Origin: Scytonematopsis contorta HA4267-MV1 | Lineage (GTDB): Bacteria; Cyanobacteriota; Cyanobacteriia; Cyanobacteriales; Nostocaceae | Assembly (NCBI GenBank): GCA_019359035.1 | Contig: JAHHIC010000051.1 | Location: forward strand, 94,146-158,145 | Length of the DNA stretch: 64,000 bases | Reading direction: 5' to 3' | Shown: positions 1 to 64,000 of the stretch, in pieces | Numbering within the stretch: position 1 is the stretch's first letter | Layout of the letters: each line of letters begins with the position of its first letter | The notes under the pieces: model-generated | What the model saw: the letters and a program-made list of their open reading frames with translations, nothing else | Database searches by the model: none | What the model was told of the DNA's origin: nothing | Position numbers and translations under genes: made by a program

Positions 1-299
1 CGAATCGAGGTCATTTCCGGAGCGGATAAATCAGTTTCAGCATGAATAGGGGCAAATCCAGCCGCAGTCAACATTAAGTTTTGCTGTCTTAGGGGGATTT
101 CCAAAACGGTAGCCAATTGTAAAACCATCTCTCTGCTGGGTTTTGCGCGTCCTGATTCAAGAAAACTAATGTGTCGCTGAGACACTTCACTGTTAACAGC
201 TAAGTCGAGTTGGCTGTATCCTTGTTGGCTACGCCATTGTTTAAGGAGCTTTCCAAACGAGGGAGTTATAGTTGTACTGTCCGTATTTGAATGCTGCAT
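1..299 (-). CDS. XRE-family helix-turn-helix transcriptional regulator. The 3' part is truncated by the window edge. N-terminal translation: MQHSNTDSTTITPSFGKLLKQWRSQQGYSQLDLAVNSEVSQRHISFLESGRAKPS...
   Basis: Reverse-strand translation from the ATG (complement of 297-299) gives the classic Cro/C1 HTH: QQGYSQLDLA...ISFLESGRAKPSREMVLQLA. The ORF runs off the window start and is absent from the ORF track because there is no in-window stop. Confidence 0.6.
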   Translation of the reverse strand, partial: MQHSNTDSTTITPSFGKLLKQWRSQQGYSQLDLAVNSEVSQRHISFLESGRAKPSREMVLQLATVLEIPLRQQNLMLTAAGFAPIHAETDLSAPEMTSI

Positions 300-402
300 A
301 ATTAAGACGTTCGTTCCGGGATGACTTTTGATTACCTGTGAGGTAATTGTTTTTATTATCTCCCTTTGGCACGATTAAATCATACTGACTCAGGTAAAAA
401 TT

Positions 403-777
403 ATGCTGAAATCAACCAATGTCTCGACAACAACAGTTCTAGCAGAATCTTTCAAGGCTTGGAAACTCTTTTATTTACTACTTACAATTGGTGGTTCCAT
501 TGCACCTTGGTTTTGGTTGCTTCAAGACCCAAAAGCATTATTGTCGTTACCTTTCTTCTTTCAACAGGCGTTTGCGAATAATATAACCGCTGGAATAACA
601 AGTGATTTGCTGATTAGTGCATCAGCCTTCTTTTATTTTGCGTGGATTGAACTTAAACGCTTGGGGGTTTCTCGGTTGTGGATGCTAGCATATATCGGAT
701 TAACTTTTGGGGTGGGACTTTCTTGCTCGTTGCCATTCTTTCTATACCGTAGAGAGTGCATCCTGAAAAAAAATTAA
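403..777 (+). CDS. small hydrophobic membrane protein (hypothetical)
   Basis: The 124-aa ORF has three to four predicted hydrophobic helices and no recognisable catalytic motif. Confidence 0.45.
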   Translation: MLKSTNVSTTTVLAESFKAWKLFYLLLTIGGSIAPWFWLLQDPKALLSLPFFFQQAFANNITAGITSDLLISASAFFYFAWIELKRLGVSRLWMLAYIGLTFGVGLSCSLPFFLYRRECILKKN

Positions 778-1223
778 TCTTACACTTCACTGAAAGACAA
801 TTGTATTCAATTTATTGTCCCCCTTCCCGATGTTCGGAAGGGGTTAGGGGTAGGTTCTTTATATTATTTTATTTCCAGGTTGTGAATGGCTTAAAGATTA
901 CTTGGAAACTCATCCTCAGGCTAGTAAGGAACTTAATATGTGTCAAACTTACCGCTCTTTCAAAAATGTCTTCTAATTTTCCGTAATTGCCCAAAACTAT
1001 ACTGTATATATTATTAGAGAAGCAACTATAACTAAACTATATAACTAAAGCATGGGGACTTACCCCACCTTAACCCAGTCATCACGGCTGGGTTTTGAGT
1101 TTGTAAGGTAGGATTTTCATCATGTTTATTATAAAATTTATTTATGAATATTAAGTTTTCTTGTTACGAGCAGCGTTCGTTATATGATGCAATCGCAAAA
1201 CTACCGTGCCAAATTATAAAAAT

Positions 1224-2138
1224 TCAACTTTTCTCAGGCACAACCTTTTTTGGCAAAGGTATTGGTTGTTTTGGCTTGGGTGCTGGTGCTGGTGTTCCTG
1301 TTGATGCTGGTGCTGCTCCTCTCATTTCTTTCTTTTTAGCTTCCAAAAGTGTAGCTTTATCCTTTTTAGAAGCTTTAAGAAATTTAGGTGCATTTTCTTG
1401 AGGTTCAGCCAATAACTCGAAAAATCCAAAGACATTTCGCTGCGGTAAAAACTTCGCTTTAACTTGAACAAACGCTGGATGTCCCTGGTCACCTTCTGCT
1501 TTGGGATTAAAGCGAAACGGTCTCACGGGTGAATCTCTCCAAAACAAGGGGATATGGCTTGCTTTCATAAATTTTACTTTTTTGGCAGGTTCCGCTTGCT
1601 TAATAAATTCCAGTCTTTGGTGAGTAAAATTGCGAAACACGGATATACAAGGTGTCGGACACACAGGAATGAATTGCCACAACCCGCAAAATTTAAACTC
1701 AAAATCTTCTAACTGGGACGAAATAGCCTCTTCTTCTCTTCCTTTATCAAAACCAACTAACTGAAACGCGATTTGATGAGGTTGTTCTTTTCTAGGAAAG
1801 TGAATCACCTTTGGATAAACAAGCAGTCGTTGAGTATGCTCACCAGTTGCCTCAATTTCTTTTTTTAGAGCCTCAAATACTCTACGTTTTTTGGGGATAT
1901 AAAAAAGTTGATATGTAGAGCGTCCAAACGTAATGGTACTTTTACCCTCTGTGTCTAAGTTTACCTCGCCTATTATTACCCCTACAGCTTGAAAAATCCC
2001 ATCAGGATGCTCTGCGACTTCTGCCGAATCTTCAGCATCGCTTACCTCTGGTGGAATATCTGAGGAAGTCGGTGGTGTTTGTTCTTCTACCTCAGTGCCA
2101 TTTGAAATTGGGTTTGTAGATGTCATGTTTTTGTTCAA
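1224..2138 (-). CDS. hypothetical protein with acidic N-terminus and Pro/Ala/Lys-rich C-terminal tail
   Basis: The 304-aa ORF has an ATG start and protein-like composition. There is no diagnostic motif. The C-terminal PAPAPKPKQPIPLPKK tail is low-complexity. Confidence 0.6.
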   Translation of the reverse strand: MNKNMTSTNPISNGTEVEEQTPPTSSDIPPEVSDAEDSAEVAEHPDGIFQAVGVIIGEVNLDTEGKSTITFGRSTYQLFYIPKKRRVFEALKKEIEATGEHTQRLLVYPKVIHFPRKEQPHQIAFQLVGFDKGREEEAISSQLEDFEFKFCGLWQFIPVCPTPCISVFRNFTHQRLEFIKQAEPAKKVKFMKASHIPLFWRDSPVRPFRFNPKAEGDQGHPAFVQVKAKFLPQRNVFGFFELLAEPQENAPKFLKASKKDKATLLEAKKKEMRGAAPASTGTPAPAPKPKQPIPLPKKVVPEKS

Positions 2139-2572
2139 GTGATATTGTAAAAATATTAATCAATACTTATAATAGCAGCTTTAATAACTTAGAGCTTTAT
2201 GCAAATAGGTGTATTATTCAAACCCGCTGACCGACCTGTAGCTACATTCATTACAGTAACTGCGTTGTCTTATAAGTGGTCTTATAATATGCCTTCACCT
2301 CATGGTCAAATACTTTTCAGATTTATTTGGAACTTTTAAATAATTAGTTAGGTCATTGACGATATATGGACGATGCGTATAATATTTAGCAGATAATAGC
2401 TGATTATACTAGTTACAAATTAACTTTATATTTTTAACTTGATGAAAAACAAAAACTTTAAATCATGTAAATAAACATAAATATCCTTTTTATTTGGTGG
2501 ACATTAGAGAAAACCGCTCACAAAATAGGAGAGGTGTTTTCTTTATAATAAATATTATATTGGAGGGTCGCA

Positions 2573-3319
2573 ATGAAACTTAACCAAGTAATAGCAGTCT
2601 TACAGACAATTAAAGCTAATTCGACAAAGGCAAAAACAGCGGTTTACCATCAGATTCAAAAGAGTCCAATGTTTCAGGGAATTTCCCGCACTTACCAACC
2701 AGTAGCGGAAGATGGTTTTGTGTATCCTCCTGAAAATCAGACCTTACAATTAAAAGCTGAAGATTTACTCGGTCAATTTGAACAAGCTTGTAGCGAATTA
2801 TTTAATTTGTGTGCTACGCAAGATTGGGCTAATGCTGAAGCAAAAGCGGATATAGTGGTTGATGGAAATACTATTTTGAGGGAGGTTCCTGTTTCTTATC
2901 TACTGTTCTTGGAAAAGCAACTGGTTGATATTAAAACTTTTATTTCCAGTTTACCTGTTTTAGATACTACGGAAACTTGGGTTTACGACCAGCAGCAGGA
3001 ATGCTTTGCTACGGAACCAAAATTAACTACTAAAACAAAAAGGATTGTTAAGCCAGTAGTCTTATACGAAGCGACCAAAGAACATCCAGCACAAGTCAAG
3101 GAATCTTCGGAAGATGTACCCGAAGGTACTTGGAGAACAGTTAAATTTTCTGGTGCTATTTCTATTGCACGGCAAAATGAGTTGTTGCGTCGAGTAGATA
3201 AGTTAATGCAGGAAGTGATTTTTGCAAGGGAACAGGCTAATAGCTTGGAAGTGACCAAAAATAATTCTGTTTCCCGTTCTGTTTTTGGGTACCTGTTCGC
3301 TCCCTCAAATATTAGATAG
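2573..3319 (+). CDS. hypothetical protein (unknown family)
   Basis: The 248-aa ORF is preceded by GGAGGG seven nucleotides upstream of the ATG. Composition is balanced. It lies immediately upstream of the tRNA-like elements. Confidence 0.65.
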   Translation: MKLNQVIAVLQTIKANSTKAKTAVYHQIQKSPMFQGISRTYQPVAEDGFVYPPENQTLQLKAEDLLGQFEQACSELFNLCATQDWANAEAKADIVVDGNTILREVPVSYLLFLEKQLVDIKTFISSLPVLDTTETWVYDQQQECFATEPKLTTKTKRIVKPVVLYEATKEHPAQVKESSEDVPEGTWRTVKFSGAISIARQNELLRRVDKLMQEVIFAREQANSLEVTKNNSVSRSVFGYLFAPSNIR

Positions 3320-3324
3320 AATAT

Positions 3325-3474
3325 ACTTGGAGTACAAGTTAAGTCTTAGTGTCTATAGTAAAATTTGTAGGTTCGATTCCTACCCTCCCTACTTTAGGGG
3401 AGGTGGCCAAATGGTAAAGGCGTTTCTCGACACAATTTAGTTTAATGTCTTAGTTTTAGGCTATTACTCCAAGT
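3325..3474 (+). ncRNA. tRNA-like element A with permuted topology. The order is T-arm (GTAGG-TTCGATT-CCTAC, 3367-3383), acceptor 3' strand CCTCCCT (3384-3390), a 6-nt loop, acceptor 5' strand GGGGAGG (3397-3403), and a D-arm-like GCC-AAATGGTAAA-GGC (3406-3421). The whole is closed by a 10-bp helix formed by ACTTGGAGTA (3325-3334) and TACTCCAAGT (3465-3474).
   Basis: A canonical GGTTCGATTCC T-arm motif is present. The acceptor strands are perfectly complementary but arranged 3' strand first, so they form a capped hairpin. There is no anticodon arm. Confidence 0.4.
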
Positions 3475-3529
3475 TCAACGTTAAACTTCACTTTCTGCAT
3501 CGACCCCTGTAGATTAATGCACGCGGTAC

Positions 3530-3620
3530 ACCAGTTCAAATCTGGTTCGGCGCTTTTTATAAAAAGTTTATTTATCGTTTTGCGCCGATAGTTTAGAGGT
3601 AAAACACCACTGCTTAAAGA
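3530..3620 (+). ncRNA. tRNA-like element B with permuted topology. The order is T-arm ACCAG-TTCAAAT-CTGGT (3530-3546), acceptor 3' strand TCGGCGC (3547-3553), a 28-nt AT-rich loop, acceptor 5' strand GCGCCGA (3582-3588), D-arm GTTT-AGAGGTA-AAAC (3591-3605), and an anticodon-stem-like CCACT plus loop GCTTAAA (UAA) without a pairing partner.
   Basis: The two acceptor strands form a perfect 7-bp complement. The D-arm and T-arm geometry is textbook. The arrangement is 3' half upstream of 5' half. Confidence 0.4.
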
Positions 3621-3815
3621 ATAAATTTATAGGAACCGGAAATAAACTAGGCAGGAATGATGATTACAAGCTAAAAGCTGATAACTTTTGGTTACCAACC
3701 CCTGAGGCATGGATACTGCTTTAGGGGATTTTAAATAATAAGGGTGGCTAATCAGGTGGATAAGAAGTATATATTACAACTATTACACTTGGCGATTAGA
3801 AATCGCACCTACACA

Positions 3816-3842
3816 AGGAAAACCCACGAAGTTGGGTTTAAG
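3816..3842 (-). terminator. candidate intrinsic terminator downstream of the 3862-4284 gene
   Basis: On the minus strand AAACCCA-N6-TGGGTTT forms a stem followed by a T-rich run. Confidence 0.35.
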
Positions 3843-3861
3843 AATTAAGTTAACAGAACTT

Positions 3862-4284
3862 TTAAAAAAGTGTTTGGTTAGTTTTACTAATTTGCCAACC
3901 ATGCTTCTTTTTATTAGTACAAGTGACACCAGATTTTTTTGATACGCAAGTAAAACCTTGATTACGCCAAGTTTTACCATAGCCTAAAACTGGATATTTA
4001 GGATTAAATATAGTGTCACCGTGGCAGAATCGCTCGCTTTTTCCATTCAAATCCATACCAAAAGCATTACCCCATTCTAAGTTACAGTCTTTCGGTTTTG
4101 GTGGTAACTTTGCACTATTTATTTGTATGTCGCAACGCAGCTCTTTATTTTCCTGTGCTAAACAGTAGATATTGCCTGTGGGTGTCTGAAAGCCTGCTGT
4201 GTTTTGTGCGACTACGCTTAAAGCTGTCACGAAAAGTACCAAAGCTGTGGTTGTTACAGCAATATATACGTTTTTTAATCTCAT
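3862..4284 (-). CDS. secreted Cys-rich small protein (hypothetical). The start is reassigned to the internal ATG that gives MRLKNVYIAVTTTALVLFVTALSVVAQ.
   Basis: A signal-peptide-like N-terminus follows the internal Met. The mature part is Cys-rich. The tracked ORF of 175 aa begins further upstream with no better start context. Confidence 0.55.
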   Translation of the reverse strand: MRLKNVYIAVTTTALVLFVTALSVVAQNTAGFQTPTGNIYCLAQENKELRCDIQINSAKLPPKPKDCNLEWGNAFGMDLNGKSERFCHGDTIFNPKYPVLGYGKTWRNQGFTCVSKKSGVTCTNKKKHGWQISKTNQTLF

Positions 4285-4981
4285 TTTCTTTGAAAAATTA
4301 ATTGTATCGTGGTACTGATAAAGTACTAACTTTCCTAGATTAACTACTAATTTAAGTGATGTAAAGTTGAAAATATTACTTTTAGTCAAAGGAGTATCAT
4401 CAGTATTAGCTTATAAACTTGTAATCAAATTCAATTTATTCAACTGAAATCCTTCTGTTTGGGATAGGTCACAGCACATTATTCAATCCCTTAAATGAAC
4501 CCTTGATACGAGACTTCAGATTATCCATCATTCCTCCAAATCAGAAATAATTGCCTACGTGTTTTTACGATGTATGTAAAAAGTATAAATACGTATTGCT
4601 AATATATCTTTTATAGGATTTTTTATAAAAATTTAAGAAAAAGAGTTTTTTACATACGTAAAAAAACGGATGGCGCACCTATATTGTTTAGGTTATTGTT
4701 GCGATGTCAGTATAGATGACAATTTTTAGCATATGTATAGCTTAGTTGACAAGGAGAAAACAACTAGTTTCTTAGGAATGTTTTAAGAATTGACCACAAG
4801 GCATCAAATTTTAACTATTTTAAAACCTACCTAGTCGTTCGCAGCCAGGTAGGCTTTGTAAAAAGTTTGAATTTTCGAGTTATCCACGCGCACTTAGAGA
4901 AATTTTCTCTCAAAATTTGCTCAGTAGTTCGCAGCTACGATGCAAATTATTTAGTACAAATAACCCATAGGAGGGGTTTTT

Positions 4982-5392
4982 ATGGACGAACAGTATCAAG
5001 TTAGCACACAAAATCTGAATGAGAACACCGTAATCACTGATTCTGATAGGAATTTTCATGCTCACAGTAACAATTCGATTTGGATTGCAGCAACTATTGC
5101 AGAAGATATTCATTCGCTAGCTAACAATCGTCATCAAATTGCATCCCAATGGTTTCGAGAGCGCTCTCGACAAGCTCAACTCAGTTTTAATGTTGCTGTC
5201 GGTTTGGCTGGAGCAACTACTATATTGAGTCTTACATTTGCTGTATCGGTTTGTATGAACAAAATTTCTGAAGCCACAGCAGCCGCAGGTTTGGGTTTGA
5301 CATCAGGTGCAGTTAGCGCGTATTGCTTTAAATTGTCGGATGACGCAAATAAAAGACTGGATGCAGCCGCAAAAGAACTTTTAGAAGAATAG
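4982..5392 (+). CDS. TRADD-N-associated two-transmembrane domain protein (cyanobacterial family)
   Basis: A strong RBS, AGGAGGGG, precedes the ATG. The motif RQAQLSFNVAVGLAGATTILSLTFAV is followed by a second hydrophobic helix. This matches the family's characteristic R-x-A-x-x-S-F pattern and 2TM layout. Confidence 0.7.
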   Translation: MDEQYQVSTQNLNENTVITDSDRNFHAHSNNSIWIAATIAEDIHSLANNRHQIASQWFRERSRQAQLSFNVAVGLAGATTILSLTFAVSVCMNKISEATAAAGLGLTSGAVSAYCFKLSDDANKRLDAAAKELLEE

Positions 5393-5867
5393 AAAACAGT
5401 TAGCGCATAAAGTTATTATTCAAATGTTAATAAAATTGGGGATGCATTTACAAACCTATTCCCAAAGTACAATATAGGGGGTGTACAGCCCTGGACACAT
5501 ATTAATATGGCTGATTTTAAAGAAGTTGTCCAACGCCAAACCTCATGTGATAGTAAGACAACTACATCCTCATACCCAACAGGAAGGGGTATTTATCTGA
5601 GTGACAGCAGTCGATTACAGTTATCTCCACAACTGATTAAATCAAACGGTAATATTAAACTACAAAATAATTATTTAAGGGAAAATAAATTTGGTGATAC
5701 ACAAGCATCACCAATAAGGTATCTTCCTTGAAATACCTATACTGCATTCTCTATTCGTAAAGCATAACGATTCTTGGACTACTTTTCTTGTAGTTCCTGA
5801 CTCCAAAAGTTCTGGGACAATTTTTCTTGCTGCTATACAACCACAATCGGTTGGAACTACTCAGAAA

Positions 5868-6611
5868 TTAATTAATAATTTCTCCTTTGTTATTGTCCAA
5901 CTTTTCACGCCATTTTTGGAGTTCTTCAGGTGTTTGTCTTACCCAATCTGTTACTTCGCCAACGATTTTTAATGGTGCTTGGGAGCGATATGAGCGTGTC
6001 GGATTACCCGGAAATTTTTTGTCTGTAACATTCGGGTCATTTTCAAAATCCCCTGTCGGTTCAACGATATAAACACGTTCACGTCCATCCCCTTTTGCTA
6101 ATGCAGCAGCTAGTCCCGCTCCATTAACAAGGGCTGTAAAATAAATGTGATTCATTTTGAGTTCAGATTTGTAATTAGAACTGCGCCCTGCTGTCAACAA
6201 ATCGCCAACTGGCAAATTTGCTTTCGTTCCATGATAAAAAGGACCTTTGTCAGAAGGTTTATCCTTAAACGAAGTTGCTAATTCATAATTCTTTTTTGCC
6301 TTGTCAGGGTCGCTTAAGTCCTCATAGCATTTAGCAATGTTTGAATATAGATTCGTGAAAGCACTCTTAACAGTGTCGTTATTTATTTTTAATGCAAACT
6401 GCAAAGCCGTCTCGAGCCATTTTAATTTATCGGAAACATTTTTTTGATGTCGGGCTACATAATGAGCTGAAATAAATTTTTCAAAGTCGTATGTCGCTTC
6501 GTTCCAGGCTTGAAGAAATAGTTTACTTGCTTCTTCAGGTTTGCCTTTTTCTTCCATGCTTATACCTTGAAGACAAAGTTTAACAACATTGTTATTTGGG
6601 TTGAATTCCAT
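5868..6611 (-). CDS. arr: NAD(+)-rifampin ADP-ribosyltransferase (Arr family) with an N-terminal helical extension of about 115 aa
   Basis: The C-terminal 130 aa carries Arr hallmarks: GPFYHGTKANL, HIYFTAL, RVYIVEPTGDFENDPNVTDKKFPGNPTRSYRS, and PLKIVGEVTDW. A GGAGA-type RBS precedes the ATG. Confidence 0.85.
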   Translation of the reverse strand: MEFNPNNNVVKLCLQGISMEEKGKPEEASKLFLQAWNEATYDFEKFISAHYVARHQKNVSDKLKWLETALQFALKINNDTVKSAFTNLYSNIAKCYEDLSDPDKAKKNYELATSFKDKPSDKGPFYHGTKANLPVGDLLTAGRSSNYKSELKMNHIYFTALVNGAGLAAALAKGDGRERVYIVEPTGDFENDPNVTDKKFPGNPTRSYRSQAPLKIVGEVTDWVRQTPEELQKWREKLDNNKGEIIN

Positions 6612-6856
6612 AATTATTTTGTCTCCTAATTATCGTAATATCTATTTATTGGTAGCTAAAGTGTATCCTCATTCTAGACAATTACTAGACAGTAAGTGGT
6701 GAGTTATTAAGTATTGAAACATACAAAAACTTGGCGACGGATTCAACTATGAACACAGTCCATCAAAACTTGCCAGTTATGCTTCAATCAAGAATTTACG
6801 ACCGCTTAGGGATATCAACTCGCAGATACCTCACCATTCTAAATAAAAATTTGCAA

Positions 6857-7168
6857 TTATTTATGCTGTTTGTAGGGCGCAACTTTAACGACCTCTTCTA
6901 TAAAATCAGCCAGTCTGGGTTGTATTTTCTCCAGGGTTTGCCCAATAGAGTTGATTATGTGAGCGACCTGGAGAATTTTTAGCACTACGTCTGCTCTCCT
7001 TTCAAACTGAGAACCCCAGTTTTTGTCTATGGTTTGATAAACATACATCCCTTCATTGGCTTGTTCCAATGTTCTGACACACGCGGCTCTGTATCCTCGT
7101 TCTCCCGGACGTGAGCTTTTAAGGTATAAACTACAGTATTCCAAGGGTTCCATTAAAAATCTCCGCAA
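6857..7168 (-). CDS. hypothetical protein
   Basis: The 103-aa ORF has GGAG eight nucleotides upstream of its ATG. It overlaps a less protein-like plus-strand ORF (6731-6982) that is judged spurious. Confidence 0.5.
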   Translation of the reverse strand: MRRFLMEPLEYCSLYLKSSRPGERGYRAACVRTLEQANEGMYVYQTIDKNWGSQFERRADVVLKILQVAHIINSIGQTLEKIQPRLADFIEEVVKVAPYKQHK

Positions 7169-7329
7169 TAGTTTAGTTACATAAACTTGGTAAAACCATC
7201 TTTATTTACGGCTAATAATCCTATGCAAGGCATATGCGATGCTACTAATAGTTACACACAAGTGATTCTTATCGTAAACTAAAAGTAGCATATATTATGG
7301 AAACTAAGCTATACAGGAAAGAAATTATC

Positions 7330-7614
7330 ATGTTACCCATGAGCGAGGTTTTATCTATAAAGTGGACTCCAGAACGTCGCTCCAAGCTGCGAGAAATACG
7401 CGGTCGCATACCATTGGTGGATATAGCTAGCAGACTGAACGAAGTCGGTGTTGAGATATCCAGGCAATACCTTTACAAAATAGAAACCTCAGATGACGTT
7501 AAAGGCGTATCACCGGAAATAATAGAAGGTCTAGCTATTGTACTCGGCGTAAGCGTTACAGAGCTACTTTGTCTCGATTCTAGATTAATTGTACTACCTA
7601 GGGTTGACATTTGA
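7330..7614 (+). CDS. helix-turn-helix DNA-binding protein. The start is moved to the internal ATG carrying an AGGAAAG RBS.
   Basis: The segment VDIASRLNEVGVEISRQYLYKIE matches an HTH pattern and VSVTELLCLD resembles an XRE-like C-terminal helix. Confidence 0.5.
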   Translation: MLPMSEVLSIKWTPERRSKLREIRGRIPLVDIASRLNEVGVEISRQYLYKIETSDDVKGVSPEIIEGLAIVLGVSVTELLCLDSRLIVLPRVDI

Positions 7615-8095
7615 AACAAAAGGTAGAATTATATGAATTGTAGTGAGATTATAAAAGTGGAGTGCAACTGTAATTAAAAGTAGTTTACAAGTAATGCTTC
7701 TGTTCTACTGAGCAGAATTTTAGCAAAATAGTACAGATGGGTAAAGCCAGTATTGCTGTAGTTACATATCAGAATTGCTTCTGTAAACCGGTTTACAACG
7801 GCAAAGCCCATATTACCCGTGATTTATGTCATTCGAGTAGACCACCTAAAATCATTTGAGTACTCAGATTCAGACTGTTTGAGTATGCAGAAGATATTCG
7901 AGCGCATCTAAAAACTACGCAGTAACCCTAATTTGGAAGAAGCGGCGATTGCTAATTTAAAACACTTAGGTGAAATAAAGCGCCCTTACTTGACTCCATT
8001 TGAAGAAAAAATGTTAACTTTTCTAGAACAAGAACTGGGGGCTTAAGGTTTATTGTAACCAATAGTTTATATTTTACTGTTACATAAAGTAATGT

Positions 8096-8135
8096 ACGAA
8101 AAGTCCTGCTCGCTTCTGATTGTTAGCAGGACTTA
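8096..8135 (-). terminator. intrinsic terminator for the 8188-8670 gene
   Basis: On the minus strand AAGTCCTGCT-loop-AGCAGGACTT forms a stem followed by a TTTTCG U-tract. It begins about 50 nt after the stop codon. Confidence 0.6.
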
Positions 8136-8187
8136 CAAACCGTGTGTAGGTTTTTGGTCGCATCTTAGCTTGATACCTACTTACAGA

Positions 8188-8670
8188 TTATGAAATTGTT
8201 CCAGCAGATTGAGCTAAAAAGGATTCCACAGCATCATGCTGCTGGGTAAAGGCTAGGTACTGGCGTGCCATTTCTGGTGTGAGAAATTCAATCATCAAAC
8301 TGTTTTCTACCCAAAATTCCATCACATCAAAGAGAGAATCGCGATTACAACGCACGACACGCCATTGTTCACGAGAACCAATTTGTTCAATCTCAGCTTG
8401 ACTTGTTGAAACCGAAATTGCAGCATGTGTTGCTGTAAATCGGGAAGGATGGGGATTGTGGACAAAATGGACGGAATCTAATTCAGTCCCAGGAAGGAGT
8501 TCACACCCTAAAGGTAAAATTTCAATCGCAGTGCCATGCTCATCGAATGCGACAACTATGTAGCTTCCTGGATGGGGTGGGAAAGGGGCTACTTGACCTT
8601 TAACAACTTCTGCTAGAACAGTTGCAACATGTTGAGGGTTTTGGGCAGAAATAGAAATGTGGTGAATCAT
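8188..8670 (-). CDS. small enzyme-like protein. The glyoxalase/VOC-like fold is a guess.
   Basis: The N-terminal MIHHISISAQNPQ resembles VOC-family starts. There is no firm motif. Confidence 0.4.
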   Translation of the reverse strand: MIHHISISAQNPQHVATVLAEVVKGQVAPFPPHPGSYIVVAFDEHGTAIEILPLGCELLPGTELDSVHFVHNPHPSRFTATHAAISVSTSQAEIEQIGSREQWRVVRCNRDSLFDVMEFWVENSLMIEFLTPEMARQYLAFTQQHDAVESFLAQSAGTIS

Positions 8671-8904
8671 AATAATTTACTTTACTCCTACTAGACTATG
8701 TGTAAGTTATATGCTGCTTATACCTATGTTTATGCAGCAAGCTTTTACGAAGCTGGTAAAGTTTTACAAGAAATACGAGATAAACGCTTATATCGTAGTA
8801 CTCACGAGACTATGAGCATAAGTAAGTCAGCAAAAATAAATTTTGCTATATAAACAAATGTAAAATGCGTTCACTACGTTGTACGTCGCGCTAACACTAA
8901 TTGC

Positions 8905-8937
8905 AATTTTGAATTTTGAATTTTGAATTTTGAATTG
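8905..8937. repeat. STRR-like heptamer tandem repeat (ATTTTGA)n, about 4.5 copies
   Basis: Read directly from the sequence: caattttgaattttgaattttgaattttgaattg. Confidence 0.9.
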
Positions 8938-9062
8938 ATGTGACCCTGACAAGTTTTAGGTCTAGTTACACTGACAACTTTTGGGTTTGGTCACATCATG
9001 ACTTTGTGAACATACTAATTGCCGCGATACCAAACGCACCTACATCAAGACATTGCCTGTAA

Positions 9063-9594
9063 TTATTTTGGTTGATTCCTCCAAGGGCAAAAACCCTCCG
9101 GAAGCGTTGATTCACAAGCCGAACGGAGCAAACTTAAACCAATTCCTTTTGATAAAGGATGAGTTTGTGTCTCAAAAATAGGTGAAAAAAATACATAGTC
9201 TATTCCGCACTGTTCCGCTTCTTTTATAGATTTCAACGAGTGGCATGACTTGCCAAATAACACATTACGGTCTTTCGTCTGATGAGTTTTAATTTTGTCA
9301 TTCTCTCTAAAATGGAAGGCACTAACCAGAGAAGATTTATAATTAAGAGAAAATGGTAGTATGATTGGCAATTCTTTATAAGACAAATTCTCCAAAATTG
9401 TATCTACAGTTTCTTTGTTCGCATCATATAAACGCACATAGAAAGAATCAGCACCATTATTGGTAGCTATTTTTCCCCACTCTGTAACTTTTTTAGCAAG
9501 CTTTAACAAGTCTTGAGAAAGTAGCTCTTCGGCAATCACTGATGTGGAATCAAATATTGCGATTTTTTTGAAATGTTTTACTGTTAGTGTCATA
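9063..9594 (-). CDS. thiamine-phosphate synthase (ThiE/TenI)-family protein. The start is set at the internal ATG (MTLTVKHF...). The tracked ORF begins at a TTG.
   Basis: The motif GIDYVFFSPIFETQTHP resembles the ThiE/TenI phosphate-binding loop region. Confidence 0.45.
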
Positions 9595-9716
9595 TAAACC
9601 CTATTTCCTGCAGCAGTAATGACTGTAGAAGCTGAAGTTATTAGCCAAGTCTTACTTATTCGAGTTGAAGTTGACAAAAACTCAACTGTACTTTAATCTC
9701 TTTTACCGTAAGTAAA

Positions 9717-9807
9717 AATTGATTAAAGTATGTATCGTTTTTGTCGCGTAATTCATCCCGACACTAACACGAAGTGTATAGTGTGGGGCTTCTTACTGCT
9801 TAAGCTA
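9717..9807. repeat. Left copy of a 91-bp inverted repeat. It is MITE-like and contains an internal imperfect hairpin, CACTAACACGAAGTGTATAGTG.
   Basis: The reverse complement matches 13290-13380 with two mismatches. Confidence 0.9.
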
Positions 9808-10370
9808 AAAGCTGACTGTTCGCTCTTGATAAATTCAAGCAAAGAGGTAACACAATCTTGGTGGGGGTAGTTTGTCAGAGCTTTAGCAGCCTCAACTACA
9901 TCAACATCGGAACCATTACTTAGTTTTTCAATCAGATTTTTCCAATCAGGTTGAGTTTGCATTCGTTTTTACGGAAATTAAAAATATAACTCAATATTAA
10001 TGAAGAGCATCCCAATTTTAAAACCACTGTCTCAAGTCAAGTAATACAATAGAATTATGTTCTGCTGGCAAATACCCCTGCTTGCCACAAACAAAAGCCA
10101 CTAATTTACCAAGGTAAAAATGATTAAGCCCAACACTTTGTATCGCAAACACACTATTGAAAGAGTTGGTCACGGAAAAAAAGCCGTATTTAGGACAATT
10201 ATCAATGATAAAGAGTGGTCAGCCCTTACCGAATCAGAAGTTAAAAGAACTATTGACGCTTGGATAGATGAAGGAGTAGAGCCAGAGTAAAGTTTATCAA
10301 GATAACATTATTAAGTTTTCTTACTAAAAATCCTGAAAAACCTGGTTTACCATTGCTTATGTACTGAAAA

Positions 10371-10922
10371 TTAAATAAGATTTTTCCCAGCACAACGGGA
10401 ATTGTCTAAAAGTTCGTTTAGCTTCGCAATAACTGTCCAAGGATTTCGACCTTTCAAAGGAGCAGCAATCGCAGCCTCATAGGGATTACGACCAGTTTGT
10501 TTAACTGCTTCAAGAGCTGCTTGGTTAGATAATCCTCGTGCATAGACTAACCAAGCAGCTAAAACATGTCCCGTGCGTCCACTTCCACCATAGCAGTGAA
10601 CCACAACTTTCTCGCTTTTTTGGTTTGCATCTGCCAAAAACGGTAAAATTTGCTGAGTTAAAGTTTCGCTATCTGCAAGTTGAAAATCCTCAATTGGTGC
10701 CCAGCAAACCTGATTCAATCCAAAACTGTTTCGATAAGCTTCTAGTAAATCAAAATCTGAGTAAGGAGCTAGCTGAGTCTGGGAAAGCAAACAGCAAACG
10801 CGCTTAATATCTTGACCCCGCATAAATTCAATCCACTGGTTGATATTTTCGTTGCTATACCCAGGTTTTGCGGCACCGAACACAATCGATTCACTTTCTG
10901 AGGCTGCTGCAAATTTATACAT
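10371..10922 (-). CDS. protein-tyrosine / dual-specificity phosphatase
   Basis: A CX5R P-loop is present: VVHCYGGSGRTGHV. The ATG start is chosen downstream of the TTG reported by the ORF track. Confidence 0.85.
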   Translation of the reverse strand: MYKFAAASESESIVFGAAKPGYSNENINQWIEFMRGQDIKRVCCLLSQTQLAPYSDFDLLEAYRNSFGLNQVCWAPIEDFQLADSETLTQQILPFLADANQKSEKVVVHCYGGSGRTGHVLAAWLVYARGLSNQAALEAVKQTGRNPYEAAIAAPLKGRNPWTVIAKLNELLDNSRCAGKNLI

Positions 10923-10972
10923 TTTGTCCAAATTTGTTTGCGTTTGTGATTATCAATATTATTTTTTAACCG

Positions 10973-13210
10973 CTATTTTTTTGATAAACAAATTGAATAA
11001 ACAAATACTGGTACTCTTTTATAAGCTGGTGTACCGCAACGTTTATCGATTTTCGCGGTAAAAATAGCGTTGACTTCCGGATAAAACATCATTGCTGCAC
11101 CTTGACGAATATCTCCGAAAATAATTTCCACGTTTTCTAATTTTCCTGCATCACCTTGAACTGTTACCCGTTGATGTTCGTCAAAACCAGCTTTATCGGC
11201 ATCTTGATGATTCATTAAAATACAATTCCGGTGTGGCATTCCGCGATAATAGTCACCAGGTTTATAAACAACTGTGTTGTGTTGCGAGTAACTTCTTCCT
11301 GTGCCCAAAATTAAGACAATACCTGGGGTTGATTCCGCTATCCCAAAATCTGCTTTGCTCGGTAAATTTAACTTTGGTAAAGGTGTAACAAACATTTTTG
11401 CTTTACCTGTATCTGTAGCAAATTTGGGTTGATTAAAAATACGTCCAGAAATAGTAAATTCTTCTCCTGTAATATCCATATCACCAATTTTTTCATAACC
11501 AGGAATTGTTTTTGCAATCAGTTCGCGGACGTATTTTGTATCTTGAAGTTTACGCCAATTTACTGGGTTATATCCCAAAACTCGATGAGCAATTTCAACG
11601 ATTAATTTAACTTCGGAAATCAAATCACCATTTTTTAAATGAGTTGTCCCCACATCATTGAGACGGACAAAATTATTACCCGATTCGACGGTAGTTTTAT
11701 GGGGATTTTCAAAGCGCGTAAATACTGGCAGAATAATAGTATTTTGCTTTGCTAAACCGTGAAAATGTCCGAGATTGGGTTTTGTTGCTACATAAAAAAT
11801 GGTTTCAATTTGTCCTAAAGCGCGTTTTGCTTGGTTTAAATCGGGGTTTGCTGCGTAGAGATTTCCTCCTAAACATATTAAAGTGTCAACTTCACCCTTT
11901 TCTGCAGCAGTAATCAATGCTCGTGTATCGTAGCCAGGAATGCGACTTAAAGGACGTTGCAACAGTTTTTCCAAAGCTTGCTGAATTTCTTTTTTGAGGT
12001 TGACAGTCACACCCATCGAGCCAAATCCTTGCACGTTTGAGTGTCCGCGAATGGGCATTGTTCCTGCACCTGGTTTTCCTGCGTTTCCTGTCAATAGTGC
12101 AGTATTGGCAATACTATAAATGTTATCGACGCCGTTTTCCTGTTGTGTGACTCCCATTGCCCAAGCAAACACTACACCCGAAGATGTGCGTATCATCCTC
12201 GCTGCGGCTGTAATTTCGTCTTGGGAAATACCGCAAGTTGTGGTAATTTTTTCCCAAGAAGTGCTTTCAGCATGTTTGATTATATTTTCCCAATCTTCGG
12301 TATGGGCTTTGAGAAAATCCTGTTTAACTAAATTTTGTGCGATTAAAGATTTTTGTATCCCCACAAATAAAGCGACATCACTACCAGGGATGGGTTGAAG
12401 ATATAGCGAGGAAATATCCGAACCACCCGCTAGCATAGATTTGATGGGGTACGCTGGGGATGCGAATTTAACTAAACCAACTTCTACGGTTGGGTTAATA
12501 ATAATTACCTTACCACCACGTTCCCGCAGTTTAATTAACTCATTCATCAACCGGGGATGGTTTGCTGGTGCATTAGAACCAATCAACACCACACAATCGG
12601 CTTGTTTGAGATTTTCTAAACTTACCATCGAAGTCCCGGAACCAAACATCTGCTTTAACCCTACCGTCGAAGCTGCGTGACACAAGTCTGAACAATCAGC
12701 TAGGTTATTGGAACCCAATGAACGCATCATCAGTTGCAGCAAAAATGCAGCTTCGTTCGATGACCGACCAGAACTATACGAAGCTATACGCTGGGAAGAT
12801 TTTCTAAATGCTGTCTCCGCAATTTGATAAACCTCATCCCAAGATATTCTTTCATAGCGCGAACTTCCCCGACGTAAAATCAAAGGATGAGTCAACCTAC
12901 CTAAATTATTTGCTTCCTGGGAATTTAATTCTTGTAGTTGTTCCAAAGTATAGTTTTGCTCGAACTGTGTGGCTGGTTGTAGTTCTGATGCAATTGCTTC
13001 TACACTTTTAGCGCAACGTTGCAACACTTCACCATCTTCATTAACAAAACCACCCTTTTGGCCACCTGTCCCCCACGCACAGGAAAGACAAGCACTTTTA
13101 TGAAACAATTTCTGCCAAACCTTGACACCATCAACAGATATAGTTTTATCTGCCCAGTATTTTATGACGGGCATTCCTCCACCGACATCTGGTGTTTTGT
13201 CAGCGCTCAT
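10973..13210 (-). CDS. FdhF/YdeP-family molybdopterin oxidoreductase (formate-dehydrogenase-like alpha subunit)
   Basis: The 745-aa ORF has an N-terminal Cys cluster for an Fe-S site (CLSCAWGTGG), molybdopterin-binding segments, and overall YdeP-like organisation. Confidence 0.85.
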   Translation of the reverse strand: MSADKTPDVGGGMPVIKYWADKTISVDGVKVWQKLFHKSACLSCAWGTGGQKGGFVNEDGEVLQRCAKSVEAIASELQPATQFEQNYTLEQLQELNSQEANNLGRLTHPLILRRGSSRYERISWDEVYQIAETAFRKSSQRIASYSSGRSSNEAAFLLQLMMRSLGSNNLADCSDLCHAASTVGLKQMFGSGTSMVSLENLKQADCVVLIGSNAPANHPRLMNELIKLRERGGKVIIINPTVEVGLVKFASPAYPIKSMLAGGSDISSLYLQPIPGSDVALFVGIQKSLIAQNLVKQDFLKAHTEDWENIIKHAESTSWEKITTTCGISQDEITAAARMIRTSSGVVFAWAMGVTQQENGVDNIYSIANTALLTGNAGKPGAGTMPIRGHSNVQGFGSMGVTVNLKKEIQQALEKLLQRPLSRIPGYDTRALITAAEKGEVDTLICLGGNLYAANPDLNQAKRALGQIETIFYVATKPNLGHFHGLAKQNTIILPVFTRFENPHKTTVESGNNFVRLNDVGTTHLKNGDLISEVKLIVEIAHRVLGYNPVNWRKLQDTKYVRELIAKTIPGYEKIGDMDITGEEFTISGRIFNQPKFATDTGKAKMFVTPLPKLNLPSKADFGIAESTPGIVLILGTGRSYSQHNTVVYKPGDYYRGMPHRNCILMNHQDADKAGFDEHQRVTVQGDAGKLENVEIIFGDIRQGAAMMFYPEVNAIFTAKIDKRCGTPAYKRVPVFVYSICLSKK

Positions 13211-13289
13211 AAGTTTACCTGGAGCAACTACTTTCTATTACTGATGGTAAACCATAGAACAGAAATCGTCAGATAGCCGTTAATTGACC

Positions 13290-13380
13290 TTAGCTTAAGC
13301 AGTAAGAAGCCCCGCACTATACACTTCGTGTTAGTGTCGGGATGAATTACGCGACAAAAACGATACGTACTTTAATCAAT
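13290..13380. repeat. Right copy of the 91-bp inverted repeat
   Basis: Matches the reverse complement of 9717-9807. It overlaps the last three codons of the 13372-14148 ORF. Confidence 0.9.
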
Positions 13381-14148
13381 AGCTAGAAAATATTTAATTT
13401 TATCTACTAAATACTCAACATTATCTTTACTAGAACTGTAAAATTTATCAATTAATATTTTTTGTTGAGATATTAGAGTTAGCACAAGACGACTTTTTGT
13501 ACCAAAAGGCTGTATACCAACTTCGATAATACTTCTTAATGGATACGTAATAATTTTATGATTTGTTATACTTTTACGCTCTATTGCAACTTTATTTAAA
13601 TTTTTATCGAAAGTACAATAAACTGTGGGTAAAGTAATAGCATAAAAACCAAGTGCAATAAAAATAAAACCGATTATGAAAAATGGTACAATACTTCCAG
13701 CAATATCTTGTAAATCATCTTGTTGTTTTATTAACAATGTTTTTTGATTACTAGTAATAAATTCATTAATGTTTTTAGCTATTTGCTGATGTTGTTGTTT
13801 ATCAAGGGTTGGTTTAAATAACAAATACTCTCCATTGGATGCAATAATTTTTACTTGATAATTCATGCCCTTATATTTCTTTTCAATAACCTTTGCAGCT
13901 TGAAGTTCAGATATTTTTAATGTTTCCATACGAGTCAAATAAAATCGATTTAAAGTACAGTTAATTTTGCTTTCTATAAAGCGCTCACAACTTAATTTAA
14001 TACCAGTATTTTCTCCAAAGACTATTGCGAGCAAAGGTAACAAGCTGACCATGACTCCAATCATGGCAAGTTTTTTTCCTTGCTCCCAAAAGCTAACAGG
14101 TTTGTGTTGTAATACAAGGAGAGAATCAGTCTGAGTTAATATTTCCAT
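13372..14148 (-). CDS. membrane protein (hypothetical), AT-rich
   Basis: The 258-aa ORF has two hydrophobic helices (VMVSLLPLLAIVF and IVPFFIIGFIFIALGFYAITL). GC content is low. Confidence 0.55.
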   Translation of the reverse strand: MEILTQTDSLLVLQHKPVSFWEQGKKLAMIGVMVSLLPLLAIVFGENTGIKLSCERFIESKINCTLNRFYLTRMETLKISELQAAKVIEKKYKGMNYQVKIIASNGEYLLFKPTLDKQQHQQIAKNINEFITSNQKTLLIKQQDDLQDIAGSIVPFFIIGFIFIALGFYAITLPTVYCTFDKNLNKVAIERKSITNHKIITYPLRSIIEVGIQPFGTKSRLVLTLISQQKILIDKFYSSSKDNVEYLVDKIKYFLAID

Positions 14149-14682
14149 ATATGTATTTGCTTTTAATTTAGTTAGATACTAAGAAGAACGTAACCCATAA
14201 AGTATTTGCTTTTATCAGTTTGTCTGTAAGATTACATATCTGTTTTAATACATAAAATCTTGTAATGCCAAGGTGTACTGCTGAATTTATATATTTAATA
14301 GTTCCGGTCATGTCATAGGCGGAGAAATAAAAGTAGTTTTATGTAATGCAGATGGAACTTACACTTATACAGATGGAACTAAAGCCTGGAATGCATCGTC
14401 AAATCCAAAACCTTGGTGGCAAGTTAATTGGTTGCCTTTCTAACTTGTGCTAACTTAAGAGAGCCTGAGTAAATAGTTAACAAGTATGCTTCTGGATTTT
14501 ATAATAATTTAAGAGAGAAAGGTTATATTTATCGTTTAGCGACTAATAATGAAGCATTTTTAAACTAACACAAAAGACAGCATATCTTAATTTACATATG
14601 TCAACTAAAAAATTAGCATCTACCCCCAAAGTATGTCAGCTTAAAATTAGTCTTTCAATTTTTGCTTAATTTGCTTAATATT

Positions 14683-15822
14683 TTAAATTAGTTTAGTTGT
14701 ATTCGCATTAAAGACCTGATTTGGAGGTTCAATATTCTCAATCATAGTACTCCAAAAATTAGTAGATCCATTGTAATTATAATATGTATTCAACTCTTGA
14801 AAAGAATTTTTGATAGCATCAGTATTAGCAGTATTATCAATATTTTTAGCAGATAAGGGCATTATTTGCTCGGAAGATGTAGATGCTTTTTGACGATTTC
14901 CAAGATAGTTATCATAATTTTCATCTCCTTTTTCATCATAATATAATCCATATCGTGTACCGTCTGTACCATAATATTCATATGTGTAATACACGCTATT
15001 ATTACCAATTAATGCTTTCCGAAAAGGGTCAACAGCAGGAAAAACTGTCCCATCTTCAAGGTTTACATTTACACCTTTATCTCCTTTTACATCCCAATAA
15101 CTTACAGTTTGAATAGGTTTTTCATTAAGGAAAATAGCCTTATCTTTTTCATTTAAAGCAACAGAATAACCTCCTTTTGTTGTAGGAATTACTAGGTATT
15201 CACTATAAGCATTTACAACCTTAGCAAATTCTGAAGACAGGGTTATATTAGCTTTATTATCCAAATTATAAAAAGCATCAAATGGAGTACCTGGTATTTC
15301 CTTTGCTACGAATTCAGAAAAATCTACTAATGAATTAGTAACAAATGTTTTACCACCAGTTGCTTCATAAAGTTGCCCTGCTGCATATTGTGTACCTACA
15401 GTTGCTACTACAGCTACTACAGTAGGTGCTCCAAAATAAAGTGCAGCAGCTCCTGCGGCTGCAGTTGCTATAGAGGTGACTATATCACTAACTATTGTTT
15501 GACCGAAAGCAATAATTCTAGCTTGATATTTTGTATATCCTTCCTCTTGTAATTCTCGAATTTCTATTGGCAAAGTAATAATCTTATCAAGCCCATAAAA
15601 CTTTATGGATGTATATTTTTGATATTCTTGGGGTGCATCAGCCTTTTTGAGCAAATCTTCAAAAGTTTCTTCCATACTAGAAAGTGTTATCTCTAGCAAA
15701 TCTTTAATCTTATTATTAGATTTTTGAGGATTTATAGTTATATTTTGTAAATCTTTTTGTTGTGCTTTATTATATTTTTTCTCTAGAGTATTGTAAACAA
15801 TTACAAAAGAATTATCTGACAT
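14683..15822 (-). CDS. hypothetical protein (AT-rich, Asn/Tyr-rich C-terminal half)
   Basis: The 379-aa ORF with ATG start sits in a low-GC island. An Ala/Gly/Val-rich segment, IATAAAGAAALYFGAPTVVAVVATVG, may be a membrane or amphipathic region. Confidence 0.55.
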   Translation of the reverse strand: MSDNSFVIVYNTLEKKYNKAQQKDLQNITINPQKSNNKIKDLLEITLSSMEETFEDLLKKADAPQEYQKYTSIKFYGLDKIITLPIEIRELQEEGYTKYQARIIAFGQTIVSDIVTSIATAAAGAAALYFGAPTVVAVVATVGTQYAAGQLYEATGGKTFVTNSLVDFSEFVAKEIPGTPFDAFYNLDNKANITLSSEFAKVVNAYSEYLVIPTTKGGYSVALNEKDKAIFLNEKPIQTVSYWDVKGDKGVNVNLEDGTVFPAVDPFRKALIGNNSVYYTYEYYGTDGTRYGLYYDEKGDENYDNYLGNRQKASTSSEQIMPLSAKNIDNTANTDAIKNSFQELNTYYNYNGSTNFWSTMIENIEPPNQVFNANTTKLI

Positions 15823-16334
15823 TTTTGTAGATTCCTATTCAATATTTACAAAATAACTTTAGCTAAAAAAGCTGGTTAGATTATACCTTTTAGGATATAA
15901 AAAATCGTAAAAATGTTTAATAAACTTCATGTATTAGTACTTGCATTATTCTTTTTAAAAGCAAAAATAATAAAGCTTATTCAGCGAAAACTTTTGCTTG
16001 TTATGCTTTGTTGTAATACTTAGGTATTAGTTTTAGAAAGACTAGCAAATTAACTAAAAAGATTAAACTACTGATTGAAGAAAGGAAAAATTAATGCTTA
16101 CCAAAAATCTTACCATTAAGAATATAGTGATTATAGCGCTCACTAAACCTGTAACAATATCTAGGATTATTGAACTCCACTTCTTTCGCAGTCTAAAATT
16201 TTGATACGTTTCTAGTATTCTCAAATATTGAAATTTGTTAAATTTCAACTTTAGCTAATTTTTTATTTTTTGTTTGAGGTATGACTGAATTTAAGTAACT
16301 AGTGAAAATACAAATTCATCAATGACTTAGTACT

Positions 16335-16814
16335 TTAGCTGTTATGCTCTGGTGATTGTTGCACAGTCATCCAAAGTAGCCATAGTGATATCGCTAAACC
16401 AACTGCACCACTAATCAGAAATTCATAAAATGCCAGAATATGATAGGTATAACTCAAGGTATAGACCCCAAGGCTGAGCGGCAATAATAATAACAGTCCA
16501 GTCCAACTTCCAGGTCGGAGTTTTTGATTTTTCCAACTCAACCCCAGATGGTCTAGCAAGGAATGAGTTAGTCCAATTGCAGGTAAAAGACCCCCCACGA
16601 TTGGCCATTGCCAGCCAGCCAAAGCAACACCGATAGAAAAGATAAAAATGGGCAAATTATCTAAGAAAAGCACACGGTCAAAAACGACTGACTGCCAGTC
16701 TGGTTTAACTTTTTGATATGCAGGAATCCAGGCTTCGGCAATTGTATGAACAATCAGCCCTACCGCTAACAGCAAAATTGAGATATTAAATATGAAGTGT
16801 TGACTATCAAGCAT
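16335..16814 (-). CDS. integral membrane protein (hypothetical)
   Basis: The 159-aa ORF has four to five hydrophobic helices. Confidence 0.6.
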   Translation of the reverse strand: MLDSQHFIFNISILLLAVGLIVHTIAEAWIPAYQKVKPDWQSVVFDRVLFLDNLPIFIFSIGVALAGWQWPIVGGLLPAIGLTHSLLDHLGLSWKNQKLRPGSWTGLLLLLPLSLGVYTLSYTYHILAFYEFLISGAVGLAISLWLLWMTVQQSPEHNS

Positions 16815-16914
16815 TTGTTAGTTCCTCCACAGTAAAGAGCAAAACTGATAAATCCTGTGGTCTAACTATTTATTGTACTGAACGCTTCCATATAATTACC
16901 GTATTTCCTCAATT

Positions 16915-16990
16915 AACAAACTGCCAAATTGGCATTATAGAAGCTGAAAGCTAGCGCTAATCTAGCATTGTTGTATCGGAACAGTTGTTT
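16915..16990. repeat. Copy 1 of a ~75-bp direct repeat containing the palindrome TGCCAAATTGGCA
   Basis: About 90% identical to 30318-30390. Both copies sit immediately upstream of plus-strand DNA-binding or antitoxin genes. Confidence 0.85.
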
Positions 16991-17467
16991 ATGTACGTCG
17001 GGGTCACACAATTAGCAGAAAAACTGAAAGTATCTTCCACAAGAGTCAGAACGCTTCTGAGACAGGGAAGAATCACAGGTGCTTTTAAAATAGGGAAAAT
17101 TTGGGTAATACCGTTGGTTGAAGGTATGCCACAAGCAACAAAAGGCTCTAGAGGTCCAACACTTTCCTGGAAAACACGTCGTATCAATGCGGTGACTAAC
17201 ATTCATGTCAACCAACATATCATTCGTAGCAATAATAAAACGGGCGATCGCAATCCTGTGATTACGGTGAAACGACACGATAGCAATACTTACGGTCACG
17301 AGGTGGTCATAAATGGCCCTTGTCGAATAGTTTACGAGCCAGATACAGGTTTACCCGCTTGTAATTCCGCAAAAGTTTGGATTGAGACTTTTTCGCAGGT
17401 CGAAGTTATTTGTAAAGAATTCTGCAACATGGTTGGAGATAAAAGCGTTTTTTGTGGCGTTGGATAA
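16991..17467 (+). CDS. excisionase-family / MerR-like HTH DNA-binding protein with a C-terminal domain of unknown function
   Basis: The N-terminal MYVGVTQLAEKLKVSSTRVRTLLRQGRITGAFKIGKIWVIP matches the excisionase-type HTH pattern. Overlapping minus-strand ORFs are judged spurious. Confidence 0.55.
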   Translation: MYVGVTQLAEKLKVSSTRVRTLLRQGRITGAFKIGKIWVIPLVEGMPQATKGSRGPTLSWKTRRINAVTNIHVNQHIIRSNNKTGDRNPVITVKRHDSNTYGHEVVINGPCRIVYEPDTGLPACNSAKVWIETFSQVEVICKEFCNMVGDKSVFCGVG

Positions 17468-17574
17468 ATTAAATTTTTCAGCTATATAATTCGGTTTGAG
17501 CAGAAGCTTTGACTATAGCGCTATAGGTCAGGATGATTATAATTGAAACTATATATAATGAGGTTAAGTTTCTT

Positions 17575-17979
17575 ATGGCTCCACCTACAGAAATTCGCAA
17601 AAGAGCTATTACGCTGTTGGAACAATTACCGGGAGAATCATTATTAAAGGCAGTTGAATTTTTGGAAGCCCTTTCTCACGAAGCTTTGCAGGTGTCAGAA
17701 ACGCCAAAACCAGAATTGGTAAGCGAAGCCGCTTTGCTTAAAATTATTCAAAACCGTCTGCCTTCTGAAGAACAATATAGATTAACTTACTTGCGCCAAC
17801 AAAATGAAGCCGGAAAAATCACAGAAGTAGAGCATCAAGAGTTACTGATGTACGTTGAACGTATTGAGCAACAAGATGCAGAACGCGCAGAAGCATTAAT
17901 AAAACTTGCTCACCTTCGCAAAGTTGATTTAAAGGTGCTGATTAACGAGTTTTTACCTACACACACTAACGCAGCATAA
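17575..17979 (+). CDS. small helical protein, a possible partner or antitoxin of the downstream HNH nuclease. The start is uncertain; the tracked ORF begins at 17533.
   Basis: Its stop overlaps the start of the HNH gene (TAATG at 17976-17981). It is acidic with coiled-coil-like content. Confidence 0.45.
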   Translation: MAPPTEIRKRAITLLEQLPGESLLKAVEFLEALSHEALQVSETPKPELVSEAALLKIIQNRLPSEEQYRLTYLRQQNEAGKITEVEHQELLMYVERIEQQDAERAEALIKLAHLRKVDLKVLINEFLPTHTNAA

Positions 17980-18422
17980 TGTCAGAACGAACCACAGAAC
18001 CAATGAGGCGTATTGTTGCTATTCGTGCGCGTGGTTACTGCGAGTATTGTCGCTGTTCCGAACAATTTGCAACTGAGGGCTTCACAGTTGAACATATAAA
18101 ACCTCGACAAGCAGGTGGTGAAACAATTTTAGAGAATCTTGCTTGGAGTTGCGTTGGCTGTAATAGTTATAAACATGCCAAAGTACAAGGAACCGACCCA
18201 GTAACGGGAGAAAAAATAGCACTATATAATCCTCGACGACAGCCTTGGAGTGAACATTTTGAGTGGAGTGATGATTTTACAAGGGTGTTAGGTAAAACGC
18301 CTTATGGTCGAGCAACAGTTGAAGCTTTGCATTTGAATCGCTTTGGTGTTGTGAATCTGCGCCGTTTGTTGTTTGCTGCGAATCTACATCCACCAGAAAA
18401 GTTAGAAGATAATGAATTATAA
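17979..18422 (+). CDS. HNH endonuclease
   Basis: An HNH motif is present in CEYCRCSE...HIKPRQAGGETILENLAWSCVGCNSYK, showing C-x2-C...H...N...C-x2-C spacing. Confidence 0.8.
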   Translation: MSERTTEPMRRIVAIRARGYCEYCRCSEQFATEGFTVEHIKPRQAGGETILENLAWSCVGCNSYKHAKVQGTDPVTGEKIALYNPRRQPWSEHFEWSDDFTRVLGKTPYGRATVEALHLNRFGVVNLRRLLFAANLHPPEKLEDNEL

Positions 18423-18701
18423 ACTCTACTCACGATAATAAGCACTAGAACAATAACCGCTCCACACAGGCAGCTACCTTGGGCAACATTAGCATTGGAC
18501 ATATTTTTCTCCCTTGGGTTTAAAGCATAAACATCTATTATATCGGTGCGGAGAGTACCAATTAATCTGGGGTCAGCTTGTTCTTAATCCAGAAGAATTA
18601 ATATATCAAACGTTTTTTGTTACAATTGATATCTGTGAAACTAAGTGGTAACGTGAATAAAAATCTTGGTATTTTAGCAAGCGGTATTTTACTAGAAAAT
18701 A

Positions 18702-19697
18702 ATGAAGTCATTAAAGTTTTATAAGTTTAGCTTTTGGTTAATCGCTTTTGCGCTTTGGGGATGGATGGCTCCTTCATCAAAAGCGGCAATGCTAGTGACC
18801 AGCATTAAAAATGATAGTATCCTCCGTTACAACGATACAACAGGAGAATTTATTGATACTTTTATCCCAAGTGGTGCTAATGGCTTAGACGGTCCAGCAG
18901 GTATGAAGATTGGACCAGATGGGCTACTTTACGTTATCAGCATTGTCAATGATAACATCTTACGTTATAACCCTCAGACAGGAGCATTTATTGATACTTT
19001 TGTTAGCGACAAAACACTTGATTTTGCAGAAGATTTGACTTTCGATCCAGATGGGAATTTTTACCTTTCAAGTTCGAGTACTCAACAAAGTAGAAATAAG
19101 GTTGTACGCTATGACGGTAAAACTGGTAATTTTATAGATAACTTTGTGACACCTGGTAGTGGTGGAATATTTGGACCAGTTGGTATTGACTTTGGAAGGG
19201 ATGGAAATTTGTATGTAGGTAGTGTTTTTAAGGGTGAGATTTTACGCTATAACGGTAAGACAGGGGCATTTATTGATACTTTTATAAAAGGTAATCCTGG
19301 TGATAGATTTGCCGACTTTACTTTCGCTCCTGATGGTAATCTCTACATTGCTAATCCTGGTACTGATAGTGTTTCTCGATATAATAGCGTTACAGGACGA
19401 TTTATTGATACCTTTGTTAAAAGCGGTAGCGGGGGGCTTGACCGTCCTGTAGAAGCAGTCTTCGGGCTGGATGGCAATTTATACGTTAATAGTTTTGAAA
19501 CTGATAGTATTCTTCGTTACGACGCTAAGACAGGAAATTTTATTGATGCTTTTGTAACTACTGGTCGTGGTGGTTTAGATGGTCCTACTTCAATTGTATT
19601 TGTTAAAGATATTCCAGAACCTAGCAGCAGTCTTGCAATCTCAATTTCTGCTTTAATTGGTCTATTCAAACTCCGTAAGCGAAAAAAAGCGAACTAA
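18702..19697 (+). CDS. PEP-CTERM sorting-domain protein with ~45-aa NHL/beta-propeller-like repeats
   Basis: It has an N-terminal signal peptide. Repeated units follow the pattern ILRYN..TG.FIDTFV...G.GGL.GP.G..FGPDGNLYV. The C-terminus IPEPSSSLAISISALIGLFKLRKRKK shows PEP, a TM segment, and a basic tail. Confidence 0.8.
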   Translation: MKSLKFYKFSFWLIAFALWGWMAPSSKAAMLVTSIKNDSILRYNDTTGEFIDTFIPSGANGLDGPAGMKIGPDGLLYVISIVNDNILRYNPQTGAFIDTFVSDKTLDFAEDLTFDPDGNFYLSSSSTQQSRNKVVRYDGKTGNFIDNFVTPGSGGIFGPVGIDFGRDGNLYVGSVFKGEILRYNGKTGAFIDTFIKGNPGDRFADFTFAPDGNLYIANPGTDSVSRYNSVTGRFIDTFVKSGSGGLDRPVEAVFGLDGNLYVNSFETDSILRYDAKTGNFIDAFVTTGRGGLDGPTSIVFVKDIPEPSSSLAISISALIGLFKLRKRKKAN

Positions 19698-19743
19698 TTT
19701 TTTGACATGTTTAACTCAACATCAATTATCATCTCCGGAAAAT

Positions 19744-19777
19744 AATGTAGAGACGCGATTAATCGCGTCTCTACATT
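19744..19777. terminator. Palindromic hairpin-family element AATGTAGAGACGCGATTAATCGCGTCTCTACATT, located between convergent genes
   Basis: A perfect 14-bp stem is read from the sequence. The same element recurs at 30233, 46999 and 60684. Confidence 0.6.
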
Positions 19778-19789
19778 ACTGGAAGCCTT

Positions 19790-20902
19790 TTATATGGTAA
19801 ATTCTTCCAGAAGCACCGCTCCTTCATAGCTAATTTCAACTTGAAATTCCCCACCTATTTTTTCGCTAAATTCCAGTTGGATAGCATTATCAGTCTCTCT
19901 GGTACATACCTCTCGACTAATTGACTCAGATGTATTTGGGTTAAGAGTGACTTTTAATTTGAGGTCAGGGGGTAAAATTTTCTCTTCATAGGGAAGAACT
20001 TGCACAAGCACCACTCTTTCTTGATTTTCTTTGTCTTTGAGGTTAACAGTCAAAGCTAAACATTTGTTTTGTAGCAGTATGCCAAAATCAAATAATTTAG
20101 TCTGGGAGAAAGGGAAATCTTTTAATTCTTTCCGACTTCTGACACAACCCCAAGCTAAGTTATTGGGAATAGTATCCCAAACAGATTTAGTCGATTTCCA
20201 ACCTTCTTCGATTACTCCATCACACCATTTATCTAAATTTACCAAAGCTCGACCTAATTTAGTCTTAGTTTTGTTGATATTTCCAGAAACTTTTTCTATT
20301 AAACTGTTTTTATTTTCCGCAACTACTGGTAATTTAATTGCGGATGGTTCTAGGAAAGATATATACTGCAAGAGATTATTTAGTTCCCCATCAAACAAAG
20401 ATAAATTAAGTTGATAATTTCCATCTGTTTGCAGTGCAATATATCTCATTTGAGAATACTTTGACAATAAATCGTAACGCAAAAATCCGTGAATATTTAA
20501 TTGCTCTTCTTCTTCCAAAACCTCAACTAAAACATAAAAATGTGCTGCGGTATTATTAGAAGTAATCAGTTGTGCTGGAATACTGACAAAATTCTCTACC
20601 AAATTATCAAGCACGATTAAACATAGGCGATATTCACCTATGCTGAGAAAACAAATGTTTTCAAATGTAGCATCTCCGATATCTTTATTTATTATTGTAC
20701 CTGGTCGTCTTTCTCGCAGCCATTTTTCAAAACCATGTAGCGCAAGCGTGTTTAGATATGTTAACCATTGGTTTGTTTGGGTTATAGTTTGGCTATTCAT
20801 AAATTTCGCCTCATCTAAAGTTTCTGGTTCTAGCCACACAATTTTTGGTGATAATTTACTGGAATTATATGTAGAGTCTAAATCGTTTGCTAAATTACTC
20901 AT
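19790..20902 (-). CDS. DUF1822-family protein (cyanobacterial)
   Basis: The 370-aa ORF has length and sequence character typical of DUF1822. It is adjacent to a sigma-like gene, as is common for this family. Confidence 0.5.
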   Translation of the reverse strand: MSNLANDLDSTYNSSKLSPKIVWLEPETLDEAKFMNSQTITQTNQWLTYLNTLALHGFEKWLRERRPGTIINKDIGDATFENICFLSIGEYRLCLIVLDNLVENFVSIPAQLITSNNTAAHFYVLVEVLEEEEQLNIHGFLRYDLLSKYSQMRYIALQTDGNYQLNLSLFDGELNNLLQYISFLEPSAIKLPVVAENKNSLIEKVSGNINKTKTKLGRALVNLDKWCDGVIEEGWKSTKSVWDTIPNNLAWGCVRSRKELKDFPFSQTKLFDFGILLQNKCLALTVNLKDKENQERVVLVQVLPYEEKILPPDLKLKVTLNPNTSESISREVCTRETDNAIQLEFSEKIGGEFQVEISYEGAVLLEEFTI

Positions 20903-20980
20903 ATATTCTCCTATTATTATGTGTATTTACTTTGAATTATTATATTGGCTCCCTAGTTTTATTATAATCTTCAGATGACT

Positions 20981-22462
20981 TTATGCAACAACTAAGCTCT
21001 GAAAAGATGCACGAATTAAATTAGCTAGCAAACTATTTTTCATTTGTTTTTTACCTAAGATTAACTCTGATTTTGCCAAATCAAATGTTTGTTTACAAGC
21101 AAACTCTCTAATTGAAACAGAAATATTCTTTAAATATTCAGGGTCATGAGAGATAGCTTCAACTCGCTGTTTGTCTAATGATTGTAGAAGTTTTTGCGAA
21201 AATCTCTCCTCCGTTTGCGATTGAATGATATCTATAAAATTTTCAATCTCAAAAATGCGTCTAGCTTTAGACCAATTAACTCCCCACTGTTGACCAATTT
21301 CACTCATGGACATATTTTCTTGATAATAAAGTCGTAAACCTTCGGGAAAGTTTGTCGCAAAGTCTCTGTACCCTCGACTTTTTTGTAAAGTTTCGACCCG
21401 CTGGTGAATTACTTCGGGTATTATTTCTTTTAATACTTCTTCAAACATGCTTTTGCATAATTCTCCTAGCTTTTCCGATTCCAGTTCTTCTAAATTACGG
21501 TCTGTATAATACGGTAATTCTGGATTGGGTTGGTAATTGTTAGTTGAATTATCGTAAACTTCTGTGGGTACTGTTTTTGGACTACCTGTTTTTCTGTAAA
21601 GCCAATCTTCTCGTAAAATTTCAGCTATGCGGTGGAAATGGGATACTAGTTGTTTGGGGTCAAGAGTAATATTTTTTTGCTGCAAAAGTCCCAACATTTG
21701 TGATAACTGGTTTGCTGTTGGTTCCGTACAGCGTCCTTTGATTTGGGATTGCAGTCTATCCCGTTGGTAAACTTTTTGAAAGGCATTGATGATTTCTCTA
21801 TCACCTTGCAAAAGTAGCGCATCCATTTTAACAGGGATAGATTTACATAATAACGCCCAATCGGTAGGTGTTCCTAACCCAAAACTCCATAAAAAAGACC
21901 TGATATCATCATTATGGTTGGTAAGTCTTGTCACCCAGTTGTCCAAACTTTCGTTATTCCCTGGTTGTCTGTTGAATTTCCGCAAGATTTCGACGCTGAA
22001 AAATCTTCCTACTGTTGCTCCTTCTTTCACTATGGGTCTTGTTGTACCGTCTTTTTCTAAAACAAGTTGGGTTTTTCTTTCGCTATCCAAAATCACCAGC
22101 GTTCTACCATCGTCGTTTAAAACAAAGGGTAGTAAATCTGTATGGCTAAAAAGATTTTCTCCGGAAATTTTGTAAGTCTGGGGAATGGTTTTGCAAGCAA
22201 TTAAGATTCTCTCTGATATATAACACCGCAAACACAGCAGCGCTATGGCTTTTTGGTAAGCATCGTTGTGGGAATCGAAGATTGCTAGCAACTCGGTGTG
22301 AATGTGTTTGTTTTCTTCTGAGGTCAGTGTAGATTTGTTAGCTAGGTGGGGGAAGTGTTGTTTAAAAAATTCTTCTCCTTGAGCGATAATTTTTTGGTTT
22401 GTGGCTGGTCTATCTCCTCCTGTAGGTAGATGTATTTTCCAGTAGTTTGAGGGGTGAATCAT
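20981..22462 (-). CDS. sigma-70 region-4-containing regulator (atypical sigma-factor-like). The start is set at the ATG with a GAGGA RBS.
   Basis: The C-terminal LYYQENMSMSEIGQQWGVNWSKARRI resembles a sigma-70 region 4 HTH. Confidence 0.45.
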   Translation of the reverse strand: MIHPSNYWKIHLPTGGDRPATNQKIIAQGEEFFKQHFPHLANKSTLTSEENKHIHTELLAIFDSHNDAYQKAIALLCLRCYISERILIACKTIPQTYKISGENLFSHTDLLPFVLNDDGRTLVILDSERKTQLVLEKDGTTRPIVKEGATVGRFFSVEILRKFNRQPGNNESLDNWVTRLTNHNDDIRSFLWSFGLGTPTDWALLCKSIPVKMDALLLQGDREIINAFQKVYQRDRLQSQIKGRCTEPTANQLSQMLGLLQQKNITLDPKQLVSHFHRIAEILREDWLYRKTGSPKTVPTEVYDNSTNNYQPNPELPYYTDRNLEELESEKLGELCKSMFEEVLKEIIPEVIHQRVETLQKSRGYRDFATNFPEGLRLYYQENMSMSEIGQQWGVNWSKARRIFEIENFIDIIQSQTEERFSQKLLQSLDKQRVEAISHDPEYLKNISVSIREFACKQTFDLAKSELILGKKQMKNSLLANLIRASFQSLVVA

Positions 22463-22547
22463 GTTTGTTTTTTCCTCTTGCCTGATATGACTGGATGCTG
22501 ATGTTGCAGCCAATGAGTGGGAGGCTTTATTTTATTGCTTTCCGAGA

Positions 22548-22582
22548 GGCTGCGTTGATATATAGGTTAGGTTTTTTAGAGC
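22548..22582. repeat. 35-bp repeat GATATATAGGTTAGGTTTTTTAGAGCTATACAGTT, the 3'-flank copy
   Basis: Near-identical to 28829-28863 on the other side of the giant gene. Confidence 0.85.
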
Positions 22583-22717
22583 TATACAGTTTTGGGAAGA
22601 GACCGAGAAATAAAATATCCCATCATGTGGTAGCGCGTTCGCGAAGCGGCACCCTGCACGAACGTATTACAAAAAATAATGGAATATTGTTTATTTGAAA
22701 TTAGCTAATAAAACGGC

Positions 22718-25700
22718 TTAATTTTTACACAACAGTCTATCTTTGTCAGTGACATTTGACCTATCAATTTCCTTCAAATTATGTAAATCTCTTTGCAGTT
22801 GGTCGCATCCGCGCTTTAATAAATCATCTAAATCAAAATTCCAAACAATGTACGTGCCATCATTTGAGGGAGAAACAATTGTTTTACCGTCTGATGAAAA
22901 ACTGACGCTATTTATTGAATCTGAAACTTTGCCCAGGGTTATAATTTCCCTTCCTGTTGCAGCGTCCCACAATTTTATATTATTCAGGCTCTGCTTTTCA
23001 CCTATGGTATTTTTAGTACTATCAGACGCTGAGACAATAATTTTACCATCAGGCGAAAAATTTACGCTATTAACTTTAGCTTCATGTTTTTTAGGAGTAG
23101 CAAATAATATCTTATTACTGTTAACGTCCAAAATTTTTACTACTCTGTCATTAGTCGCAAAAGCAAGAGTTTTACCGTCAGGTGAAAAGCTGACACTATT
23201 AATTGCGGGAGGTTTGTTTTCGTTCGTGTTAAAAGGTTCAAAAGAGTCAAGGATGTCTGACAAGTCGTCAATAGCGTCTGTATTTGTTTGCCTTGTTGCT
23301 TCTTCTTTGTGTTCTTTAATGTAGCTTCCTTTTGCGACATCCCAAAATATCACTGTACCATCAGATGATGCAGAAGCAATAGTTTTACCGTCGGGGGAGA
23401 AACTGACGCTATTGACCCAGTTTGTATGTCTTTCAAGAGTCTTGATAACTTTGCCTATTTTTGCATCCCAGAGTTTTACCGTTTTGTCATCACTTGCAGA
23501 AGCTATAATTTCACCATTTGGTGAGAAGCGAACGCTATTGACTGAGGCTGAATGTCCTTTTAAAGTCTTGATTTCTTTTACTTTAGAAGTATCCCAGAGT
23601 TTAATAGTGGCATCAGAAGATGCAGAAGCAAGTATTTTGTTATTTGGGGAGAAACTGACACTTAATACCTCTGCTGTATGACCTTCAAGCGTTACGGGTG
23701 TTCCTTGAAAAGAACGTTTCCACAATTTTACCGTATTATCAGAAGACGCAGAAGCAATCTGTTTGCTATTTGGGGAAATGCTGACATCAAGCAGATAATC
23801 GAAGCTTGCTTCGAGAGACGCAATGGTACTTACTTGCCCACTATTAATATCCCATAACCTGACCGTATCACCGTTGCTAACAAAACGTATGATTTTACCG
23901 TCAGTTAAGAAGCTGAGATTCTTGACAGAAGATGGTCTTCTCAAAGTTTTGATTGAATTACCAGTAGTCGTGTCCCAGAGTTTTACCATTTTGTCATTAC
24001 TTACAGAAGCAAGAGTTTTGCCATCGTTGGAGAAAATTACGCTATTAACTTTGCTTGTATGTCCTTGAAAAGTTTTAATCAAAGCACCAGTAGCTGCATC
24101 CCATAGCTTCACCGTTCTGTCAGTACTTGCAGAAGCGAGAGTTTTGCCATCATTGGAGAAAATCACATTACTAACTCTGCCAGTATGTCCTTTGAGGGTT
24201 TTAATTGAATTACCAGTAGCTACGTCCCAGAGTTTCACCGTTTTGTCATCACTTGCAGAAGCAAGAGTTTCGCCATCTTTGGAGAAAATCACACTATTAA
24301 CTCCACCAGTATGTCCTTTAAAGGTTTTAATAGAATTACCAGTAGCCACGTCCCATAGTTTCACCGTTTTATCATCACTTGCAGAAGCAAGATTTTTGCT
24401 ATCGTTAGAGAAAATAACGCTATTAACACTTTCTGTACTTACTTTAAGCGTCTTATTAGAATTACCAGTAGCTACGTCCCACAGTTTTACTGTATTGTCA
24501 TCGATTGCAGAAGCGAAAGTTTTGCCATCGTTGGAAAAAATCACGCTTGTAACCCTATCTGTATCCCCTTTAAGGGTTTTAATTGAATTACCAGTAGCTG
24601 CGTCCCACAGTTTTATTGTATTGCTATCACTTACAGAAGCGAGAGTTTTACCATCGTTAGAGAAAATCACGCTTGTAACCCTGTCTGTACTTACTTTAAG
24701 GGTTTTAACGGAGATACCGGTAGCTGCATCCCACAGTTTCACAGTATTATTATCGCTTACAGAAGCAAGAGTTTTGCCATCGCTGGAGAAAATCACGCTT
24801 GTAACAATGCCTGTACGCCCTTCCAAAGTTTTAATAGAAGCACCAGTGGTTGCATCCCATAGTTTCACCGTTTTGTCATCACTTACAGAAGCGAGAGTTT
24901 TGCTATCGTTGGAGAAAATCACGCTTGTAACACTGCTTGTATGTCCTTCAAAAGTTTTAATAGAATTACCAGTAGCTACGTCCCAGAGTTTCACCGTTTT
25001 GTCATCACTTGCAGAAGCGAGAGTTTTGTCATCGTTAGAAAAAATCACCCTATTAACTCTACCTGCATGTCCTTTAAGGGTTTTAATGGAATTACCAGTA
25101 GCTACGTCCCATAGTTTCACCGTTTTGTCATCACTTAGAGAAGCGAGAGTTTTGCCATCGTTTGAAAAAATCACGCTATTAACTCTACCTGTATGTCCTT
25201 TAAGGGTTTTAATGGAATTACCAGTAGCTACGTCCCAGAGTTTAACAATTTTGCCATCACTTACAGAAGCGAGAGTTTTGCCATCGTTGGAAAAAATCAC
25301 ACTAGAAACCGAATCTTTATGTCCTTTAAGAGTATAAATGGAAGTACCAGTAGCTACATCCCAGAGTTTCACCGTTTTGTCGTAACTTGCAGAAGCGAGA
25401 GTTTTGCCATCGTTGGAGAAAAGCACGCTTAAAACTCTTCCTGTATGTCCTTTAAGAGTGTAAATGGAAGTCCCAGTAGCCACGTCCCAGAGTTTCACCG
25501 TGTTGTCGTAACTTGCAGAAGCGAGAGTTTTGCCATCATTGGAGAAAATCGCGTTATAAAACTGACCCGTATAAGTATGAATGTTAGTGCCAGTCGCTAC
25601 GTCCCATAGTTTCAAAGCTTTTTCACCTACAGAAGCGAGAGTTTTACAATCCCTGGAAACAATCACGTCATTAACTCCGCTTCCATACCTATCTCCTGTA

Positions 25701-28567
25701 TGTCCTTTAGGATTGTGGGTGATGACCGTTGGTTGAAAATCTAGCTGGCTTTGTAATGCACTTATCACTTCAATTTTAGTATCAGGTTCTGCCCATAAGC
25801 TAAAAATGTTACGTTGTAATTTCTGTGCGGCTTTGATAACATCTACTAGTGCTTCATTATTATCGCCTGCATCATGCCTTTGTACAGATTGGCTACTTAA
25901 TTGCCGTAGTTCTGCATCATTTCTGCGAATTTCGCTAATCCCCGCAAAAAACGAAACCACCAGCAAACCCATAACCAAGCTAAAAATAGTTAAATTGCGT
26001 CTAAATTTCTGCTGATGTTGTTGTTTATTTCTTTGTGTGATACTTTTTTTAATAAAATCACACTCTTTGTCAGTTAATTCCTCACCCCGTTGCTTGTACC
26101 AGTCCTCAGCGACTGAAAGTGCGGTTCCCTGCAATAATGAATCTGGATTTTGATTATTTTTCTCCCATTCTCGCTCATCTTGCTTTAATCTTTCTTGCCA
26201 AACTCTAAACTCGCGGTTATTTTCTATCCATTTGCGAAAAGTTCCCCATTCCCGAATTAATGCTTCGTGGACAATTTCTACTGTTTCCACTTTATTAATA
26301 TCATCTCTCCCCGTCACCACCAAACGCTTGTCGGCTAACTTTTGCACCAAGTCCCAATTTTTATCTCCTACATCCTGACGAGTTGCTACCCGTCGGGTGT
26401 CTTCTGTTCCTGCTCCTGGACTTACTAGCTGGATAAATATTTGTTCTGCTTTATATCTGTTATCTAAATCCTGCAATTGCAAAGCATCTAAAACTTCATC
26501 AGCATGTTTCGCTAAAGCTTTTTCTAAACCCCCTATTTCGTCATAAGCTTGGTGAGTTAAATACCAATTTTCTTGCTTCTCCCACAACTGCGTTAAAGCA
26601 AATTCTAACAGAGGTAAACGTCCGGGATGACTACCCAAATCATCGATTAACTTATTGGTTAAACCTGACTGCAATTCTACCTTCATTTTCAGAGCGGGTT
26701 TTTCAATCGCATCCCGTAACTCTTCCCTTTCCATTGGTGTGAGCAATAAAGGTGTATGCTCTTGCAAAGCTTTACCCAACAGGGAATTTAAGACTATTCC
26801 CAAAAAATCTGCTCTTAAAGTTAGCACTAAGGTAAAATTTTGTGCGTATTTAATTGTGAAATATAAAGCCTTTAGAAAACTCTGACGTTCTGTTTCTGGA
26901 GTGAGGGTGTAAAGTTCTTCAAATTGGTCAGCGACTAATACTAAACGTTGATATTTTGAAGAGGAAATTAAAGTTTGAATAACATCGCATAATTTTGTCT
27001 CATCATCGTGCCAATCTAACTCTAAATCTATTTGCGCTAATCTATTATCATTAATTTTTGACCTAACTTTTCTATGCTGTAATATTGACTTGTCAGAAAT
27101 ATCGCTTAAAGCCACAGCTAAGTTATCAAAAGGTTTATTTTCCGGACGAAAACTGACTATCCCGATATTACCGACATTTCGCAACTTTGGAAGCAACCCT
27201 GCAAACACAACGCTAGATTTACCGCTCCCAGAAGCACCGATGACAGCAACTAAGGGTTGATTATTTACCGCTTCTCGCAAACTAGCAATAAATTTTTCTC
27301 GACCAAAATAAAAAGCAGCGTCTTCTTCCCGAAATGCAGACAAACCACGATAGGGGTTATCGGGAAGTTCTCCTGTTAACCCTCCCAAATCCGACCAAGT
27401 TGGTGGAGCTTCGGTTGTATTTTGACAGATGACTGGTAACCAGGTTATCCCCGGTAGCTGGTTTTGCAAGTCTTGTTCATCTGCGAGTTCCAATAACTTA
27501 TCTCTGGCTTCCCCTACGGAAGTAAATAAAGATTTACCGCTTGCAAAAGAACTTAAAAAATATCCAATGAACTTTTGAGCAATGATATCTGGTACAACTT
27601 CACGCCAAACAATAATGTAACCTAAATTTAATTCCGCTAAATCTCTGGCTAAACCCAAACCATCGCAGGAATTGAATATCGCTAGCTTTAACCCATTAGC
27701 TATTGCTGCACTGAGTGTTTTTTTGATATCCGTTAAGCTGAGGGAATCCCGTGGGTTAATGTTGATGACTCCAGTTTGGGTATCGTTTTGGATATCGTTT
27801 TGGGTTTCACTATGCCCTGCAAAAAACAGGATATCACAAGGTTCTTCCCAAAGCATGTTAAAGTCCGCACGACTGGGTTCTGTGAGGGAAATTAATTCTG
27901 TTCCTCGTTTCTTCAATTTTTGCAGTAACTCTTTGTCTGTGTGAGTATCGATACCTTGACTATTGCCAAAAATACTGATGATTCTGGCTCTCCTAATTTT
28001 CTTAGCGGATTCATCTGTAGTCAGCTTGTTTGTAGTAGATTCATCTTTAGATACAAGAGTTTTAGCTGTGTGATAGTTAAAACAAAGAGCAGCTTCTTTT
28101 GTATAATTTTGAGATGGTAAATCTTCAGTAAAAAAATCCCATTCGTGCCAAGGTAGACGGTGTAAAATATCTTTTGTTGCGGAGGATGTCACTTTTTGTG
28201 TGTGGATTATCAAACGAATTTCTGAATCGGGGTACTGCCGCAATACTGACGATAATTTAGACTTGAGAGGCTGCAACCACTGATGCATTTGATGGCGTAA
28301 ATTCAGTGCTTCGTTGCGACAATCTCTTTCGGAAATATGAGTTACTTGGTTATTGGTAAAACCGCGTCGAGCATTCTTTGATAGTAAAGCATAATACTGG
28401 TATTTCCAATGTTCGTAGGAAAGAGGAATTTCAGTATTAGGAGATAACTGGGCTGACAACTGCGCGATTTTATTTGGTAAGGTCACAAATGTAACCGCAA
28501 ACTTATTTTTATCAAACCCGCTCTCAAAATTACCATCACCGAACTCTAAGTTTACAAATATTTCCAT
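22718..28567 (-). CDS. 1949-aa multidomain NLR-like protein. Domains in order: N-terminal domain of unknown function, CHAT (caspase-like) domain, STAND/NB-ARC-like NTPase, predicted TM helix, then about 25 WD40 repeats.
   Basis: The CHAT His/Cys dyad context is ILFFAGHSE...LAIFNSCDGLG. The NTPase region contains PYRGLSAFREEDAAFYFGRE and the P-loop VIGASGSGKSS. A hydrophobic segment, LTIFSLVMGLLVVSFFAGISEI, may be a TM helix. Many GH...WD units are present, and the repeats are highly similar at the DNA level. Confidence 0.85.
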   Translation of the reverse strand: MEIFVNLEFGDGNFESGFDKNKFAVTFVTLPNKIAQLSAQLSPNTEIPLSYEHWKYQYYALLSKNARRGFTNNQVTHISERDCRNEALNLRHQMHQWLQPLKSKLSSVLRQYPDSEIRLIIHTQKVTSSATKDILHRLPWHEWDFFTEDLPSQNYTKEAALCFNYHTAKTLVSKDESTTNKLTTDESAKKIRRARIISIFGNSQGIDTHTDKELLQKLKKRGTELISLTEPSRADFNMLWEEPCDILFFAGHSETQNDIQNDTQTGVININPRDSLSLTDIKKTLSAAIANGLKLAIFNSCDGLGLARDLAELNLGYIIVWREVVPDIIAQKFIGYFLSSFASGKSLFTSVGEARDKLLELADEQDLQNQLPGITWLPVICQNTTEAPPTWSDLGGLTGELPDNPYRGLSAFREEDAAFYFGREKFIASLREAVNNQPLVAVIGASGSGKSSVVFAGLLPKLRNVGNIGIVSFRPENKPFDNLAVALSDISDKSILQHRKVRSKINDNRLAQIDLELDWHDDETKLCDVIQTLISSSKYQRLVLVADQFEELYTLTPETERQSFLKALYFTIKYAQNFTLVLTLRADFLGIVLNSLLGKALQEHTPLLLTPMEREELRDAIEKPALKMKVELQSGLTNKLIDDLGSHPGRLPLLEFALTQLWEKQENWYLTHQAYDEIGGLEKALAKHADEVLDALQLQDLDNRYKAEQIFIQLVSPGAGTEDTRRVATRQDVGDKNWDLVQKLADKRLVVTGRDDINKVETVEIVHEALIREWGTFRKWIENNREFRVWQERLKQDEREWEKNNQNPDSLLQGTALSVAEDWYKQRGEELTDKECDFIKKSITQRNKQQHQQKFRRNLTIFSLVMGLLVVSFFAGISEIRRNDAELRQLSSQSVQRHDAGDNNEALVDVIKAAQKLQRNIFSLWAEPDTKIEVISALQSQLDFQPTVITHNPKGHTGDRYGSGVNDVIVSRDCKTLASVGEKALKLWDVATGTNIHTYTGQFYNAIFSNDGKTLASASYDNTVKLWDVATGTSIYTLKGHTGRVLSVLFSNDGKTLASASYDKTVKLWDVATGTSIYTLKGHKDSVSSVIFSNDGKTLASVSDGKIVKLWDVATGNSIKTLKGHTGRVNSVIFSNDGKTLASLSDDKTVKLWDVATGNSIKTLKGHAGRVNRVIFSNDDKTLASASDDKTVKLWDVATGNSIKTFEGHTSSVTSVIFSNDSKTLASVSDDKTVKLWDATTGASIKTLEGRTGIVTSVIFSSDGKTLASVSDNNTVKLWDAATGISVKTLKVSTDRVTSVIFSNDGKTLASVSDSNTIKLWDAATGNSIKTLKGDTDRVTSVIFSNDGKTFASAIDDNTVKLWDVATGNSNKTLKVSTESVNSVIFSNDSKNLASASDDKTVKLWDVATGNSIKTFKGHTGGVNSVIFSKDGETLASASDDKTVKLWDVATGNSIKTLKGHTGRVSNVIFSNDGKTLASASTDRTVKLWDAATGALIKTFQGHTSKVNSVIFSNDGKTLASVSNDKMVKLWDTTTGNSIKTLRRPSSVKNLSFLTDGKIIRFVSNGDTVRLWDINSGQVSTIASLEASFDYLLDVSISPNSKQIASASSDNTVKLWKRSFQGTPVTLEGHTAEVLSVSFSPNNKILASASSDATIKLWDTSKVKEIKTLKGHSASVNSVRFSPNGEIIASASDDKTVKLWDAKIGKVIKTLERHTNWVNSVSFSPDGKTIASASSDGTVIFWDVAKGSYIKEHKEEATRQTNTDAIDDLSDILDSFEPFNTNENKPPAINSVSFSPDGKTLAFATNDRVVKILDVNSNKILFATPKKHEAKVNSVNFSPDGKIIVSASDSTKNTIGEKQSLNNIKLWDAATGREIITLGKVSDSINSVSFSSDGKTIVSPSNDGTYIVWNFDLDDLLKRGCDQLQRDLHNLKEIDRSNVTDKDRLLCKN

Positions 28568-28828
28568 GACTCACCCGATAAATTTAATTGTATTACTTAG
28601 GCTAAAAAGTTAAAAAAAACAGCTTATTCGATAATTTGTGCAAGAGTTTGCTTAATTATTGTAGTACATAAATAGGTTACATGTAACATTTTATATTCTG
28701 TGATTTTACACATAAATAAGTGTGCAAACAGACCCGGAAGGAAAAATCTTGTTTGGGTCTGGTTACACCGCATTACACCCAATTAATTACCCGGAGACCT
28801 TATTTTGTAGCTTCCGGTAATCTACGTG

Positions 28829-28863
28829 GATATATAGGTTAGTTTTTTTTGAGCTATACAGTT
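28829..28863. repeat. 35-bp repeat, the 5'-flank copy of the element at 22548
   Basis: GATATATAGGTTAGTTTTTTTTGAGCTATACAGTT. Confidence 0.85.
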
Positions 28864-28866
28864 CCC

Positions 28867-28956
28867 GTTTCTGTAGTGCGGGCTTCCAGCCCGCTTCTCT
28901 ATCCCAAATGTGTAAATTTACAGTTTCTGTAGTGCGGGCTTCCAGCCCGCTTCTCG
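28867..28956. repeat. Two copies of the 33-nt hairpin element GTTTCTGTAGTGCGGGCTTCCAGCCCGCTTCTC, separated by 24 nt
   Basis: Read directly. The core GCGGGC-TTCCA-GCCCGC forms a stem-loop. Related copies lie at 54421 and 63980. Confidence 0.85.
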
Positions 28957-29107
28957 CGCAAATAGGGAGCAAGATGCTCCCACTACAAATTATTTTCACA
29001 AAATTGGGATGCTCCCAAAGTGTATATCCCCAAATTAAGTAAACATATTAATGATTAGAAAAGAGAAAGCAAATTATTAAATAACTAATTCACAAGGAGA
29101 ATTGATT

Positions 29108-30214
29108 ATGCTGAAAATAATTCGCGCAATGACTTTAACTACTTTTGTATTATCCACTCCTCTATTACTTTCATCTAGTGTATTCGCACAACAAAGACAA
29201 AATATACAGAATCAAGTTTCAACAACATCAACGACACCAACAAAAGAACCTATGCGACTAAATCTACTACCTCAAGATACTTTAATAGCAGAAGCAACAA
29301 AGCCTGCTGTTGTCCGAGTAGTTATTGGTTGCAAAGCACAAGTTAAATTCAACGGTAAAAACTACACCCCAGAAATTGATGGTCATGGTTCGGGTTTCTT
29401 TGTTAATCCTAATGGTTATATTGTTACCAACGCTCATGTAGTAGAATTGGTGGAACAAACAGCAGAATGCAAAGATATTCTGGCTATGAAGGCTTTAGAA
29501 CAGATATTAGAAGATGTTAATGATATTGAAGCATTTTCCCAAAAGTATCCAACAAAAGAAGATTTTATCAAGGATTTGAAGTTTGATAAAATCGAAACCA
29601 AAAAAGAAGTAATTTTAACTAATGGTGATAAATTACCTTTTGAAGTTGTAGTTTCCGGAAATCAAGAAGACAGCGGTCGAGATGTGGCTATTATTAAAGT
29701 CAATCTCAGAAATGCACCCTCACTTTTAATTGCGGATAGCAATCAAGTCCAAGTTCAACAGGATATTACTGCTGTAGGATATCCTGGTGTTGGTGATATT
29801 CCCCAAGAAAGAGGAGTAGGTTACAATGAACCTTCTTTTACTAATGGTAAAGTCTCTGCTCGTAAGTATATGAATGGTTCGTTGGTGTTACAGGTTAGCG
29901 CTGCTATTACTAATGGTAATTCTGGTGGACCTGTAATTAATAATAAAGGTGAAGTTGTCGGTATTTCTACATTTGCATATACCAAACAATCGGGTTTTAG
30001 TTTTATTGTTGCTAGCAATACAATTAAAGACTTTTTGCAACAAGCGGGTGTGCAGAATGATGAGGGAGTTGTTACCCAACGTTTTCGTACAGCCTTAAAT
30101 TCGTACAATCAGGGACAGTGCGAACAAGCAAGACAAAATTTTATTACAATACAGAGGTTGTTTCCTAAGCACCCAACTGTTGACAAATACTTACAAATAT
30201 GTAGTGTTAATTAG
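29108..30214 (+). CDS. secreted trypsin-like (S1/DegP-family) serine protease
   Basis: An AAGGAGA RBS precedes the ATG. A signal peptide is present. The His region reads HGSGFFVNPNGYIVTNAHVV and the Ser region reads GNSGGPVINNKGEVVGIS. Confidence 0.85.
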   Translation: MLKIIRAMTLTTFVLSTPLLLSSSVFAQQRQNIQNQVSTTSTTPTKEPMRLNLLPQDTLIAEATKPAVVRVVIGCKAQVKFNGKNYTPEIDGHGSGFFVNPNGYIVTNAHVVELVEQTAECKDILAMKALEQILEDVNDIEAFSQKYPTKEDFIKDLKFDKIETKKEVILTNGDKLPFEVVVSGNQEDSGRDVAIIKVNLRNAPSLLIADSNQVQVQQDITAVGYPGVGDIPQERGVGYNEPSFTNGKVSARKYMNGSLVLQVSAAITNGNSGGPVINNKGEVVGISTFAYTKQSGFSFIVASNTIKDFLQQAGVQNDEGVVTQRFRTALNSYNQGQCEQARQNFITIQRLFPKHPTVDKYLQICSVN

Positions 30215-30232
30215 ATATCTCCGCACAAAGAA

Positions 30233-30308
30233 TGTAGAGACGCGTTAGGAGCTCCGCTCGACTTCGTGAACGCAGAGCCTGCCGCAGGTATTATATCGCG
30301 TCTCTACA
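30233..30308. terminator. Hairpin-family element with an expanded loop: TGTAGAGACGCG...52 nt...CGCGTCTCTACA
   Basis: It has the same arms as the 19744 element. It is positioned just after the protease stop codon. Confidence 0.5.
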
Positions 30309-30317
30309 CTCAGTTAT

Positions 30318-30390
30318 AAAAGCTGCCAAATTGGCATTACAGAAGCTAAAAGCTACCGCTAATCTAGTATTGTTGTATCGAAACAGTTGA
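30318..30390. repeat. Copy 2 of the ~75-bp direct repeat
   Basis: Matches 16915-16990. Confidence 0.85.
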
Positions 30391-30463
30391 GTTGGGATTG
30401 ATAAGTTAATTATTAGTCCTTAAAATAAGAGGATAGAAAAATAGTATTGGTAACTGGTATTTT

Positions 30464-30730
30464 ATGAATATCTCCTTGAATCCGGAATTAGAGCAATTTA
30501 TCCAAAGTCAAGTTGCAAATGGTAACTACAATTCAACTGAAGAGGTTATTATTGCGGGTATTAAATTGCTAGAGGAAAGGGAAAGTATTTATAAGGGTCG
30601 GTTTGAAGAACTGCGACAAGAAATCATGGTAGGGGTAAAACAGCTTGAACGTGGAGAACGGCTTGACGGTAAAGAAGTAATTGAAAAACTACGTCAAAAA
30701 AATCAAGCAACGAGAAAGGCTGAGGCGTAA
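30464..30730 (+). CDS. parD: ParD-family type II antitoxin
   Basis: The N-terminal MNISLNPELEQFIQSQVANGNYNSTEEVIIAGIKLLEERE is ParD/RHH-like. Confidence 0.8.
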   Translation: MNISLNPELEQFIQSQVANGNYNSTEEVIIAGIKLLEERESIYKGRFEELRQEIMVGVKQLERGERLDGKEVIEKLRQKNQATRKAEA

Positions 30731-30737
30731 TATATTA

Positions 30738-31031
30738 ATGAGCATCTACTTTGTATCGCCTGAAGCAGCTCAAGACTTGCAAGAAATTAATGATTACCTG
30801 TTCGCGAAAAACCCAGATATCGCCAACAAGTTTTTGGATACTATGATTCAAAAGTTTGAGATATTAGCAAATTTTCCTAATATGGGACGTAGACGTGATG
30901 AACTTTCAACAGCTCTGCGTAGCTTTCCAGTGGATGATTATCTAATTTTTTATCAGCAATTTGAAGAAGGAATTGAAATTGTCCGTGTAGTTAGTGGTTA
31001 TCGCGATTTGAATGCGCTTTTTGATGAATAG
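30738..31031 (+). CDS. parE: ParE/RelE-family type II toxin. The start is moved to the ATG after the parD stop.
   Basis: MSIYFVSPEAAQDLQEINDYL...EIVRVVSGYRDL is ParE-like. It abuts parD. Confidence 0.8.
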   Translation: MSIYFVSPEAAQDLQEINDYLFAKNPDIANKFLDTMIQKFEILANFPNMGRRRDELSTALRSFPVDDYLIFYQQFEEGIEIVRVVSGYRDLNALFDE

Positions 31032-31207
31032 CAATAAAACTATGTAGAGAAGTTACATGTAACGCCTCCACTAATACAGCACTTTGTAGTTAAATGAGAA
31101 ACAGTGCTTAATTTTATAACTCTTGTGGGGTGGGCATCCCGAACCGCCCGATTGTACTTGAGTCACTTGGAATCTGCTGTATTTTATTACGGTGATAAAC
31201 CATGCGG

Positions 31208-32794
31208 TTATTTCGAGTTATTAATACTAATTAAATCGCTCAAAATACTGTCCAAGCTGCCATTGACTTGAATTTTATCAATTTTTTCGGCAATTCGTTC
31301 CAACACTTCGAGTTCTTTCAACCGCAATGCAATAGGATTATCTTCCATGACTTTAGCGGTGTTGAGCATACTACGAGTTGCAGCAGTTTCTTCACGACGT
31401 CTAACTACGTTAGCTTGAGCAGCTTTTTCCGCTTCGACTACTTTACTCAAGATAGTTTTTATCTCACCTGGTAAGATAATATCTTTAACTCCCACAGAAG
31501 CTACTTCAATTCCATAGTCTGCTGTTTTAGAACGAATGTAGTCAGAAATACTCGTGTCAACAGCACCTTTATCTTCAAGTAACGCATCAAGAGTCTTTTC
31601 ACCAACAGCCCCACGTAATGCAAACTGTAATTCTTTGTACAAGAAGCTACTTGCATCTGACAAAGTATTTTTTGCTCGTAGTGGTTCGACGATACGATAA
31701 CCTGCTGTCAAGTTTAATCGCAAAGGCACCTTATCTTTGGAAAGGATATCTTGACCAGATACTTCCATTGTTTGTTGACGCAAGTCAAAAACTTCCGTTT
31801 GAAAAGACCGTCCAAATATCCACCAAGCGTGAATTCCTGGTCGCAGTTCAGATTGGTACTCTTGGTTAATATATAGTAGACCGATATGCTGTGCTTTAAC
31901 TTCACAAAGATGCAAACTCTTGCAAGCAAGATAAGTTACTTCTGGTAAACCAGAGTTTAATTCAGCTACTAAGCGAGGTGGTAACTTAGCATCGGTGCTG
32001 ATATCTATAACTTCCACTTCTACACCTTGCCAAAATAGCTTGCGACTAGATGGCGCTAATATAGAAATGGCTTTACCTTCATATCGCACAATAGCTACTT
32101 GAGTATTCAGTAATTGCACGACTACACAATAAGCAGCAATAAAGTCGGGATGTCTTTGAATTAATACATCTTCGAGTGGAAAATCTGGATTTGGTATGAT
32201 TCGGTTAAGAGTACGAACAGTTACCTCTCTATCAAAAGTCCAAAATGCATATTCACCTGGTTCCAAAGGTCGAACAAAGTTATTTTGCACATACAGTAAA
32301 CCAACCTCAGACTCGGAAATTCGGAATTTTTTAATTCCATTTAAAGTAAGACTGCACGTTTGTAGACGAAACTCAGATGGCAACTCTAAGCTTTCTTCCA
32401 AGTTAAAGATATGCGCTTCCACTTCAATAAAACCACGCCAAAATGCACGTAGTTGATTTGGTGCAACGCTTACCCAGTTTTGACCATAATGTACCAAAGC
32501 TGCTTGATTAAATGCAGTTCTAACGATTACTAAGTAATCTACCAACTCCGAACTGTGGTTTCGCAGCAATAATTCTAAGTTTTCAATCTTTGCTTCTGGC
32601 ACGTTAAGGTCATAGGTTTTAACTTGCCAGTGTCTACCAAAGTAAGTATAAGTACCGGGTTGCAATATTTTCTTAAAATCGCTTCGATGATACAAAATTC
32701 CAAATTCGTTAGGTTTGATATAAAAGGTTTTCCACATAATAATATTGATAGATAATTCGGGCATTTTTACCCAGTCCAGATTAAATAAAGCCAT
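31208..32794 (-). CDS. SPFH/band-7 (slipin-like) domain protein with a large N-terminal extension
   Basis: The C-terminal region VASVGVKDIILPGEIKTILSKVVEAEKAAQANVVRRREETAA is characteristic of stomatin/prohibitin-type SPFH domains. Confidence 0.65.
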   Translation of the reverse strand: MALFNLDWVKMPELSINIIMWKTFYIKPNEFGILYHRSDFKKILQPGTYTYFGRHWQVKTYDLNVPEAKIENLELLLRNHSSELVDYLVIVRTAFNQAALVHYGQNWVSVAPNQLRAFWRGFIEVEAHIFNLEESLELPSEFRLQTCSLTLNGIKKFRISESEVGLLYVQNNFVRPLEPGEYAFWTFDREVTVRTLNRIIPNPDFPLEDVLIQRHPDFIAAYCVVVQLLNTQVAIVRYEGKAISILAPSSRKLFWQGVEVEVIDISTDAKLPPRLVAELNSGLPEVTYLACKSLHLCEVKAQHIGLLYINQEYQSELRPGIHAWWIFGRSFQTEVFDLRQQTMEVSGQDILSKDKVPLRLNLTAGYRIVEPLRAKNTLSDASSFLYKELQFALRGAVGEKTLDALLEDKGAVDTSISDYIRSKTADYGIEVASVGVKDIILPGEIKTILSKVVEAEKAAQANVVRRREETAATRSMLNTAKVMEDNPIALRLKELEVLERIAEKIDKIQVNGSLDSILSDLISINNSK

Positions 32795-33217
32795 AATTTA
32801 TAGTTTTGTAGTATACATACTACACGAGAAATATTATAAACTCTGCAAGTGCAAGCGTCTACAATTAAGATGCGGACGGATAGATATTTTTCGACTGGAT
32901 TAAGATTGCTGTAACTAAACTACCTTTCGGTTCGTCAAAGCAACAGCGCTCAAATATGCCGTTCAGTTTGTTGACTCTAAAATTCTATAAAGAATCTTGA
33001 TGTGACAAACGAAGGACATACTCAAGTCAGAAAAAATCTAAACGCACAGGCTCCTTCGCTGTTGTATTAACGCTCATCATTTCTGACAAACGAAAACACG
33101 CACCAGCACCACAGAGTTTTGAGTTTTTAAGGTAACGGAATTGAACCGTTTCAGGATTTCTCCTTCACCATTTTTCTGCTACTTCCCACAAGTAGTGTCT
33201 TTTGACCCGGACAGGGT

Positions 33218-33291
33218 TGGTAAAAGTATAGGAATCGAACCTATTACCAATCGGTTAACTGCCGACCGCTCTTCCAGTGAGCTAACTTTTT
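33218..33291 (-). tRNA. tRNA-Asn(GUU)-like gene. It has an unusual all-A/U acceptor stem and may be a pseudogene.
   Basis: Reverse-complement read: acceptor AAAAAGT, D-arm GCTC-ACTGGAA-GAGC, anticodon arm GTCGG-CAGTTAA-CCGAT with anticodon GTT, T-arm ATAGG-TTCGATT-CCTAT, then ACTTTTA-CCA. The 1:72 pair is A/A. Confidence 0.5.
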
Positions 33292-33292
33292 T

Positions 33293-33365
33293 TGGTGTAT
33301 GATGAAGGACTCGAACCTTCGTCCAGCCGATTTTTCGGATGCTCTGCCAACTGAGCTAATCACAC
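33293..33365 (-). ncRNA. Anticodon-less tRNA-like element with alanine-type acceptor features (G3:U70, A73, encoded CCA)
   Basis: Reverse-complement read: acceptor GTGTGAT/ATCATAC including a G3:U70 wobble; D-arm GCTC-AGTTGGCA-GAGC; T-arm GAAGG-TTCGAGT-CCTTC; then A-CCA. The anticodon arm is replaced by a 15-nt segment with a short CCGA-AAAA-TCGG hairpin. Confidence 0.45.
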
Positions 33366-33559
33366 GATGGGACAGTTTCACTGCGCTGTTCGGCATACGC
33401 ACAATTTAATCATCTTGGCGCACCAGTTGGGTATACTGAACCCAAACTATAGATTCGCTTGTGTATTACTGTCTTACTACATAACGTAACACACGATATG
33501 TAAAGCGTCAACCTTCCTAATATATTGTTTATTTTCCAGGGAATAATAAGTTCAAGAAA

Positions 33560-34640
33560 GGGCGTAATTGTATACACCCTCGTTGGTAAGCTAATTGGGT
33601 AAAGTACTAAACAGCAGCATTTTTCCTCACAGTTTCCACGTCTAATTCCAAGGACTCGGCAATTTGCTCAATGCTTAACCCTAACTTAAGTAGCTTGGGA
33701 ATGGTTTTCAACTTGATACCAAGCGCACCTTCTTCTCGTCCTTCTTCTCGTCCTTCTTCTCGTCCTTCTTCCTTACCTTGCAAGTAAACCTTGCTTTTTC
33801 TCAGCGACTCTAATTCAAGCATAACTTCTAACTCCTCCATGCTCAGGTTTGGAAATTTGTCCATCACTACCGTTTGAATAAATTCTAAGACTTTTTCTTG
33901 CAAAACGGCGTTGCTTACTTCCGATTTTGTTTGCTTTATCAACTGTCGAGCAAATTCTCCTGTTTGATTTTTTCTCTTTTTCTCGACAACTAAGCGCATG
34001 ATTCCTACTCCAAGGGATTGATTGGGAGTCTTTCCTAGTTCGTCTAAATAAAACCGACGTAAAGCTGGTAAGAATATCTTTAAATATGGGGGAAATCTTC
34101 CTTCGCTGCTGCGTTTATCATAAATGACAATAGCGTACCATTCCTCGTTGGTTGGGTCATATTGGGTCAAATAAAGTATTATCTTGCCAAAAAAGCTTTT
34201 GTAGAAGTTTTTATCTTTGTAAGCCTGTGCTTCAATGAAATAAATTGGGTCAAAGCTATATCCAGGACGAGTTGAAAGCAAACCATCTAGACGAAAACCT
34301 TGTTGCTTTACTTCCGGAGCGCTGTATTGATAAGCGCTCTTGCTATGATGTGGTTTATCTATGAGTTCAAAGAATAATTCTGGTATGTCTTTGAAAATTT
34401 TATAAAAAAGTGGGTCGGCTGTCATTCGCTTTTTGCTTACTTTTACAGTAATGCGGTAGATATCATCAGTACGATATCACTAGTAATTTTTATTTTTTCT
34501 TGATGATATATAAATATTTACAGTAACAATATTAGTCAATATCTCAGTGATAAATAAAACAGATAATCTTGTATTTATCAGTACTATTTAAAATTCAACG
34601 ATAGTAAGAACTAAGAACCTAACCTCTAAAACTAATCAAT
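33560..34640 (-). mobile_element. Rpn-family element copy 1 of ~1.1 kb (gene plus conserved flanks)
   Basis: Nucleotide similarity to the 39500-40620 copy extends about 40 bp past the stop and about 200 bp upstream of the start. Confidence 0.6.
33607..34425 (-). CDS. Rpn/YhgA-like PD-(D/E)XK putative transposase (copy 1) with a C-terminal (EGRE)n repeat
   Basis: The N-terminal MTADPLFYKIFKDIPELFFELI matches the conserved start of this family. There are four 12-nt repeats encoding EEGR. It is about 90% identical to the 39550-40404 paralog. Confidence 0.65.
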   Translation of the reverse strand: MTADPLFYKIFKDIPELFFELIDKPHHSKSAYQYSAPEVKQQGFRLDGLLSTRPGYSFDPIYFIEAQAYKDKNFYKSFFGKIILYLTQYDPTNEEWYAIVIYDKRSSEGRFPPYLKIFLPALRRFYLDELGKTPNQSLGVGIMRLVVEKKRKNQTGEFARQLIKQTKSEVSNAVLQEKVLEFIQTVVMDKFPNLSMEELEVMLELESLRKSKVYLQGKEEGREEGREEGREEGALGIKLKTIPKLLKLGLSIEQIAESLELDVETVRKNAAV

Positions 34641-34913
34641 ACTGCTCGGTTAAGCAAATCACGAAGAGTGAAACACCTGTAGAAGCATTACATGTAACGT
34701 CTCTACATACTAAAACCATTGAAAACGGGTTAGGATGATTATTATAGTTAGCTTTAGCGTTGCTTCAGCTTTTAGTTAGAGCTAAAGTTCAGGGCTTTTC
34801 TTCGCTCTAATTTTATTATCTAGAAAAAAAAGTTAATAAATTCAGGAAACTACAATACTAAACATGTATTAACTATCAAACATAAATATATATATTTACA
34901 ACTATTTACTACC

Positions 34914-35630
34914 ATGAAAAAAATTTTAATATTATTAGCCAACCCTCAAAACACAGATAAACTACGGTTAGACCAAGAAGTACGAGGAATTCAAGATTCC
35001 CTACAACGGTCTAAAAATAGAGAACAGTTTGAAATAGTTACAGAATGGGCAGTACAAGTTGATGACCTGCGTCGTGCTTTATTGACTTACCAACCGACTA
35101 TTGTTCACTTCTCTGGACATGGGTCACAGGGTCAAGGTTTAGTCTTGGAAAATAACTTGGGACAAATGCAGGTAATAAGCACAGAATCTCTAGCCCGCTT
35201 ATTTAAATTATTTCAAAATCATGTTGAGTGCGTTTTACTTAATGCTTGCTATAGTGAAGACCAAGCCGAAGCAATTCATCAACATATTGATTATGTAATA
35301 GGAATGAATCGAGCGATAGGAGATAAAGCCGCAATTGAATTTGCTGTAGGATTTTATGATGCGCTGGGTGCGGGTAGAACATATGAGGATTGTTTTGAAG
35401 TAGGCTGTGCATCTGTTGATTTAAAAGGAATTCCGGAGTCACAAACCCCAGCAATCAAAGCTAGAAAGCGTTCTTCCTCTGAAACTAGGACAAATAAAGA
35501 AAACACAACACCAGTAGAACCAGTAAATAGTGAACCAGTAAATAGTGGTTCAATCACACAGACAGCCGGTGATAATGCAATTCTGTTTGGAAACATTACA
35601 CAGGCAGGTAATTTGAATATTCAAAAATAG
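34914..35630 (+). CDS. stand-alone CHAT/caspase-like domain protein
   Basis: A His/Cys dyad lies in conserved contexts: TIVHFSGHGSQGQG and ECVLLNACYSEDQAEAI. The N-terminal LILLANPQNTDKLRLDQEVRGIQDSLQRS is typical of cyanobacterial CHAT-like N-domains. Confidence 0.75.
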   Translation: MKKILILLANPQNTDKLRLDQEVRGIQDSLQRSKNREQFEIVTEWAVQVDDLRRALLTYQPTIVHFSGHGSQGQGLVLENNLGQMQVISTESLARLFKLFQNHVECVLLNACYSEDQAEAIHQHIDYVIGMNRAIGDKAAIEFAVGFYDALGAGRTYEDCFEVGCASVDLKGIPESQTPAIKARKRSSSETRTNKENTTPVEPVNSEPVNSGSITQTAGDNAILFGNITQAGNLNIQK

Positions 35631-35639
35631 GAGCAAGCT

Positions 35640-38291
35640 ATGACCAGCACAATTTCTCAATCAGCTGGCAATAATGCGATTTTGTTCGGAAGCATTGGAC
35701 AAGTAGGAACTATTAATATTCTCAAGCTTGATTCTGAGCTAGGCAATAAGGTAATGCTTTCGACCTCTCTGGAAAGCCAGCAATTTCCCAAACCTCGTCC
35801 CCTTCCCGTTCTCTTACCTCCTCGTCCATTTCCTTTATTACTGGGTCGTCGTGAAGAAGTCAAAGTAGCCGTTGATGCTTTACCATACGACCAATCAGTA
35901 GAGTTCTATGGTTCTCCAGGTATGGGTAAGTCAGTCATTCTAAGATATCTGGCTCATCATCCATCGATTACTCCCGCTTTTAATGATGGTATTATTTACC
36001 ATCAGTGTGTCAAACATCAATCGATATCTGATTTACTACAAATTCTTTTTAACGCTTTCCATGATTGTGGAACTTCCTTTAAGCTTACAGATATTCAAAT
36101 TCGTGAAGCTCTCAAAAATAAAAAAGCTTTGGTTTTGTTAAATAATGTAAAGCTAACAAGAGAAGAAGTACAAATTTTAATCAATGTCTTACCCAGCTTT
36201 ACTTTTCTTTTTGCTTCCCAAGAGCGTCAACTTTGGGGTGAGGGACATCCCATCAAGTTGGGAGGGTTGCCTTTAAATGATGCTGTGTCTTTGCTTACCA
36301 GAGACATAGGACATCCTTTGAACGTAGAAGAACACTCTGCTGCTGAAGCACTGTGTAAAGCTTTGGATGGTCATCCCCTGCAAATTCTTCAGGCTTCTGC
36401 ATTGGTAAAAGAGGAAAATATTTCTTTAGTTGTTTTTGCTCAACAAATTAATACGACCGCTTCCAGTAGCTCTGGGAATGAGCGCTTGTTAAAGTCATTA
36501 ACAAAAGCTCAGCGGATGATTTTGGTTTTACTTGCTGCTTTTGGGGCAAATATTGCTTTAGGAGCGGAATTAATTGGTGATTTGACTGAAATCCCTCAGA
36601 TTAAACCAATTTTAGAGACATTATTACGACGCAATTTAGTACAGGTAGATGAAGAACGTTTTAATATTGCAAGTTCCCTAGTTGAGGAGTTATGTCAGAA
36701 AGAAAACATCACAGCCTTTATGGAAAAGTCTGTGAGCTACTTTACAAATTGGGTACAAAAAAATCAGGGTATTTCAGGAAATTTAACTTCACAATCGGAA
36801 GCGATATCAGAAGCAATAATTAAAGTATTAGAATGGTCATTTGAGCTTAGTAGATTTTCTGATGTCATAACTTTAGGAAAGTCTATAGAGAAAGGATTAG
36901 CTCTGAGTGGAGAATGGGATAGATGGAATAAAGTGTTGCAATGGGTACTTGAAGCAGCACGTGCAACTGGAAATCAAGCGATTGAAGCTTTTGCTTTGCA
37001 TCAATTGGGTACTCGTTCTCTTTGTTTAAATGAGGTGATTGAAGCTCAGAGTTATTTAAACCAAGCTCTCCATATTAGACAGCTATTAAATGACCAATCA
37101 GGGATAGAAGTAACTAGTCATAATCTCCAGTTTCTTTTAAATCCACCTTTACTGCCGCTATTGGAGCCTGAATCTGAGTCGGTAAGTCATGTAGACGAAA
37201 ATGTTGCAGACAACAAAAACCACCCACTATTGATGAAACTGGGTGTTGCTGCTCTATTGTTAGGGTTAGGGGGAATATTATTACCCGTATTTCTAAAACC
37301 TGCGACTCTTCCCCCAATTGAAACTACTCCCTCAAATGAAACACCTACCCCAATTGAAACTACTCCCTCAAATGAAACACCTACCCCAATTGAAACTACT
37401 CCCTCAAATGAAACACCTAAACCAATTGAAACTACTCCCTCAAATGAAACACCTACCCCAATTGAAACTACTCCCTCAAATGAAACACCTACCCCAATTG
37501 AAACTACTCCCTCAAATGAAACACCTAAACCAGTTGAAACTACTCCCTCAAATGAAACACCTACCCCAACTGTAGAGTCCAAGCTTATCTCTTTAGTTCT
37601 GGAACCCAACGAAAATGTAAGTAAGGGTACAAGAATACGAGGAAAAGTCACTATTGATAACCCTGCTCCTGCTGATGGCATTACAATTAAACTTACAAGT
37701 AGCAATAAATCTATTGCTCGCGTACAAGAAAAAGTAAGAATTCTAGCAGGGGAAGTTGAAGCAAACTTTGGTTTTGTAATTCCTAAAGAAAGCAGCGATA
37801 ACCCTAATGATGAATCTGTAGAAATTTCAGCTTCATATCAAGAAAAAGTTAAAACAGCAACAATAACCCTACTTCCACAAAAGACGGAAGAAGCAGAACT
37901 AATTTCTTTATCGCTAGATAAAAAGCTTGTAGGTTGGGGTGAAAAATTAGTGTTAACAGTGACTCTCAGCAATCCTGCACCAAATGATGGTATCGTCATT
38001 AATTTAGAAAGCGATAAACCATATCTTGCTCCCGTAGAAGCGAGCGTGAAAATTTCAGCTGGTGAAAAGCAAGCAACCTCAGAGTTCTCAACACCAAAAG
38101 ATGGTGATAATTTTCCAGACGGAGCCAACATAAAAATTACAGCATCTTATAGAGAAGTATCCAAAGTTGAATCATTCCAGATAATACCTTACCGCAGGAC
38201 AGGTACTTCAGTTTTAAAACCAAACGCGACCCGAAGATTCATAACCCCTTATCGGCTGGACTTACAGAAAAAACCTCCCAAACTTAATTAA
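35640..38291 (+). CDS. Membrane-anchored STAND (NB-ARC-like) NTPase. Domains in order: NTPase, winged helix, TM helix, eight 12-aa Thr/Pro-rich repeats, then two Ig-like beta-sandwich domains.
   Basis: An AGGAG RBS precedes the ATG. The P-loop reads FYGSPGMGKSVIL, Walker B reads KALVLLNNV, and a GLPL-type motif appears as KLGGLPLNDAV. The TM segment is LMKLGVAALLLGLGGILLPVFL. The (PIETTPSNETPT)x8 block is encoded by perfect 36-bp DNA repeats at 37313-37566. Two homologous ~100-aa modules follow: ...NPAPADGITIKLTSSNK... and ...NPAPNDGIVINLESDKP... Confidence 0.8.
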   Translation: MTSTISQSAGNNAILFGSIGQVGTINILKLDSELGNKVMLSTSLESQQFPKPRPLPVLLPPRPFPLLLGRREEVKVAVDALPYDQSVEFYGSPGMGKSVILRYLAHHPSITPAFNDGIIYHQCVKHQSISDLLQILFNAFHDCGTSFKLTDIQIREALKNKKALVLLNNVKLTREEVQILINVLPSFTFLFASQERQLWGEGHPIKLGGLPLNDAVSLLTRDIGHPLNVEEHSAAEALCKALDGHPLQILQASALVKEENISLVVFAQQINTTASSSSGNERLLKSLTKAQRMILVLLAAFGANIALGAELIGDLTEIPQIKPILETLLRRNLVQVDEERFNIASSLVEELCQKENITAFMEKSVSYFTNWVQKNQGISGNLTSQSEAISEAIIKVLEWSFELSRFSDVITLGKSIEKGLALSGEWDRWNKVLQWVLEAARATGNQAIEAFALHQLGTRSLCLNEVIEAQSYLNQALHIRQLLNDQSGIEVTSHNLQFLLNPPLLPLLEPESESVSHVDENVADNKNHPLLMKLGVAALLLGLGGILLPVFLKPATLPPIETTPSNETPTPIETTPSNETPTPIETTPSNETPKPIETTPSNETPTPIETTPSNETPTPIETTPSNETPKPVETTPSNETPTPTVESKLISLVLEPNENVSKGTRIRGKVTIDNPAPADGITIKLTSSNKSIARVQEKVRILAGEVEANFGFVIPKESSDNPNDESVEISASYQEKVKTATITLLPQKTEEAELISLSLDKKLVGWGEKLVLTVTLSNPAPNDGIVINLESDKPYLAPVEASVKISAGEKQATSEFSTPKDGDNFPDGANIKITASYREVSKVESFQIIPYRRTGTSVLKPNATRRFITPYRLDLQKKPPKLN
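37313..37566 (+). repeat. 7x36-bp near-perfect in-frame tandem repeat inside the STAND gene
   Basis: The unit CCCAATTGAAACTACTCCCTCAAATGAAACACCTAC is repeated with only a few substitutions (C/A, A/G). Confidence 0.9.
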
Positions 38292-38354
38292 GCTTTGTCA
38301 GCTTTTGAACGCCCTTATAATCTATAAAAATAATAAAATCATTATTATGGGTAA

Positions 38355-39377
38355 TTAACCGGACATGATATAAGGCGCCAAAGCTAAATTTTTCGTGCTA
38401 TCACTAAGTAGAACGCTGTCACACAGGTTAAGCAGTTCAAGTTCCGTAGAGGTTTGTCGCATCTGCCGCAGAAAATGACCTTCAGCGTCAACCAAAAGGG
38501 CTATATAATTAAGGAACATTTTCAGGTAGCCTACACGCGACCGTGCTGGCATAGTTGCTGAGTTAGGGGTTTGCCATAAACGGTCAATATATTTTCGTAC
38601 CTCAACTAAAGGAACAGGTGTGATTGTCTCAGACCGCAAAGCCTGCCGAATTTGATTAAAAATCCAAGGATTTGCTATTGCCCAGCGTCCCACCATCACA
38701 CCAGCCGCACCTGTTTGCGAAAGCACTTCTATTGCTGTTGTGGCAGAGTTGATATTACCATTAGCAAGCACTGGGCAATCGACCCATCTAACTGCTTCGG
38801 CAATCAAATCATATTTCACTGCTCCGTGATACATATCTTTTACCGTGCGACCGTGCAAACTCAGCAAATCAATATTGTGACGATTAATAATATCTAAAAT
38901 TTTGTAAAAGTTATCTGTATTTTCAAAACCTACGCGCATCTTAACGGTCAAAGGTCTATCATTCACCGCAGAACGCAGTTCTCCCAAAATCCTATCAACT
39001 TTTTCGGGTTCTCGCAGTAATCCACCCCCAACATTTTTGCGATAAACTCTAGGTGCTGGACAGCCCATGTTAAAGTCAACCCCAGCTATATTATACTGAC
39101 AGAGTTCCTGTGCTGTTCTTACTAAGTCTGGAATGCTTTCGCCAATCATTTGAGCAAAAACGGGTTGGCCTGTGTCGTTTTCGGTGATTGACGCCAAAAT
39201 GCTACGATTGAGTCGTGAGGTATCATTCACGCGGAAATATTCGGTGAAAAAATAGTCAGGACAGCCGTATTGGGCAATCACCTTCATAAACCAGAGGTTT
39301 GTTACGTCCTGCATAGGAGCAAGAGCAGTCAGGGGTAGGTCTGGATTTCGGGATTGGGGGAGCAATACATGGGACAT
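38355..39377 (-). CDS. dus: tRNA-dihydrouridine synthase (Dus family)
   Basis: LAPMQDVTN and the NMGCP active-site Cys motif are present. The TIM-barrel FMN-binding segments are apparent. Confidence 0.85.
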   Translation of the reverse strand: MSHVLLPQSRNPDLPLTALAPMQDVTNLWFMKVIAQYGCPDYFFTEYFRVNDTSRLNRSILASITENDTGQPVFAQMIGESIPDLVRTAQELCQYNIAGVDFNMGCPAPRVYRKNVGGGLLREPEKVDRILGELRSAVNDRPLTVKMRVGFENTDNFYKILDIINRHNIDLLSLHGRTVKDMYHGAVKYDLIAEAVRWVDCPVLANGNINSATTAIEVLSQTGAAGVMVGRWAIANPWIFNQIRQALRSETITPVPLVEVRKYIDRLWQTPNSATMPARSRVGYLKMFLNYIALLVDAEGHFLRQMRQTSTELELLNLCDSVLLSDSTKNLALAPYIMSG

Positions 39378-39499
39378 AAAGATTCAAACGGTCAATAAAG
39401 CATTACTGTATCAAAAAAAATTAAAGAATAAATCGTCAGTTTACCAACAAAAAACATTAGTCTAAATTTTACTTGATGTCTTATCACAGTTATGTAAAA

Positions 39500-40620
39500 C
39501 AAGGACATAATTCTATATGCCCTCGTACATAAGCTAATTTGGTAAAATGCTAAACAGCAGCATTTTCCCTCACAGTTTCCACATCTAATTCCAAAGACTC
39601 AGCAACTTGCTCAATGCTTAACCCTAACTTAAGTAGCTTGGGAATGGTTTTTAACTTGTTATCAAGCGCACCCTCCCTAAATCCTTCTTCTCGTCCCTCC
39701 TGTCGTCCCTCTTGTCGTCCTTCTTGTCGTCCTTCTTGTCGTCCTTCTTGCTTACCTTCTAAGTAAACCTTGCTTTTTTTCAGCGACTCTAATTCAAGCA
39801 TAACTTCTAGCTCCTCCATGCTTAGATTGGGAAATTTGTCCATCACCACCGTTTGAATAAATTCTAAGACTTTTTCCTGTAAAACGGCATTACTGACTTC
39901 CGATTTTGTTTGCTGTATTAACTGTCGAGCGAATTCTCCAGTTTTATTTTTCCTTTTTTTATCGACGACTAAGCGCATGATTCCCACACCAAGAGATTGA
40001 TTGGTAGTTTTTCCTAGTTCGTCTAAATAAAACCGACGTAAAGCTGGTAAGAATATCTTTAAATACGGGGGAAATCTTCCTTCGCTGCTGCGTTTGTCGT
40101 AAATGACGACAGCATACCATTCCTCGTTGGTTGGGTCATATTGGGTCAAATAAAGTATTATTTTACCAAAAAAGCTTTTGTAGAAGTTCTTATCTTTATA
40201 AGATTGCGCTTCAATGAAATAAATTGGTTTAAAGCTGTATCCGGAGCGAGTTGAAAGTAACCCATCTAGACGAAAACCTTGTTGTTTGACTTCCGGAGCG
40301 CTATATTGATAAGCACTCTTGCTGTGATGTGGTTGACCTATAAGTTCAAAGAATAATTCTGGTATGTCTTTGAAGATTTTATAAAAAAGTGGGTCGGCTG
40401 TCATTCACTTTTGCTCTTTTTTGCGGTAATGTAGTAGATTCAATTAGTAAAATATCATTATAAAAATTGATTTTTTTTGATAATATATAAATATTTACAC
40501 TAACAAGATAAACCAAAATTTAGGTAATAAATAAAACGGACAACATGGTATTTATTAGTACCTATTTAAAACTCAACCATAGTCATAACTAATAACCTAA
40601 CCCCTAACTGATATCTTGTA
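39500..40620 (-). mobile_element. Rpn-family element copy 2
   Basis: In direct orientation with copy 1. The two copies bracket about 4.9 kb. Confidence 0.6.
39550..40404 (-). CDS. Rpn/YhgA-like PD-(D/E)XK putative transposase (copy 2) with a longer (QEGR)n repeat
   Basis: Paralog of the 33607-34425 gene. The N-terminus is identical and the 12-nt repeat copy number differs. Confidence 0.65.
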   Translation of the reverse strand: MTADPLFYKIFKDIPELFFELIGQPHHSKSAYQYSAPEVKQQGFRLDGLLSTRSGYSFKPIYFIEAQSYKDKNFYKSFFGKIILYLTQYDPTNEEWYAVVIYDKRSSEGRFPPYLKIFLPALRRFYLDELGKTTNQSLGVGIMRLVVDKKRKNKTGEFARQLIQQTKSEVSNAVLQEKVLEFIQTVVMDKFPNLSMEELEVMLELESLKKSKVYLEGKQEGRQEGRQEGRQEGRQEGREEGFREGALDNKLKTIPKLLKLGLSIEQVAESLELDVETVRENAAV

Positions 40621-40914
40621 CCTTCCCGCACAAATCTAGATGATATAAAAATAGGTTAGATAAAGATATATATTTTTTATTGCTATTTCTCGCTATATCA
40701 AGGGCTATGGCTTTGTTGCAAAACTTATTTTTCAATGGATTGAAAATACTAAAATTTAAGCAAAGCTGTGGTGTTAGCTACTGAGGATGTAGATTATATC
40801 AACTGGCTGTATAAAGCTAAATAAATTTAACATAATTTTAGTTACAGCATCTTTAAAAATTTGGTGATTACTGGTATTTTGACTTAAAATGCCATTCTGC
40901 GATATAACCTAAAA

Positions 40915-42042
40915 ATGAATAATAAGAAAATTCTTCTTCAAACTGTGGTAGCTTTGGGTACATCATTTTTGAGTATTGGACTAGAAGCGGCTAATGCTGT
41001 TTTACTTGTCGGGAATACCAAAGGTGACAACATAGTATTATTCGACGAACAGAATGGAAACTTTTTGGGTGAATTTATTACTCCTGGTAGTGGAGGTTTA
41101 AAAGCCCCAGATAATTTGCTATTTGGTCTTGATGGTAACTTTTATGTGTCGAGTGGGGACACAGTAGAAAATTCTGCGATTCTTCGCTACAACGGAACAA
41201 ATGGAAAATTTATTGATACTTTTGCAACTGGTGGCGGGTTGGTTCGTCCCTATGGAACAGCATTTGGTCCCGATGGCAATTTTTACGTTAGTAGTTTTCT
41301 TAGTGACCAAATCCTACGCTATGACGGTAAAACAGGAGTATTTCTAGATGTTTTCGCACAAGGCAATAGGAAAGCTGGAGGATTAAATGGTCCTAATAGT
41401 TTACTGTTTGGAGATGATGGCAGTCTTTATGTCACGACTCAGGGCAGTGTTGCAGTGAACGGGAAACCAGATTTTAGCTTTGGTTTGCCTTCTCAAGTGT
41501 TACGTTTTGATGTCCCAACAAAAACATCTACCGTATTTATAGACCAACCAACACCATCACCTGACAGTTCTGGTTTTGTTAGCCTTCTGGGATTGGGGTT
41601 TAGTCCTGGTGATGATTTATTTGTTAGTGATTTTGCTAATGATATTAGGCGTTATAATTCCAAAACAGGAGCATTGATTGATACTTTATCTACTAACTAT
41701 ACAGGCACTACTCCAAGTAGCAATTTTATTGGTGGTTTAACTTTTGATGAGAATAATTTTCTTTATACTGTCGGTTTTGACAATAGACCTAATAGCAATA
41801 ACCTTGGCGCCATCCTACGTTATGATGCTCTGAGCGGTAATCCGCTACCTACACAAAGTAATACTAATGCAATATTTGTGCCTACTAGTAGTAAACTTTT
41901 ACGTCCTATTGGTATTACTTACACAAGTAAGTCAATTACTCCTGTACCTGAACCATCTTTAATTGTTGGTTTACTCAGCTTCTTGTCTTTTTATGGAGTT
42001 TTGATAGCATTAATAAAAAGAAATAAGATGTCAAATATATAG
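40915..42042 (+). CDS. PEP-CTERM-like sorting-domain protein with propeller-type repeats
   Basis: It has a signal peptide and repeats related to those in the 18702 gene (ILRYDGKTGVFLDVF; FGPDGNFYVSS). The C-terminus VPEPSLIVGLLSFLSFYGVLIALIKRNK is PEP-CTERM-like. Confidence 0.75.
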   Translation: MNNKKILLQTVVALGTSFLSIGLEAANAVLLVGNTKGDNIVLFDEQNGNFLGEFITPGSGGLKAPDNLLFGLDGNFYVSSGDTVENSAILRYNGTNGKFIDTFATGGGLVRPYGTAFGPDGNFYVSSFLSDQILRYDGKTGVFLDVFAQGNRKAGGLNGPNSLLFGDDGSLYVTTQGSVAVNGKPDFSFGLPSQVLRFDVPTKTSTVFIDQPTPSPDSSGFVSLLGLGFSPGDDLFVSDFANDIRRYNSKTGALIDTLSTNYTGTTPSSNFIGGLTFDENNFLYTVGFDNRPNSNNLGAILRYDALSGNPLPTQSNTNAIFVPTSSKLLRPIGITYTSKSITPVPEPSLIVGLLSFLSFYGVLIALIKRNKMSNI

Positions 42043-42231
42043 TACTTTGCAAATAAGTGAGGTACACCAAAAATATCAAAATTACCAAAACAATTGATGT
42101 GGCGGCTTTGCGTGAGATAAAGTCAAAAGAGCAAGATTTTGATATAGTCGCGCAAGATTCGGGGCTGATTTCCGAGGGTCGATTCTCTAAATTAGATTTA
42201 ACAAACAAACGAGAACAACGGAGAATCAACC

Positions 42232-43299
42232 ATGAAAGCGATTTCTACAACCCTGAAAGCTTACACCCTCTCACTCATTTTATTTGCTGGTAGCGCTTGT
42301 GCTCAAGGTCAAGCTTTGTCACAAAGCAGTGCAACACAGCCTCAAGCACAAGAAGTCACTAATACTATTATTGCAGCGAATATTGCTACTAACGCCTACA
42401 AACCAGGTATAAATAGAGTAACATTCCAAAGCAAGGGCGAAAAAATGGTTGGTAACTTGTATCTACCTGCAAACTACAAGGCTGGGGATAAATTACCCGT
42501 GGTAATCGTCACAGGTGCTTGGATGACAATCAAAGAGCAAATGCCAGCTACCTATGCCCAAAAACTTTCCGAGCAAGGATTTGCTGCATTCACATTCGAT
42601 TTTCGCACCTTTGGGGAAAGCGGGGGTAAGGTGCGCGGCTTTGAATCTGCCACAGAAAAAATAGCAGATATCAAAAATGCAGTCAGTTTCCTACAAACAG
42701 TTAATGCAGTTGACGGAAATAAAATAGCAGGATTAGGAATTTGTGCGAGCGCTGGTTACATGACAACAGTTGCAGCTGAAGATTCTCGCATAAAATCATT
42801 AATAACCGTCGCACCTTGGATTCACGACTCAGCAATTGTTAATACTGTTTATGGTGGCGAAAAAGCAGTGCAAGATAAAATTAAACTGGGAGAAAATGCA
42901 AGAAAGAAATTTGAACAAACAGGTAAAGCCGAAGTTGTCCCCGCAGCAAGTAAAACAAATCCCAAAGCGCCAATGTACGGCGAAATTCCATATTATCTTG
43001 ACACTCAACGCGGTGCAATTCCTCAATGGTCTAATGAATTTGCAGTGATGTCATGGTCGGAATGGTTAACTTTTAACCCTATGACTCAGGCAAAAAATAT
43101 CAAAGTTACCACATTATTTATTCACAGCAAAAAGGCAGCTATTCCCGAAGGATCTAGCCAATTTTTCAGCGCTATACCCACAAAAAATAAGAATTTTGTT
43201 TGGTTGGAAAATGCTACTCAATTTGATTTTTATGACCAAGAAGCAATAGTTAATCGAGCAGTATCGGAAACTGTAAAACATTTGCAAAATTCACTGTAG
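42232..43299 (+). CDS. secreted alpha/beta-hydrolase (dienelactone-hydrolase / CocE-NonD-like)
   Basis: A GGAGA RBS precedes the ATG. A signal peptide is present. A nucleophile-elbow-like GICASAGYM (G-x-S-x-G variant) follows the PVVIVTGAW strand. Confidence 0.65.
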   Translation: MKAISTTLKAYTLSLILFAGSACAQGQALSQSSATQPQAQEVTNTIIAANIATNAYKPGINRVTFQSKGEKMVGNLYLPANYKAGDKLPVVIVTGAWMTIKEQMPATYAQKLSEQGFAAFTFDFRTFGESGGKVRGFESATEKIADIKNAVSFLQTVNAVDGNKIAGLGICASAGYMTTVAAEDSRIKSLITVAPWIHDSAIVNTVYGGEKAVQDKIKLGENARKKFEQTGKAEVVPAASKTNPKAPMYGEIPYYLDTQRGAIPQWSNEFAVMSWSEWLTFNPMTQAKNIKVTTLFIHSKKAAIPEGSSQFFSAIPTKNKNFVWLENATQFDFYDQEAIVNRAVSETVKHLQNSL

Positions 43300-43378
43300 C
43301 TTTTTCAAAAAATAATTGTGTCTGTACTCTTTGCCCCTCTGTGTGAAATAAATATCCACTCTTATCAAGGTAAAAACA

Positions 43379-43939
43379 ATGCAACTACAACGAATTATAA
43401 TTGGTGCAAGCTTAATTTGGGGTTTATCAAGCATCCTTCCCAAAAGCCAGCCTACAATTGCAACCCCAACAAGCCCAACAAATCCAACGAAAATTTCTCA
43501 AGCAAATACTAATACTCAAAGCATCCGCAAAAAAAATGAGCAAACTATCCGTACATATTTTCAATTACTATCTCAAAAACGTATGGATGAGTGGCTAAAA
43601 TTATGGCATGAAAATGGGGTTCAAGATATGCCTTATTCTCCCAAAGGTTTTCCCAAGCGTGTTGAAGGGAAAACCGCAGTAGCTAAACATTATTCAGCAT
43701 TACCTACCAGCGTAGGACGTATGGAATTTCCCGATTTACAAATATATTCTACTAAAGACCCCAATACTTTCTGGGTAGAATTTAGAGGCGAAATAGAAGT
43801 ATTAGCGACGAAAAAACCCTATAATAACACTTACGCTGGACTGTTTAGGTTTCAAGATGGCAAAGTAATTTTATTCCGCGAATATTACGACCCAATTGTT
43901 TTTACAGAAGCTTTTGGTAGTCCAAATGGATTTAATTAA
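43379..43939 (+). CDS. SnoaL/NTF2-like fold protein (secreted)
   Basis: An N-terminal signal peptide is present. EQTIRTYFQLLSQKRMDEWLKLWHENGV matches the polyketide-cyclase SnoaL-like N-terminal pattern. Confidence 0.55.
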   Translation: MQLQRIIIGASLIWGLSSILPKSQPTIATPTSPTNPTKISQANTNTQSIRKKNEQTIRTYFQLLSQKRMDEWLKLWHENGVQDMPYSPKGFPKRVEGKTAVAKHYSALPTSVGRMEFPDLQIYSTKDPNTFWVEFRGEIEVLATKKPYNNTYAGLFRFQDGKVILFREYYDPIVFTEAFGSPNGFN

Positions 43940-43974
43940 CTGTAAAATCACGAACCATATTAAATAATACAACT

Positions 43975-44547
43975 ATGAATATCCAACGTCGCAATTTATT
44001 TCTCGCTTTAGGTGCTGGTTTTGCTGGGTTTATCTCAAGCACTGCAATAGCTATAGCCCGTACTAAATCGTCTCGTCAAAATAATAATCAAGTGTCTAGT
44101 AATACTACAAATACGCAGAGAGTTGCAGACCGGGCTGAAATTATTGATGCTGTAAACATTATTGGTATGGGTGCTGATTTACGAGACTGGAAAGCTAGTC
44201 GTGCAGCTTTTGCAGATAAAGTTTTAACAGATTATACCTCCCTTACGGGTGGTAGTCCCAGTACAGTGGAAGCTGATAAATTAATAGCTGGGTGGACAGA
44301 TTTTTTCAGCAAAACTTTTAAAGCCACACAGCATATGATTACAAATCATGCAGTGGAGATTAAAGGTGATAAAGCAACCTGCACCTCTTTGTTTCAAGCA
44401 CATCATGTTTATCTTGATAACACTAAAGGTAAAACTTGGACGCTTGGAGGATATTACAATCACGGACTAACTCGAATCAACGGACGTTGGAAAGTGACCG
44501 AAATGAAGATGACTTGGACTTGGGAAGATGGTACTCGTCCTGGCTAG
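43975..44547 (+). CDS. NTF2-like / SnoaL-like protein with a Tat signal
   Basis: A twin-arginine motif lies in QRRNLFLALGAGFAG. The C-terminal motif GRWKVTEMKMTWTWE is typical of NTF2-like folds. Confidence 0.55.
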   Translation: MNIQRRNLFLALGAGFAGFISSTAIAIARTKSSRQNNNQVSSNTTNTQRVADRAEIIDAVNIIGMGADLRDWKASRAAFADKVLTDYTSLTGGSPSTVEADKLIAGWTDFFSKTFKATQHMITNHAVEIKGDKATCTSLFQAHHVYLDNTKGKTWTLGGYYNHGLTRINGRWKVTEMKMTWTWEDGTRPG

Positions 44548-44685
44548 TAAGTAGGTAGGCAGGAATAAAGTCCGCTATGTAAACAAATGTAAAATTGACG
44601 AGTGGTGCTCACAATAAGCCTTGGCGCTGAAGCGCAACTACAAACCTAAAGTAATTTTTTTCCACCGACTTACTTAAGATTTGGG

Positions 44686-44748
44686 ATTTTATTTTGGTTT
44701 TGGTTTTGATTTTGGTTTTGATTTTAGTTTTGATTTTTCACCATAGAA
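44686..44748. repeat. STRR-like heptamer tandem repeat (TTTTGRT)n, about 8 copies
   Basis: gattttattttggttttggttttgattttggttttgattttagttttgatttt. Confidence 0.9.
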
Positions 44749-45151
44749 AATTACATTGTTACTCTTTATCTGTGTAATATATATAACTGTTGTGATATAG
44801 CTGCTAAACGGTGGAATCGCCGGAATTAGATGCAATTCACTATCAATTTATTGTTTAGAAACTTCCACAATATAATTTATCCAATAGGGTTTTCAGTCCC
44901 TATTTCCGTTCTAGCCCTTATCTCGGCTCAACCTCTACACCAAGGTTTTCTGTTCCGATGCTACTAGAGAGCCAACTTGCGTAAATAGAAAATCACCCTA
45001 ACGGGTAATAGGATCTTATTTTTTATAAAAGTAAATTTCTAATTAATTTAGACAATTAATACAAATCTTTTATATTGAGAACGGCTCAATACCCTCTTGA
45101 TTTCGTCTGCTGCTATTGACTGAATAAAAGTAACCTAAAAGGAAAAGCACA

Positions 45152-46900
45152 ATGCAACTTACGACACAGGAGACGGACATTGCTATGAAGCTTCAAGACT
45201 TTGACATTGATATGGAGAAGCTCTTGAAAGACTGGAACGCACCAGGCTTCGGTGTAGGAATTGTCGAAAAGGATAAACTCATCTTTGCCCGAGGTTATGG
45301 CTATCGGGACTATGAGGAGAAGCTGCCTTTTACCTCTAAAACGCTTTTCCCAATCGCCTCTAATACTAAGCTCTTTACCGCTATAGCTGCGGGAATGCTG
45401 GTGGAATCCGGGAAACTAACGTGGGATAAACCAATCCGTGATGCGGTTCCGACAATCCGCTTCTACAACAATGACTTAAATAACACCGTAACCTTGCGGG
45501 ATATGCTGACTCACCGCACGGGCATAACTCGTCACGACAGTATCTGGTATAAACAGGACTCTCTTACTCGCAAAGATATCTTTGATAGGCTTCAGTACAT
45601 GAAACCAGAGGTATCGCTGCGAGAAGCTTATATCTATAACAACAATATGTATGCTGTTGTTGGGTACATTATTGAGTTGCTGTCAGGAAAAACCTGGGAA
45701 GAGTTTGTCCGCGAGAGGATTTTCAAACCTCTGTCCATGCACAATACTATTTATAGCACTGCCGAGATGTTGAAGCAGTCTGACTACGGCGTACCATTTA
45801 CCGAAAAACGAGAAAGCAACGAGATTTACAAGATTCCATACTATAAGGAACTAAGTGCCATAGCTCCCGCTGGGGCGATCATCTCCAACATCGAAGAAAT
45901 TTCCCACTGGCTCGTGGCATTGATGAACGATGGCAATTATATCGGTAAGCAGGTTCTTCCACCGAACATACTCAAGGCAACCATAGAACCGGGGATGGCA
46001 CTGCCAAACGTGTTAGGCGAAACACGGGGCTGGTGGGAATTGCTTAACCCTGTTTATGGAATGGGTCGCGAGACGGCATCTTATCGAGGACATCTGTTAA
46101 CATATCACGGGGGAGATATTGACGGATTTCATTCCCAGATGTCTTTTCTGACTCAAAATAAACTTGGTGTGATTGTCTTCACAATTGGCGATCATTGTAG
46201 TTTATTAGCAAATACAATCACTTACAATATCTACGAACGCCTCTTGGGTCTGACTCAAACACCTTGGAGCGATCACTGGCTTAATCTAATACTTAAGTCC
46301 AAACAAGCAGGTAAGGAGGCGCGGTCAAAAGCAGGCACAGATAGGGTTTCTAATACCACTTCCTCACATTCCCTAACTGATTACGTGGGTGAATATACGC
46401 ACCCAATTTACGGCACTCTTAAGATTGAAATGAAGAATGACAATCTTCTATTCAACTTCGGAAGGATTCAGCTGCCCCTGACTCACTTTCACTATGACCG
46501 TTTCGATACACCCGATTCGGAGCTTGACGGCAAGTGGTCGGTGAACTTCCTTACCAATCCCCAAGGCGAAGTGAACAAAGTAGTAATGTCAATCGACGAA
46601 GCAGAAGCAACGTTCACCCGTCAGGCGGCAATTCTAGACCCGCAACTTTTAACACAGCTTGCAGGAACATACAAAACACCAACAGAATGGAAGTTACAGG
46701 TCGTTCTAAAAGAAGATAATTTTCTCTATCTAGTATCCCCAGGAGAGCCGGAATCAAAGCTGATTCCCTATAAAAACCTTACGTTCCAAACCCAAAGGTT
46801 CTCTGACCATAGGTTTGAGTTTGTTATGGAGAACGGTCGAGTAAAGGCTCTAAACCGGAGCGAACCGTCGGGTTCATACGTATTTATACGAATGATTTAA
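45152..46900 (+). CDS. serine hydrolase of the beta-lactamase / penicillin-binding-protein family with a C-terminal beta-sandwich domain
   Basis: An RBS is present. The S-x-x-K motif appears as PIASNTKLFTA. The YxN-like element is YIYNNNMYAVVGY. Confidence 0.85.
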   Translation: MQLTTQETDIAMKLQDFDIDMEKLLKDWNAPGFGVGIVEKDKLIFARGYGYRDYEEKLPFTSKTLFPIASNTKLFTAIAAGMLVESGKLTWDKPIRDAVPTIRFYNNDLNNTVTLRDMLTHRTGITRHDSIWYKQDSLTRKDIFDRLQYMKPEVSLREAYIYNNNMYAVVGYIIELLSGKTWEEFVRERIFKPLSMHNTIYSTAEMLKQSDYGVPFTEKRESNEIYKIPYYKELSAIAPAGAIISNIEEISHWLVALMNDGNYIGKQVLPPNILKATIEPGMALPNVLGETRGWWELLNPVYGMGRETASYRGHLLTYHGGDIDGFHSQMSFLTQNKLGVIVFTIGDHCSLLANTITYNIYERLLGLTQTPWSDHWLNLILKSKQAGKEARSKAGTDRVSNTTSSHSLTDYVGEYTHPIYGTLKIEMKNDNLLFNFGRIQLPLTHFHYDRFDTPDSELDGKWSVNFLTNPQGEVNKVVMSIDEAEATFTRQAAILDPQLLTQLAGTYKTPTEWKLQVVLKEDNFLYLVSPGEPESKLIPYKNLTFQTQRFSDHRFEFVMENGRVKALNRSEPSGSYVFIRMI

Positions 46901-46998
46901 ACAACTTATTTAAATTAGTAAGTCTTGTTTAGCAATATTTTTTGGAGTTTTTTAATAATAGACATCTCCATAAATTAATTATGCGTTACCTGAAACCC

Positions 46999-47022
46999 AG
47001 AGACGCGATTAATCGCGTCTCT
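46999..47022 (+). terminator. Hairpin-family element AGAGACGCGATTAATCGCGTCTCT downstream of the serine hydrolase gene
   Basis: Same palindrome family as the 19744 element. Confidence 0.5.
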
Positions 47023-47159
47023 ACCTTCTCTTCCGGAGAATTTTTAATTAGTTGTATATACGTACGCTGCAAGATATCAGGTATGAATACTTTAACATGT
47101 TGACAAACGCACCCTACTTACCCGAAGATACTAAAACTAAAGCTGAAACGAGTATTAAT

Positions 47160-47480
47160 CGGAAATATAGGGATAATCATTATCTAAAAACTATCAATAC
47201 GCTGCTATATATGAATTGTTGATTTAAATCAATTGACAATAAGCAAAAAATATAGCCCTGAAATGCCTGTAAAAGATGAAAGACAATAATGATTATCTCT
47301 ATATTCGTAGCAAACCCTGATGAAAACTTGAATTTCACGAAGAAAAAGCAGTTAACTCAATACCCAAGACCACGACCGTCATAATTGCTCTGATATTATC
47401 TTCCTCAATTCAACGCACAACCATCAACCCAACATCTATCGAGTGCGATCGCTCATCGCAAACCTAAATATTTTGTCAAT
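47160..47480. repeat. ~320-bp dispersed repeat, copy A (contains a HIP1 GCGATCGC site)
   Basis: About 85-90% identical to 50565-50890. The first ~150 bp also match 51050-51200. Confidence 0.85.
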
Positions 47481-48076
47481 AAAGGCTTGTATCTTGCTCG
47501 CTCTTTGCCATAACAGGTTTAGGGCAATATTGCGACTGTTGCTTCCAGCGAGTTTAATTTGCAGTTATCAAAGCTGCTTATACGCTTATAATTTAAACTA
47601 TGCCAGGGCTAACAACTGTTGCCTGATTACCTAGGTATTCCGATAATTAATGGGTAAATTACAAGATTATAGTTAGGGATAAGTTGAGTGGAGTATCGAT
47701 AGGGAAGATGTGAGCATAGACACGCATCTGAATCCAGGAAGAAAAAGGGTAACTACTAAACCTAGAAATTCACTCTTACTCACTCTTATATTCGAGATTT
47801 TCAATCTTGTAAATGAGGTTAAAAAACAGTTATCTAGCATATATATATTGACAGCATCTGTGATGTCTTATACCTGTAATAAACATAGCAAAAAAGCTTT
47901 TCTATTGTTAAAGATATTAATTAAATAAGTTTATATAAGGATTAAAGGCTGACCAAACATCATCAAATAATTAATATTTATTAACAAACGATGTTTATGT
48001 AAATTTTCCTAAAAAAATACTGGCTCATAATTGTTTTGGTGTTTAATTATAATGTGAGTTTTCAAGAGCAACCTTT

Positions 48077-49585
48077 ATGTCAACTCTAACTTATTGTAAG
48101 GGACTACCAACTCCATTAGATGAATTAAACTCACTTGGCTTTACTAAGCTCGAAATGTTTTTGGCAGCTTATGCGACTGAGTTCCATAAAGCTGTTTGTC
48201 AGACTGTTAATCATTTGCTTTCACTTGGGGATAAAAAGTTTGATAAGTCTGGTTGGAATACTCATATCCAAAATAAATATGGTTTTTTAAAACGTCAGGC
48301 TAATGGTGTTATATCATCTGCAATTGGTAAAATAGACTCAGCAAAAGAATGTAGAGTAAATCATATAAAACAACTAGAAGGTAAACTTAAATCAGCATTA
48401 GAGTGGGTAAAAAAATCACTTAAAAAACTCTTGCTCGCCGAAAAATTTTACTTAAAACCCAACTGGATAAACTCAAAAACGGGATGTAATTATCCATTAA
48501 GTTGTTGGTTAAGTGATGCTCTAACTAATTGGCAAGCCTTGAGAAAAAATATTCATCATAAAAAAAGATATATTGCTAAACTTCAAAAACAAATTGCCCA
48601 TTTAAAAAAAGCCCCACTAAGAGTAAAAGTGCCTAAAAGTGATATATTTCTTGTTGGGTCAAAGGATGAAACCTGTGGGAACCAAGTATGCCAATGGGAT
48701 GGTGACTTAATTACTATTAGAGTACCCAAATGCTTAGAGTCTAATTTTGGAACCCATGTTCAATCAAAAATTGGTAATTTTGAGAGAAAAAATTCTCGCT
48801 TACCTACATCCGGAGCAAAAACATGGCACTTTTATCGTAAAGATGGTAAGTGGACTGTTGCAGTACAATTCACTCCGATAAAAGTCAAAAAGCGTACTCT
48901 TGATATTAAGTGGGGAGCGATTGGAATTGATATTAATCCAAGTTCAATTGGCTGGGCTTATATTGATTACCAAGGAAATTTAAAACTACAGGGTCAAATA
49001 CCATTGCAGCAAGGATTACCAAAAGGTAAACAACAGGCTCAACTGGTTAATGCCTGTTTAAAACTAGCAATTTTAGCTGATACGTTTGCTTGTCCAATTG
49101 TTGCTGAGAATATAGATTTTACAATCAAAAAACAACAACTAAGAGAAAAAGGTAATCAATATGCTCGTATGCTTTCCGGTTGGGCATACTCTAGATTTTT
49201 TGAATTATTAGCTAGTATTTTATCCAATCGTGGGTTGAGATTAGTTCATGTAAATCCAGCATATTCAAGTTTACTTGGATGCGTCAAATACATGAAAATG
49301 TATGGTTTGCCATCTGATGTTGCTGCAGCTATTGTAATAGCTCGTAGAGGCATGAAATTGAGTGAAAGAATGCCCCGCTCTGTGTCCGCCTATTTAGGGG
49401 TGAACCCTAGAAAGCACGTATGGAGCGGGTTGTCAAAATTTAATAATACTGTAGTACGAACTGGCAACGTAGTTAAGTCACGGCACGACTACTTTGTTAT
49501 CCCTAACTGGGGAGTGGTGGTTAAGGATGTCGTCGAGCGAGTAACTGTAAAAGGTAAAAGTCGGGCAGTTTCCAAGCAAGCTTAA
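48077..49585 (+). CDS. tnpB: TnpB-like RuvC-fold protein (IS200/IS605 OrfB-related) apparently lacking the zinc-finger
   Basis: RuvC-I-like WGAIGIDINPSSIG, RuvC-II-like CPIVAENIDFT, and RuvC-III-like VNPAYSS...SDVAAAIVIARRG are present. No CxxC...CxxC motif lies between RuvC-II and RuvC-III. The N-terminal ~250 aa is unassigned. Confidence 0.55.
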   Translation: MSTLTYCKGLPTPLDELNSLGFTKLEMFLAAYATEFHKAVCQTVNHLLSLGDKKFDKSGWNTHIQNKYGFLKRQANGVISSAIGKIDSAKECRVNHIKQLEGKLKSALEWVKKSLKKLLLAEKFYLKPNWINSKTGCNYPLSCWLSDALTNWQALRKNIHHKKRYIAKLQKQIAHLKKAPLRVKVPKSDIFLVGSKDETCGNQVCQWDGDLITIRVPKCLESNFGTHVQSKIGNFERKNSRLPTSGAKTWHFYRKDGKWTVAVQFTPIKVKKRTLDIKWGAIGIDINPSSIGWAYIDYQGNLKLQGQIPLQQGLPKGKQQAQLVNACLKLAILADTFACPIVAENIDFTIKKQQLREKGNQYARMLSGWAYSRFFELLASILSNRGLRLVHVNPAYSSLLGCVKYMKMYGLPSDVAAAIVIARRGMKLSERMPRSVSAYLGVNPRKHVWSGLSKFNNTVVRTGNVVKSRHDYFVIPNWGVVVKDVVERVTVKGKSRAVSKQA

Positions 49586-49882
49586 AGCAAGTAGCGCTTC
49601 CGCTTATTCGTACTAAGTTAAACCGTGGACTTGGATTGAGGAACTAGATTTTCCTACATTTTTAGAAGCGGTTGATATCAAGGAGTTGAACTTGCTAGCT
49701 CCAACTTTATATAATTTTGCACTACGACGTGTTGAACAAAAAAGTAAGTACAAAGGCGAGATATTCCCGGCTAACTATCCAGCAAATGATTCTGCTACAC
49801 CATATATAGATTTTTTCCAATTTGATACAAGAAGAAATGTCCGTAAGGGCATTATTGCTATAGATTTAACTAGGTGGGTACC

Positions 49883-50410
49883 ATGATGATAAGAAACGAG
49901 CAACAATATAATACTACTAAAGAGTGGTTACAAAAGTTTGAGCAGTCAGTAGCAGGAATTGAGAATGATGAGAGCTTGAAAGCAGACCAAGTACGTTGGA
50001 AGCTATATAGGGATGCGTACCAAAGTCAGGTAGATGAATTCTTAGAAGAAATTGCCGAGTATGAAAGATTAATTAATTGTGATAAAAACCAACCAATTAA
50101 AATTAAAGTTGAAAATTTTAACAAACTTCCAGATGTATTGCTAAAAGCTCGCATTGCTGCTAAAATGAGCCAGAAAGAACTGGCTGATATTTTAGGCATT
50201 GAAGAACAACGAGTCATAGATTGTGAAGACAAAGATTATCAATGTGCTAGCTTTATAGAAATTCTTAATGTTAGTGAAGTATTGGGTATAGAATTTAAGG
50301 ATGCGTTTGTACAAGTAGATTTTGAAGAAATAGAAGATTTTAAAGAAGTTGCTTTTGAATCGCACCAGCTTGAGCAAGAAAAGAAAAATATCAGAGCAAA
50401 AGCTTCATAA
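49883..50410 (+). CDS. HTH (XRE/HigA-like) DNA-binding protein
   Basis: LLKARIAAKMSQKELADILGIEEQRVIDCE is an HTH_3-type motif. The ATG lies downstream of the tracked GTG. Confidence 0.6.
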   Translation: MMIRNEQQYNTTKEWLQKFEQSVAGIENDESLKADQVRWKLYRDAYQSQVDEFLEEIAEYERLINCDKNQPIKIKVENFNKLPDVLLKARIAAKMSQKELADILGIEEQRVIDCEDKDYQCASFIEILNVSEVLGIEFKDAFVQVDFEEIEDFKEVAFESHQLEQEKKNIRAKAS

Positions 50411-50564
50411 TTATCAAAATAGTATATTCAATACATCTCCGGAAAATAAAAAATACCTAAAATAAAGTCAAAAATAAAACTGAACTTACTAGTCCATTTT
50501 ACATAGACATTTGCTAAATACTCTATTTACCCCCCGCGATACTAGAATTCAGGTTTGGACAGAA

Positions 50565-50890
50565 AGCTTTGGCGAATATAGAAATAATCATTATCAAAAA
50601 TTTCTTAAAGCATTGCAAAATAAGACTTGCTAATTTAAATTGATTAACAATAACCTAAAAATATTATCCTGAAATACCTATAAAATATACAAAATAATAA
50701 TGATTATCCCTATATTCGCCGCAAACCCTTACGAAAAATTGAATTTCACAACATTAGCCAGCCATCTCGATACCCAAGACCACAACCGTCATAATTGCTC
50801 TGATATTATCTTCATAAATTCAACGCACAACCGTCAACGCAGTATTTGCCGAGTGCGATCGCTAATCCCAAACCTAAATATTTTGCCACT
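50565..50890. repeat. ~320-bp dispersed repeat, copy B
   Basis: Matches copy A. Together they bracket the tnpB-like and HTH genes. Confidence 0.85.
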
Positions 50891-51049
50891 CTTGGTTAAA
50901 AGGGATTATTCAGTTAACCGTTCCGGTGTTCGCTAGTTGTAGAAAGCAACCGTTGAAATAGAAAATCATCTCCCCCACCTTTTATTTTATCAGGTGGTAT
51001 TCTTCGCAGTTGACCCTAGAATTCCCTTCCTTGCAAACAATCCACACAG

Positions 51050-51200
51050 ATGTAGAGATTATCATTATCATAAATTCATGAATGCATTGAGATATAACCA
51101 TTATTATTTTAAATTGATTGACAATAATCAAAAAATATAGTCCTAAAACTACCATAAAATCTACTAAATGGTAATGATTATCTCTATATTCGCGTAAAAA
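51050..51200. repeat. Partial third copy of the 5' ~150 bp of the dispersed repeat
   Basis: AATTGATTGACAATAA...AATGATTATCTCTATATTCG is shared with copies A and B. Confidence 0.75.
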
Positions 51201-51412
51201 CTGCCGATGGGATAGCTTACAGACAACTCATCAACCACAACGATAAATTTATCAAAACCCACCCTCTCCACTCTCCATAAAAATTTCTAGGAGATAAATA
51301 TAGTTCAACAACCATATCCGAAATTATACGGAAACAAATATAATCATTTCCGGAATCACTTAGGTAGAGTAAGTATCATATAGCAACGTGCTGACTGGGA
51401 AAAGGTCGTGTG

Positions 51413-53461
51413 ATGAATCAAGAAAACAAAGAAAACGCCAAAGGTCACCAAACTCAAATCAACGATAGCGGAACTGCTAATATCGTTGATAACACCAGCA
51501 CGACAAACCAGTCAGCACAAGGAACTGGCAATAACTTATCAATAAATAACAGTAAATACGACCAAAGACAAGCCAATATAGCTGGTATTGTCGATACTGC
51601 TCATAGTGGCAGCAACATACAATTTAATCAATATATTAACCAACCCCCCCGTGAACCAATAAAACCCGCAAACAAAATACCCCACCAAGGAACCTCCCAT
51701 TTCGTCGGACGAGATAACGAACTCGCACTTATCCACGAAAAATTCACCGAGCAAAACCACACAGTTGCAATTTCCGCAGTTGCAGGGATGGGTGGTGTTG
51801 GTAAAACAGAGCTAGCAGTAAAATACGCGAGAGAGCATATTAATGATTATCCTGGAGGAACTTGTTGGTTTAGCGTCCGTTCTTCTAATATTGCAACAGA
51901 AATTCTCACCTTCGCCAAAAATGACCTGCGATTAGAAATACCTCAAAAAGACATTCAAGAACAACCCCTAACGCTACAACAACAAATAGACTGGTGTTGG
52001 AGAAATTGGCAACCACCAGATGGGGTAGTATTAATAGTATTTGATGACGTTACTGATTTAGAGAATTTTGCTGATTATTTACCGAAAAATAACCGCTTCC
52101 ACGTCTTAATCACAACCAGATTGCGAGAAATTGACGCTAACATCGAGGAAATATCTTTAGATGTGCTGTCACCAGAAGAAGCCTTAAGATTATTTACTAA
52201 TATAGTTGGTGAAAAAAAGGTAAATAAAGAAGCAGAAATAGTCAAAGAAATATGTAAATGGCTAGGATATTTACCGTTAGGGATAGAATTAGTCGGGAGA
52301 TATATAACTAAAAAACCCCCTCATTTTACTTTAGCAAGAATGCTAGAGCAATTAAAGCAGCAGCGATTAGAGCAAGAAGGGATAAATCCACAGCAAAAAA
52401 CATTAAGTACAGCGCAACTTGGTGTCAAAGCAGCGTTCGAGTTAAGCTGGTTAGAATTGAACGAACAAACGCAGAAATTTGCTGCACTATTAAGCTTATT
52501 TGCGGCAGAGATTTTTGCCTGGGATTGGGTAGAGTCTATAACTCAGTCGCTAAATTGGGATGAGGATGATGTAAATAAAGCGATTGAGGAACTTTATCAA
52601 CGGCATTTGGTTAACTCTTTAGAAGAATCAGATATATTTTACTATAAAATTCATACTTTAATCCGCGATTTTTTACAAGATAAGTTAACAGTATTACCAG
52701 AAATAGACGAATTTAAAAGAGCGTTCGTGGGTACTTTTATCGAAATAGCTCAAACAATTCCTGATTCACCGATTTTAGAAGAAATAAATTCAGTAAAAAA
52801 CACAATTCCCCATTTAGCGGAAGTCGCAGAAAAATTAATTGATACAGTGAGCAATGAAGATTTAATTTGGGCTTTTCTTGGCAATGCTAGATTTTATGAT
52901 GGACAGGGTTTATATACATTAGCATCACCTTGGTACGAACAATGCGTATCTGTAGTCAAATCTCGCTTGGGAGAAAATCATCCTGGTTATATGGAATTAA
53001 AAAAAATGTCAACAACGAACAACAACAACAACAAATCTAGGACTATATAGAGACTTTACATTGTTTGCATGTAAATAAAATGCATTATAGAAAAAGCTTT
53101 ACACGATGCGGACATTGTAACTAAAGTCAAGTTACTTCCAAATGGTTCCTAAACCTTTTGTTGTTGTCGTTGTTGACATTTAGTTTATATTCCACATAAC
53201 TTAGACTATGCTACCAGCTTAAACAATTTAGCTTTTCTCTACTACTCAATCGGAAAGTATGATGAAGCAGAACCGCTTTTTCTCCAAGCTTTGGAGTTAA
53301 GAAAACGCATACTGGGAGAAAATCATTCAAATACAATAGTAGTCAAACAAAATTTAGCTATTTGCTGGGTTAAAGGACTTGAAAAAGGTTATTTCTCAAT
53401 CGAAGTACTGCGCGAAAACCCTCTTTTCATCCAAATAATTACGGAGCTATATCAACAATAA
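51413..53461 (+). pseudogene. NB-ARC (STAND) NTPase + TPR gene disrupted by a MITE insertion in the first TPR
   Basis: The P-loop reads GMGGVGKTELA, Walker B reads VLIVFDDV, and the GLPL motif reads LGYLPLGIEL. The in-frame TPR continuation LDYATSLNNLAFLYYSIGKYDEAEPLFLQALELRKRILGENHSNT resumes at 53201 in the same reading frame. Stop codons lie inside the inserted element. Confidence 0.75.
53005..53180. mobile_element. MITE-like insertion of ~175 bp with (CAA)n-rich terminal inverted repeats
   Basis: The left TIR TGTCAACAACGAACAACAACAACAACAAA (53007-53035) is the reverse complement of the right TIR TTTGTTGTTGTCGTTGTTGACA (53157-53178). The interior is AT-rich and non-coding. Confidence 0.75.
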
Positions 53462-53661
53462 AACCACAAGAGACTCGATAGGAAGAAATACGGCTTCGTT
53501 TTGTTTTACCACCAGACTTAAAAGAATTTATCGAAAGTAATGATTGGAGATTTTCCTCCCAGTACCGCATCAAATTCTCTAGATTGATTTAGGTTACCGC
53601 TCATATTTGAAGTGAAAATTTTTTGGGAAGGTGCTGGTATAATACTAAAGGTTTTCTCTTA

Positions 53662-54315
53662 TTACATCTCTTGTGATATAGAAGTAAACATATCCTTTGC
53701 GATTCTACCGCAATTATGAACAAAAGCACTATCAAATCCGGCTCCCACAGCACCTCCCGCGAATGGAACCAACTTCATTAAATTGATAATACCTTTCTCA
53801 CCAGTCTTAGTAATTAATCTAAAGCCAACCGTTTTATTAATTTCGATTAAAATTTTTCTCGGAATTTTGCTAATGAGAGACTTAGTAACTTGATTTCCTA
53901 TCTGGACACCCGCAGTTCTAACTACTTCCAATCCAGAGTCACCCAATAATGTTAGAATTACAAAAGTGCGAACCTGTTCACATTTTATATCATAGCCTCT
54001 TAATACTGCTATGGTAGCAGCAGTATTAGCTGCCAATGTATAAGATGAAGCTAAACCAACAGGAATAGAAATTGGTAACGTTGCTAAACCACCTAATCCA
54101 GTCACAAATCCCGTACCAGCAGCATAAGCAGTGTTCCATGCAATTATTGAATTTATTGCTTTTTCCTTATCATATCCACATGACTTCAAATGGTCTTCTG
54201 CAATCTTCTCTGCCGAAGACAGAACTCCAAATCCGTTAATTCCCACAGCAACTATCCAATCTAAAAGAACTTTTGCTGGGTCGTTATTATTCCCAATGTT
54301 TGAGTTTATAGTCAT
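53662..54315 (-). CDS. EcsC-family protein
   Basis: The core IAWNTAYAAGTGFVTGLGGLATLPISIPVGLASSYTLAANTAATIAVLRGY resembles the EcsC family. Confidence 0.5.
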   Translation of the reverse strand: MTINSNIGNNNDPAKVLLDWIVAVGINGFGVLSSAEKIAEDHLKSCGYDKEKAINSIIAWNTAYAAGTGFVTGLGGLATLPISIPVGLASSYTLAANTAATIAVLRGYDIKCEQVRTFVILTLLGDSGLEVVRTAGVQIGNQVTKSLISKIPRKILIEINKTVGFRLITKTGEKGIINLMKLVPFAGGAVGAGFDSAFVHNCGRIAKDMFTSISQEM

Positions 54316-54420
54316 GACTATGCTTATTTTTATTAACTTGAATTTATTATTCCCGGATTTAAACTAAAACTCTCTATAGCAATCCTAAATCATTTGTTTG
54401 TAAAAAATCATAATAGAAAG

Positions 54421-54955
54421 TGTAGTGCGGGCATCTTGCCCGCTTCCTGTACACAAATTACCGCGCTTCCTATACACAAATTACCGCTTCCTATATACAA
54501 ATTACCGCGCTTCCTATACACAAATTACCGCTTCCTATACACAAATTACAGCGCTTCCTGTACACAAATGACAGCGTTTCCTGTACACAAATGACAGCGT
54601 TTCCTGTACACAAATTACAGCGCTTCCTGTACACAAATTACAGCGTTTCCTGTACACAAATTACAGCGTTTCCTGTACACAAATTACAGCGTTTCCTGTA
54701 CACAAATTACAGCGCTTCCTGTACACAAATTACAGCGTTTCCTGTACACAAATTACAGCGCTTCCTGTACAGAAATTACCGCTTCCTGTACAGAAATTAC
54801 CGCTTCCTGTACAGAAATTACCGCGCTTCCTGTACAGAAATTACCGCGCTTCCTGTACAGAAATTACCGCTTCCTGTACAGAAATTACCGCTTCCTGTAC
54901 AGAAATTACCGCGTTTCCTGTACAGAAATTACCGCGCTTCCTGTACAGAAATTAA
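54421..54955. repeat. Minisatellite of about 24 tandem 21-23-nt units (GCGCTTCCTGTACACAAATTACA variants). It is seeded by a GTAGTGCGGGCATCTTGCCCGCTTCC hairpin element.
   Basis: Read directly. The units differ by single substitutions (T/G, C/A, C/T) and a 2-nt indel. There are no unique spacers. Confidence 0.9.
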
Positions 54956-55326
54956 ATGCGGAGCTATCGGAACATTTTAAATCTCACCGATGTAGAGAAA
55001 GGCTTCTCAACCTTTGTTTTCTTGTCCTCCTTTTCCAATATTCTTTAATAATGGTATAGTTCCTCAAACATGGACTACTTATGTAGATTTAGTCAGCGTT
55101 AATCCGGGAAATTTTCAGAATCCAATTCAGTTATCTGTAGGTAAATCCCTCATAAATATGAATATGAATATTAGTACATTAGTTGTGAAATAATCAAATA
55201 ATTAAAAATGATTTGATATCTTCATCCCAGAACAAAAACCCTCTTAAAACTTCTCCCCTTATAGGCTACAATGTACATACAAGTTGAAGTCAAGGTATTT
55301 ACTCAGACTTGTGTGTACACGGTAGA

Positions 55327-56268
55327 CTACCGAAGGACAGAACCAGCAGGACATTGAACCTTTTCTGACAATTTTGTTGGTATTTTTGGTTTAGCAGGTG
55401 TAGTAGTGCTAGGATTTGCTGTTTCGCAAATAGCAGCCATAGTAAGTTTTTCTTTTTTATTGGGAACTATATACACAACTCCGGTATAGCTTTTTAATTC
55501 TGATTTTTTTGCGCTTGCTGTCATCATCACATGTTGCTTTTGATTTCCTTGAGGAAGGATGCGGTAACTATAATTTTCGGTTTCCGATTTAATACCTATT
55601 TGTAAATCTTGGATGCTACGAGCAAATTTATTATACTCAAGAAAGTATGCTTGTTGAGCGCGTAACATTGAACCCATATAGTTTGTTGCTTCCGACTGTA
55701 CAGCTCTTTTACTTTCACGAGCAGCGTTAGTAATTTGACTGTTTCGAGGTAATTTAGTTATGTTAGAAACTTTTTCCAACAACATCGAACCAACGCTAAA
55801 TTCTGTTGGTCGAGTTGCTCCGGGAGTCAAGCCCATATATTCTATTCGTATTTTACCATCCGGTGTCATTTCCAATATTGTCTTGATATTTTCTTTATCA
55901 GAACCCAATAAGATATCTAACTGCATGGGTTTGGTACTAGTATTGATTTTGTAAGCAACTTCATAGAACATCGGTTTTTCAATAGAACTTCCTCCTCCTC
56001 CTCCAAACACACCACTAAACCAAGGTGAAGCTGAAAAAACGTATAATTTTCCTTCTGGTGTAAAGACTGCTGAGAAGTTATAAGGGAAAAAATCTTTTAA
56101 AGCCCATTGTCCGACCAACTCCGGTACTTCCCTAATGGTAGTTTCAGCAGCATTATCAGATGTTAGAGGTTTAGTACTATTTTGCGCCAGTACTGCAACG
56201 CTTAAAAACTGTGATAAGCCCAAGCAAAGGCTTGCAGTTAAAATATTTGACAGTAGCGAATGAAACAT
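55327..56268 (-). CDS. secreted protein with a C-terminal type IV pilin-like G/H-family domain
   Basis: A signal peptide is present. The C-terminal GSMLRAQQAYFLEYNKFARSIQDLQIGIKSETENYSY matches the cyanobacterial pilin-like G/H family pattern. Confidence 0.55.
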   Translation of the reverse strand: MFHSLLSNILTASLCLGLSQFLSVAVLAQNSTKPLTSDNAAETTIREVPELVGQWALKDFFPYNFSAVFTPEGKLYVFSASPWFSGVFGGGGGSSIEKPMFYEVAYKINTSTKPMQLDILLGSDKENIKTILEMTPDGKIRIEYMGLTPGATRPTEFSVGSMLLEKVSNITKLPRNSQITNAARESKRAVQSEATNYMGSMLRAQQAYFLEYNKFARSIQDLQIGIKSETENYSYRILPQGNQKQHVMMTASAKKSELKSYTGVVYIVPNKKEKLTMAAICETANPSTTTPAKPKIPTKLSEKVQCPAGSVLR

Positions 56269-56544
56269 TGAAGTCAGTTAAAACACGGCACATCGATTTT
56301 AACCTCATTTTTTTTAATTGCCATATTCAACCCCATCCCAGGGCTATATCATATCTTGTACGAACGTGATAATACTTTATTTATGAATTTTTATGACACG
56401 GTGTAGGTGATTTAGATACAGCAAATTTCAAGTTAGTGAAATATAACGATATCCATATTTGGAAGAAATAGTATTTATAAATATCTTTACACGTTCTTCA
56501 ACCTCATCATTAAAAAGAGTATGGCAGTAACCAAGTATTATTTA

Positions 56545-56871
56545 TTATCCAGTTAGAGGCTCCTCTCTTCCAACACCAAGTTCAATCAATTTAGACTTAA
56601 CATCTTGAGTCGTATTACCACAATAGTAGTAATTTTTACTCATTAAATCAACAAGATATAAACCTTCTTTACCACCATTGATTTTCAGTAATTCTCTTGC
56701 AACTTCACACATACTTGTACTATATGCAGCGAACAAATCATCTAATGATAATCGTGGTAAATTTAAGGGATTATAAAATGATTCACCTATAATAAAATGC
56801 CACTTAGTACTTTCTCGACGAACAACGCGGTAATATACAGGCGCAACAATAGAAATATCTAAATTATTCAT
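56545..56871 (-). CDS. hypothetical protein
   Basis: The 108-aa ORF has a clean ATG and no motif. Confidence 0.45.
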   Translation of the reverse strand: MNNLDISIVAPVYYRVVRRESTKWHFIIGESFYNPLNLPRLSLDDLFAAYSTSMCEVARELLKINGGKEGLYLVDLMSKNYYYCGNTTQDVKSKLIELGVGREEPLTG

Positions 56872-57478
56872 ATTAGTGTTTTAGAATAGGGTAAGAAGCA
56901 TCCCCTTAGAGCTATAGGGACTGCATGTAACTAGCTGCTAACTAGTTCTTATGTTCGCTATCGGGAGGGTCTAATTTGTTTTCTAGCTCCTCCCTTGCGG
57001 TTTCATCATCGATAACATTTGATTCACCTGTCATAACATTTTGGCGCTCCCACAAATTGCGAAACAACCGCAATAATACAACAATGGGTTCAAATATTTT
57101 TCGATTACCATTTCCATTATTACTCAGTTTTGTACCTCCTTTTTTAATCAATTATGCGTAAAGAATTTACATTCTTTACAATTTATATTATAACCCTATT
57201 GAGCATATTTTTAGCCGATACAAAATAATTAATAATAACCAATTAAAAGTTATGATTTAATTCAACAATGTCAATTAATAATTACTATATCAGTATAATT
57301 AAAATGATGACAGAACTGTTCAAACGAGTGAGGGTATTCCTCATTTGTAAAGGAGTAATTACTTTGCTTACGTAAATCAAAAATTTTTGTAACCGTATTA
57401 AAAACATTTCAAGAGAAAAAAAATCATAGAAAAGGCTACAGAAATATATCGCTATTAGTCGCAAGTTCCACAATGGCT

Positions 57479-60433
57479 TTAAGAATTCCAGACTTGATAA
57501 AAATCTAAATAAGTCATATTTTCCGCACAATGCCACAGTAATTTATAACAAAATCCAAGAGTTTCCGTGACATCATTATTTACTTCATTCTCAAAAAAAT
57601 CTCTTAAAGATATAATTACTTCTCGTAGCTGTTCAACAAGTAAAACTTCTTTTAAATTATCAGATGCGCGTTTGCGAAGTGATTTATCGGGAGATGATTT
57701 AACAATATTTAATAAAGTGTAAAAAGCCACAGAGTTTCCTGGGTCAATTTGGGCTAATTTATAAGCTTTGTTTCGACGTGTAGAGTCATCTTTAGCGAAC
57801 TCAATTCCCTTGAGTAAAGAAGAAATTTTTTGAGCTTTTAATAGTGCTGAATAAGTTTTATAAGTATTTTGTTTCGGTACAGATGTTTTGAACTTAAAAG
57901 CAGACAAATTAGAATTAGATGCAGCGGATGTCATACCGCGTAAAGTCACCAAATTATCGACTACGATTCTTTTCAAAGATGCATCGGTTGCAATTTCTGC
58001 TATTTTCTCTAATGTTGAGATTGCTAACTGGTTGCTCGTATCGATTTTCCCTAAACTATAGGCTACTTTTCGTTGTATGGATAAGTTTTTAGTTGACTTT
58101 ATAATTTCAACTAATGCAGTAACTGCTGCTTCGTTAAGAGGGTCTACTCTACCTAGATAGTGTGCTATTTGCCAACGAAAATTTTCTTGACGAGCGGTTT
58201 TTAGAATTTTTTCTAGTACTGAAATAGCAACTTGATTCTGCGGGTCAAATGATTTTCCTAAACTATAAGCTGCGTTCCAAATGTAAAATTCGTTTTCGCT
58301 TGATTGAATGAATTCTTCTAAAGCGACAATTGCTTTTGTGCGTTCGGTTTTTAGCAAAGCTACTCGCGCACTTTCGACAATTGAAACTGGATAATTGTAC
58401 CACTTATGTATTTTTTTATCAAAATAACCAAATCGCCATTTAATTAATTGTCGCACAATTACATCCGCGTTGCGACAATCGGTAAACTCGGCAATTCCTA
58501 GCGCGGCTAAAAAATAAGCTTGATATTGGTAATAACCACCACACCCGTCTTGAAAATTAATTAGCGCTTGAATAAATTCTTCCTTTTGTACTTGTGGTAT
58601 ATCATCCCTACCTAACCAGAGTAAAATTACTTCTCGCCACTGGGGTTCAAAAATACGATAAATCCCTTGAGTACAGTCATCCAGGTTATAGTGTAAAAAA
58701 TATTGCCAATCCGGAATTGCTTGTGCAGCAAAATACTCTTGAAATGTGGGATGATAAAATGCATAAACTTTTTCTCCCAGAGTTTCGGAGATACCTATTT
58801 GATTTAACCATCCAAGCTGAAGCGCTAATTGGAAAAAACCGTTATCTGGCTCACCCAAAACTTCGCAAACAAATCGATGTCTCAGACGAAATTTTGTTTT
58901 TTCCTGGGCAATTGCGAGTAAAGCCAATTCACTGAGTGCGGTATTTAGCTGTTTTCGTTGCGCGTATGTTGTTGGGAAACGGTCTTGTTTCCACTCATAA
59001 ATAGCCTCAACAAACTGCTCATAAAGCATTGCTTTGGTGTTAGGAAAACTACCTTGAGTTAATCCCCAAGTACGACATAACAGCGCTAAACGTAAGGGAT
59101 TTTTGACTGCATCCTTAATTCGTCCTCTTCCACCCTTGTCTAATTCGGTACGCAGTTTTTCTCCTAACTGTGGATTATTCTTAAACCAACGACAGATAAA
59201 TTCCCCTACTAAATCACCAGACTTTTGTAAGGTTCTGTGTGACGTGCCGTAAGAAAAACTCAGGTTACGATATGTATCAAAATTTTCTAGCGCGTTCTTT
59301 CCTGCATCCCATACGTTCAAGCGACAGGTAAGGATTATAGTGGCGTCTGCTACCCAACCTTTGAGGAAAGTCGCAAGCATTGATAGGGCTTTGGTTGACT
59401 CTATTGTCATTTCATCCACCGCGTCTAGCAGCAACCACACTCGTCCTTGGTTAAATAAAGTGGTAAATTCCATTTCCATTTCTGGAGAAATCTGTGGTTT
59501 ACGGGTAGCATTTTTTAGCCAATCTTGAATTAGGTATTCTTCTAGAGTTTTACCCTGCAAATCAGCCAAAGAGACCCAAATCGGTAGACCAGAGGTTTTT
59601 TCTAATATTCCTGCAGCAATTCTTTGCAACAGGGTAGTTTTTCCTGCACCTGGTTCTCCCAAAATAGCGAGACGTTTACTTTGTTGTTGTAACACTTGTT
59701 GGAGAAATTCATCGTTAGCAAAAGTTTGTGTTGATTCCACATCTTCAGGTTCGTACAAACGCGAACCCTCGTAGGGTGCGAAATCATTATGACGACGCTC
59801 TCTTCCTTTACGTTCTACTAAACCTAGAGGTACGTAAACCTCATCTAACTCAAAAGTTACCCCATCCATACTAGTCAGAGGGTTAGTGGTTAGTCGTTTA
59901 TGATGTTGCGCTTCTAGAGTATCGCGGCAGATGTTTTGCCATTCGGTTTGCAATTCCACATCGGGAATAGCCTCGGACTTTATAGCTTGGGACTTTAATA
60001 CTTGGGGGGAGGGGGATAATTTTGAGCTATGACGCTGTTCCCATTCTTGGTCAAATTTTTGTAGGTTGGCAAGTTGGTCATTGCGATCGCACCAAAGTTT
60101 TAGGGTAAAGTGCCAAGTTTCCGAGCCGCTGCGTGTGGGACGGTTATCTTCAAGAATTTCTAAATAATCCGCAAATCGTTTGAGTGCTTCTTTAATTTGT
60201 TCGGCGTTAAGTGGGTTGTTGGGGACGATTGTTGCTGTGAGCGTTGACAAATAACGCACTTTGGTTCGGACAACTAGTTTATTTTCTGTGTGCCAACGAG
60301 TTTGTATATGAGGACGCAAAGCATCAATAAGGGCTTCATCACAGTCTAACTCGTCATTGGCATAAGCCAACAACGCCTCAAATAAAAGGCGTGCTCGCTT
60401 TTTTGCTTGTTGACCGTAACTTGCTCTTGCCAT
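57479..60433 (-). CDS. NACHT-family STAND NTPase with an N-terminal helical domain and C-terminal HEAT repeats
   Basis: The P-loop reads ILGEPGAGKTTLL and Walker B reads VWLLLDAVDE. The C-terminal 350 aa contain repeated ...AAYSLGKI/AHYLGRV... HEAT-like units. Confidence 0.85.
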   Translation of the reverse strand: MARASYGQQAKKRARLLFEALLAYANDELDCDEALIDALRPHIQTRWHTENKLVVRTKVRYLSTLTATIVPNNPLNAEQIKEALKRFADYLEILEDNRPTRSGSETWHFTLKLWCDRNDQLANLQKFDQEWEQRHSSKLSPSPQVLKSQAIKSEAIPDVELQTEWQNICRDTLEAQHHKRLTTNPLTSMDGVTFELDEVYVPLGLVERKGRERRHNDFAPYEGSRLYEPEDVESTQTFANDEFLQQVLQQQSKRLAILGEPGAGKTTLLQRIAAGILEKTSGLPIWVSLADLQGKTLEEYLIQDWLKNATRKPQISPEMEMEFTTLFNQGRVWLLLDAVDEMTIESTKALSMLATFLKGWVADATIILTCRLNVWDAGKNALENFDTYRNLSFSYGTSHRTLQKSGDLVGEFICRWFKNNPQLGEKLRTELDKGGRGRIKDAVKNPLRLALLCRTWGLTQGSFPNTKAMLYEQFVEAIYEWKQDRFPTTYAQRKQLNTALSELALLAIAQEKTKFRLRHRFVCEVLGEPDNGFFQLALQLGWLNQIGISETLGEKVYAFYHPTFQEYFAAQAIPDWQYFLHYNLDDCTQGIYRIFEPQWREVILLWLGRDDIPQVQKEEFIQALINFQDGCGGYYQYQAYFLAALGIAEFTDCRNADVIVRQLIKWRFGYFDKKIHKWYNYPVSIVESARVALLKTERTKAIVALEEFIQSSENEFYIWNAAYSLGKSFDPQNQVAISVLEKILKTARQENFRWQIAHYLGRVDPLNEAAVTALVEIIKSTKNLSIQRKVAYSLGKIDTSNQLAISTLEKIAEIATDASLKRIVVDNLVTLRGMTSAASNSNLSAFKFKTSVPKQNTYKTYSALLKAQKISSLLKGIEFAKDDSTRRNKAYKLAQIDPGNSVAFYTLLNIVKSSPDKSLRKRASDNLKEVLLVEQLREVIISLRDFFENEVNNDVTETLGFCYKLLWHCAENMTYLDFYQVWNS

Positions 60434-60683
60434 TTTGGTTGTGAGGCCAATGCAATAAAGTGGGGGGATTCCCCTAAGTTTAACAACTTCCCCTAGGTTA
60501 TATGCCTTATTTTACAAAGTTTTCGACGGCTGAGCGTCTTTGTGGCTTGGGGGAATATCCCCTGAGTATCCTGTATTTATCGAAGGTGATTCGCGGGACT
60601 ATGGCACAACTTCCGTTCCAGTCTGTTAACTGTCAAACCCAGTTGTACCGACATTCCCCGAATAACCTTCCCTCCCGTGGGTC

Positions 60684-60712
60684 TGTAGAGACGCGATTAA
60701 TCGCGTCTCTAC
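60684..60712. repeat. Hairpin-family element TGTAGAGACGCGATTAATCGCGTCTCTAC
   Basis: Fourth copy of the palindrome family. Confidence 0.85.
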
Positions 60713-60744
60713 CGCGTGGTGGGCTGAATATAAAATTTACTTCT

Positions 60745-61125
60745 ATATTTATTATGTTGAAACTTACTTATTTGGATAATGGTTTTAATTTAGAATATCT
60801 TCACGAATCTTTAGAAAATTGGCTCAATACTAGAGTAATGCTTGCTTTGCATTCTTGTACAAATATTTATGTTGAGAATATTACTGCTTCTTTTTTAGTT
60901 AAAGCTTCCACTATTCCTTTAAGTGATTTAATTAATCTGAAACTAGAGACAAATATTGTTGAATTATGCCCCTGTGATGCTGATTTTCTAGAAGTTACTT
61001 TCAAAGGTGTTTGGTTGACTTCTAATTTAGATAAAAATTCTGGTGTTTTTGTGACAGGACTTAGTAATTATGCTGAAGTCATTTTCTCGAAATTAAACGA
61101 TAATAAACAATTCTGTTATAAATAA
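60745..61125 (+). CDS. small hypothetical protein. The start is set at the internal ATG, MLKLTYLDNG...
   Basis: The tracked ORF begins inside the palindromic repeat. The internal Met gives a 126-aa AT-rich ORF. Confidence 0.4.
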   Translation: MFIMLKLTYLDNGFNLEYLHESLENWLNTRVMLALHSCTNIYVENITASFLVKASTIPLSDLINLKLETNIVELCPCDADFLEVTFKGVWLTSNLDKNSGVFVTGLSNYAEVIFSKLNDNKQFCYK

Positions 61126-61214
61126 GAACCTAACCCCTAACCCCTTTCCTATGAGGGAAGGGGAATAAGAAAATAGTAGTTTGAAAAAAGTAATAAGTAA
61201 AAATTTAAAATTAT

Positions 61215-62663
61215 ATGTCTGTTCATTTAGAAGTCCGTGCTGCACAAGTAGCGCAGGAAGATTTAGTTATGTTTATTAATGCCTGCTATTCTTGTAGTGG
61301 ACAGCGGGAATTTTATGATGATGCCTATGGTCAACGGGTATCTATTGACTTTTTGCATGATTATATTTTGGGTAATTATCGCTTGCTATATGCTCGTACT
61401 TTAGCTACAGGTATTAATCATTTTAACCAAGCACAAATTATTTTGAAACTTTTGGCAACTGGAAAAAATACAATTTCAGAACATCGTCAAGAAGAAGGTG
61501 CTTTAATTACCGCTGCTCTTAATGCATTACCCCCACAACGCGCATGGGGTGTTTTGCAAGAACTACAACAACGTAAAATTAATAATCGTCGTACAAGGGC
61601 AATAGCTCGCGATTATCTTGCTACTCGTCGTGATATCAACTTTGATGCGGTGAAATATCGCTCTAAAGTTAAGGCGATAATATCTCATGCACACCTCAAA
61701 TTATATGGTGAACTTCCTAATTTTCTTTTTGACTTCGCTAAACAAAAATCTTACACCACACAACTTTTTGAACAATTTCGCAAAGCGCAATATAGCAGCG
61801 ACGCTATTTATAACTTGCCCTTTACTATCGCCGAAGGGTTTGCCACGAAACACAAGATTAAGCGTGAGGTATTTTTAGAACGCATCCAAAAACAAATGAC
61901 TTTGGGCGAAAAATTACGTTATCAAGGTGCAAGCGAACGCGCTGATGTGGATATTAATCTCGATTTTGGTCGTCTCCCCCTAACTAAATTAGCATTGTAT
62001 TTTCTTTCTCTACCCCAACAAACTAAAAAAGAACAATGGGATACCTTTAACCGTGCATTAGAAAAAGCTGCATATTTAACATTAAAAAAAGCACCACTTC
62101 AACTTGGTCGAGTTGCCGCTGTTCTCGATTGTAGTTACTCTAGCTCTGGTTCCAGCGAAAAACGTCGTCGTCCTTTAGGTGTCGCTCTTGCTACTCATTA
62201 CCTATTAAGAGCCGCAGCTAAAGACTACCGCGCTTTTTGGACAGTGAGTGTAGAAGATGCTTTGTTAATTCAGCCACGAGGGCAAACTGACCTGGCTACA
62301 CCATTGCTAGCAGCACTAAGCTCTGGCGCGGAAACAGTAATAATTATATCCGACGGTTGCGAAAATGACCCACCGAACGGAGCAGCAGAAGTTTTGCGGG
62401 TATATCGTACCAAACTTGAGCGTCTACGTAAAACCTCGATTATCCACTGTAACCCAGTTTTCAATGCAAATAGTTACTCTTTACGTACCATAAGTCCTTA
62501 TACTCCCACAATTGGACTGCGAGACGCGGAAGATTTGCCCACAATGCTGGGTTTTGCAAGTCTAGCTGAAGGTTCCTTAACTTTATCTGAACTGGAAGCG
62601 TATTTACAACAAAGAGTCGAACAATTTTTAACTCACCAAAGCGCAACTCAATACTACTCGTAG
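61215..62663 (+). CDS. vWA-domain protein with a large helical N-terminal domain. Ro60/TROVE-like is one hypothesis.
   Basis: The C-terminal vWA has a MIDAS D-x-S-x-S motif (AAVLDCSYSSSGS) and VIIISDGCEN. The N-terminal ~300 aa are helical and unassigned. The TROVE assignment is not verifiable without a search. Confidence 0.7.
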   Translation: MSVHLEVRAAQVAQEDLVMFINACYSCSGQREFYDDAYGQRVSIDFLHDYILGNYRLLYARTLATGINHFNQAQIILKLLATGKNTISEHRQEEGALITAALNALPPQRAWGVLQELQQRKINNRRTRAIARDYLATRRDINFDAVKYRSKVKAIISHAHLKLYGELPNFLFDFAKQKSYTTQLFEQFRKAQYSSDAIYNLPFTIAEGFATKHKIKREVFLERIQKQMTLGEKLRYQGASERADVDINLDFGRLPLTKLALYFLSLPQQTKKEQWDTFNRALEKAAYLTLKKAPLQLGRVAAVLDCSYSSSGSSEKRRRPLGVALATHYLLRAAAKDYRAFWTVSVEDALLIQPRGQTDLATPLLAALSSGAETVIIISDGCENDPPNGAAEVLRVYRTKLERLRKTSIIHCNPVFNANSYSLRTISPYTPTIGLRDAEDLPTMLGFASLAEGSLTLSELEAYLQQRVEQFLTHQSATQYYS

Positions 62664-62768
62664 GTTGGGTTGAGGAACGTTCACCGAAGGTGGAGCGGAG
62701 CGCTTAACCCAACAAACAACCAAAAAGAACCAAAAAAGTTGGGTTTCCCAAAGCCTCAACCCAACCTA
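62661..62768 (+). ncRNA. Structured intergenic RNA element with four mutually complementary segments (GTTGGGTT x2, AACCCAAC x2) and a 15-bp terminal helix
   Basis: TAGGTTGGGTTGAGG (62661-62675) pairs with CCTCAACCCAACCTA (62754-62768). Internal AACCCAAC (62706-62713) and GTTGGGTT (62738-62745) permit alternative 1:2/3:4 or 2:3 pairings. Confidence 0.4.
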
Positions 62769-62791
62769 CAAACTTCTCAGTAGTCCCCAAA

Positions 62792-63931
62792 ATGCAACTA
62801 ACTAAAATTACTTTTAAAGGTTTAGAAATAGCACCCTCCCAAGTACATGGTGCTATCCGTATTGTTCCCTTGCTACGTCGCGAAGTACGTGGTGACTTAC
62901 GCTTACTAAAACGTTCCTATGAAGAAGACTTGGCTATAGTTTCTTTAGAAAAAGACATGAAATACCTTTCTTATGTCCCCCACGGTTTAGTTATGTCTTG
63001 GACAAAAGATGGCAGTGCTGTCACAAACTTTGGTGGGGACATGATGAAATCTGACGGAAAGCGTTTAGACTGTCGGTGTGCAAGCGTTCGTTTGATGCAA
63101 CGTATGGTAAAACGTGAAGCGAAAAACGAACTGCGATTTTTACCTCTACACTTAGCAATGGAAGGTTTTCTTTCATTATATTTCAACGGGCCCAAAATCG
63201 CTTGGGAAGAATATTCTAAGTATGCTCTTTCCTACGGGTTAGGTTGTCGCTACGAAAGTTTTGTTAGTGGACGTGATATTGCTGGATTAGAAGACGCATT
63301 ACGTGTATTTGAAATTCATACTGGACAAGTGGGAGTACTTGTTTATGTTGCTGAAGCTTTAGCATCCGTATTTGTTGTTCCCACCCCAGAAGATTACCGT
63401 GCGTTACACAACAGTTTAATAGAAGACTTCTACGGCGAATTAATTTACCAATATGCTTTAACTTATAATACAACTTACCCAATCGATTGCAAAATTGATG
63501 AGTCAAGAATTAGTAATTTAGCAGATTTGCGAATTGCTGTAGATAAAATGCGTTTAAATTGGGCATCATTTCAAAGTGTGATGGCAAATGGGTTTTTAGA
63601 CAGAGAATTAAATTCTAAAACAGTTTACAACGCAAATCCTTTTACTTTACAAAGATTTATAACTAACTTAGAAGGATATAATGAAAACTATATTGGAGAA
63701 GCAATAGTCAGGGATAATGGCGAATTGGAATATTTGCATACCTATCGCTTATCGGATGCACAAACACGTCGCGCTCGCTATCTTAGCAAGTTAGAAGAAA
63801 ATAATTGGAACTTACATAAAACTGCGTCTTCTCTTTCTTACGACTACCAAGAGTTTGTGCAAAGGATGGAGAAAGAAGGCTTTGGGTATTTGTTTAAACA
63901 ACAAGTCAGAGATAAAGCACGCAAACGATAA
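62792..63931 (+). CDS. hypothetical protein (unknown family)
   Basis: The 379-aa ORF has an ATG and balanced composition. It lies directly downstream of the vWA gene and the structured element. Confidence 0.6.
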   Translation: MQLTKITFKGLEIAPSQVHGAIRIVPLLRREVRGDLRLLKRSYEEDLAIVSLEKDMKYLSYVPHGLVMSWTKDGSAVTNFGGDMMKSDGKRLDCRCASVRLMQRMVKREAKNELRFLPLHLAMEGFLSLYFNGPKIAWEEYSKYALSYGLGCRYESFVSGRDIAGLEDALRVFEIHTGQVGVLVYVAEALASVFVVPTPEDYRALHNSLIEDFYGELIYQYALTYNTTYPIDCKIDESRISNLADLRIAVDKMRLNWASFQSVMANGFLDRELNSKTVYNANPFTLQRFITNLEGYNENYIGEAIVRDNGELEYLHTYRLSDAQTRRARYLSKLEENNWNLHKTASSLSYDYQEFVQRMEKEGFGYLFKQQVRDKARKR

Positions 63932-64000
63932 GCTGATTATGAAAAGAGGAGCATCCCACATGTGTAAATTTATTGTCTTTCGTAGTGCGGGCTTCCAACC

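Follow-up and report, generated by a model that had tools for sequence, protein, structure and literature searches.

A CHAT protease and a predicted membrane-anchored NLR-like protein sharing a terminal motif in Scytonematopsis contorta

Two neighbouring genes lie on the forward strand within the stretch of DNA analysed here, from the Nostocales MAG Scytonematopsis contorta HA4267-MV1 (64,000 nucleotides, hereafter the window). Gene 1 (34914..35630, +), starting with ATG, encodes a 238-aa CHAT protease (caspase-like, clan CD) whose C-terminus carries an adaptor motif, and gene 2 (35640..38291, +), also starting with ATG, encodes an 883-aa membrane-anchored, NLR-like STAND NTPase; both open reading frames agree with the original prediction. 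Each product has a 100% match to a S. contorta record, annotated 'CHAT domain-containing protein' for gene 1 and hypothetical protein for gene 2. The junction reads ...ATTCAAAAA TAG GAGCAAGCT ATG, with a spacer of 9 nt, and the two genes share one reading frame with a single TAG between them. The ribosome-binding site predicted ahead of gene 2 is present as an AGGAG Shine-Dalgarno-like sequence (35629..35633, +), which lies in this in-frame spacer and overlaps the gene 1 stop; the TAG+GAG arrangement is kept in close relatives. No promoter or terminator site was found between genes 1 and 2.

The gene 1 product had been proposed to be a minimal CHAT caspase fold with a His/Cys dyad, and this assignment holds. 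It matches Pfam PF12770 (CHAT) with E 5.1e-10 and 39.7 bits (cutoff 24), as well as the PADLOC 'chat' model (E 8.4e-21). The catalytic domain (aa 1-183; 34914..35462, +) is modelled by AlphaFold2 as a folded alpha/beta structure, whose top Foldseek match is the activated SAVED-CHAT filament 8TL0 (E 7e-13, TM 0.63-0.65, 24-25% identity). Likewise, the profile alignment to 8TL0 (E 2.5e-19) keeps the HFsGHG and NACYs motifs in register, pairing His69 (SGHG) and Cys112 (NACYS) with HFIGHG and LNAC of SAVED-CHAT. Among 37 homologues, Cys112 is invariant and His69 occurs in at least 90%. The domain is followed by a low-complexity, disordered linker (aa 184-209; 35463..35540, +), with pLDDT below 50 from residue 187 onwards, which contains a 15-nt tandem duplication (EPVNS twice; Tandem Repeats Finder 35517-35547, period 15) and differs in both length and sequence between homologues.

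In sequence and models alike, the predicted cytoplasmic part of the NLR consists of an N-terminal motif, an NB-ARC-like NTPase and a TPR-like region. The NB-ARC-like NOD module (aa ~70-360; 35847..36719, +) has GSPGMGKS as its Walker A motif (K97) and LVLLNN as an atypical Walker B (Asn168), with Arg196 at sensor 1, a GHPL motif and a region resembling a winged helix. The predicted NB-ARC-type NTPase with a winged helix was recovered, with Pfam passing narrowly: gene 2 scores 23.9 bits against PF00931 (NB-ARC), barely above the cutoff of 23.5, and its relatives reach up to 36.7 bits. In addition, the family profile (positions 163-356) matches the STAND ATPase PH0952 with its TPR sensor (PDB 6mfv, E 1.3e-3). 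Asn168 is unique among 141 family members and common to the orthologues L088 and L091; since the Walker B Asp is replaced by Asn in this lineage, the NTPase cycle may be atypical. The helical TPR-like region (aa ~380-500; 36777..37139, +) ends in the family-invariant ALHQLGTR and matches the NCBIfam HaaT TPR over residues 393-488 (E 7.6e-7) and the PADLOC TPR (E 0.046). The PADLOC models recognised no known defence protein in the gene 2 product, and no Avs or NACHT model matched it.

The clear transmembrane helix claimed for this protein was confirmed by hydropathy. A single predicted segment, LLMKLGVAALLLGLGGILLPVFL (aa 530-552; 37227..37295, +), reaches a Kyte-Doolittle peak of 2.45 in a 19-residue window, and 73 of 81 family representatives carry an equivalent segment 30-260 aa (typically ~60-120) past ALHQLGTR; the positive-inside rule gave no clear signal around the helix. 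It is followed by a P/T-rich linker (37314..37565, +) of tandem 12-aa (36-nt) repeats, P[IV]ETTPSNETP[TK], delimited by Tandem Repeats Finder at 37312-37569 (period 36, 7.2 copies, 95% matches). Eight perfect repeats had been announced; the tandem 12-mers are there, but in seven copies (residues 559-642), of which four are exactly PIETTPSNETPT, two have a final K and one a V. In the orthologue L088 a (TP)n linker takes the place of these repeats. Two Ig-like beta-sandwich modules follow (aa 649-744, 37584..37874, +; aa 754-848, 37899..38186, +), and their proposed homology holds, module 2 being a paralogue of module 1 (local score 169; shuffles 29.3+/-5.3). AlphaFold2 builds them as two 7-stranded beta-sandwiches (mean pLDDT 83.6), Foldseek retrieves tandem Ig domains (titin Z1Z2, LigA, PECAM-1) with E about 1e-7, and module 2 has a weak Pfam LapA match. 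The same type of module is repeated 12-17 times in three giant proteins (P0187, P0211, P0260). The NLR ends in a basic, disordered tail (aa 856-883; 38205..38288, +; pLDDT <50).

The NLR family comprises 988 cluster representatives at E<=1e-30, and its clade members appear to exchange the domains placed after the transmembrane segment, which include fn3, Big_9/cadherin-like, CARDB, LysM and PapD-like Ig domains. Such domains usually occur outside the cytoplasm. The P/T linker and the two Ig-like modules are probably extracytoplasmic, in the periplasm or cell envelope, although the far side of a cyanobacterial membrane could instead be the thylakoid lumen. The effectors of the clade are likewise diverse: CHAT, caspase and TIR types occur as well as small helical proteins, some fused to the NLR and others coupled to it via a shared terminal motif. 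Precomputed annotation assigns TIR Pfam domains to relatives P0053-62, and fused all-in-one proteins occur with the architectures mini-CHAT-motif-NOD-TM-Ig (P0186), CHAT-NOD-TM (P0190) and trypsin-NOD (P0246).

In the pair described here, the last residues of the CHAT protein and the first ones of the NTPase had been recognised as the same motif, and this likeness is far above the level of shuffled sequences. CHAT residues 210-238 and NLR residues 1-29 align with a local score of 83, compared with 37.8+/-4.8 for shuffles (maximum 57 in 300). The C-terminal copy, SGSITQTAGDNAILFGNITQAGNLNIQK (aa 210-238; 35541..35627, +), may act in amyloid signalling or as a homotypic adaptor, and the N-terminal copy, TSTISQSAGNNAILFGSIGQVGTINILK (aa 2-29; 35643..35726, +), is kept at the N-terminus of orthologous NLRs. 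The motif spans ~26 aa, lacks Pro and is 35-38% Q/N/G (38% in the CHAT copy); the window holds no further copy. Adjacent collinear genes whose products carry the motif C-terminally in the effector and N-terminally in the NLR were found at 13 genome or metagenome loci and at four close orthologous loci, the 13 loci including both CHAT and non-CHAT partners. At L004 and L013 the same motif links orthologous NLRs to helical effectors that are not CHAT proteins (138-143 aa, each with a hydrophobic helix at the N-terminus). Clade members with other N-terminal motifs have caspase (C14), TIR or small proteins as neighbours that bear the matching motif. Cognate motif pairs resemble each other more than non-cognate pairs do (mean 72 vs 64, permutation p=0.006), a modest difference driven by two loci. 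Two readings of the shared motif had been offered, a docking peptide between effector and NTPase or a trace of a recent gene split, and the former is supported.

Taken together, these data make it reasonably probable, in our judgement, that the two-gene operon combines an NLR-type switch with a death or proteolysis effector, non-covalently coupled by a short homotypic motif, in which the NLR crosses the membrane once and amyloid-like templating activates the CHAT protease. According to this scheme, a cue, most likely acting on the variable ectodomain, would make the NLR oligomerise via its NOD module; contact with a phage, damage to the envelope or surface material of foreign cells are examples of such a cue. 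Oligomers would cluster the N-terminal motifs into a beta-arch, amyloid-like fold, which would template the same motif on the disordered CHAT tail. Proximity within the polymer could then activate the CHAT domains gathered there, on the model of Apaf-1/caspase-9 or the SAVED-CHAT filament, and the active protease would cut cellular targets, so that the affected cell of the filament stops growing or dies.

It is the variability of the ectodomain that suggests its role in sensing. A possible, if rather doubtful, alternative is that the TPR-like region senses the cue on the cytoplasmic side, as soluble Avs or NLR proteins do, and that the transmembrane helix and Ig modules serve only to anchor the complex at, or direct it to, the cell envelope, the septum or peptidoglycan. 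The TPR-like region does occupy the sensor position of soluble STANDs, clustering would seem to be needed for a signal to pass through a single transmembrane helix, and the wall-binding LysM of some relatives is anchor-like. However, the TPR-like region is short (~120 aa) and, with its invariant ALHQLGTR, ranks with the family's most conserved segments, whereas sensors of conflict systems usually vary, and here the variable, swapped module is the one after the membrane segment.

Amyloid templating would be dispensable if the motif were an ordinary docking peptide, with all the parts otherwise unchanged. Beta-strand augmentation or a small hetero-oligomer could tether CHAT to the NLR constitutively, activation then proceeding through a conformational change of the NLR and not by prion-like templating. 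Consistent with this proposal, which we regard as unlikely, the core strings of the motif are not present in the published BASS1-10 pair table, and homotypic non-amyloid effector-associated domains (EADs) do this job in related systems (PMC7159879). Nevertheless, EADs are globular and mostly alpha-helical, while the motif is too short and too Q/N/G-rich for such a domain, and Pfam EAD models match neither protein. Moreover, the motif on the CHAT tail is disordered in the AlphaFold2 monomer model, and the layout fits that of BASS pairs, several of which have been demonstrated to form amyloid or prions. As judged from the sequences, the motif matches published BASS motifs in composition, length and genomic layout, and templating of an amyloid-like fold is the mode of coupling that we infer.

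It is extremely improbable that the genes stem from the recent split of a fusion, or are still read through as one (a single CHAT-NLR polypeptide, made by reading past the TAG or masked by a faulty assembly), or form a decaying remnant, as the in-frame arrangement with one TAG, the fused CHAT-NOD-TM relatives and the loss of the Walker B Asp might suggest, since a stop codon separates the genes in 17 of 17 loci examined, with spacers of 9 (usually), 10, 20, 21 or 103 nt that are out of frame at three loci (10, 20 and 103 nt) and hold further in-frame stops in two, AGGAG precedes the gene 2 ATG, two motif copies are kept here compared with only one in the fused P0186, purifying selection (dN/dS 0.06 for the CHAT domain, against orthologue L088, and 0.14 for the NLR) indicates that both genes are maintained, and Asn168 recurs in independent orthologues. 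The two-gene layout is accordingly no frameshift artefact. Nor does a recent split fit, because the split pair persists among NLRs with identities down to ~36% (L016) and because the same motif joins orthologous NLRs to non-CHAT effectors.

The cassette belongs to a design already published, NLR/effector amyloid signalling (BASS), and is a membrane-anchored variant of the bacterial and fungal cell-death scheme. As in the Bell/NLR BASS1-10 pairs (Dyrka, Saupe et al. 2020) and fungal HET-S/NWD2, the C-terminus of the effector and the N-terminus of the NB-ARC NLR each carry a ~25-aa Q/N/G-rich motif. Also shared with the BASS1-10 pairs are the adjacent collinear genes (<=10 bp apart), the filamentous multicellular bacterial host, the use of other effectors, CHAT and TIR among them, and the existence of fused 'all-in-one' relatives; indeed, the BASS survey already names CHAT as an effector (bioRxiv 10.1101/2020.01.06.895854). 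The BASS1-10 pairs differ in their pore-forming Bell effector, a protease here, in NLRs with TPR or WD repeats only, where ours is membrane-anchored with an extracytoplasmic-type C-terminus, and in the core strings of the motif, which in our case is a putative amyloid sequence. Amyloid signalling in phage defence has been shown experimentally for Bab/Agp (BASS11), an abortive infection system of E. coli, and its authors report BASS11 also on CHAT and NB-ARC proteins in adjacent genes (bioRxiv 10.1101/2024.11.07.622273). There too, in a two-gene system, a sensor switches on a death effector via a shared terminal motif, amyloid in Bab/Agp, although Bab is a helical domain that targets the membrane.

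Among solved structures, SAVED-CHAT of type III-B CRISPR (PDB 8TL0) comes nearest to the effector domain. Since that structure is an activated filament, this type of CHAT can be turned on by polymerisation; SAVED-CHAT is activated by cyclic oligoadenylate bound to its fused SAVED domain, whereas the CHAT protein here has no SAVED domain and would be recruited to the NLR via its terminal peptide motif. The EAD-coupled, membrane-proximal STAND/GTPase conflict systems of multicellular prokaryotes, enriched in cyanobacteria (Kaur, Burroughs, Iyer, Aravind 2020/2021), similarly place copies of one small adaptor on a constant core NTPase and on a separate effector, include caspase-like effectors and in some cases have peptidoglycan-binding or cadherin domains after a transmembrane segment; the literature searched on these systems does not name the NB-ARC-like, TM-anchored clade. 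In the Apaf-1/caspase-9 apoptosome and in bacterial NACHT/Avs STANDs, an NB-ARC/STAND oligomer also activates a caspase-fold protease via a homotypic adaptor, which is a CARD in Apaf-1/caspase-9 and here a short peptide motif, with the sensor side across the membrane. Bacterial NACHT proteins with C-terminal transmembrane regions are a recognised category (bioRxiv 10.1101/2022.07.19.500537). Within this landscape, the less-described part of the cassette is the membrane-anchored NLR with its ectodomains, through which it may report events outside the cytoplasm.

The shared motif is the key to the CHAT-NLR system of Scytonematopsis contorta HA4267-MV1 (MAG, filamentous cyanobacterium), to which both proteins match at 100%. 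The CHAT gene (34914-35630, plus strand, 238 aa) is followed by the NLR gene (35640-38291, plus strand, 883 aa), both at exactly the coordinates of the original prediction. Residues 210-238 of CHAT aligned to residues 1-29 of the NLR with a score of 83, as compared to 37.8 ± 4.8 and a maximum of 57 in shuffled sequences, so that the common motif proposed for the C-terminus of the former and the N-terminus of the latter is real. The N-terminal copy spans NLR residues 2-29; the motif contains 35-38% Q+N+G, no proline and one lysine, and its pLDDT was <50 in the monomer model.

Eighty loci encoding NLR relatives, as well as several gene neighborhoods, were compared. Wherever an NLR carries this type of N-terminal motif (13 loci, and another 4 that are close orthologues), the product of the collinear gene upstream terminates in a copy of it. 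In most loci this partner is a mini-CHAT. Two loci (L004 and L013) encode instead a helical protein without Pfam matches, 138-143 aa long, whose N-terminal helix is hydrophobic. Some NLRs of the clade carry another N-terminal motif (GEISGQVAVG...IGSVHGGVVN), matched by motifs on neighboring proteins, either small downstream products of 141-148 aa or a Peptidase_C14 caspase, and TIR_2 proteins neighbor clade NLRs with yet another shared motif. The search among relatives for fused versus split arrangements recovered both: 17 split loci on the one hand, and on the other all-in-one proteins such as P0186 (mini-CHAT-motif-NOD-TM-Ig) and P0190 (CHAT-NOD-TM). A further fused relative, P0246, joins trypsin to NOD, and relatives P0053-62 show TIR Pfam domains in precomputed annotation. 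Cognate motif pairs were more alike than non-cognate ones (72 vs 64, permutation p=0.006), a modest difference driven by two loci. Five Anaerolineae relatives (L018, L022, L027, L033 and L039; Chloroflexota, same TM-NLR clade) begin with one or two zinc ribbons (MKCPKCGFENRPDARFCKQCG). Since genes neighboring these NLRs carry a similar zinc ribbon, this element may stand in for the peptide motif as the shared element in the Chloroflexota members.

The cytoplasmic part of the NLR is followed by a strongly hydrophobic segment at residues 530-552 (Kyte-Doolittle 2.45), a predicted TM helix in agreement with the original prediction. Among the 81 representatives where the invariant ALHQLGTR anchor could be located, 73 have a TM-like segment 30-260 residues (typically ~60-120) past this anchor, followed by 20-1,100 more residues. 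The P/T linker beyond the helix (37314-37565) consists of seven 12-residue repeats (PIETTPSNETPT x7), four of them identical, rather than the eight perfect repeats first described. This linker is hypervariable, being replaced by a long (TP)n in an 88%-identical orthologue (L088:8200-8496), and the 95% DNA identity of its 36-nt repeats suggests that they have recently expanded or contracted. The two C-terminal modules of ~100 aa are paralogous (local score 169 vs 29 ± 5 for shuffles). AlphaFold2 rendered both as 7-stranded beta-sandwiches with a pLDDT of 83.6, on an alignment of just 9 rows, a homology search with the ectodomain alone having returned only 2 proteins. Foldseek matched them to tandem Ig domains like those of titin Z1Z2, LigA and PECAM-1 (E about 1e-7), bearing out the Ig-like fold expected of them. 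Giant proteins (2,400-4,600 aa) contain the Ig module of this NLR in 12-17 copies, as surface adhesins do. The protein ends in a basic, disordered tail of 28 residues.

In an exhaustive HMMER search, 5,308 cluster representatives passed E<=1e-3, of which 988 also passed E<=1e-30. The NLR represents a large clade, as yet without a name, that comprises about 1,000 clusters at 50% identity. Genomic matches came from cyanobacteria, Anaerolineae and other Chloroflexota, Acidobacteriota, Actinomycetota, Gemmatimonadota and others. Alignment to most homologues covers just the cytoplasmic 55-65% of the NLR, and the part past the TM helix is swapped in relatives for fn3, Big_9/cadherin-like, CARDB, PapD-like Ig, lamin-tail or LysM domains. 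All of these are types that normally occur outside the cytoplasm. The conserved TM segment, the swapped domains that follow it, the adhesin-like Ig module and the variable linker together support an N-in/C-out topology and an ectodomain that changes fast; the charges around the TM helix of this NLR were too few for an orientation call by the positive-inside rule. As the host is a cyanobacterium, the far side of the membrane could formally be the thylakoid lumen.

Sensing by NLR and STAND receptors is held to take place in the cytoplasm. It is conceivable, if on balance rather unlikely, that the clade performs outside-in immune or non-self sensing by membrane-spanning NLRs. Swappable Ig, fn3, cadherin or LysM ectodomains would then recognize phage particles, damage to the envelope or foreign cells ahead of any entry into the cytoplasm. 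The ligand would cluster the NOD modules on the cytoplasmic side, and caspase-like, TIR or pore-forming effectors would be activated by amyloid templating. Such a protein would combine the functions of an NLR with those of a pattern-recognition receptor at the surface. Were signals indeed read across the membrane by this clade, immunity or cell-death control of the bacterial NLR type could begin at the cell surface, and surface receptors, STAND switches and amyloid signaling to caspase-like proteases, themes usually studied apart, would be joined in one system. On the other hand, a merely membrane-tethered form of a cytoplasmic sensor would be an ordinary addition to the known catalogue.

The original prediction had explained the common motif either by the recent split of a fusion gene or by a peptide for docking of effector and NTPase. 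The junction between the genes reads ...AAA TAG GAG CAA GCT ATG, with a spacer of 9 nt and an AGGAG overlapping the CHAT stop codon, and the two ORFs share a reading frame, parted by one TAG (window positions 35628-35642). Read-through of this TAG would yield a CHAT-NLR fusion with two tandem copies of the motif. This is not a conserved feature, since elsewhere the spacers are out of frame or contain extra stops. The stop codon of the upstream gene is kept in each of these loci (13 plus 4 close orthologous loci), the spacer measures 9 nt in 13 loci and 10, 20, 21 or 103 nt in the remaining ones, and two spacers harbor a further in-frame stop. Because the stop is always present, the spacers vary and two of them hold these extra stops, the recent split can be rejected and the docking peptide is favored over it. 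The same conserved junction across loci rules out that the two genes are a frameshift or assembly artefact of one fused ORF. A scan of positions 34300-38500 disclosed no promoter-like or terminator-like site between the genes, with counts at or below shuffle expectation, which is compatible with CHAT and NLR forming one operon. Both genes are under purifying selection, with dN/dS values of 0.06 for the CHAT domain and 0.14 for the NLR.

The assignment of the NLR to the NB-ARC family is marginal by Pfam for this protein (23.9 bits vs a gathering threshold of 23.5) and clear in its relatives (26-37 bits). The Walker A GSPGMGKS, the sensor-1 R196 and the GHPL (GLPL-like) motif are conserved in family columns, and the sole PDB sequence match of the family profile was the STAND ATPase PH0952 with a TPR sensor (6mfv, E 1.3e-3). 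A TPR-like helical stretch covers NLR residues ~380-500 (NCBIfam TPR match, E 7.6e-7). The Walker B position departs from the hhhhD[D/E] pattern, reading LVLLNN with Asn168 (AAT) at 36141-36143, where 137 of 141 family sequences carry Asp and 3 carry Glu. The same Asn is found in two independent metagenome orthologues (L088 and L091, 88-95% identical), which together with purifying selection marks it as a change fixed in this lineage, as opposed to a sequencing error. A pseudogene was rejected as the main reading of this residue on the same Asn in independent orthologues and the low dN/dS. By homology, the NLR is still a member of the family, whose hydrolysis chemistry may differ in this lineage. 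In P-loop NTPases, a change from Asp to Asn in Walker B usually has less effect on binding than on hydrolysis, which becomes slower; hence the switch may be long-lived, or reset differently, in this lineage. Neither PADLOC nor NCBIfam gave a system-level assignment of the NLR. No PADLOC defense-protein model (Avs/AVAST, bNACHT) matched the NTPase, which returned just weak and irrelevant matches to PD-T4-6 (E 0.005, on the P/T linker) and TPR (E 0.046). A HetF match (E 0.007) was discarded as covering a partial domain, and a GltJ match as low-complexity on the P/T linker.

The upstream product matched Pfam CHAT with 39.7 bits, above the cutoff of 24, and the PADLOC 'chat' model with E 8.4e-21. 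In an AlphaFold2 model built from 37 homologues, residues 1-183 form an alpha/beta domain and residues 187-238 have pLDDT <50. The model's best solved structural match was 8TL0, an activated SAVED-CHAT filament (Foldseek E 7e-13, TM 0.63-0.65), followed by a C11 protease and caspases-4 and -9. The Pfam score and the modeled caspase/hemoglobinase fold place this product in the CHAT family (clan CD, caspase-like). The family profile aligned to 8TL0 with E 2.5e-19, setting HFsGHG opposite HFIGHG and NACYs opposite LNACCT, and among the 37 homologues Cys112 is invariant and His69 occurs in at least 90%. The His/Cys dyad of the original prediction is thus present as H69 and C112, facing HFIGHG and LNAC of 8TL0, and the protein is a predicted protease. 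The domain is very constant (57-96% identity across >100 homologues), and the tails attached to it are interchangeable, including this motif, other Q/N-rich motifs, ~120-aa helical extensions and TIR fusions. In L003:3248-3991 (Nostoc sp. NIES-3756) and in P0143, the partner CHAT has AGNR for SGHG, losing the His, and retains NACYS. This sub-lineage may comprise inactive or decoy effectors paired with an intact NLR.

CHAT-NLR-dus is flanked by two direct repeats of ~1 kb (33558-34593 and 39501-40570), which share 86-90% identity and are separated by about 5.96 kb. Each of them contains one DUF2887 gene on the minus strand (33607-34425 and 39550-40404), with an (E/Q)EGR tandem repeat of variable length close to the C-terminal end of the product. 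A ParD/ParE toxin-antitoxin pair (30464-31031) and a 528-aa SPFH/Band_7 protein (31208-32794, minus strand) lie just upstream. The related metagenome contig L089 also shows the order ParD-Band_7-...-CHAT, with no DUF2887 gene at the upstream position.

The original prediction stood in its observations, save for the repeat count, and its interpretation is supported. By analogy with known systems, a cue, possibly extracytoplasmic, would induce NOD oligomerization, and the clustered N-terminal motifs would fold as a beta-arch stack able to template the disordered tail motif of CHAT. The CHAT domains, once polymerized, would become active by proximity and cleave cellular targets, with cell death or defense as the putative outcome. 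The closest solved CHAT, 8TL0, is itself an 'activated filament'. The cassette is small (two genes, 3.4 kb), with clear point-mutation handles in C112, H69, K97, N168 and the GDN turn of the motif, and so lends itself in practice to asking whether an enzyme, rather than a pore-former, can be activated through a BASS-type motif, and how a single-pass NLR is triggered.

This arrangement matches the design of bacterial amyloid signaling sequence (BASS) pairs, in which an effector ends, and an NB-ARC/NACHT protein begins, with a Q/N/G-rich motif of ~25 aa. These pairs are encoded by adjacent collinear genes, mostly <=10 bp apart, in multicellular bacteria; their motifs are enriched in Q/N/G and hydrophobics, depleted in P/K and unstructured before assembly, and CHAT, TIR2, alpha/beta-hydrolase and cyclase domains occur as alternatives to the Bell effector, with all-in-one fusions elsewhere (bioRxiv 10.1101/2020.01.06.895854). 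The CHAT-NLR pair shares the placement of one ~20-30-aa motif on both proteins, the collinear layout with a short spacer (9 nt), the Q/N/G-rich, Pro-free and disordered character of the motif, and its occurrence with varied effectors (L004, L013) and in fused relatives (P0186, P0190). The Bab/Agp pair has been shown to work via amyloid templating in abortive infection, and BASS11, its motif class, is stated to occur with CHAT and NB-ARC proteins (bioRxiv 10.1101/2024.11.07.622273). In a string comparison with the supplementary pair table of BASS1-10, in which the BASS6-10 and unassigned rows were also read through, the motif core strings (GDNA[IV], IQFG, others) were absent, apart from a loose likeness to BASS6. 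Effector-associated domains (EADs) embody an analogous coupling of effector and adaptor (Kaur et al., PMC7159879). The CHAT-NLR pair works alike, yet it is not an EAD pair, and no Pfam EAD1-11 family matched either protein at E<=1. Membrane-proximal related conflict systems (iSTAND, GAP1) and TM-type C-termini of bacterial NACHT proteins have been noted in general terms. We did not find, in an incomplete coverage of the literature that makes this weak evidence of novelty, a description of the NB-ARC-like clade as single-pass membrane proteins with swappable ectodomains or, within the same incomplete coverage, of the motif type. Beyond these apparently undescribed features, the pair follows an effector-adaptor-NLR logic already known from BASS pairs, the EAD principle and Apaf-1/caspase-9.

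What the first reader, a model, noticed from the sequence alone, without database searches (positions are those of the whole stretch)
47160..51200. Zinc-finger-less TnpB-like RuvC protein and an HTH gene bracketed by ~320-bp direct repeats
The 502-aa ORF carries the three RuvC motifs in TnpB order (GIDIN; AENID; SDVAAAIVIARRG). It lacks the CxxC...CxxC zinc ribbon normally found between RuvC-II and RuvC-III, and it has a long unassigned N-terminal half. It is followed by an XRE/HigA-like HTH gene. Both are enclosed by ~320-bp direct repeats at 47160-47480 and 50565-50890 that contain a HIP1 site. A third partial copy sits at 51050-51200 immediately upstream of the NB-ARC pseudogene. Direct repeats of this length are not the usual IS200/IS605 end structure. 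This could be a non-canonical TnpB-family element, or a TnpB gene captured between copies of an unrelated repeat. If the gene is active, an omega-RNA would be expected in the 3' flank at 49586-49880.
Basis: partly seen in the sequence, partly recalled or inferred. Interest (0 to 1): 0.6.

Follow-up and report, generated by a model that had tools for sequence, protein, structure and literature searches.

The report
Transposase-less IS607-type element, zinc-finger-less TnpB
The 502-residue gene is a divergent, zinc-finger-less relative of the RNA-guided nuclease TnpB sitting in its own 2.07-kb IS607-type insertion sequence that has lost its transposase gene; the 320-bp repeats and the HTH gene next to it are unrelated neighbours.

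Summary
The described features are all present. The ORF at 48077-49585 has the D-E-D RuvC motifs, has no CxxC pairs, and folds like Cas12f/g/k and TnpB. It belongs to a large cyanobacterial family (more than 725 close homologues; 2,465 clusters in the wider clade), and almost all members lack the zinc finger.

The real mobile unit is 47606-49671. Its left end (GGGCTAACAACTG...) and right end (...TTTTTAGAAGCGG) are conserved across dozens of genomes. Full-length relatives carry an IS607-type serine-recombinase tnpA directly upstream and occur as 100% identical copies at different sites. The window copy has no tnpA.

The right end holds a hairpin with compensatory base changes. Its loop is complementary to the last bases of the element, which fits an omega-RNA scaffold.

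The element interrupted a DUF6932 gene. The HTH gene is the second gene of that host operon, not cargo.

The "320-bp direct repeats" are copies of a dispersed MITE-like repeat. At least six more copies lie on other contigs of the same genome, none beside this gene.

Verdict: a new member of a known kind (IS607/TnpB). It is poorly annotated and untested, and of moderate interest.

The parts
47606..49671 (+). Complete tnpA-less IS607-type element (2,066 bp): LE, 470-nt non-coding stretch, tnpB-like ORF, RE
   Evidence: LE and RE are conserved in 34 loci, with element sizes of 1,665-2,459 bp. In Scytonema NIES-4073, 100% identical 2.3-kb copies with the same ends sit at three sites.
47606..47676 (+). 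Left end (LE): GGGCTAACAACTGTTGCC...TACCTAGGTATTCC...; begins with the GG(G) core
   Evidence: blastn to L019, L020, L031, L041 and L015 at 79-87% identity. nhmmer finds the LE in 35 loci; the flanks diverge immediately 5' of GGG.
48077..49585 (+). tnpB-like gene, 502 aa, RuvC D285/E344/D414, no zinc finger
49586..49671 (+). Right end (RE), the predicted 3' part of the omega/reRNA scaffold, ending ...TTTTTAGAAGCGG
   Evidence: 79-94% DNA identity to the REs of elements whose proteins are only about 60% identical. The terminal motif is present in nearly all loci.
49613..49634 (+). Covarying hairpin in the RE (stem 49613-49618 / 49629-49634). Its loop ACCGT (49622-49626) is complementary to GCGGT at 49668-49672.
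   Evidence: 60 distinct sequences: pair 10-23 is CG in 31 and GC in 26, with 3 unpaired. Covariation score is 0.289, against 0.137 in shuffles (0 of 500 reach it) and at most 0.153 when slid. The loop/3'-end pairing forms in 97% of cells but is invariant.
49672..49691 (+). Predicted guide template: host DNA immediately 3' of the RE (TTGATATCAAGGAGTTGAAC)
   Evidence: Inferred from the known TnpB mechanism. This sequence is the DUF6932 gene sequence that continues across the insertion point.
49668..49886 (+). 3' remnant of a DUF6932 gene (residues 79-150 of 150), cut by the element. Not part of the element.
   Evidence: Pfam DUF6932 positions 95-142 of 142, E=5.9e-8. tblastn of the intact Calothrix orthologue matches aa 79-150 at 85% identity, starting exactly at the RE junction. 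The intact target reads AATGGGGTTGATATC.
49874..50410 (+). XRE-type HTH gene, second gene of the DUF6932-HTH host operon. Not part of the element.
   Evidence: The intact DUF6932+HTH pair occurs in Calothrix NIES-4105 with no TnpB nearby.
47164..47478 (+). Repeat copy A: a 145-bp unit flanked by terminal inverted repeats (47164-47307) plus a 170-bp extension. Unrelated to the element.
50575..50888 (+). Repeat copy B (unit 50575-50718 plus extension)
51049..51193 (+). Repeat copy C (145-bp unit only), upstream of the NB-ARC gene
   Evidence: It is 89% identical over 374 bp to a copy upstream of an NB-ARC paralogue (L086).

Best explanation
The region 47606-49671 is a non-autonomous (tnpA-less) copy of an IS607-family insertion sequence. 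It is widespread in filamentous cyanobacteria.

Its only gene encodes a divergent TnpB-family RuvC nuclease. The catalytic triad is intact, the zinc-finger/TNB insert is replaced by a 13-residue linker, and the helical N-terminal half is enlarged.

By analogy with characterised TnpBs, I infer the following. The 3' end of the transcript (end of the ORF plus the RE) forms an omega/reRNA scaffold. The next 16-20 nt of flanking DNA supply the guide. The ribonucleoprotein cuts empty copies of the insertion site, so the element is restored by homologous repair.

Movement depends on the serine recombinase TnpA (MerR-type HTH plus resolvase domain). Full-length relatives encode it directly upstream, and it crosses over at a GG dinucleotide without making target-site duplications. 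The window copy could only be moved in trans.

This copy inserted at a GG inside a DUF6932 gene, the first gene of a DUF6932-HTH operon. The DNA to its left was later deleted or rearranged. The 320-bp repeats around it are copies of an unrelated dispersed MITE-like repeat.
For: Shown:
- Sequence-profile matches. All 24 family members hit NCBIfam guided_TnpB and TIGR01766 over the RuvC-II region. Distant relatives exceed the TIGR01766 cut-off.
- D285 and E344 are invariant and D414 is nearly invariant.
- Zinc finger. 102 of 103 full-length representatives of the wider clade lack two CxxC motifs.
- Mobility. Three 100% identical 2.3-kb copies with unrelated flanks occur in Scytonema NIES-4073, and two 99.9% identical copies occur in Tolypothrix.
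- IS607 TnpA. MerR plus Resolvase ORFs lie directly upstream in L019 and L073. Full or partial tnpA occurs in about 27 of 80 loci and also upstream of the distant relatives P0269 and P0205.
- Conserved LE and RE with no target-site duplication.
- The RE hairpin covaries.
- The insertion into DUF6932 sits at a GG.
- The repeats are dispersed elsewhere without TnpB.

Inferred: RNA-guided cleavage, the position of the guide, and homing.
Against: - The window protein scores below the curated cut-offs of every TnpB model (37 bits against 100; 23 against 32). It has no Pfam hit and no sequence hit to any solved structure.
- The AlphaFold model is of moderate quality only (pLDDT 75, C-terminal 70 residues below 50).
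- No Rfam family matches the RE. RNAalifold gives almost no energy because the proposed fold is a pseudoknot. The loop/3'-end pairing is invariant, so covariation cannot test it. There are no expression data.
- No TAM-like motif emerged from 33 left flanks beyond A at -1.
- The conserved CCTAG(G/A)T repeats in the LE and RE could mean the RE is conserved mainly as a TnpA binding site.
- The window copy has no tnpA remnant and its left flank is not the original target, so it may be an immobile relic.
Confidence: 0.85

Rival explanations
1. The TnpB-like gene and the HTH gene form one non-canonical mobile element or cassette delimited by the ~320-bp direct repeats.
For: Two 315-nt repeats at 80.6% identity do flank the two genes.
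Against: - The family's conserved ends lie inside the repeats, at 47606 and 49671, and they exclude the HTH gene.
- Identical copies elsewhere are 2.3 kb and carry neither the HTH gene nor these repeats.
- The HTH gene belongs to a DUF6932-HTH operon that exists without any TnpB in Calothrix.
- The repeat unit occurs on at least 6 other contigs of the same assembly with no TnpB, LE or RE nearby.
- A third copy lies outside the supposed unit.
Confidence: 0.03
2. The protein is a domesticated host factor, either TldR-like or Cas12k-like (an RNA-guided DNA binder or regulator) or a stand-alone type V CRISPR effector, rather than a transposon nuclease.
For: - Many loci, including the window, lack tnpA.
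- Paralogues within one genome are often only 70-85% identical.
Against: - The catalytic D-E-D is conserved, unlike TldR or Cas12k.
- No CRISPR array lies next to the gene; the only nearby array (54441-54981) has no spacers.
- Discrete identical copies with conserved LE and RE and an adjacent IS607 tnpA show a transposon life style.
- No NCBIfam Cas12k match was found.
Confidence: 0.07
3. The window copy is a dead relic. The ORF is intact only by chance, and the element neither moves nor makes a functional ribonucleoprotein in this genome.
For: - There is no tnpA and no tnpA remnant.
- The left flank is not the original target, so a rearrangement has occurred.
- Only fragments of a second copy are recorded for this genome.
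Against: - The 502-codon ORF is full length with all conserved residues.
- The LE and RE are intact, including the covarying hairpin.
- The closest relative (82% identity, L144) is also an intact tnpA-less element, so such copies persist. This matches the solo-TnpB (IS1341-type) elements described in the literature (PMC10691335).
Confidence: 0.25

Closest known systems
IS607-family insertion sequences (serine-recombinase TnpA plus TnpB; e.g. IS607, IS1535, ISFba1)
   Same: - Full-length relatives have a MerR-HTH plus resolvase-domain tnpA immediately upstream of tnpB.
- There are no terminal inverted repeats and no target-site duplication.
- A GG sits at both junctions and in the intact target.
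- Short repeated motifs are shared by the LE and RE.
- A structured RE abuts the flank.
   Different: - The window copy has no tnpA.
- The TnpB is about 500 aa rather than about 390-400 aa.
- It lacks the C4 zinc finger.
- Its RE matches no Rfam family, so RAGATH-18, the known IS607 reRNA source (PMC11061315), did not reach threshold in the Rfam scan.
Canonical TnpB (ISDra2, IS608, IS1341-type solo TnpB)
   Same: - Split RuvC with D-E-D in the same order.
- The 'NPAYTS' strand and the 'SDxAAAxxIARRG' RuvC-III helix resemble the canonical 'yTSq' and 'nADxNAAxNIa' motifs (own knowledge of the motifs).
- The 3'-terminal structured RNA region ends at the transposon boundary.
- Solo tnpA-less copies are common.
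   Different: - No zinc ribbon between RuvC-II and RuvC-III.
- About 280 residues precede RuvC-I, with long helices (H24-50, H72-125, H151-178).
- Scores fall below the Pfam and NCBIfam cut-offs.
- The associated transposase is a serine recombinase, not Y1.
Zinc-finger-less TnpB branches in the Altae-Tran et al. 2023 census (e.g. clade RIIIr-4; PMC10691335)
   Same: Loss of the C4 zinc finger in a large branch. Some such branches are associated with serine recombinases.
   Different: RIIIr-4 is described as having the RuvC-III aspartate replaced by histidine. Here the aspartate (D414) is kept. I could not map this family onto their tree.
Pro-Fanzors (cyanobacterial IS607 TnpBs ancestral to Fanzor; PMC10711439)
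   Same: Cyanobacterial and associated with IS607 TnpA.
   Different: Pro-Fanzors are defined by a DPG RuvC-I motif, a relocated glutamate six residues before CxxC, and a zinc finger. This family has GIDxN, a glutamate at the canonical position and no zinc finger.
Cas12k (type V-K CAST effector) and Cas12f
   Same: Best structural matches. Cas12k is also cyanobacterial.
   Different: - No CRISPR array.
- No Tn7-like genes.
- The catalytic triad is intact.
- No sequence-profile match to Cas12k.

Membership tests
TnpB/Cas12 RuvC superfamily | WED-REC-split-RuvC architecture (fold) | tested here: met
   [not shown]
TnpB/Cas12 RuvC superfamily | Conserved D-E-D triad in RuvC-I/II/III order | tested here: met
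   D285 and E344 are invariant. D414 is at least 90% conserved, with one E.
TnpB/Cas12 RuvC superfamily | Sequence-profile match to curated TnpB models above their cut-off | tested here: not met
   For the window protein, guided_TnpB scores 37.1 bits against 100 and TIGR01766 scores 23.4 against 32, over residues 341-406 only. There is no Pfam hit. Distant relatives do pass TIGR01766 (35-51 bits). This is an operational threshold of those models, not a definition of the superfamily.
TnpB/Cas12 RuvC superfamily | C4 zinc finger (TNB) between RuvC-II and RuvC-III; typical, but reported lost in some branches (PMC10691335) | tested here: not met
   No conserved Cys lies between E344 and D414. 102 of 103 clade representatives lack two CxxC motifs.
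TnpB/Cas12 RuvC superfamily | Guide RNA (omega/reRNA) encoded at the 3' end and abutting the transposon boundary | tested here: inconclusive
   The RE is conserved with a covarying hairpin and a complementary 3' end. There is no Rfam match and no expression data.
TnpB/Cas12 RuvC superfamily | RNA-guided, TAM-dependent DNA cleavage | not testable with these tools
   Needs biochemistry. No clear TAM emerged from 33 left flanks.
IS607 family | Serine-recombinase TnpA with an N-terminal MerR-like HTH | tested here: not met
   Absent from the window copy: no tblastn hit between 47606 and 48076. Present in full-length relatives: Pfam MerR E=1e-13 and Resolvase E=6.5e-18. The family qualifies; this copy is a non-autonomous derivative.
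IS607 family | No terminal inverted repeats, no target-site duplication, GG crossover dinucleotide | tested here: met
   The LE (GGGYT...) and RE (...AAGCGG) are unrelated in sequence. The flanks of 33 distinct elements show no duplication. The intact DUF6932 target has GGGG at the junction.
IS607 family | Discrete multi-copy unit with the same ends at different sites | tested here: met
   Three identical copies in Scytonema NIES-4073 and two in Tolypothrix. This was shown in relatives only, not in the window genome.
IS200/IS605 family | Y1 (HUH) TnpA and subterminal hairpin ends | tested here: not met
   The adjacent transposase in relatives is a serine recombinase. No Y1 ORF lies upstream in the loci examined.
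Type V CRISPR-Cas effector | Adjacent CRISPR array and/or cas1, cas2 or Tn7-like genes | tested here: not met
   No spacer-containing array lies within 44000-55000. There is no cas neighbourhood in L019, L073, L141 or L143.
Pro-Fanzor | DPG in RuvC-I, relocated glutamate next to CxxC, zinc finger | tested here: not met
   The family has GIDxNP, a canonical E344 and no CxxC. The definition is taken from PMC10711439.
TnpB clade RIIIr-4 (Altae-Tran 2023) | No zinc finger, and RuvC-III Asp replaced by His | tested here: not met
   The zinc finger is absent (met), but D414 is retained. The definition is from PMC10691335.
MITE-like dispersed repeat (for the 320-bp repeats) | Short non-coding unit with terminal inverted repeats, many dispersed copies | tested here: met
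   The unit is 145 bp with 20-22-nt terminal inverted repeats. Three copies lie in the window and at least 6 on other JAESGU01 contigs at 72-89% identity. Target-site duplication was not resolved.

The most novel reading that the evidence does not exclude
Probability: 0.1. Interest if true: 0.6.

Novelty: new member of a known kind. Interest (0 to 1): 0.33.

Why it matters
The finding corrects the annotation of a "hypothetical protein" (MBW4508318.1). It also points to a large TnpB clade that no Pfam model recognises and that NCBI leaves unnamed: 2,465 clusters at 50% identity.

The clade does without the zinc-finger/TNB module that most TnpBs and many Cas12s carry, yet it keeps the catalytic triad and remains mobile. 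It would therefore be a natural test of what that module is for, and a source of guide-RNA scaffolds not yet in Rfam.

For this locus, the result explains why a DUF6932-HTH operon is truncated. It also shows that the striking 320-bp repeats are ordinary dispersed repeats.

Tried and rejected
- Sequence searches of the protein and of the family profile against PDB sequences gave only noise.
- PADLOC gave nothing for the nuclease.
- Rfam at E<=5 gave no relevant family over 46900-51500.
- Megablast and blastn of the region and of repeat A against PLSDB plasmids found no match.
- Exact look-ups of the window's own proteins in the contig index were not on record. The organism was obtained from cluster membership instead.
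- I joined the left and right flanks of the element in all registers to rebuild the DUF6932 ORF. No convincing N-terminal part appeared, and the 5' part of DUF6932 is found nowhere in the window. The left junction is therefore secondary.
- I searched for tnpA remnants between the LE and the ATG and found none.
- I searched for a TAM in 33 left flanks and found only A at -1 and T at +1.
- RNAalifold on 37 right ends was uninformative, at -2.5 kcal/mol, because the hairpin and the long-range pairing are mutually exclusive in a nested model.
- A closing helix CCGCUU/AAGCGG predicted for the window RE alone is not conserved even in the closest relative, so I rejected it.
- The exact 20-mer of the MITE terminal repeat is absent from the 80 loci of other cyanobacteria.
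- I could not place the family on the published TnpB tree.
Full report
**1. Observation.**

The window is AT-rich cyanobacterial DNA (37% G+C, four HIP1 sites). Exact protein look-up assigns it to the MAG Scytonematopsis contorta HA4267-MV1. There the 502-aa product is recorded as "hypothetical protein KME64_17655".

- The ORF lies at 48077-49585.
- It carries the GIDIN, AENID and SDVAAAIVIARRG motifs.
- There is no CxxC pair between the last two motifs.
- A 178-aa gene with a weak XRE-type HTH follows at 49874-50410.
- Two direct repeats, 47164-47478 and 50575-50888, are 80.6% identical over 315 nt, and each contains a HIP1 site.
- A third, partial copy lies at 51049-51193, in front of an NB-ARC ORF.

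**2. What the protein is.**

Pfam finds nothing. NCBIfam gives only sub-threshold, partial matches to guided_TnpB (E=2e-9, residues 345-406) and to TIGR01766. Sequence searches against PDB find nothing.

The protein has more than 725 homologues of about 500 aa at roughly 60% identity. All named sources are filamentous cyanobacteria. JGI calls them "IS605 OrfB", while NCBI calls them hypothetical.

In a 24-sequence alignment, D285 and E344 are invariant and D414 is nearly so. No cysteine is conserved between RuvC-II and RuvC-III. The canonical zinc ribbon is replaced by about 13 residues.

A profile search of 1.84 billion cluster representatives finds 2,465 clusters at E<=1e-3 and 452 at E<=1e-30. 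Ten distant members all hit guided_TnpB and TIGR01766, several above the TIGR01766 cut-off, and most also hit Cas12f2. Of 103 full-length representatives, 102 lack a double CxxC.

The ORF is therefore a member of a large, zinc-finger-less clade of the TnpB/Cas12 superfamily.

**3. What the mobile unit is.**

The gene is multi-copy in several genomes. In Scytonema sp. NIES-4073, three loci share a 100% identical 2,301-2,303-bp segment with unrelated flanks. Tolypothrix has two 99.9% identical copies.

Across genomes whose proteins are only about 60% identical, two short non-coding blocks stay 79-94% identical at the DNA level:
- A left end, at window 47606-47676, begins GGGCTAACAACTGTTGCC.
- A right end, at window 49586-49671, finishes TTTTTAGAAGCGG.

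The right-end motif is present downstream of the gene in nearly every locus. nhmmer recovers the left end in 35 loci, with flanks diverging immediately 5' of GGG.

Thirty-four complete LE-RE units measure either about 2.2-2.46 kb or 1.67-2.17 kb. None has a target-site duplication. Target preference is weak, with A at -1 and T at +1 around GG.

The longer class carries a 206-223-aa ORF directly upstream of the nuclease gene. This ORF has a MerR-type HTH and a resolvase catalytic domain (Pfam E=1e-13 and 6.5e-18). That is the IS607-type serine transposase.

Full or partial tnpA is present in about 27 of 80 loci. It also lies upstream of two distant clade members.

The window unit is 2,066 bp and has no tnpA or tnpA remnant. 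Its closest relative (82% identity) is likewise a tnpA-less LE-RE unit.

The features that match the published description of IS607 elements (PMC6188088) are:
- absence of terminal inverted repeats;
- absence of target-site duplication;
- a GG at both junctions;
- CCTAG(G/A)T repeats shared by the LE and RE.

**4. Guide RNA.**

The right end lies entirely downstream of the stop codon. In 60 distinct right ends, a hairpin (window 49613-49618 / 49629-49634) shows compensatory changes:
- Pair 10-23 is C-G in 31 sequences and G-C in 26, with 3 unpaired.
- The covariation score is 0.289, against 0.137 in shuffles (0 of 500 reach it) and at most 0.153 for slid partners.

The hairpin loop ACCGY is complementary to the terminal GCGGT. 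This pairing forms in 97% of cells, but it is invariant and so is untested by covariation.

This arrangement resembles the pseudoknotted 3' scaffold of known omega-RNAs (resemblance from my own knowledge). It places the predicted guide at 49672 onward. No Rfam family reached threshold, so RAGATH-18 was not detected. I treat RNA-guided cleavage as inferred, not shown.

**5. The neighbours.**

The 66-codon ORF at 49686-49886 matches only the last third of Pfam DUF6932. In Calothrix sp. NIES-4105, an intact 150-aa DUF6932 gene is followed directly by the orthologue of the HTH gene, with no TnpB nearby.

Homology to that gene starts exactly at the right-end junction, at residue 79. The intact sequence there reads AATGGGGTTGATATC, so the element sits on a GG.

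The HTH gene is thus the second gene of a disrupted host operon and is not cargo. The 5' part of DUF6932 is not found to the left of the element or anywhere else in the window. The left junction is therefore secondary, produced by deletion or rearrangement.

**6. The 320-bp repeats.**

Each repeat starts with a 145-bp unit bounded by 20-22-nt terminal inverted repeats. A scan of metagenome contigs with the terminal 19-mer returned six contigs of one assembly (JAESGU01). One of them has the same length as a contig recorded for S. contorta.

All six carry the unit at 72-89% identity. One (L106) carries almost the whole 320 bp. None has the nuclease gene, the LE or the RE. Copy C and the L086 copy share a longer segment upstream of NB-ARC paralogues.

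The repeats are therefore a dispersed MITE-like family. Their position around the gene pair is coincidental.

**7. Comparison with the literature.**

Altae-Tran et al. 2023 (PMC10691335) report three relevant points:
- The C4 zinc finger has been lost in some large TnpB branches, and clade RIIIr-4 lacks it.
- Several branches are associated with serine recombinases.
- Solo TnpBs within transposon ends are common.

RIIIr-4 has RuvC-III Asp replaced by His, which is not the case here. Pro-Fanzors, the cyanobacterial IS607 TnpBs of PMC10711439, are defined by DPG, a relocated glutamate and a zinc finger, none of which apply. I found no paper describing or testing this particular family. I could not place it on the published tree.

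**8. Verdict.**

This is a tnpA-less IS607-type element encoding a divergent, zinc-finger-less TnpB. It is inserted in a host DUF6932 gene and sits among unrelated MITE-like repeats.

It is a new member of a known kind. Its interest is moderate and rests on three points:
- A large clade is missed by standard annotation.
- Loss of the zinc finger occurs naturally with a retained triad and retained mobility.
- The right-end RNA structure is not in Rfam.

Noticed in passing
window 49668-49886 (and L081 3549-4522): This is a truncated DUF6932 gene. The intact Calothrix orthologue has a GS...DxD motif ('IDGSFVSNKEKPGDFDA') typical of minimal nucleotidyltransferases. It is always followed by the 175-aa XRE-HTH protein, and one database entry (P0314, 290 aa) fuses the two. 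This may be a two-gene toxin-antitoxin-like or defence module.
   Followed up: partly
window 47479-47605: This 127-bp stretch lies between the end of repeat A and the IS left end. It is neither repeat nor DUF6932. Repeat A is cut short at 47478 relative to copy B and L106. The IS left junction is therefore not the original insertion junction.
   Followed up: partly
window 47164-47307, 50575-50718, 51049-51193; L086, L106, L115, L122, L128, L134: A 145-bp MITE-like unit has the terminal inverted repeats (C)GAATATAGGGATAATCATTAT / ATAATGATTATCCCTATATTCG. Sub-families share longer flanks. Copy C and the L086 copy both lie upstream of NB-ARC paralogues (89% identity over 374 bp). This suggests the repeat is carried along with duplicated 5' regions of NB-ARC genes.
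   Followed up: partly
window 51410-53461: The NB-ARC/TPR ORF stops at 53050 after a poly-Asn run, yet TPR-like fragments continue at 53291-53461. Inverted repeats at 52998-53042 and 53147-53187 may mark a small insertion that disrupts the gene.
   Followed up: no
window 54441-54981: A tandem array of about 23 units of 23 or 21 nt (CGCTTCCTGTACACAAATTACAG) with no spacers. It is not a CRISPR array.
   Followed up: no
window 48077-49585 (protein residues 137, 205, 219, 251): The family conserves C137, C205, C219 and H251 in the N-terminal half, although the canonical zinc finger is gone. This could be a metal site elsewhere in the protein.
   Followed up: no
L003 11526-11611: A solo copy of the right end lies 4 kb downstream of a complete element in Dulcicalothrix desertica, next to a run of N. 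It is either a second, masked or unassembled copy, or an isolated right end.
   Followed up: no
loci L018, L045, L053, L062, L064, L070 etc., last ~60 nt of the ORF and the stop-codon region (alignment A4 columns 1-60): Further hairpin-like complementary segments lie upstream of the covarying hairpin (e.g. CCTCGA...TTGAGG, then AAGCAyT...AATGCTT around the stop codon). The RNA scaffold probably extends into the ORF. This was not tested formally.
   Followed up: no
[not shown]
   Followed up: partly
window 45152-46900: A 582-aa serine beta-lactamase/DUF3471 protein is encoded just upstream of the region. It appears to be an ordinary host gene.
   Followed up: no

Follow-up and report, generated by a model that had tools for sequence, protein, structure and literature searches.

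Tn554-type transposons encode a short recombinase, a long recombinase, and TnpC, insert at a conserved site within a gene (radC), and have 6-bp junctions and no target-site duplication (PMC3414803, PMC3788773, PMC10214605). The Tn554 family of Firmicutes comprises Tn554, Tn558, Tn559, Tn5406, Tn6188, Tn553, and Tn6674. TnpC of Tn6188 is a DUF6262 protein (PMC11947258), and the classical elements have been described without clear inverted repeats (PMC3788773). In Actinobacteria, Tn554-related elements pair a long recombinase of 611-828 aa with one of ~350 aa, and a relative of TnpC is often present as well (Van Houdt et al. 2012, PMC3414803); miniatures, terminal motifs, and motif-level targets have not been described for these elements, nor was a cyanobacterial clade covered (PMC3414803). 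A 2024 review of prokaryotic MITEs makes no mention of tyrosine recombinases.

Here, we analyzed a 64-kb stretch of DNA (the window) in which an NB-ARC/TPR gene is interrupted by 219 bp of foreign sequence (52985..53203, minus strand). Both ends of this insertion are homologous to the ends of full-length transposons, and in our assessment it is probably a miniature, devoid of genes, that derives from a Tn554-related transposon of cyanobacteria. Its strand is that of the missing recombinase genes, assigned by homology, with the tnpA-proximal end on the right.

The interrupted gene belongs to the STAND (NLR-like) type, with an NB-ARC NTPase domain followed by TPR repeats (Pfam). Its ORF (51413..53050; alternative GTG start at 51410) encodes 545 aa, including the NB-ARC domain (Pfam, E 7.6e-22), and terminates in ...GENHPGYMELKKMSTTNNNNNKSRTI*. 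The 5' part, 524 codons long (51413..52984, plus strand), extends to ...SRLGENHP in the first TPR unit and shows 100% identity to a protein (P0001) from the MAG of Scytonematopsis contorta HA4267-MV1. Since the insertion lies between the HP and DY codons, the ORF runs 21 codons into the element (GYMELKKMSTTNNNNNKSRTI) and ends at an element-borne TAG stop (53048..53050, plus strand), detaching the last 85 codons and their stop (53204..53461, plus strand; DYATSLNNLAFLYYS...ELYQQ*), which make up ~1.5-2 TPR units and a tail. The TPR frame is picked up 150 nt past the stop without a change of frame (LDYATSLNNLAFLYYS...) and matches TPR_10 (E 5.3e-15) and TPR_12 (E 3.6e-13) in Pfam. Excising 52985..53203, equivalent to 73 codons, gives a 609-aa ORF with the junction VKSRLGENHP|DYATSLNNLA and brings back the 42-aa TPR period. 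The repaired protein is collinear with an intact homologue from Calothrix PCC 6303 (P0098; ...VKSRLGENHPDVASSLNNLA...), and the uninterrupted target would read …CATCCTGACTATGC…. Homologues of the gene numbered 2,655, mostly 700-1,050 aa in length, and in the 120 best all 596 HP..A.S.NNLA motifs (596/596) had exactly two residues at the insertion spot.

Several points made in a preliminary description of this DNA therefore stand, namely that the NB-ARC ORF ends within a foreign insert, that the TPR frame resumes 150 nt on in the same frame, that the ORF is truncated by an insertion inside one TPR unit, with GENHP on one side and (A)TSLNNLA on the other, and that the upstream and downstream ORFs form one TPR array, as the restored periodicity and collinearity attest. 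It had also called the gene pseudogenised by a recent insertion. Truncation is evident, loss of function is a matter of inference, given that the 545-aa NB-ARC ORF persists and is annotated as a protein in the public record, and nothing was found that speaks for a recent date. The locus holds a lesson for annotation in that a public 545-aa 'TPR protein' is actually a truncated gene.

Between the outer edges of its two inverted repeats, the element is 213 bp long; six further bases, GG on the left and CTTA on the right, complete the insertion. The tnpA-distal terminal inverted repeat TTATATGGAAT (52987..52997, plus strand; reverse complement ATTCCATATAA) and the tnpA-proximal one ATTCCACATAA (53189..53199, plus strand; reverse complement TTATGTGGAAT) are 11 bp each, and both fit the family consensus perfectly (ATTCCAYRTAA and TTAYGTGGAAT, respectively). 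A (CAA)n arm lies in the distal segment (53006-53035) and a (TTG)n arm in the proximal segment (53157-53179). The preliminary description had recognized these arms as exactly complementary terminal inverted repeats of a ~175-bp element. The inverted repeats are real, spanning 52986-53042 and 53147-53200; the arms, however, are imperfect, the right one departing from an exact reverse complement by a 7-nt indel, and subterminal, with the true 11-bp termini 19-20 nt farther out, and the whole insert measures 219 bp. The inverted repeats greatly exceed what chance would give: the DNA fold reached -41.9 kcal/mol (z = -8.3), and 0 of 200 shuffles were as stable. No coding capacity was apparent, stops being present in all six frames of the 219 bp, an Rfam search of the insert returned no match, and promoter and terminator scans scored no better than shuffles. 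The distal spacer reads ATAACC, compared with ATAATC in all five full-length cyanobacterial relatives, and the changed base might represent decay.

Full-length relatives are 4.6-5.7 kb long and encode a short tyrosine recombinase of ~347 aa (tnpA-like), a long one of ~758 aa (tnpB-like), and a DUF6262/TnpC-like protein, all enclosed by conserved 11-bp inverted repeats at the termini, with (CAA)n/(TTG)n repeats in subterminal position. This trio was present at seven of the related loci (L003, L004, L005, L016, L019, L095, and L098). The most informative, L003, is a JGI metagenome contig carrying an orthologue of the NB-ARC gene that is 88.8% identical; in a neighboring TPR gene of this second cyanobacterium, a 4.6-kb element with the same ends as the insert sits at GENHP|DYA and encodes two Phage_integrase proteins (347 and 758 aa) and a 320-aa DUF6262 protein (Pfam, E 9.4e-9). 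For reference we used a Tn554 with the order tnpB-tnpC-ant(9)-ermA on an E. faecalis plasmid (NZ_MH830363.1), located by tblastn with TnpC, and compared TnpB and TnpC. TnpC of L003 was 38% identical to that of Tn554 over 122 aa (E 6e-19), and the long recombinase was 23% identical to TnpB over 296 aa (E 7e-7), a homology that takes in the C-terminal GYC..C.H..AC..C motif. The best plasmid matches of the long recombinase were from Streptomyces and Rhodococcus (42-45% identity). Across the family, TTAYGTGGAAT...ATTCCAYRTAA brackets ~40 full-length elements whose long recombinases are just 42-62% identical, with TTAYGTGGAAT located upstream of the short recombinase gene and ATTCCAYRTAA at the distal end, and the window insert bears both motifs, 213 bp apart. 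These termini are shared with elements encoding two Phage_integrase proteins and DUF6262 and not with DDE- or HUH-encoding IS.

Homology of the insert to these elements extends inward from the termini. An nhmmer profile built solely from full-length distal ends (L003, L005, L016, L019, and L023) aligned with 53081-52985 on the minus strand (E 2.2e-7), while one built solely from full-length proximal ends (L003, L013, L004, L005, L016, and L019), which correspond to the leader 5' of the short recombinase gene, aligned with 53203-53098 on the same strand (E 5e-6); each was the sole significant match of its profile in the 64-kb window. The insert is made up of ~106 nt of tnpA-proximal end and ~97 nt of distal end, and of no genes. 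Compared with the full-length ends that were sampled, its own showed no more than 53-66% identity, and no full-length parent of the window copy was found among the sampled full-length elements. As the insert has no genes and the 64-kb window no recombinase trio, the copy is a derivative and not an autonomous Tn554-related member.

The junctions were examined for a target-site duplication, a check that the preliminary description had proposed. None is present in the window insert, where the flanking hexamers GGTTAT and GACTAT are identical at 4/6 positions, and no direct target repeat was detected at any offset in 33 family elements, in which the best 3-mer identity was 0.47, a value that mirrors conserved bases. 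Cutting out the inverted-repeat-to-inverted-repeat sequence plus 6 bp repaired the target genes in the window, L003, L016, L019, and L095. An absent duplication and six junction bases (219 = 213 + 6) are in keeping with Tn554-related elements, and this length is the one expected from recombinase crossover. In the window, the element would have integrated with its ends joined through a 6-bp spacer between the two inverted repeats, by a tyrosine-recombinase crossover of this joint with ...CATCCT|GACTAT... as target; such a crossover of joined ends has been proposed for Tn554 and related elements.

Target choice likewise follows the pattern of Tn554-related elements, the family inserting inside genes in a site- and orientation-specific manner. 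The window insert and the L003 element share both site and orientation, each splitting a TPR unit at the boundary between the HP and DY codons (HP|DY). We considered and rejected a single inherited event for the two insertions, as their ends are 58-66% identical compared with 88.8% for the orthologous flanks, and the left flanks and gene contexts differ. Elements at L016 and L019 interrupt a four-helix-bundle gene (SIPANIA|EGYGR), that at L095 (Nostoc sp. JL31) a TnpB gene (HDR|DVNASINL), and IS630 genes are also occupied. In all five cases (window, L003, L016, L019, and L095) the target gene is antisense to the recombinase genes. A TPR assignment for the target at L005 was not retained because the sequence encoded by the 18 codons around it, STKKRYSI|DLSASYNIAA, agrees equally well with the TnpB pattern D-x-N-A-x-x-N-I and is ambiguous. 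No vacant TPR target sites (CAYCC-N7-GC…AAYAAY) were found in the window.

Two histories could lie behind the window copy, from which ~4.4 kb between the ends would have been lost. It may have arrived already miniaturized, in the manner of a genuinely mobile MITE-like element. Alternatively, a full-length Tn554-related element may have integrated and then lost its three genes by internal deletion, in which case the 219 bp was never mobile as a miniature. The second history differs from our preferred reading, that of a gene-less miniature derivative, in history and mobility only, and we rate it a serious contender at a little under even chances. In its favor, the deletion endpoints coincide approximately with the start and end of the coding block, the conserved distal spacer departs from its relatives at one base, and only one mini copy turned up in everything searched. 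No second mini copy was present in the window or in 610 kb of related loci, and a blastn search of 72,556 plasmids with the element as query gave no match. An exact scan of 185,579 species genomes for the (CAA)n arm, ATGTCAACAACGAN{0,1}CAACAACAA, returned two unrelated matches only, in a collection that does not include the source genome, and an exact scan of metagenome contigs for the left end, in a collection without the samples of L003, returned none. When the tail encoded by the element (…HPGYMELKKMSTT…) was searched against proteins as a 45-column alignment, two candidates and no match to other truncated genes resulted. With no second mini copy in the collections searched, mobility as a miniature is unproven, as is the MITE family that the preliminary description considered the insert to define; on the relic view the sequence is single-copy, so that no such family is defined. 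Against an in-situ relic, both 11-bp repeats fit the consensus perfectly, which would leave the element usable as a substrate, and the single-copy count applies to the searched collections, of which the source genome is not part. Further movement or excision of the miniature derivative would require the three proteins in trans.

A MITE, recognized through its (CAA)n-rich terminal inverted repeats, was the identity first proposed; in the classic sense this would be a deletion derivative of an IS moved by a DDE transposase. Small size (219 bp, under the ~600 bp usual for MITEs), bounding inverted repeats, an AT-rich non-coding core, and a strong hairpin all agree with the term in its descriptive sense, and that part of the label holds. 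We nevertheless consider an origin from a DDE-type IS highly improbable, given the absent target-site duplication, outer termini and both subterminal regions that match tyrosine-recombinase elements and not DDE elements, and the outcome of scanning 185,579 species genomes for the exact arm, where the only two matches were unrelated.

More improbable still is a programmed interruption, in which the element would be excised site-specifically under some condition, restoring the NLR-like gene, as happens in heterocyst-forming cyanobacteria, where recombinases excise elements from nifD, fdxN, and hupL. In favor of this reading, the insert keeps the frame (219 bp, 73 codons) between gene halves that are otherwise intact, the element ends are recombinase sites, and the host is a filamentous cyanobacterium of the Nostocales type. 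However, neither the element nor the window encodes a recombinase, precise excision must also take the 6 extra bases, and end-to-end recombination of related SE elements is reported to leave no empty site (PMC10214605); occupation of TnpB, IS630, and four-helix-bundle genes by the same family looks like parasitism and not regulation. Least credible is the absence of any insertion, whether through an assembly chimera, the source being a metagenome-assembled genome, or a native divergent linker, since the two junctions coincide with a single codon boundary, removal gives back exact TPR periodicity, the insert carries the two ends that mark a defined family of mobile elements, correctly oriented relative to each other, and a relative occupies the same site on an independent contig.

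A broader proposal, which we advance tentatively and think unlikely to hold, is that the 213-bp element is the first recognized MITE-like element to be mobilized by Tn554-type tyrosine-recombinase machinery and belongs to a large, undescribed 'motif-homing' clade that integrates without duplication into conserved codons of multi-copy families (TPR arrays of NLR-like genes, TnpB, four-helix-bundle genes, and IS630 transposases). Under this proposal, site-specific recombination could turn off, and perhaps on again, the sensor genes of NLR-like type in multicellular cyanobacteria. Apart from the proposal, conserved coding motifs of repeated gene families serve as homing sites that differ by lineage; the repeated motifs offer each lineage many landing sites and make NLR-like immune-sensor genes and other transposons (TnpB) recurrent targets. 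Bacterial MITEs are treated as IS derivatives, and a Tn554-type two-end miniature would bring a different mobilization chemistry. The comparison also shows that Tn554 relatives are common far beyond Firmicutes and Actinobacteria, and the shared 11-bp terminal motif permits annotation of element ends across the family.

Among known systems, the insert resembles bacterial MITEs (Nezha in cyanobacteria, Correia, and RUP) in being small, non-coding, bounded by inverted repeats, capable of forming a hairpin, gene-interrupting, and presumably dependent on proteins in trans. Those MITEs descend from IS, rely on DDE or HUH transposases for their movement, and have target duplications or hairpin ends and many copies, whereas the insert has no duplication, a tyrosine-recombinase type of parent, and one known copy. 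CIMEs, like the insert, keep two tyrosine-recombinase ends without the recombinase genes and may be mobilized in trans; unlike it, they derive from ICE/IME islands and have direct-repeat att sites, usually at tRNA genes or gene ends. With SEs, GInts, and RITs the family shares inverted terminal repeats, a 6-bp spacer when the ends are joined, and target specificity, and with SEs a 6-bp footprint (PMC10214605). SEs and GInts, however, have four core genes, including one for a catalytically dead recombinase-like protein, and RITs have three true recombinases, whereas the full-length relatives here have only two Phage_integrase genes and the gene for TnpC (DUF6262), which places them outside the RIT, SE, and GInt gene sets (PMC10214605). 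The nearest comparison is with the Tn554 family, from which the relatives differ in their hosts (cyanobacteria and soil bacteria), in a longer long recombinase (~758 aa vs. ~630 aa) and TnpC-like protein (320-400 aa vs. ~125 aa), in having clear 11-bp inverted repeats at the termini, with long (CAA)n repeats in subterminal position, and in targeting motifs of multi-copy families (TPR, TnpB, and four-helix-bundle) in place of radC; the window copy, in addition, has neither genes nor cargo. In common with the Tn554 family, the full-length relatives have the gene order short recombinase, long recombinase, TnpC (DUF6262), and insert in one orientation at a conserved site within a coding gene, adding six bases and leaving the target unduplicated (PMC3788773, PMC10214605).

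The NB-ARC/TPR gene at 51413-53461, in the metagenome-assembled genome (MAG) of Scytonematopsis contorta HA4267-MV1 from which the window derives, was split by an insert at 52985-53203. The upstream ORF (51413-53050; GTG at 51410 is an alternative start) retained the whole NB-ARC domain (Pfam, E 7.6e-22) and ended in ...SRLGENHPGYMELKKMSTTNNNNNKSRTI and a stop, 150 nt past which the TPR frame restarted, in the same frame, as LDYATSLNNLAFLYYS... and extended to 53461, as the preliminary description had read it. The detached 86-aa piece matched TPR_10 (E 5e-15) and TPR_12 (E 4e-13) in Pfam, and the truncated 545-aa product is carried in the MAG as annotated protein P0001 (100% identical). Deletion of the 219 bp (73 codons) in silico gave a 609-aa protein whose healed junction, VKSRLGENHP^DYATSLNNLA, was collinear with P0098 (...VKSRLGENHPDVASSLNNLA...), the intact 612-aa homologue of Calothrix sp. 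PCC 6303. Exactly two residues occupied the junction spot in all 596 HP..A.S.NNLA motifs of the 120 best homologues, DY being the fourth commonest pair. Given this collinearity and spacing, both ORFs belong to one TPR array, as had been proposed, and the insert measures 219 bp. The healed protein would have only about 2.5 TPR units, far fewer than most of the homologues 700-1,050 aa long; the gene may be dead.

The closest relative of the interrupted gene, P0058 (88% identical), was encoded on JGI metagenome contig L003, of which positions 5391-7729 aligned to window 50525-52864 at 88.8% DNA identity. Another TPR gene, lying immediately upstream in L003, was split at the same place (...GGAGAAAATCATCCC^GATTATATGGAATTAAAC......TTTATAACTTA^GACTATGCTTCC...) by a 4.6-kb insert with genes on the opposite strand, encoding a short, tnpA-like tyrosine recombinase (Phage_integrase, 347 aa), a long, tnpB-like one (Phage_integrase, 758 aa), and a TnpC-like protein (DUF6262, 320 aa). 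The three-gene block was also found in Scytonema sp. UIC 10036 (L004), Nostoc sp. JL31 (L095/L096), several Logan and ENA assemblies (L005-L013, L098-L100), and 80 metagenome loci (L015-L094). In L004, a second integrase (443 aa) and a DUF6262/VPA1267 protein directly followed the trio (9519-11484); L095 carried a DUF3644 gene within the element boundaries (7085-7909), and the long recombinase of L095-L097 was split into ORFs of 134 and 620 aa. The L003 NB-ARC orthologue (6242-7729; window 51413-52864) was 88% identical and only 434 aa long. Similarity broke off abruptly at window 52864 (L003 7729) and was followed by the start of another NB-ARC-like paralogue, L003 8010-8145 resembling window 51517-51640, which suggests rearrangement among tandem paralogues.

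When the sequences preceding the short recombinase gene and those following the third gene were aligned, about 40 elements of 3.4-6.5 kb proved to start with TTAYGTGGAAT and finish with ATTCCAYRTAA, although their long recombinases shared only 42-62% identity with the L003 protein. A semi-conserved T-M-T-M-A-G preceded the proximal motif, nearest the short recombinase gene, and T-S followed the distal one. The transposons form a widespread family with conserved 11-bp ends and two tyrosine recombinases, accompanied or not by TnpC. In many members from outside cyanobacteria, about 3.5 kb long, nothing similar to the L003 TnpC-like protein was detectable, and two tandem proximal-type motifs 10 nt apart (TTATATGGAAT, then TTACGTGGAAT) occurred at L068 2273-2304 and L079 626-657.

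The whole window was searched by nhmmer with end profiles built from full-length cyanobacterial elements only, flanking genes excluded. The sole significant match of the proximal-end profile was at 53203-53098 (minus strand; E 5e-6; profile positions 1-101) and that of the distal-end profile at 53081-52985 (minus strand; E 2.2e-7); weaker cross-matches on the opposite arm are expected from inverted repeats. Hence, the insert is made up of the two end segments of such an element, separated by about 16 nt, and lacks the three genes (about 4.4 kb). Identity of its ends to the full-length ends sampled reached only 53-66%, well short of the 88.8% between the orthologous flanks; the parent is therefore unsampled, and the insertions in the window and in L003 arose independently at sites of one kind.

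Both family terminal motifs were present in the insert in correct mutual orientation, 213 bp apart, and both terminal repeats agreed with the family consensus; 52987 and 53199 are the true element ends. The distal spacer read ATAACC versus ATAATC in five of five full-length cyanobacterial relatives, one conserved base being changed. The (CAA)n arms previously taken as exact terminal repeats of a ~175-bp element are real, but they are imperfect (7-nt indel between arms) and subterminal; the inverted repeat reaches outward to GTTATATGGAAT (52986-52997) and ATTCCACATAAC (53189-53200), and collinearity and the overlooked 11-bp ends corrected the boundaries. G+C content was 30% (window, 37%), and as single-stranded DNA the insert formed a long hairpin (-41.9 kcal/mol, z = -8.3). 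It had no Rfam match, no second copy within the 64-kb window, and no copy in the plasmid collection, and was the only short end-to-end pair in the 610 kb of sequence examined.

No direct target repeat flanked the insert (hexamers GGTTAT/GACTAT, identical at 4 of 6 positions), and a set of 33 non-redundant elements showed no target-site duplication at any offset. Wherever both flanks were known and the target recognizable (5 cases), removal of the repeat-to-repeat segment plus six bases, four beside the proximal repeat and two beside the distal, restored a continuous conserved protein: HP^DYA(T/S)SLNNLA in a TPR unit (window, L003), SIP(A/S)NI(A/S)^EG(Y/K)GR in a four-helix-bundle protein (L016, L019), and CEKCQTKHDR^DVNASINLR in TnpB (L095). 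The target gene was antisense to the recombinase genes in all five. Right flanks of L004, L013, L098, and L099 likewise carried the RuvC-III motif of TnpB, D-x-(N/Q)-(A/G)-x-x-N-I/V, and pairs of distinct non-cyanobacterial elements had common flanks, e.g., L084 and L092 at an IS630-like ...HGTTSL site. Lineages of the family each have targets within conserved coding motifs, including TnpB HDR^DxNA, four-helix-bundle NIA^EG, TPR HP^DY, and the IS630-like site. The insertion features fit a site-specific recombinase with a 6-bp spacer in its joined ends and do not fit DDE cut-and-paste. In L049, one flank of the target was the reverse complement of the other (GGTCGAAGGGTTTGTTGGTA/TACCAACAAACCCTTCGACC).

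Elsewhere in the window, a 502-aa ORF (48077-49585, plus strand) without a Pfam match at E<=0.01 had TnpB-like C-terminal motifs (NPAYSS...; SDVAAAIVIARRG) and is probably a divergent TnpB/IS1341-type gene; its D-x-x-A-A motif, of the kind targeted by other family members, was unoccupied. The neighborhood was rich in STAND/NLR-like conflict genes, including those encoding an nSTAND1-WD40 protein (1,948 aa; 22718-28567, minus strand), an EAD4-NACHT-HEAT-NCC-H protein (983 aa; 57479-60433, minus strand), and an ARPP-2 protein (62792-63931, plus strand). Between an EcsC-family gene and a pilin-like gene, a 23-bp unit was repeated in tandem about 23 times (54441-54954; CGCTTCCTGTACACAAATTACCG, 93% matches) with a higher-order period of 88 bp. 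Rfam matches in the window were limited to two adjacent tRNA genes (33220-33365, minus strand).

Arrival of the element as a miniature and hollowing out of a full-length copy in place are about equally likely. Its main interest lies in the family features brought out by comparison with full-length relatives. The original MITE reading holds insofar as an NLR-like gene is truncated by a small inverted-repeat element. In ancestry and chemistry the element appears to be a Tn554-type tyrosine-recombinase transposon that makes no target duplication, and a MITE family is at most a possibility. No description of such a miniature derivative was found in the literature, the terminal motif was absent from the transposon literature searched, and a 2024 review of prokaryotic MITEs makes no mention of tyrosine recombinases.

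Tn554-type elements encode two tyrosine recombinases, tnpA (361 aa) then tnpB (about 630 aa), followed by tnpC (about 125 aa), and insert at one conserved site inside radC, with six-base junction sequences and no target duplication (PMC3788773, PMC10214605). In their actinobacterial relatives, TnpC accompanies one short recombinase and one that is abnormally long (PMC3414803), and NCBI names the Tn6188 TnpC a 'DUF6262 family protein' (PMC11947258). Against the Tn554 of E. faecalis plasmid NZ_MH830363.1 (order tnpB-tnpC-ant(9)-Ia-erm(A)), the third L003 protein matched TnpC (38% identity, 122 aa, E 6e-19) and the long recombinase matched TnpB (23% identity, 296 aa, E 7e-7), including the C-terminal GYC...C.H..AC..C motif. 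Hence, the full-length relatives are distant Tn554-family members. They depart from Tn554 in the greater size of their TnpB- and TnpC-like proteins, in their prominent 11-bp terminal and (CAA)n subterminal repeats, in their hosts and targets, and in that most copies carry no cargo. Having no genes, the window copy is not an autonomous member, and the description that suits it best is a miniature, non-autonomous derivative of a Tn554-type element.

What the first reader, a model, noticed from the sequence alone, without database searches (positions are those of the whole stretch)
60745..63931. Uncharacterised three-gene cluster next to a NACHT gene: small ORF, vWA protein (possibly Ro60/TROVE-like), structured RNA element, 379-aa unknown protein
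The protein at 61215-62663 ends in a clear vWA domain with a MIDAS DxSxS motif. It is preceded by ~300 aa of helical sequence with no ATPase motif. That layout matches a TROVE (Ro60/Rsr) module followed by vWA, but the match is not provable here. The ORF's stop codon is embedded in a 108-nt element with a 15-bp perfect terminal helix and two further GTTGGGTT/AACCCAAC pairs. These can fold either as two hairpins or as one long helix. That is attenuator-like, or, if the Ro60 guess is right, reminiscent of a Y-RNA stem placed next to rsr. The downstream 379-aa protein and upstream 126-aa protein have no assignable family. The cluster sits beside the NACHT-HEAT gene in a repeat-rich accessory context.
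Basis: partly seen in the sequence, partly recalled or inferred. Interest (0 to 1): 0.6.

Follow-up and report, generated by a model that had tools for sequence, protein, structure and literature searches.

The report
Ro60-like gene pair with new RNA

Summary

The flagged 108-nt element is not an operon-specific RNA. It is two head-to-head copies of a dispersed cyanobacterial hairpin repeat. It is absent from orthologous loci, whose spacers range from -17 to 1995 nt.

A real RNA lies 162 nt upstream of the finding, at 60583-60668 (+). It is an 88-nt motif with 25 base pairs, 17 of them with compensatory changes. It occurs in 1-3 copies upstream of the Ro60-like gene in 74 of 81 loci and nowhere else searched, including exactly the four of 72,556 plasmids that carry the gene. 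Rfam 15 has no match.

The Ro60-like/ARPP pair also occurs as a natural fusion, in a Firmicute and on phage-like contigs.

Best reading: a Ro60/Y-RNA-like module with ARPP-2 as effector. RNA-protein binding is inferred, not shown.

The parts
60583..60668 (+). Structured non-coding RNA motif, 86 nt here and 88 model positions. It is one long hairpin. P1 (9 bp) and P2 (GGGA/UCCC) form a 13-bp terminal helix joining the 5' and 3' ends, interrupted by one nearly invariant bulged C. An internal loop follows, then P3 (8 bp), then the conserved ACUUCCG(A/U)(A/U)C loop, then the variable P4 hairpin. It heads the operon.
   Evidence: Found by blastn/nhmmer across orthologous loci. The alignment A3 holds 92 distinct copies. 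RNAalifold predicts 25 pairs, 17 with compensatory changes. 96.2% of cells are paired against 84.3% in shuffles and 34-48% in slid controls; 290 double-change cells against 74; 0 of 500 shuffles reach these values. The covariance model scores 79 bits here and this is the only hit in the 64-kb window. The copy folds alone into the same shape, z = -4.2. No reading frame is conserved.
60745..61125 (+). Alr0857-family small protein (126 aa), an optional member of the operon.
   Evidence: NCBIfam NF045647, 2.8e-38. Present in 36 of 75 loci, either before or after the RNA. Not related to EAD4 (hhalign probability 0.2%).
61215..62663 (+). Divergent Ro60-like protein (482 aa): a helical TROVE-fold domain (about residues 1-292) plus a vWA domain with a complete MIDAS site.
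62127..62141 (+). MIDAS motif D305-C-S307-Y-S309 of the vWA domain.
   Evidence: Invariant in 38 homologs, as is D380; T362 is nearly invariant. Compare D322/S324/T391/D416 of phage phiLo Ro60 (PMC12135203).
62660..62769 (.). Two head-to-head copies of a dispersed cyanobacterial hairpin repeat (unit GTAGGTTGGGTTGAGG-N-AACCCAAC), inserted in the intergenic spacer. This is a passenger, not a conserved part of the system.
   Evidence: 114 of 134 occurrences of the 16-mer elsewhere carry the AACCCAAC partner, against 2.6% of random windows. None of the 120 metagenome loci encodes relatives of the cluster's proteins.
62792..63931 (+). ARPP-2 protein (379 aa), the obligate partner of the Ro60-like protein and the predicted effector or enzyme.
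   Evidence: PF22549, 5e-116. Immediately downstream in 76 of 80 orthologous loci. Natural fusion P0143. The pairing is kept at 25% protein identity and in a Firmicute.
57479..60433 (-). Divergently transcribed EAD4-NACHT-HEAT-NCC-H STAND NTPase. It is a neighbour in a subset of Nostocales only, and a functional link is not established.
   Evidence: Pfam. Adjacent in about 19 of 80 loci. No EAD4-bearing partner in flanking genes.

Best explanation
The window carries a conserved cyanobacterial operon: [88-nt structured RNA] - (Alr0857-family protein, optional) - divergent Ro60-like TROVE/vWA protein - ARPP-2.

Shown:
- The RNA is real, is under selection for its secondary structure on the sense strand, and is exclusively linked to the Ro60-like gene.
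- The protein has the Ro60 fold with an intact MIDAS site.
- ARPP-2 is its evolutionarily obligate partner: adjacency across phyla and a natural fusion.

Inferred: the system works like a Ro60/Y-RNA ribonucleoprotein.
- The RNA is made as the 5' end of the operon transcript.
- It is bound by the Ro60-like ring through its 13-bp terminal helix with the bulged C.
- Because the RNA ends only 12-40 nt before the start codon, this binding probably feeds back on translation.
- It may also build an RNP in which the RNA and/or the vWA MIDAS site recruits or gates ARPP-2.
- ARPP-2 is a predicted enzyme acting on ribose/ADP-ribose-type moieties (Iyer et al. 2022), so the target would be damaged or modified RNA during stress or phage attack.

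The 108-nt hairpin between the two genes is an inserted repeat. At most it has a generic REP-like effect on mRNA stability.
For: Fold.

MIDAS conservation.

RNA structure and covariation.

RNA specificity:
- One hit in the window.
- No hits in 639 kb of unrelated cyanobacteria-rich loci and none in viral contigs.
- 97 strong + strand hits in 74 of 81 orthologous loci, all upstream of the gene.
- A blind hit ending 12 nt upstream of a 44%-identical ortholog that was not in the training set, with compensated P1 and P3.
- Among 72,556 plasmids the RNA is in exactly the 4 that carry the gene.
- The RNA stays with the Ro60-like gene in the two loci where ARPP-2 is not adjacent, L020 and L074.

Placement:
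- Same strand, 1-3 tandem copies, median 37 nt to the next start codon.
- -10-like hexamers are enriched ending 5-11 nt upstream of P1.

Precedent:
- Bacterial and phage Y RNAs are encoded within 4 kb of the Ro60 gene on the same strand, often in several copies (PMC4201824; PMC12135203).
- Ro60 binds a terminal helix with a single bulged cytidine (PMC4726728).

ARPP-2 partnership. ARPP biochemical prediction: PMC9503650.
Against: - There are no binding or expression data of any kind.
- The protein fails Pfam TROVE and a profile search against PDB sequences.
- The RNA matches no Rfam Y RNA family. It lacks the tRNA-like module and the GNCGAA motif of YrlA; CGAA is present in only some of the copies.
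- Its position 12-40 nt from the start codon, and tandem spacings as short as 21 nt, fit a purely cis-acting leader or riboswitch equally well.
- Distant Ro60-like/ARPP pairs (L246, L247, Alkaliphilus) have no detectable copy of this RNA.
- The Aravind group reads the vWA proteins of ARPP-containing systems as peptide-binding chaperones.
- The ARPP-2 structure could not be modelled (pLDDT 49), so its activity is unknown.
Confidence: 0.5

Rival explanations
1. The 88-nt RNA is a riboswitch or other cis-regulatory leader. It would sense a small molecule (for example an ADP-ribose or nucleotide derivative) or an unrelated factor and control the operon. It is not a ligand of the Ro60-like protein.
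For: - The RNA sits in the 5' leader, commonly 12-29 nt from the start codon of whichever gene comes first.
- Loop nucleotides are invariant while the stems covary, as in aptamers.
- Tandem copies can be only 21-29 nt apart, which suggests co-transcription.
- -10-like boxes lie just upstream.
Against: - No intrinsic terminator or obvious expression platform follows it in the window.
- The RNA tracks a gene whose product has the fold of an RNA-binding protein that is typically encoded next to its own RNA ligand.
- In 36 loci the RNA precedes the Ro60-like gene but follows alr0857, or the reverse, at variable distances of up to several hundred nt.
Confidence: 0.3
2. One reading: the 108-nt hairpin at 62661-62768 is a functional, operon-specific RNA. 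It would be either an attenuator between the vWA gene and the downstream gene or a Y-RNA-like stem.
For: - It is very stable: -47.9 kcal/mol, z = -6.4.
- It has alternative pairings.
- It overlaps the stop codon.
- One distant locus (L077, Microcoleus) has the same repeat in the equivalent spacer.
Against: - It is not conserved. Spacers range from -17 to 1995 nt, 20 of 77 are 9 nt or shorter, and PCC 7120 has a different palindrome there.
- The same unit occurs in at least 120 unrelated contigs with none of these genes, often as head-to-head pairs.
- There is no + strand U-tract terminator.
- There is no Rfam match beyond a chance hairpin hit.
Confidence: 0.03
3. The vWA protein is a Mg2+-dependent peptide-binding chaperone that serves ARPP-2 in a protein-directed (ADP-ribosylation-related) conflict system, as proposed for the vWA components of ARG-centred systems. 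It has no RNA-binding role.
For: - Iyer et al. 2022 interpret vWA proteins next to ARPP in this way.
- The MIDAS site is invariant.
- One distant relative sits near PARP and NUDIX genes.
Against: - The whole-protein fold, not only the vWA domain, matches Ro60.
- Many invariant Arg/Lys residues lie in the helical domain: R56, R61, R109, R125, R126, R128, K147, R149, K151, R189.
- A dedicated structured RNA co-occurs with the gene.
- No ARG, rhodanese-phosphatase, Nudix or WYL genes are present in the cyanobacterial loci.
Confidence: 0.12
4. The three genes are effector or accessory genes of the neighbouring EAD4-NACHT STAND NTPase and together form one defence island.
For: - The arrangement is divergent, with a conserved intergenic region, in about 19 of 80 loci plus PCC 7120.
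- EAD4 domains are proposed to recruit effectors encoded nearby (PMC7159879).
Against: - Most loci (about 60 of 80), including all non-Nostocales ones, lack the NACHT gene.
- None of the three proteins, nor the genes flanking the NACHT gene, carries EAD4.
- There are no PADLOC hits for the three proteins beyond one weak REase match.
Confidence: 0.05

Closest known systems
Ro60 (Rsr) / Y RNA ribonucleoproteins of bacteria and phages (D. radiodurans Rsr-Y RNA-PNPase; Salmonella rsr-yrlBA-rtcBA; Thermus phage phiLo Ro60-Yrl1/2)
   Same: - The protein has the Ro60 architecture: a helical TROVE ring plus a vWA domain with MIDAS.
- A structured RNA of about 90 nt, whose 5' and 3' ends form a long helix with a single bulged C, is encoded next to the gene on the same strand, often in 2-3 copies.
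- A dedicated partner enzyme is associated (ARPP-2 here, PNPase or RtcB there).
   Different: - There is no sequence-level TROVE match.
- The RNA has no Rfam Y_RNA/YrlA match, no tRNA-like domain and no conserved GNCGAA.
- The RNA sits in the leader 12-40 nt from the start codon.
- The partner is ARPP-2 and is genomically obligate, even fused in one case. PNPase, by contrast, is recruited in trans.
- Binding is untested.
ARG-centred, ARPP-containing conflict systems (Iyer, Burroughs, Anantharaman, Aravind 2022, PMC9503650)
   Same: An ARPP-superfamily protein is coupled to a vWA protein. One distant relative lies near PARP, NUDIX and RNA-ligase genes.
   Different: - The cyanobacterial loci have no ARG, rhodanese-phosphatase, Nudix-HTH or WYL-HTH genes.
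- The partner is ARPP-2 rather than ARPP-1.
- The vWA protein is a full Ro60-like ring.
- A dedicated structured RNA is present.
- This two-gene context is not among the three extra ARPP neighbourhoods listed in that paper (HIRAN, WYL, deacetylase).
Autoregulatory protein-binding mRNA leaders and riboswitches
   Same: A covarying, loop-conserved structure in the 5' leader immediately upstream of the regulated ORF, sometimes in tandem.
   Different: No recognisable expression platform; the ligand is unknown; the downstream product is itself an RNA-binding-fold protein.
REP/BIME-type dispersed palindromic repeats (for the 62660-62769 hairpin only)
   Same: A short hairpin unit dispersed in intergenic DNA of many genomes and often paired head-to-head. 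It is inserted between co-directional genes.
   Different: This is a cyanobacterial sequence family (GTAGGTTGGGTTGAGG..AACCCAAC) for which I found no published name. A mobility mechanism was not examined.

Membership tests
Ro60/TROVE (Rsr) proteins | Helical HEAT-like TROVE ring closed by a vWA domain (whole-protein fold) | tested here: met
Ro60/TROVE (Rsr) proteins | Sequence match to Pfam TROVE (PF05731) | tested here: not met
   No hit at E <= 1 for the window protein. None among 38 family members at E <= 10; only PF25045 'Ro60 vWA domain' appears below threshold, in 5 of 38 members, best E 0.036. A profile search against PDB sequences found no Ro60.
Ro60/TROVE (Rsr) proteins | MIDAS metal site in the vWA domain | tested here: met
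   D305, S307, S309 and D380 are invariant and T362 is nearly invariant.
Ro60/TROVE (Rsr) proteins | Binds Y RNA on the outer surface and single-stranded RNA ends in the central cavity | not testable with these tools
   Only indirect evidence: many invariant basic residues in the helical domain and a co-occurring RNA.
Y RNA / YrlA | 80-130 nt, with the 5' and 3' ends forming a long stem around internal loops | tested here: met
   88 positions. P1+P2 form a 13-bp terminal helix, supported by covariation in 8 of the 9 P1 pairs.
Y RNA / YrlA | Encoded within about 4 kb of the Ro60 gene on the same strand | tested here: met
   All 97 strong hits are + strand and upstream of the Ro60-like gene. 4 of 4 plasmids.
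Y RNA / YrlA | Conserved Ro60-binding lower stem: a helix with a single bulged C plus a 3-nt bulge on the opposite strand, with conserved sequence | tested here: inconclusive
   A nearly invariant single bulged C lies between P1 and P2. There is no opposite 3-nt bulge and no similarity to the vertebrate Y RNA sequence. Feature definition taken from PMC4726728.
Y RNA / YrlA | Match to Rfam Y RNA-type covariance models; tRNA-like module and GNCGAA motif (YrlA) | tested here: not met
   The Rfam E <= 1 scan of 56000-64000 covers the RNA and gives no such hit. No family reaches its gathering score in 125 kb of orthologous loci. CGAA is present in only some of the copies.
ARPP-2 (Pfam PF22549) | HMM score above the gathering threshold | tested here: met
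   387.1 bits against a cut-off of 27, covering model positions 2-277 of 278.
Alr0857 family (NCBIfam NF045647) | HMM score above the curated cut-off | tested here: met
   130.7 bits against a cut-off of 75.
ARG-centred ADP-ribose counter-defence systems | ARG (ADP-ribosylglycohydrolase) core gene, usually with a rhodanese-phosphatase and a Nudix or WYL transcription factor | tested here: not met
   None is present among the called genes of the PCC 7120 loci. In the window, only the ORFs from 53662 to 63931 were scanned with Pfam, and none is an ARG, phosphatase, Nudix or WYL protein.
Intrinsic terminator / attenuator (for 62660-62769) | GC-rich hairpin followed by a U-tract on the sense strand, conserved in orthologs | tested here: not met
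   No + strand terminator-like site at this position. The element is absent from orthologous spacers.
Dispersed palindromic repeats (for 62660-62769) | Many copies in unrelated genomic contexts, often as inverted pairs | tested here: met
114 of 134 copies have the hairpin partner, against 2.6% by chance. None lies near relatives of the cluster's proteins. Copies elsewhere in L029, L032, L077 and L080.
EAD-coupled STAND (NACHT) conflict systems | A second copy of the same EAD (EAD4) on an adjacent effector protein | tested here: not met
   No EAD4 in the three operon proteins or in the genes flanking the NACHT gene. Alr0857 against EAD4: hhalign probability 0.2%.

The most novel reading that the evidence does not exclude
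The 88-nt RNA is a new class of Y-like RNA. Together with a deeply divergent Ro60 ring it forms an RNP that scaffolds or gates ARPP-2, an uncharacterised enzyme, to process damaged or ADP-ribose-modified RNA. This would be a previously unrecognised RNP-based RNA-surveillance or anti-phage module. It would be widespread in filamentous cyanobacteria, with its protein core shared with Firmicutes and phage-like genomes.
Probability: 0.3. Interest if true: 0.85.

Novelty: new variant of a known kind. Interest (0 to 1): 0.72.

Why it matters
Ro60 is a major human autoantigen, and how it works with Y RNAs and partner enzymes is still debated. Bacterial systems have supplied most of the mechanistic insight.

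This locus offers three things:
- A Ro60-fold family that sequence searches miss.
- An obligate and sometimes fused partner, ARPP-2, which has no known biochemistry.
- A well-supported RNA motif (92 distinct copies with strong covariation) that I could not find in Rfam 15 or in the literature I could search.

Together they make a compact three-component system in a genetically tractable model, Nostoc PCC 7120 (BAB73829-73831). Direct tests could show what ARPP proteins do and whether pairing of Ro60-type rings with a dedicated RNA is more general than currently recognised.

The work also shows that the eye-catching hairpin is a repeat. That is a useful caution for sequence-only scans of repeat-rich cyanobacterial genomes.

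Tried and rejected
- The 108-nt hairpin as a conserved RNA: rejected.
- Pfam, NCBIfam, PADLOC and PDB-sequence searches of the 482-aa protein: no hit. Only fold searches worked.
- ARPP-2 structure: the AlphaFold2 model was too poor (pLDDT 48.8), so no fold search was run. The ARPP-2 profile against PDB sequences found nothing.
- Alr0857 as a solo EAD4 adaptor for the NACHT protein: rejected (BLASTP E 0.52, hhalign probability 0.2%).
- EAD4 partner on the other side of the NACHT gene: none.
- Known Y RNA/YrlA near orthologous or distant loci: none. Only tRNAs on one phage-like contig.
- Coding explanation for the 88-nt element: rejected. 34 of 92 copies have stops in all three frames and lengths vary from 86 to 92 nt.
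- Viral contigs: no relatives of the protein. The 42 pattern matches to the RNA core are chance; the best covariance-model score is 18 bits.
- The R1 RNA upstream of distant Ro60-like/ARPP pairs (L246, L247, Alkaliphilus): absent.
- Literature:
  - No paper found for ARPP-2/PF22549 or for my guessed PCC 7120 locus tags.
  - No TROVE/Ro60/ARPP mention in the 202-genome cyanobacterial RNA-structure survey.
  - No entry at the PCC 7120 coordinates in the held part of the 2016 sRNA catalogue, whose table was cut when stored.
  - No published name found for the dispersed repeat.
- The afdb50 fold library was unavailable.


Full report
**1. The observation**

The three co-directional ORFs exist as described: 60745-61125, 61215-62663 and 62792-63931. 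The 482-aa protein has D305-C-S307-Y-S309 at nt 62127-62141. In an alignment of 38 homologs at 62-79% identity, these five residues and D380 are invariant, and T362 is nearly invariant. That makes a complete MIDAS site. The intergenic hairpin has perfect 16-nt arms (62660-62675 / 62754-62769) that include the TAG stop codon. It holds four GTTGGGTT/AACCCAAC octamers and folds at -47.9 kcal/mol, z = -6.4. The neighbouring minus-strand gene (57479-60433) is an EAD4-NACHT-HEAT-NCC-H STAND NTPase. The ARPP-2 protein is 100% identical to a protein of the MAG *Scytonematopsis contorta* HA4267-MV1, so the window is Nostocales DNA.

**2. The proteins**

The claim that two of the proteins have no family is wrong. 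The 379-aa protein is a full-length ARPP-2 (PF22549, 5e-116). The 126-aa protein is an alr0857-family protein (NF045647, 2.8e-38).

The 482-aa protein has no hit in Pfam, NCBIfam or PADLOC. A family profile also finds nothing in PDB sequences. Its AlphaFold2 model is good (pLDDT 80.4, pTM 0.77) and fold searches are consistent:
- Foldseek against the PDB returns six Ro60/TROVE entries first, all aligned over the full length: Xenopus and human Ro60, *D. radiodurans* Rsr, and Thermus phage phiLo Ro60. E-values run from 1e-5 to 5e-4, and the next hit is above 0.02.
- The viral BFVD library is topped by a 'Ro-like RNA binding protein' and by TROVE proteins.
- UniRef already labels some orthologs 'TROVE domain-containing'.
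- At sequence level, only a sub-threshold echo of PF25045 'Ro60 vWA domain' appears, in 5 of 38 members.

The family is a deeply divergent sister of canonical Rsr, not a member by Pfam criteria.

**3. Gene neighbourhood**

Among 80 orthologous loci from different cyanobacterial species, ARPP-2 lies immediately downstream in 76. Two of the four exceptions are contig ends. Alr0857 is present in 34 of the 80. The NACHT gene is present in about 19, all Nostocales.

The Ro60-like/ARPP link extends well beyond local synteny:
- One representative protein (P0143, 828 aa) is a natural fusion of the two.
- Relatives only about 25% identical still sit next to ARPP-1/2 genes, in either gene order. One is on a phage-like contig with several tRNAs. 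Another lies near PARP, NUDIX and RNA-ligase genes.
- A plasmid of the Firmicute *Alkaliphilus* has the same pair, with ARPP-1.

The core of the system is therefore the two-gene pair. Alr0857 is optional. The NACHT gene is a lineage-restricted neighbour. I found no EAD4 partner for it on either side, and Alr0857 is unrelated to EAD4.

**4. The flagged hairpin**

The spacer between the two genes ranges from -17 to 1995 nt (median 98). In 20 of 77 loci it is 9 nt or shorter, which leaves no room for an RNA element. PCC 7120 has a different palindrome there. *Nostoc edaphicum* pNe_3 even has xisH/xisI inserted at this point.

The hairpin's arms are a dispersed repeat:
- The 16-mer GTAGGTTGGGTTGAGG occurs in at least 120 metagenome contigs.
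- 114 of its 134 occurrences are followed by AACCCAAC, against 2.6% of random windows.
- The canonical unit is GTAGGTTGGGTTGAGGNACGAAACCCAAC, frequently as head-to-head pairs.
- None of those contigs encodes relatives of the cluster's proteins.
- Copies also lie at other positions in L029, L032 and L080, and in tandem in L077.

The window element is two such units head-to-head. That explains both the long helix and the alternative two-hairpin fold. It has no sense-strand U-tract terminator and only a chance miRNA-hairpin hit in Rfam. It is a passenger repeat.

**5. A real RNA, upstream of the finding**

A search for conserved non-coding sequence around the cluster showed that part of the NACHT/alr0857 intergenic region is conserved in dozens of loci, always just upstream of the Ro60-like gene. 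Iterated nhmmer found 102 copies in 77 sources, all on the gene's strand.

Evidence for structure, from an alignment of 92 distinct copies:
- The consensus has 25 base pairs, 17 of them with compensatory double changes.
- 96.2% of cells are paired, against 84.3% in shuffles and 34-48% when partners are slid.
- There are 290 double-change cells against 74 expected.
- The covariation score is 0.441 against 0.212. For these three measures no shuffle out of 500 reaches the observed value.

Shape of the RNA:
- It is one long hairpin.
- P1 (9 bp) and P2 (invariant GGGA/UCCC) form a 13-bp terminal helix that joins the 5' and 3' ends.
- That helix is interrupted by one nearly invariant bulged C.
- An internal loop follows, then P3 (8 bp), then the conserved ACUUCCG(A/U)(A/U)C stretch, then a variable P4 hairpin.
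- The window copy (60583-60668) adopts this fold on its own, at -27.7 kcal/mol, z = -4.2.
- It is non-coding. 34 of 92 copies have stops in all three frames and lengths vary from 86 to 92 nt.
- Conserved G-U pairs, and reverse-strand model scores of about 26 bits against about 100, show that the sense strand is the selected one.

**6. Specificity of the RNA**

A covariance model built from the alignment gives these results:
- One hit in the 64-kb window (79 bits).
- No hits in 639 kb of unrelated, cyanobacteria-rich loci, and none in viral contigs.
- 97 strong hits in 74 of 81 orthologous loci, all sense-strand and upstream of the gene.
- A full-length hit (36 bits, E about 2e-6) ending 12 nt upstream of a 44%-identical ortholog from a low-GC organism. 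That locus was chosen only by protein homology and was not in the training set. Its P1 and P3 are fully compensated.
- Among 72,556 plasmids (7.3 Gb), blastn finds the RNA in exactly four records. These are exactly the four Nostoc plasmids that carry the gene, and in each the RNA lies 27-220 nt upstream on the same strand.
- Where ARPP-2 is not adjacent (L020, L074), the RNA stays with the Ro60-like gene.

Gene orders across 75 loci are RV 38, ARRV 20, ARV 12, RAV 3 (the window's type), RRV 1 and ARRRV 1, where R is the RNA, A is alr0857 and V is the Ro60-like gene. The RNA's 3' end is a median of 37 nt, commonly 12-29 nt, from the next start codon. Tandem copies are 21-230 nt apart. TAnnnT hexamers, often preceded by TGn, are about 3-fold enriched ending 5-11 nt upstream of P1. 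This suggests that transcription starts at the foot of the helix.

Rfam 15 has no matching family. I found no mention of the motif in the literature I could search.

**7. Interpretation**

Bacterial and phage Ro60 genes are typically flanked, on the same strand and within 4 kb, by one or more Y RNAs. These are 80-130 nt, and their paired 5'/3' ends carry the Ro60-binding site (PMC4201824; PMC12135203). In vertebrates that site is a helix with a single bulged cytidine (PMC4726728).

The 88-nt RNA shares several of these features: its size, the terminal helix, the bulged C, and its adjacency, strand and multiplicity. It fails others. There is no Rfam Y RNA match, no tRNA-like module and no conserved GNCGAA. 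I therefore do not file it as a Y RNA.

The most economical model is that it is the cognate RNA of the Ro60-like protein. It could act as an autoregulatory leader, as a Y-like scaffold, or as both. ARPP-2 would be the effector recruited through the RNA or through the MIDAS site. ARPP-2 is predicted only in silico, as an enzyme acting on ribose/ADP-ribose-type moieties (PMC9503650).

The main rival is a riboswitch or other leader that does not depend on the protein. The leader position fits that equally well. Everything about binding and biochemistry is inference. The existence of the RNA, its structure and its exclusive linkage to the gene are shown.

**8. Verdict**

- Following the evidence outside the given coordinates revealed an apparently undescribed structured RNA family tied to a cryptic Ro60-like/ARPP-2 module.
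- I rate it a new variant of a known kind (a Ro60/Y-RNA-type system), with interest 0.72.

Noticed in passing
window 60685-60712: GTAGAGACGCGATTAATCGCGTCTCTAC is a perfect 14+14 palindrome lying between the 88-nt RNA and alr0857. It is a second dispersed cyanobacterial repeat, with copies at unrelated positions in L008, L023, L027, L051 and L079.
   Followed up: partly
window 61127-61170: CCTAACCCCTAACCCCTTTCCTATGAGGGAAGGGG, in the alr0857/Ro60-like spacer, is a third dispersed hairpin repeat. Copies lie far from the operon in L003 (15341), L008, L054 and L056.
   Followed up: partly
window 54394-54980: Mechanical ORFs made of tandem peptide repeats (..ITAFPVHKLQRFLYTNYS..), that is, arrays of short tandem DNA repeats typical of heterocystous cyanobacteria.
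   Followed up: no
window 60453-60525: A second conserved block of the NACHT/alr0857 intergenic region, adjacent to the NACHT start codon in NACHT-bearing loci (for example L003 7005-7047). It is probably the NACHT promoter or 5' UTR.
   Followed up: no
L250 6484-7223 (Nostoc edaphicum plasmid pNe_3): xisH and xisI genes are inserted between the Ro60-like gene and ARPP-2. The spacer is a hot spot for insertions, and this explains the 800-1000-nt spacers in several Nostoc loci.
   Followed up: partly
L246 (ENA k141_43134, 153 kb) and L247 (JGI Ga0373628_0000021, 262 kb): Distant Ro60-like/ARPP-1 pairs sit in phage-like or giant-virus-like contexts. L246 has at least five strong and two borderline tRNA hits plus PTH2. 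L247 has PARP, NUDIX and RNA-ligase genes. The weak tRNA-like hits upstream of the pair in L246 (2530-2605, 2832-2891) could be tRNA-like Y RNA modules.
   Followed up: partly
L249 3914-4743 (Alkaliphilus sp. B6464 plasmid pB6464): An 829-nt AT-rich non-coding stretch lies between a TerD gene and the distant Ro60-like/ARPP-1 pair. It has no Rfam match and was not analysed for new RNAs.
   Followed up: partly
window 33220-33365 (-): Two adjacent tRNA genes, the only Rfam matches in the window that reach a gathering score.
   Followed up: no
window 55327-56268 (-) and 53662-54315 (-): A Pilin_GH-domain protein (5e-39) and an EcsC-family protein (1e-11) lie beyond the NACHT gene. They are unrelated to the cluster.
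   Followed up: no
L003 7568-7655 and 7724-7811, and equivalents in about 20 loci: Where the RNA is duplicated, the two copies belong to two distinct, separately conserved subtypes. The first has CCGAAC...CCUAGCUAG. The second has CCGUUC...UAACCUAG, with an extra GUU/AAC pairing. This suggests an ancient duplication with specialisation.
   Followed up: partly
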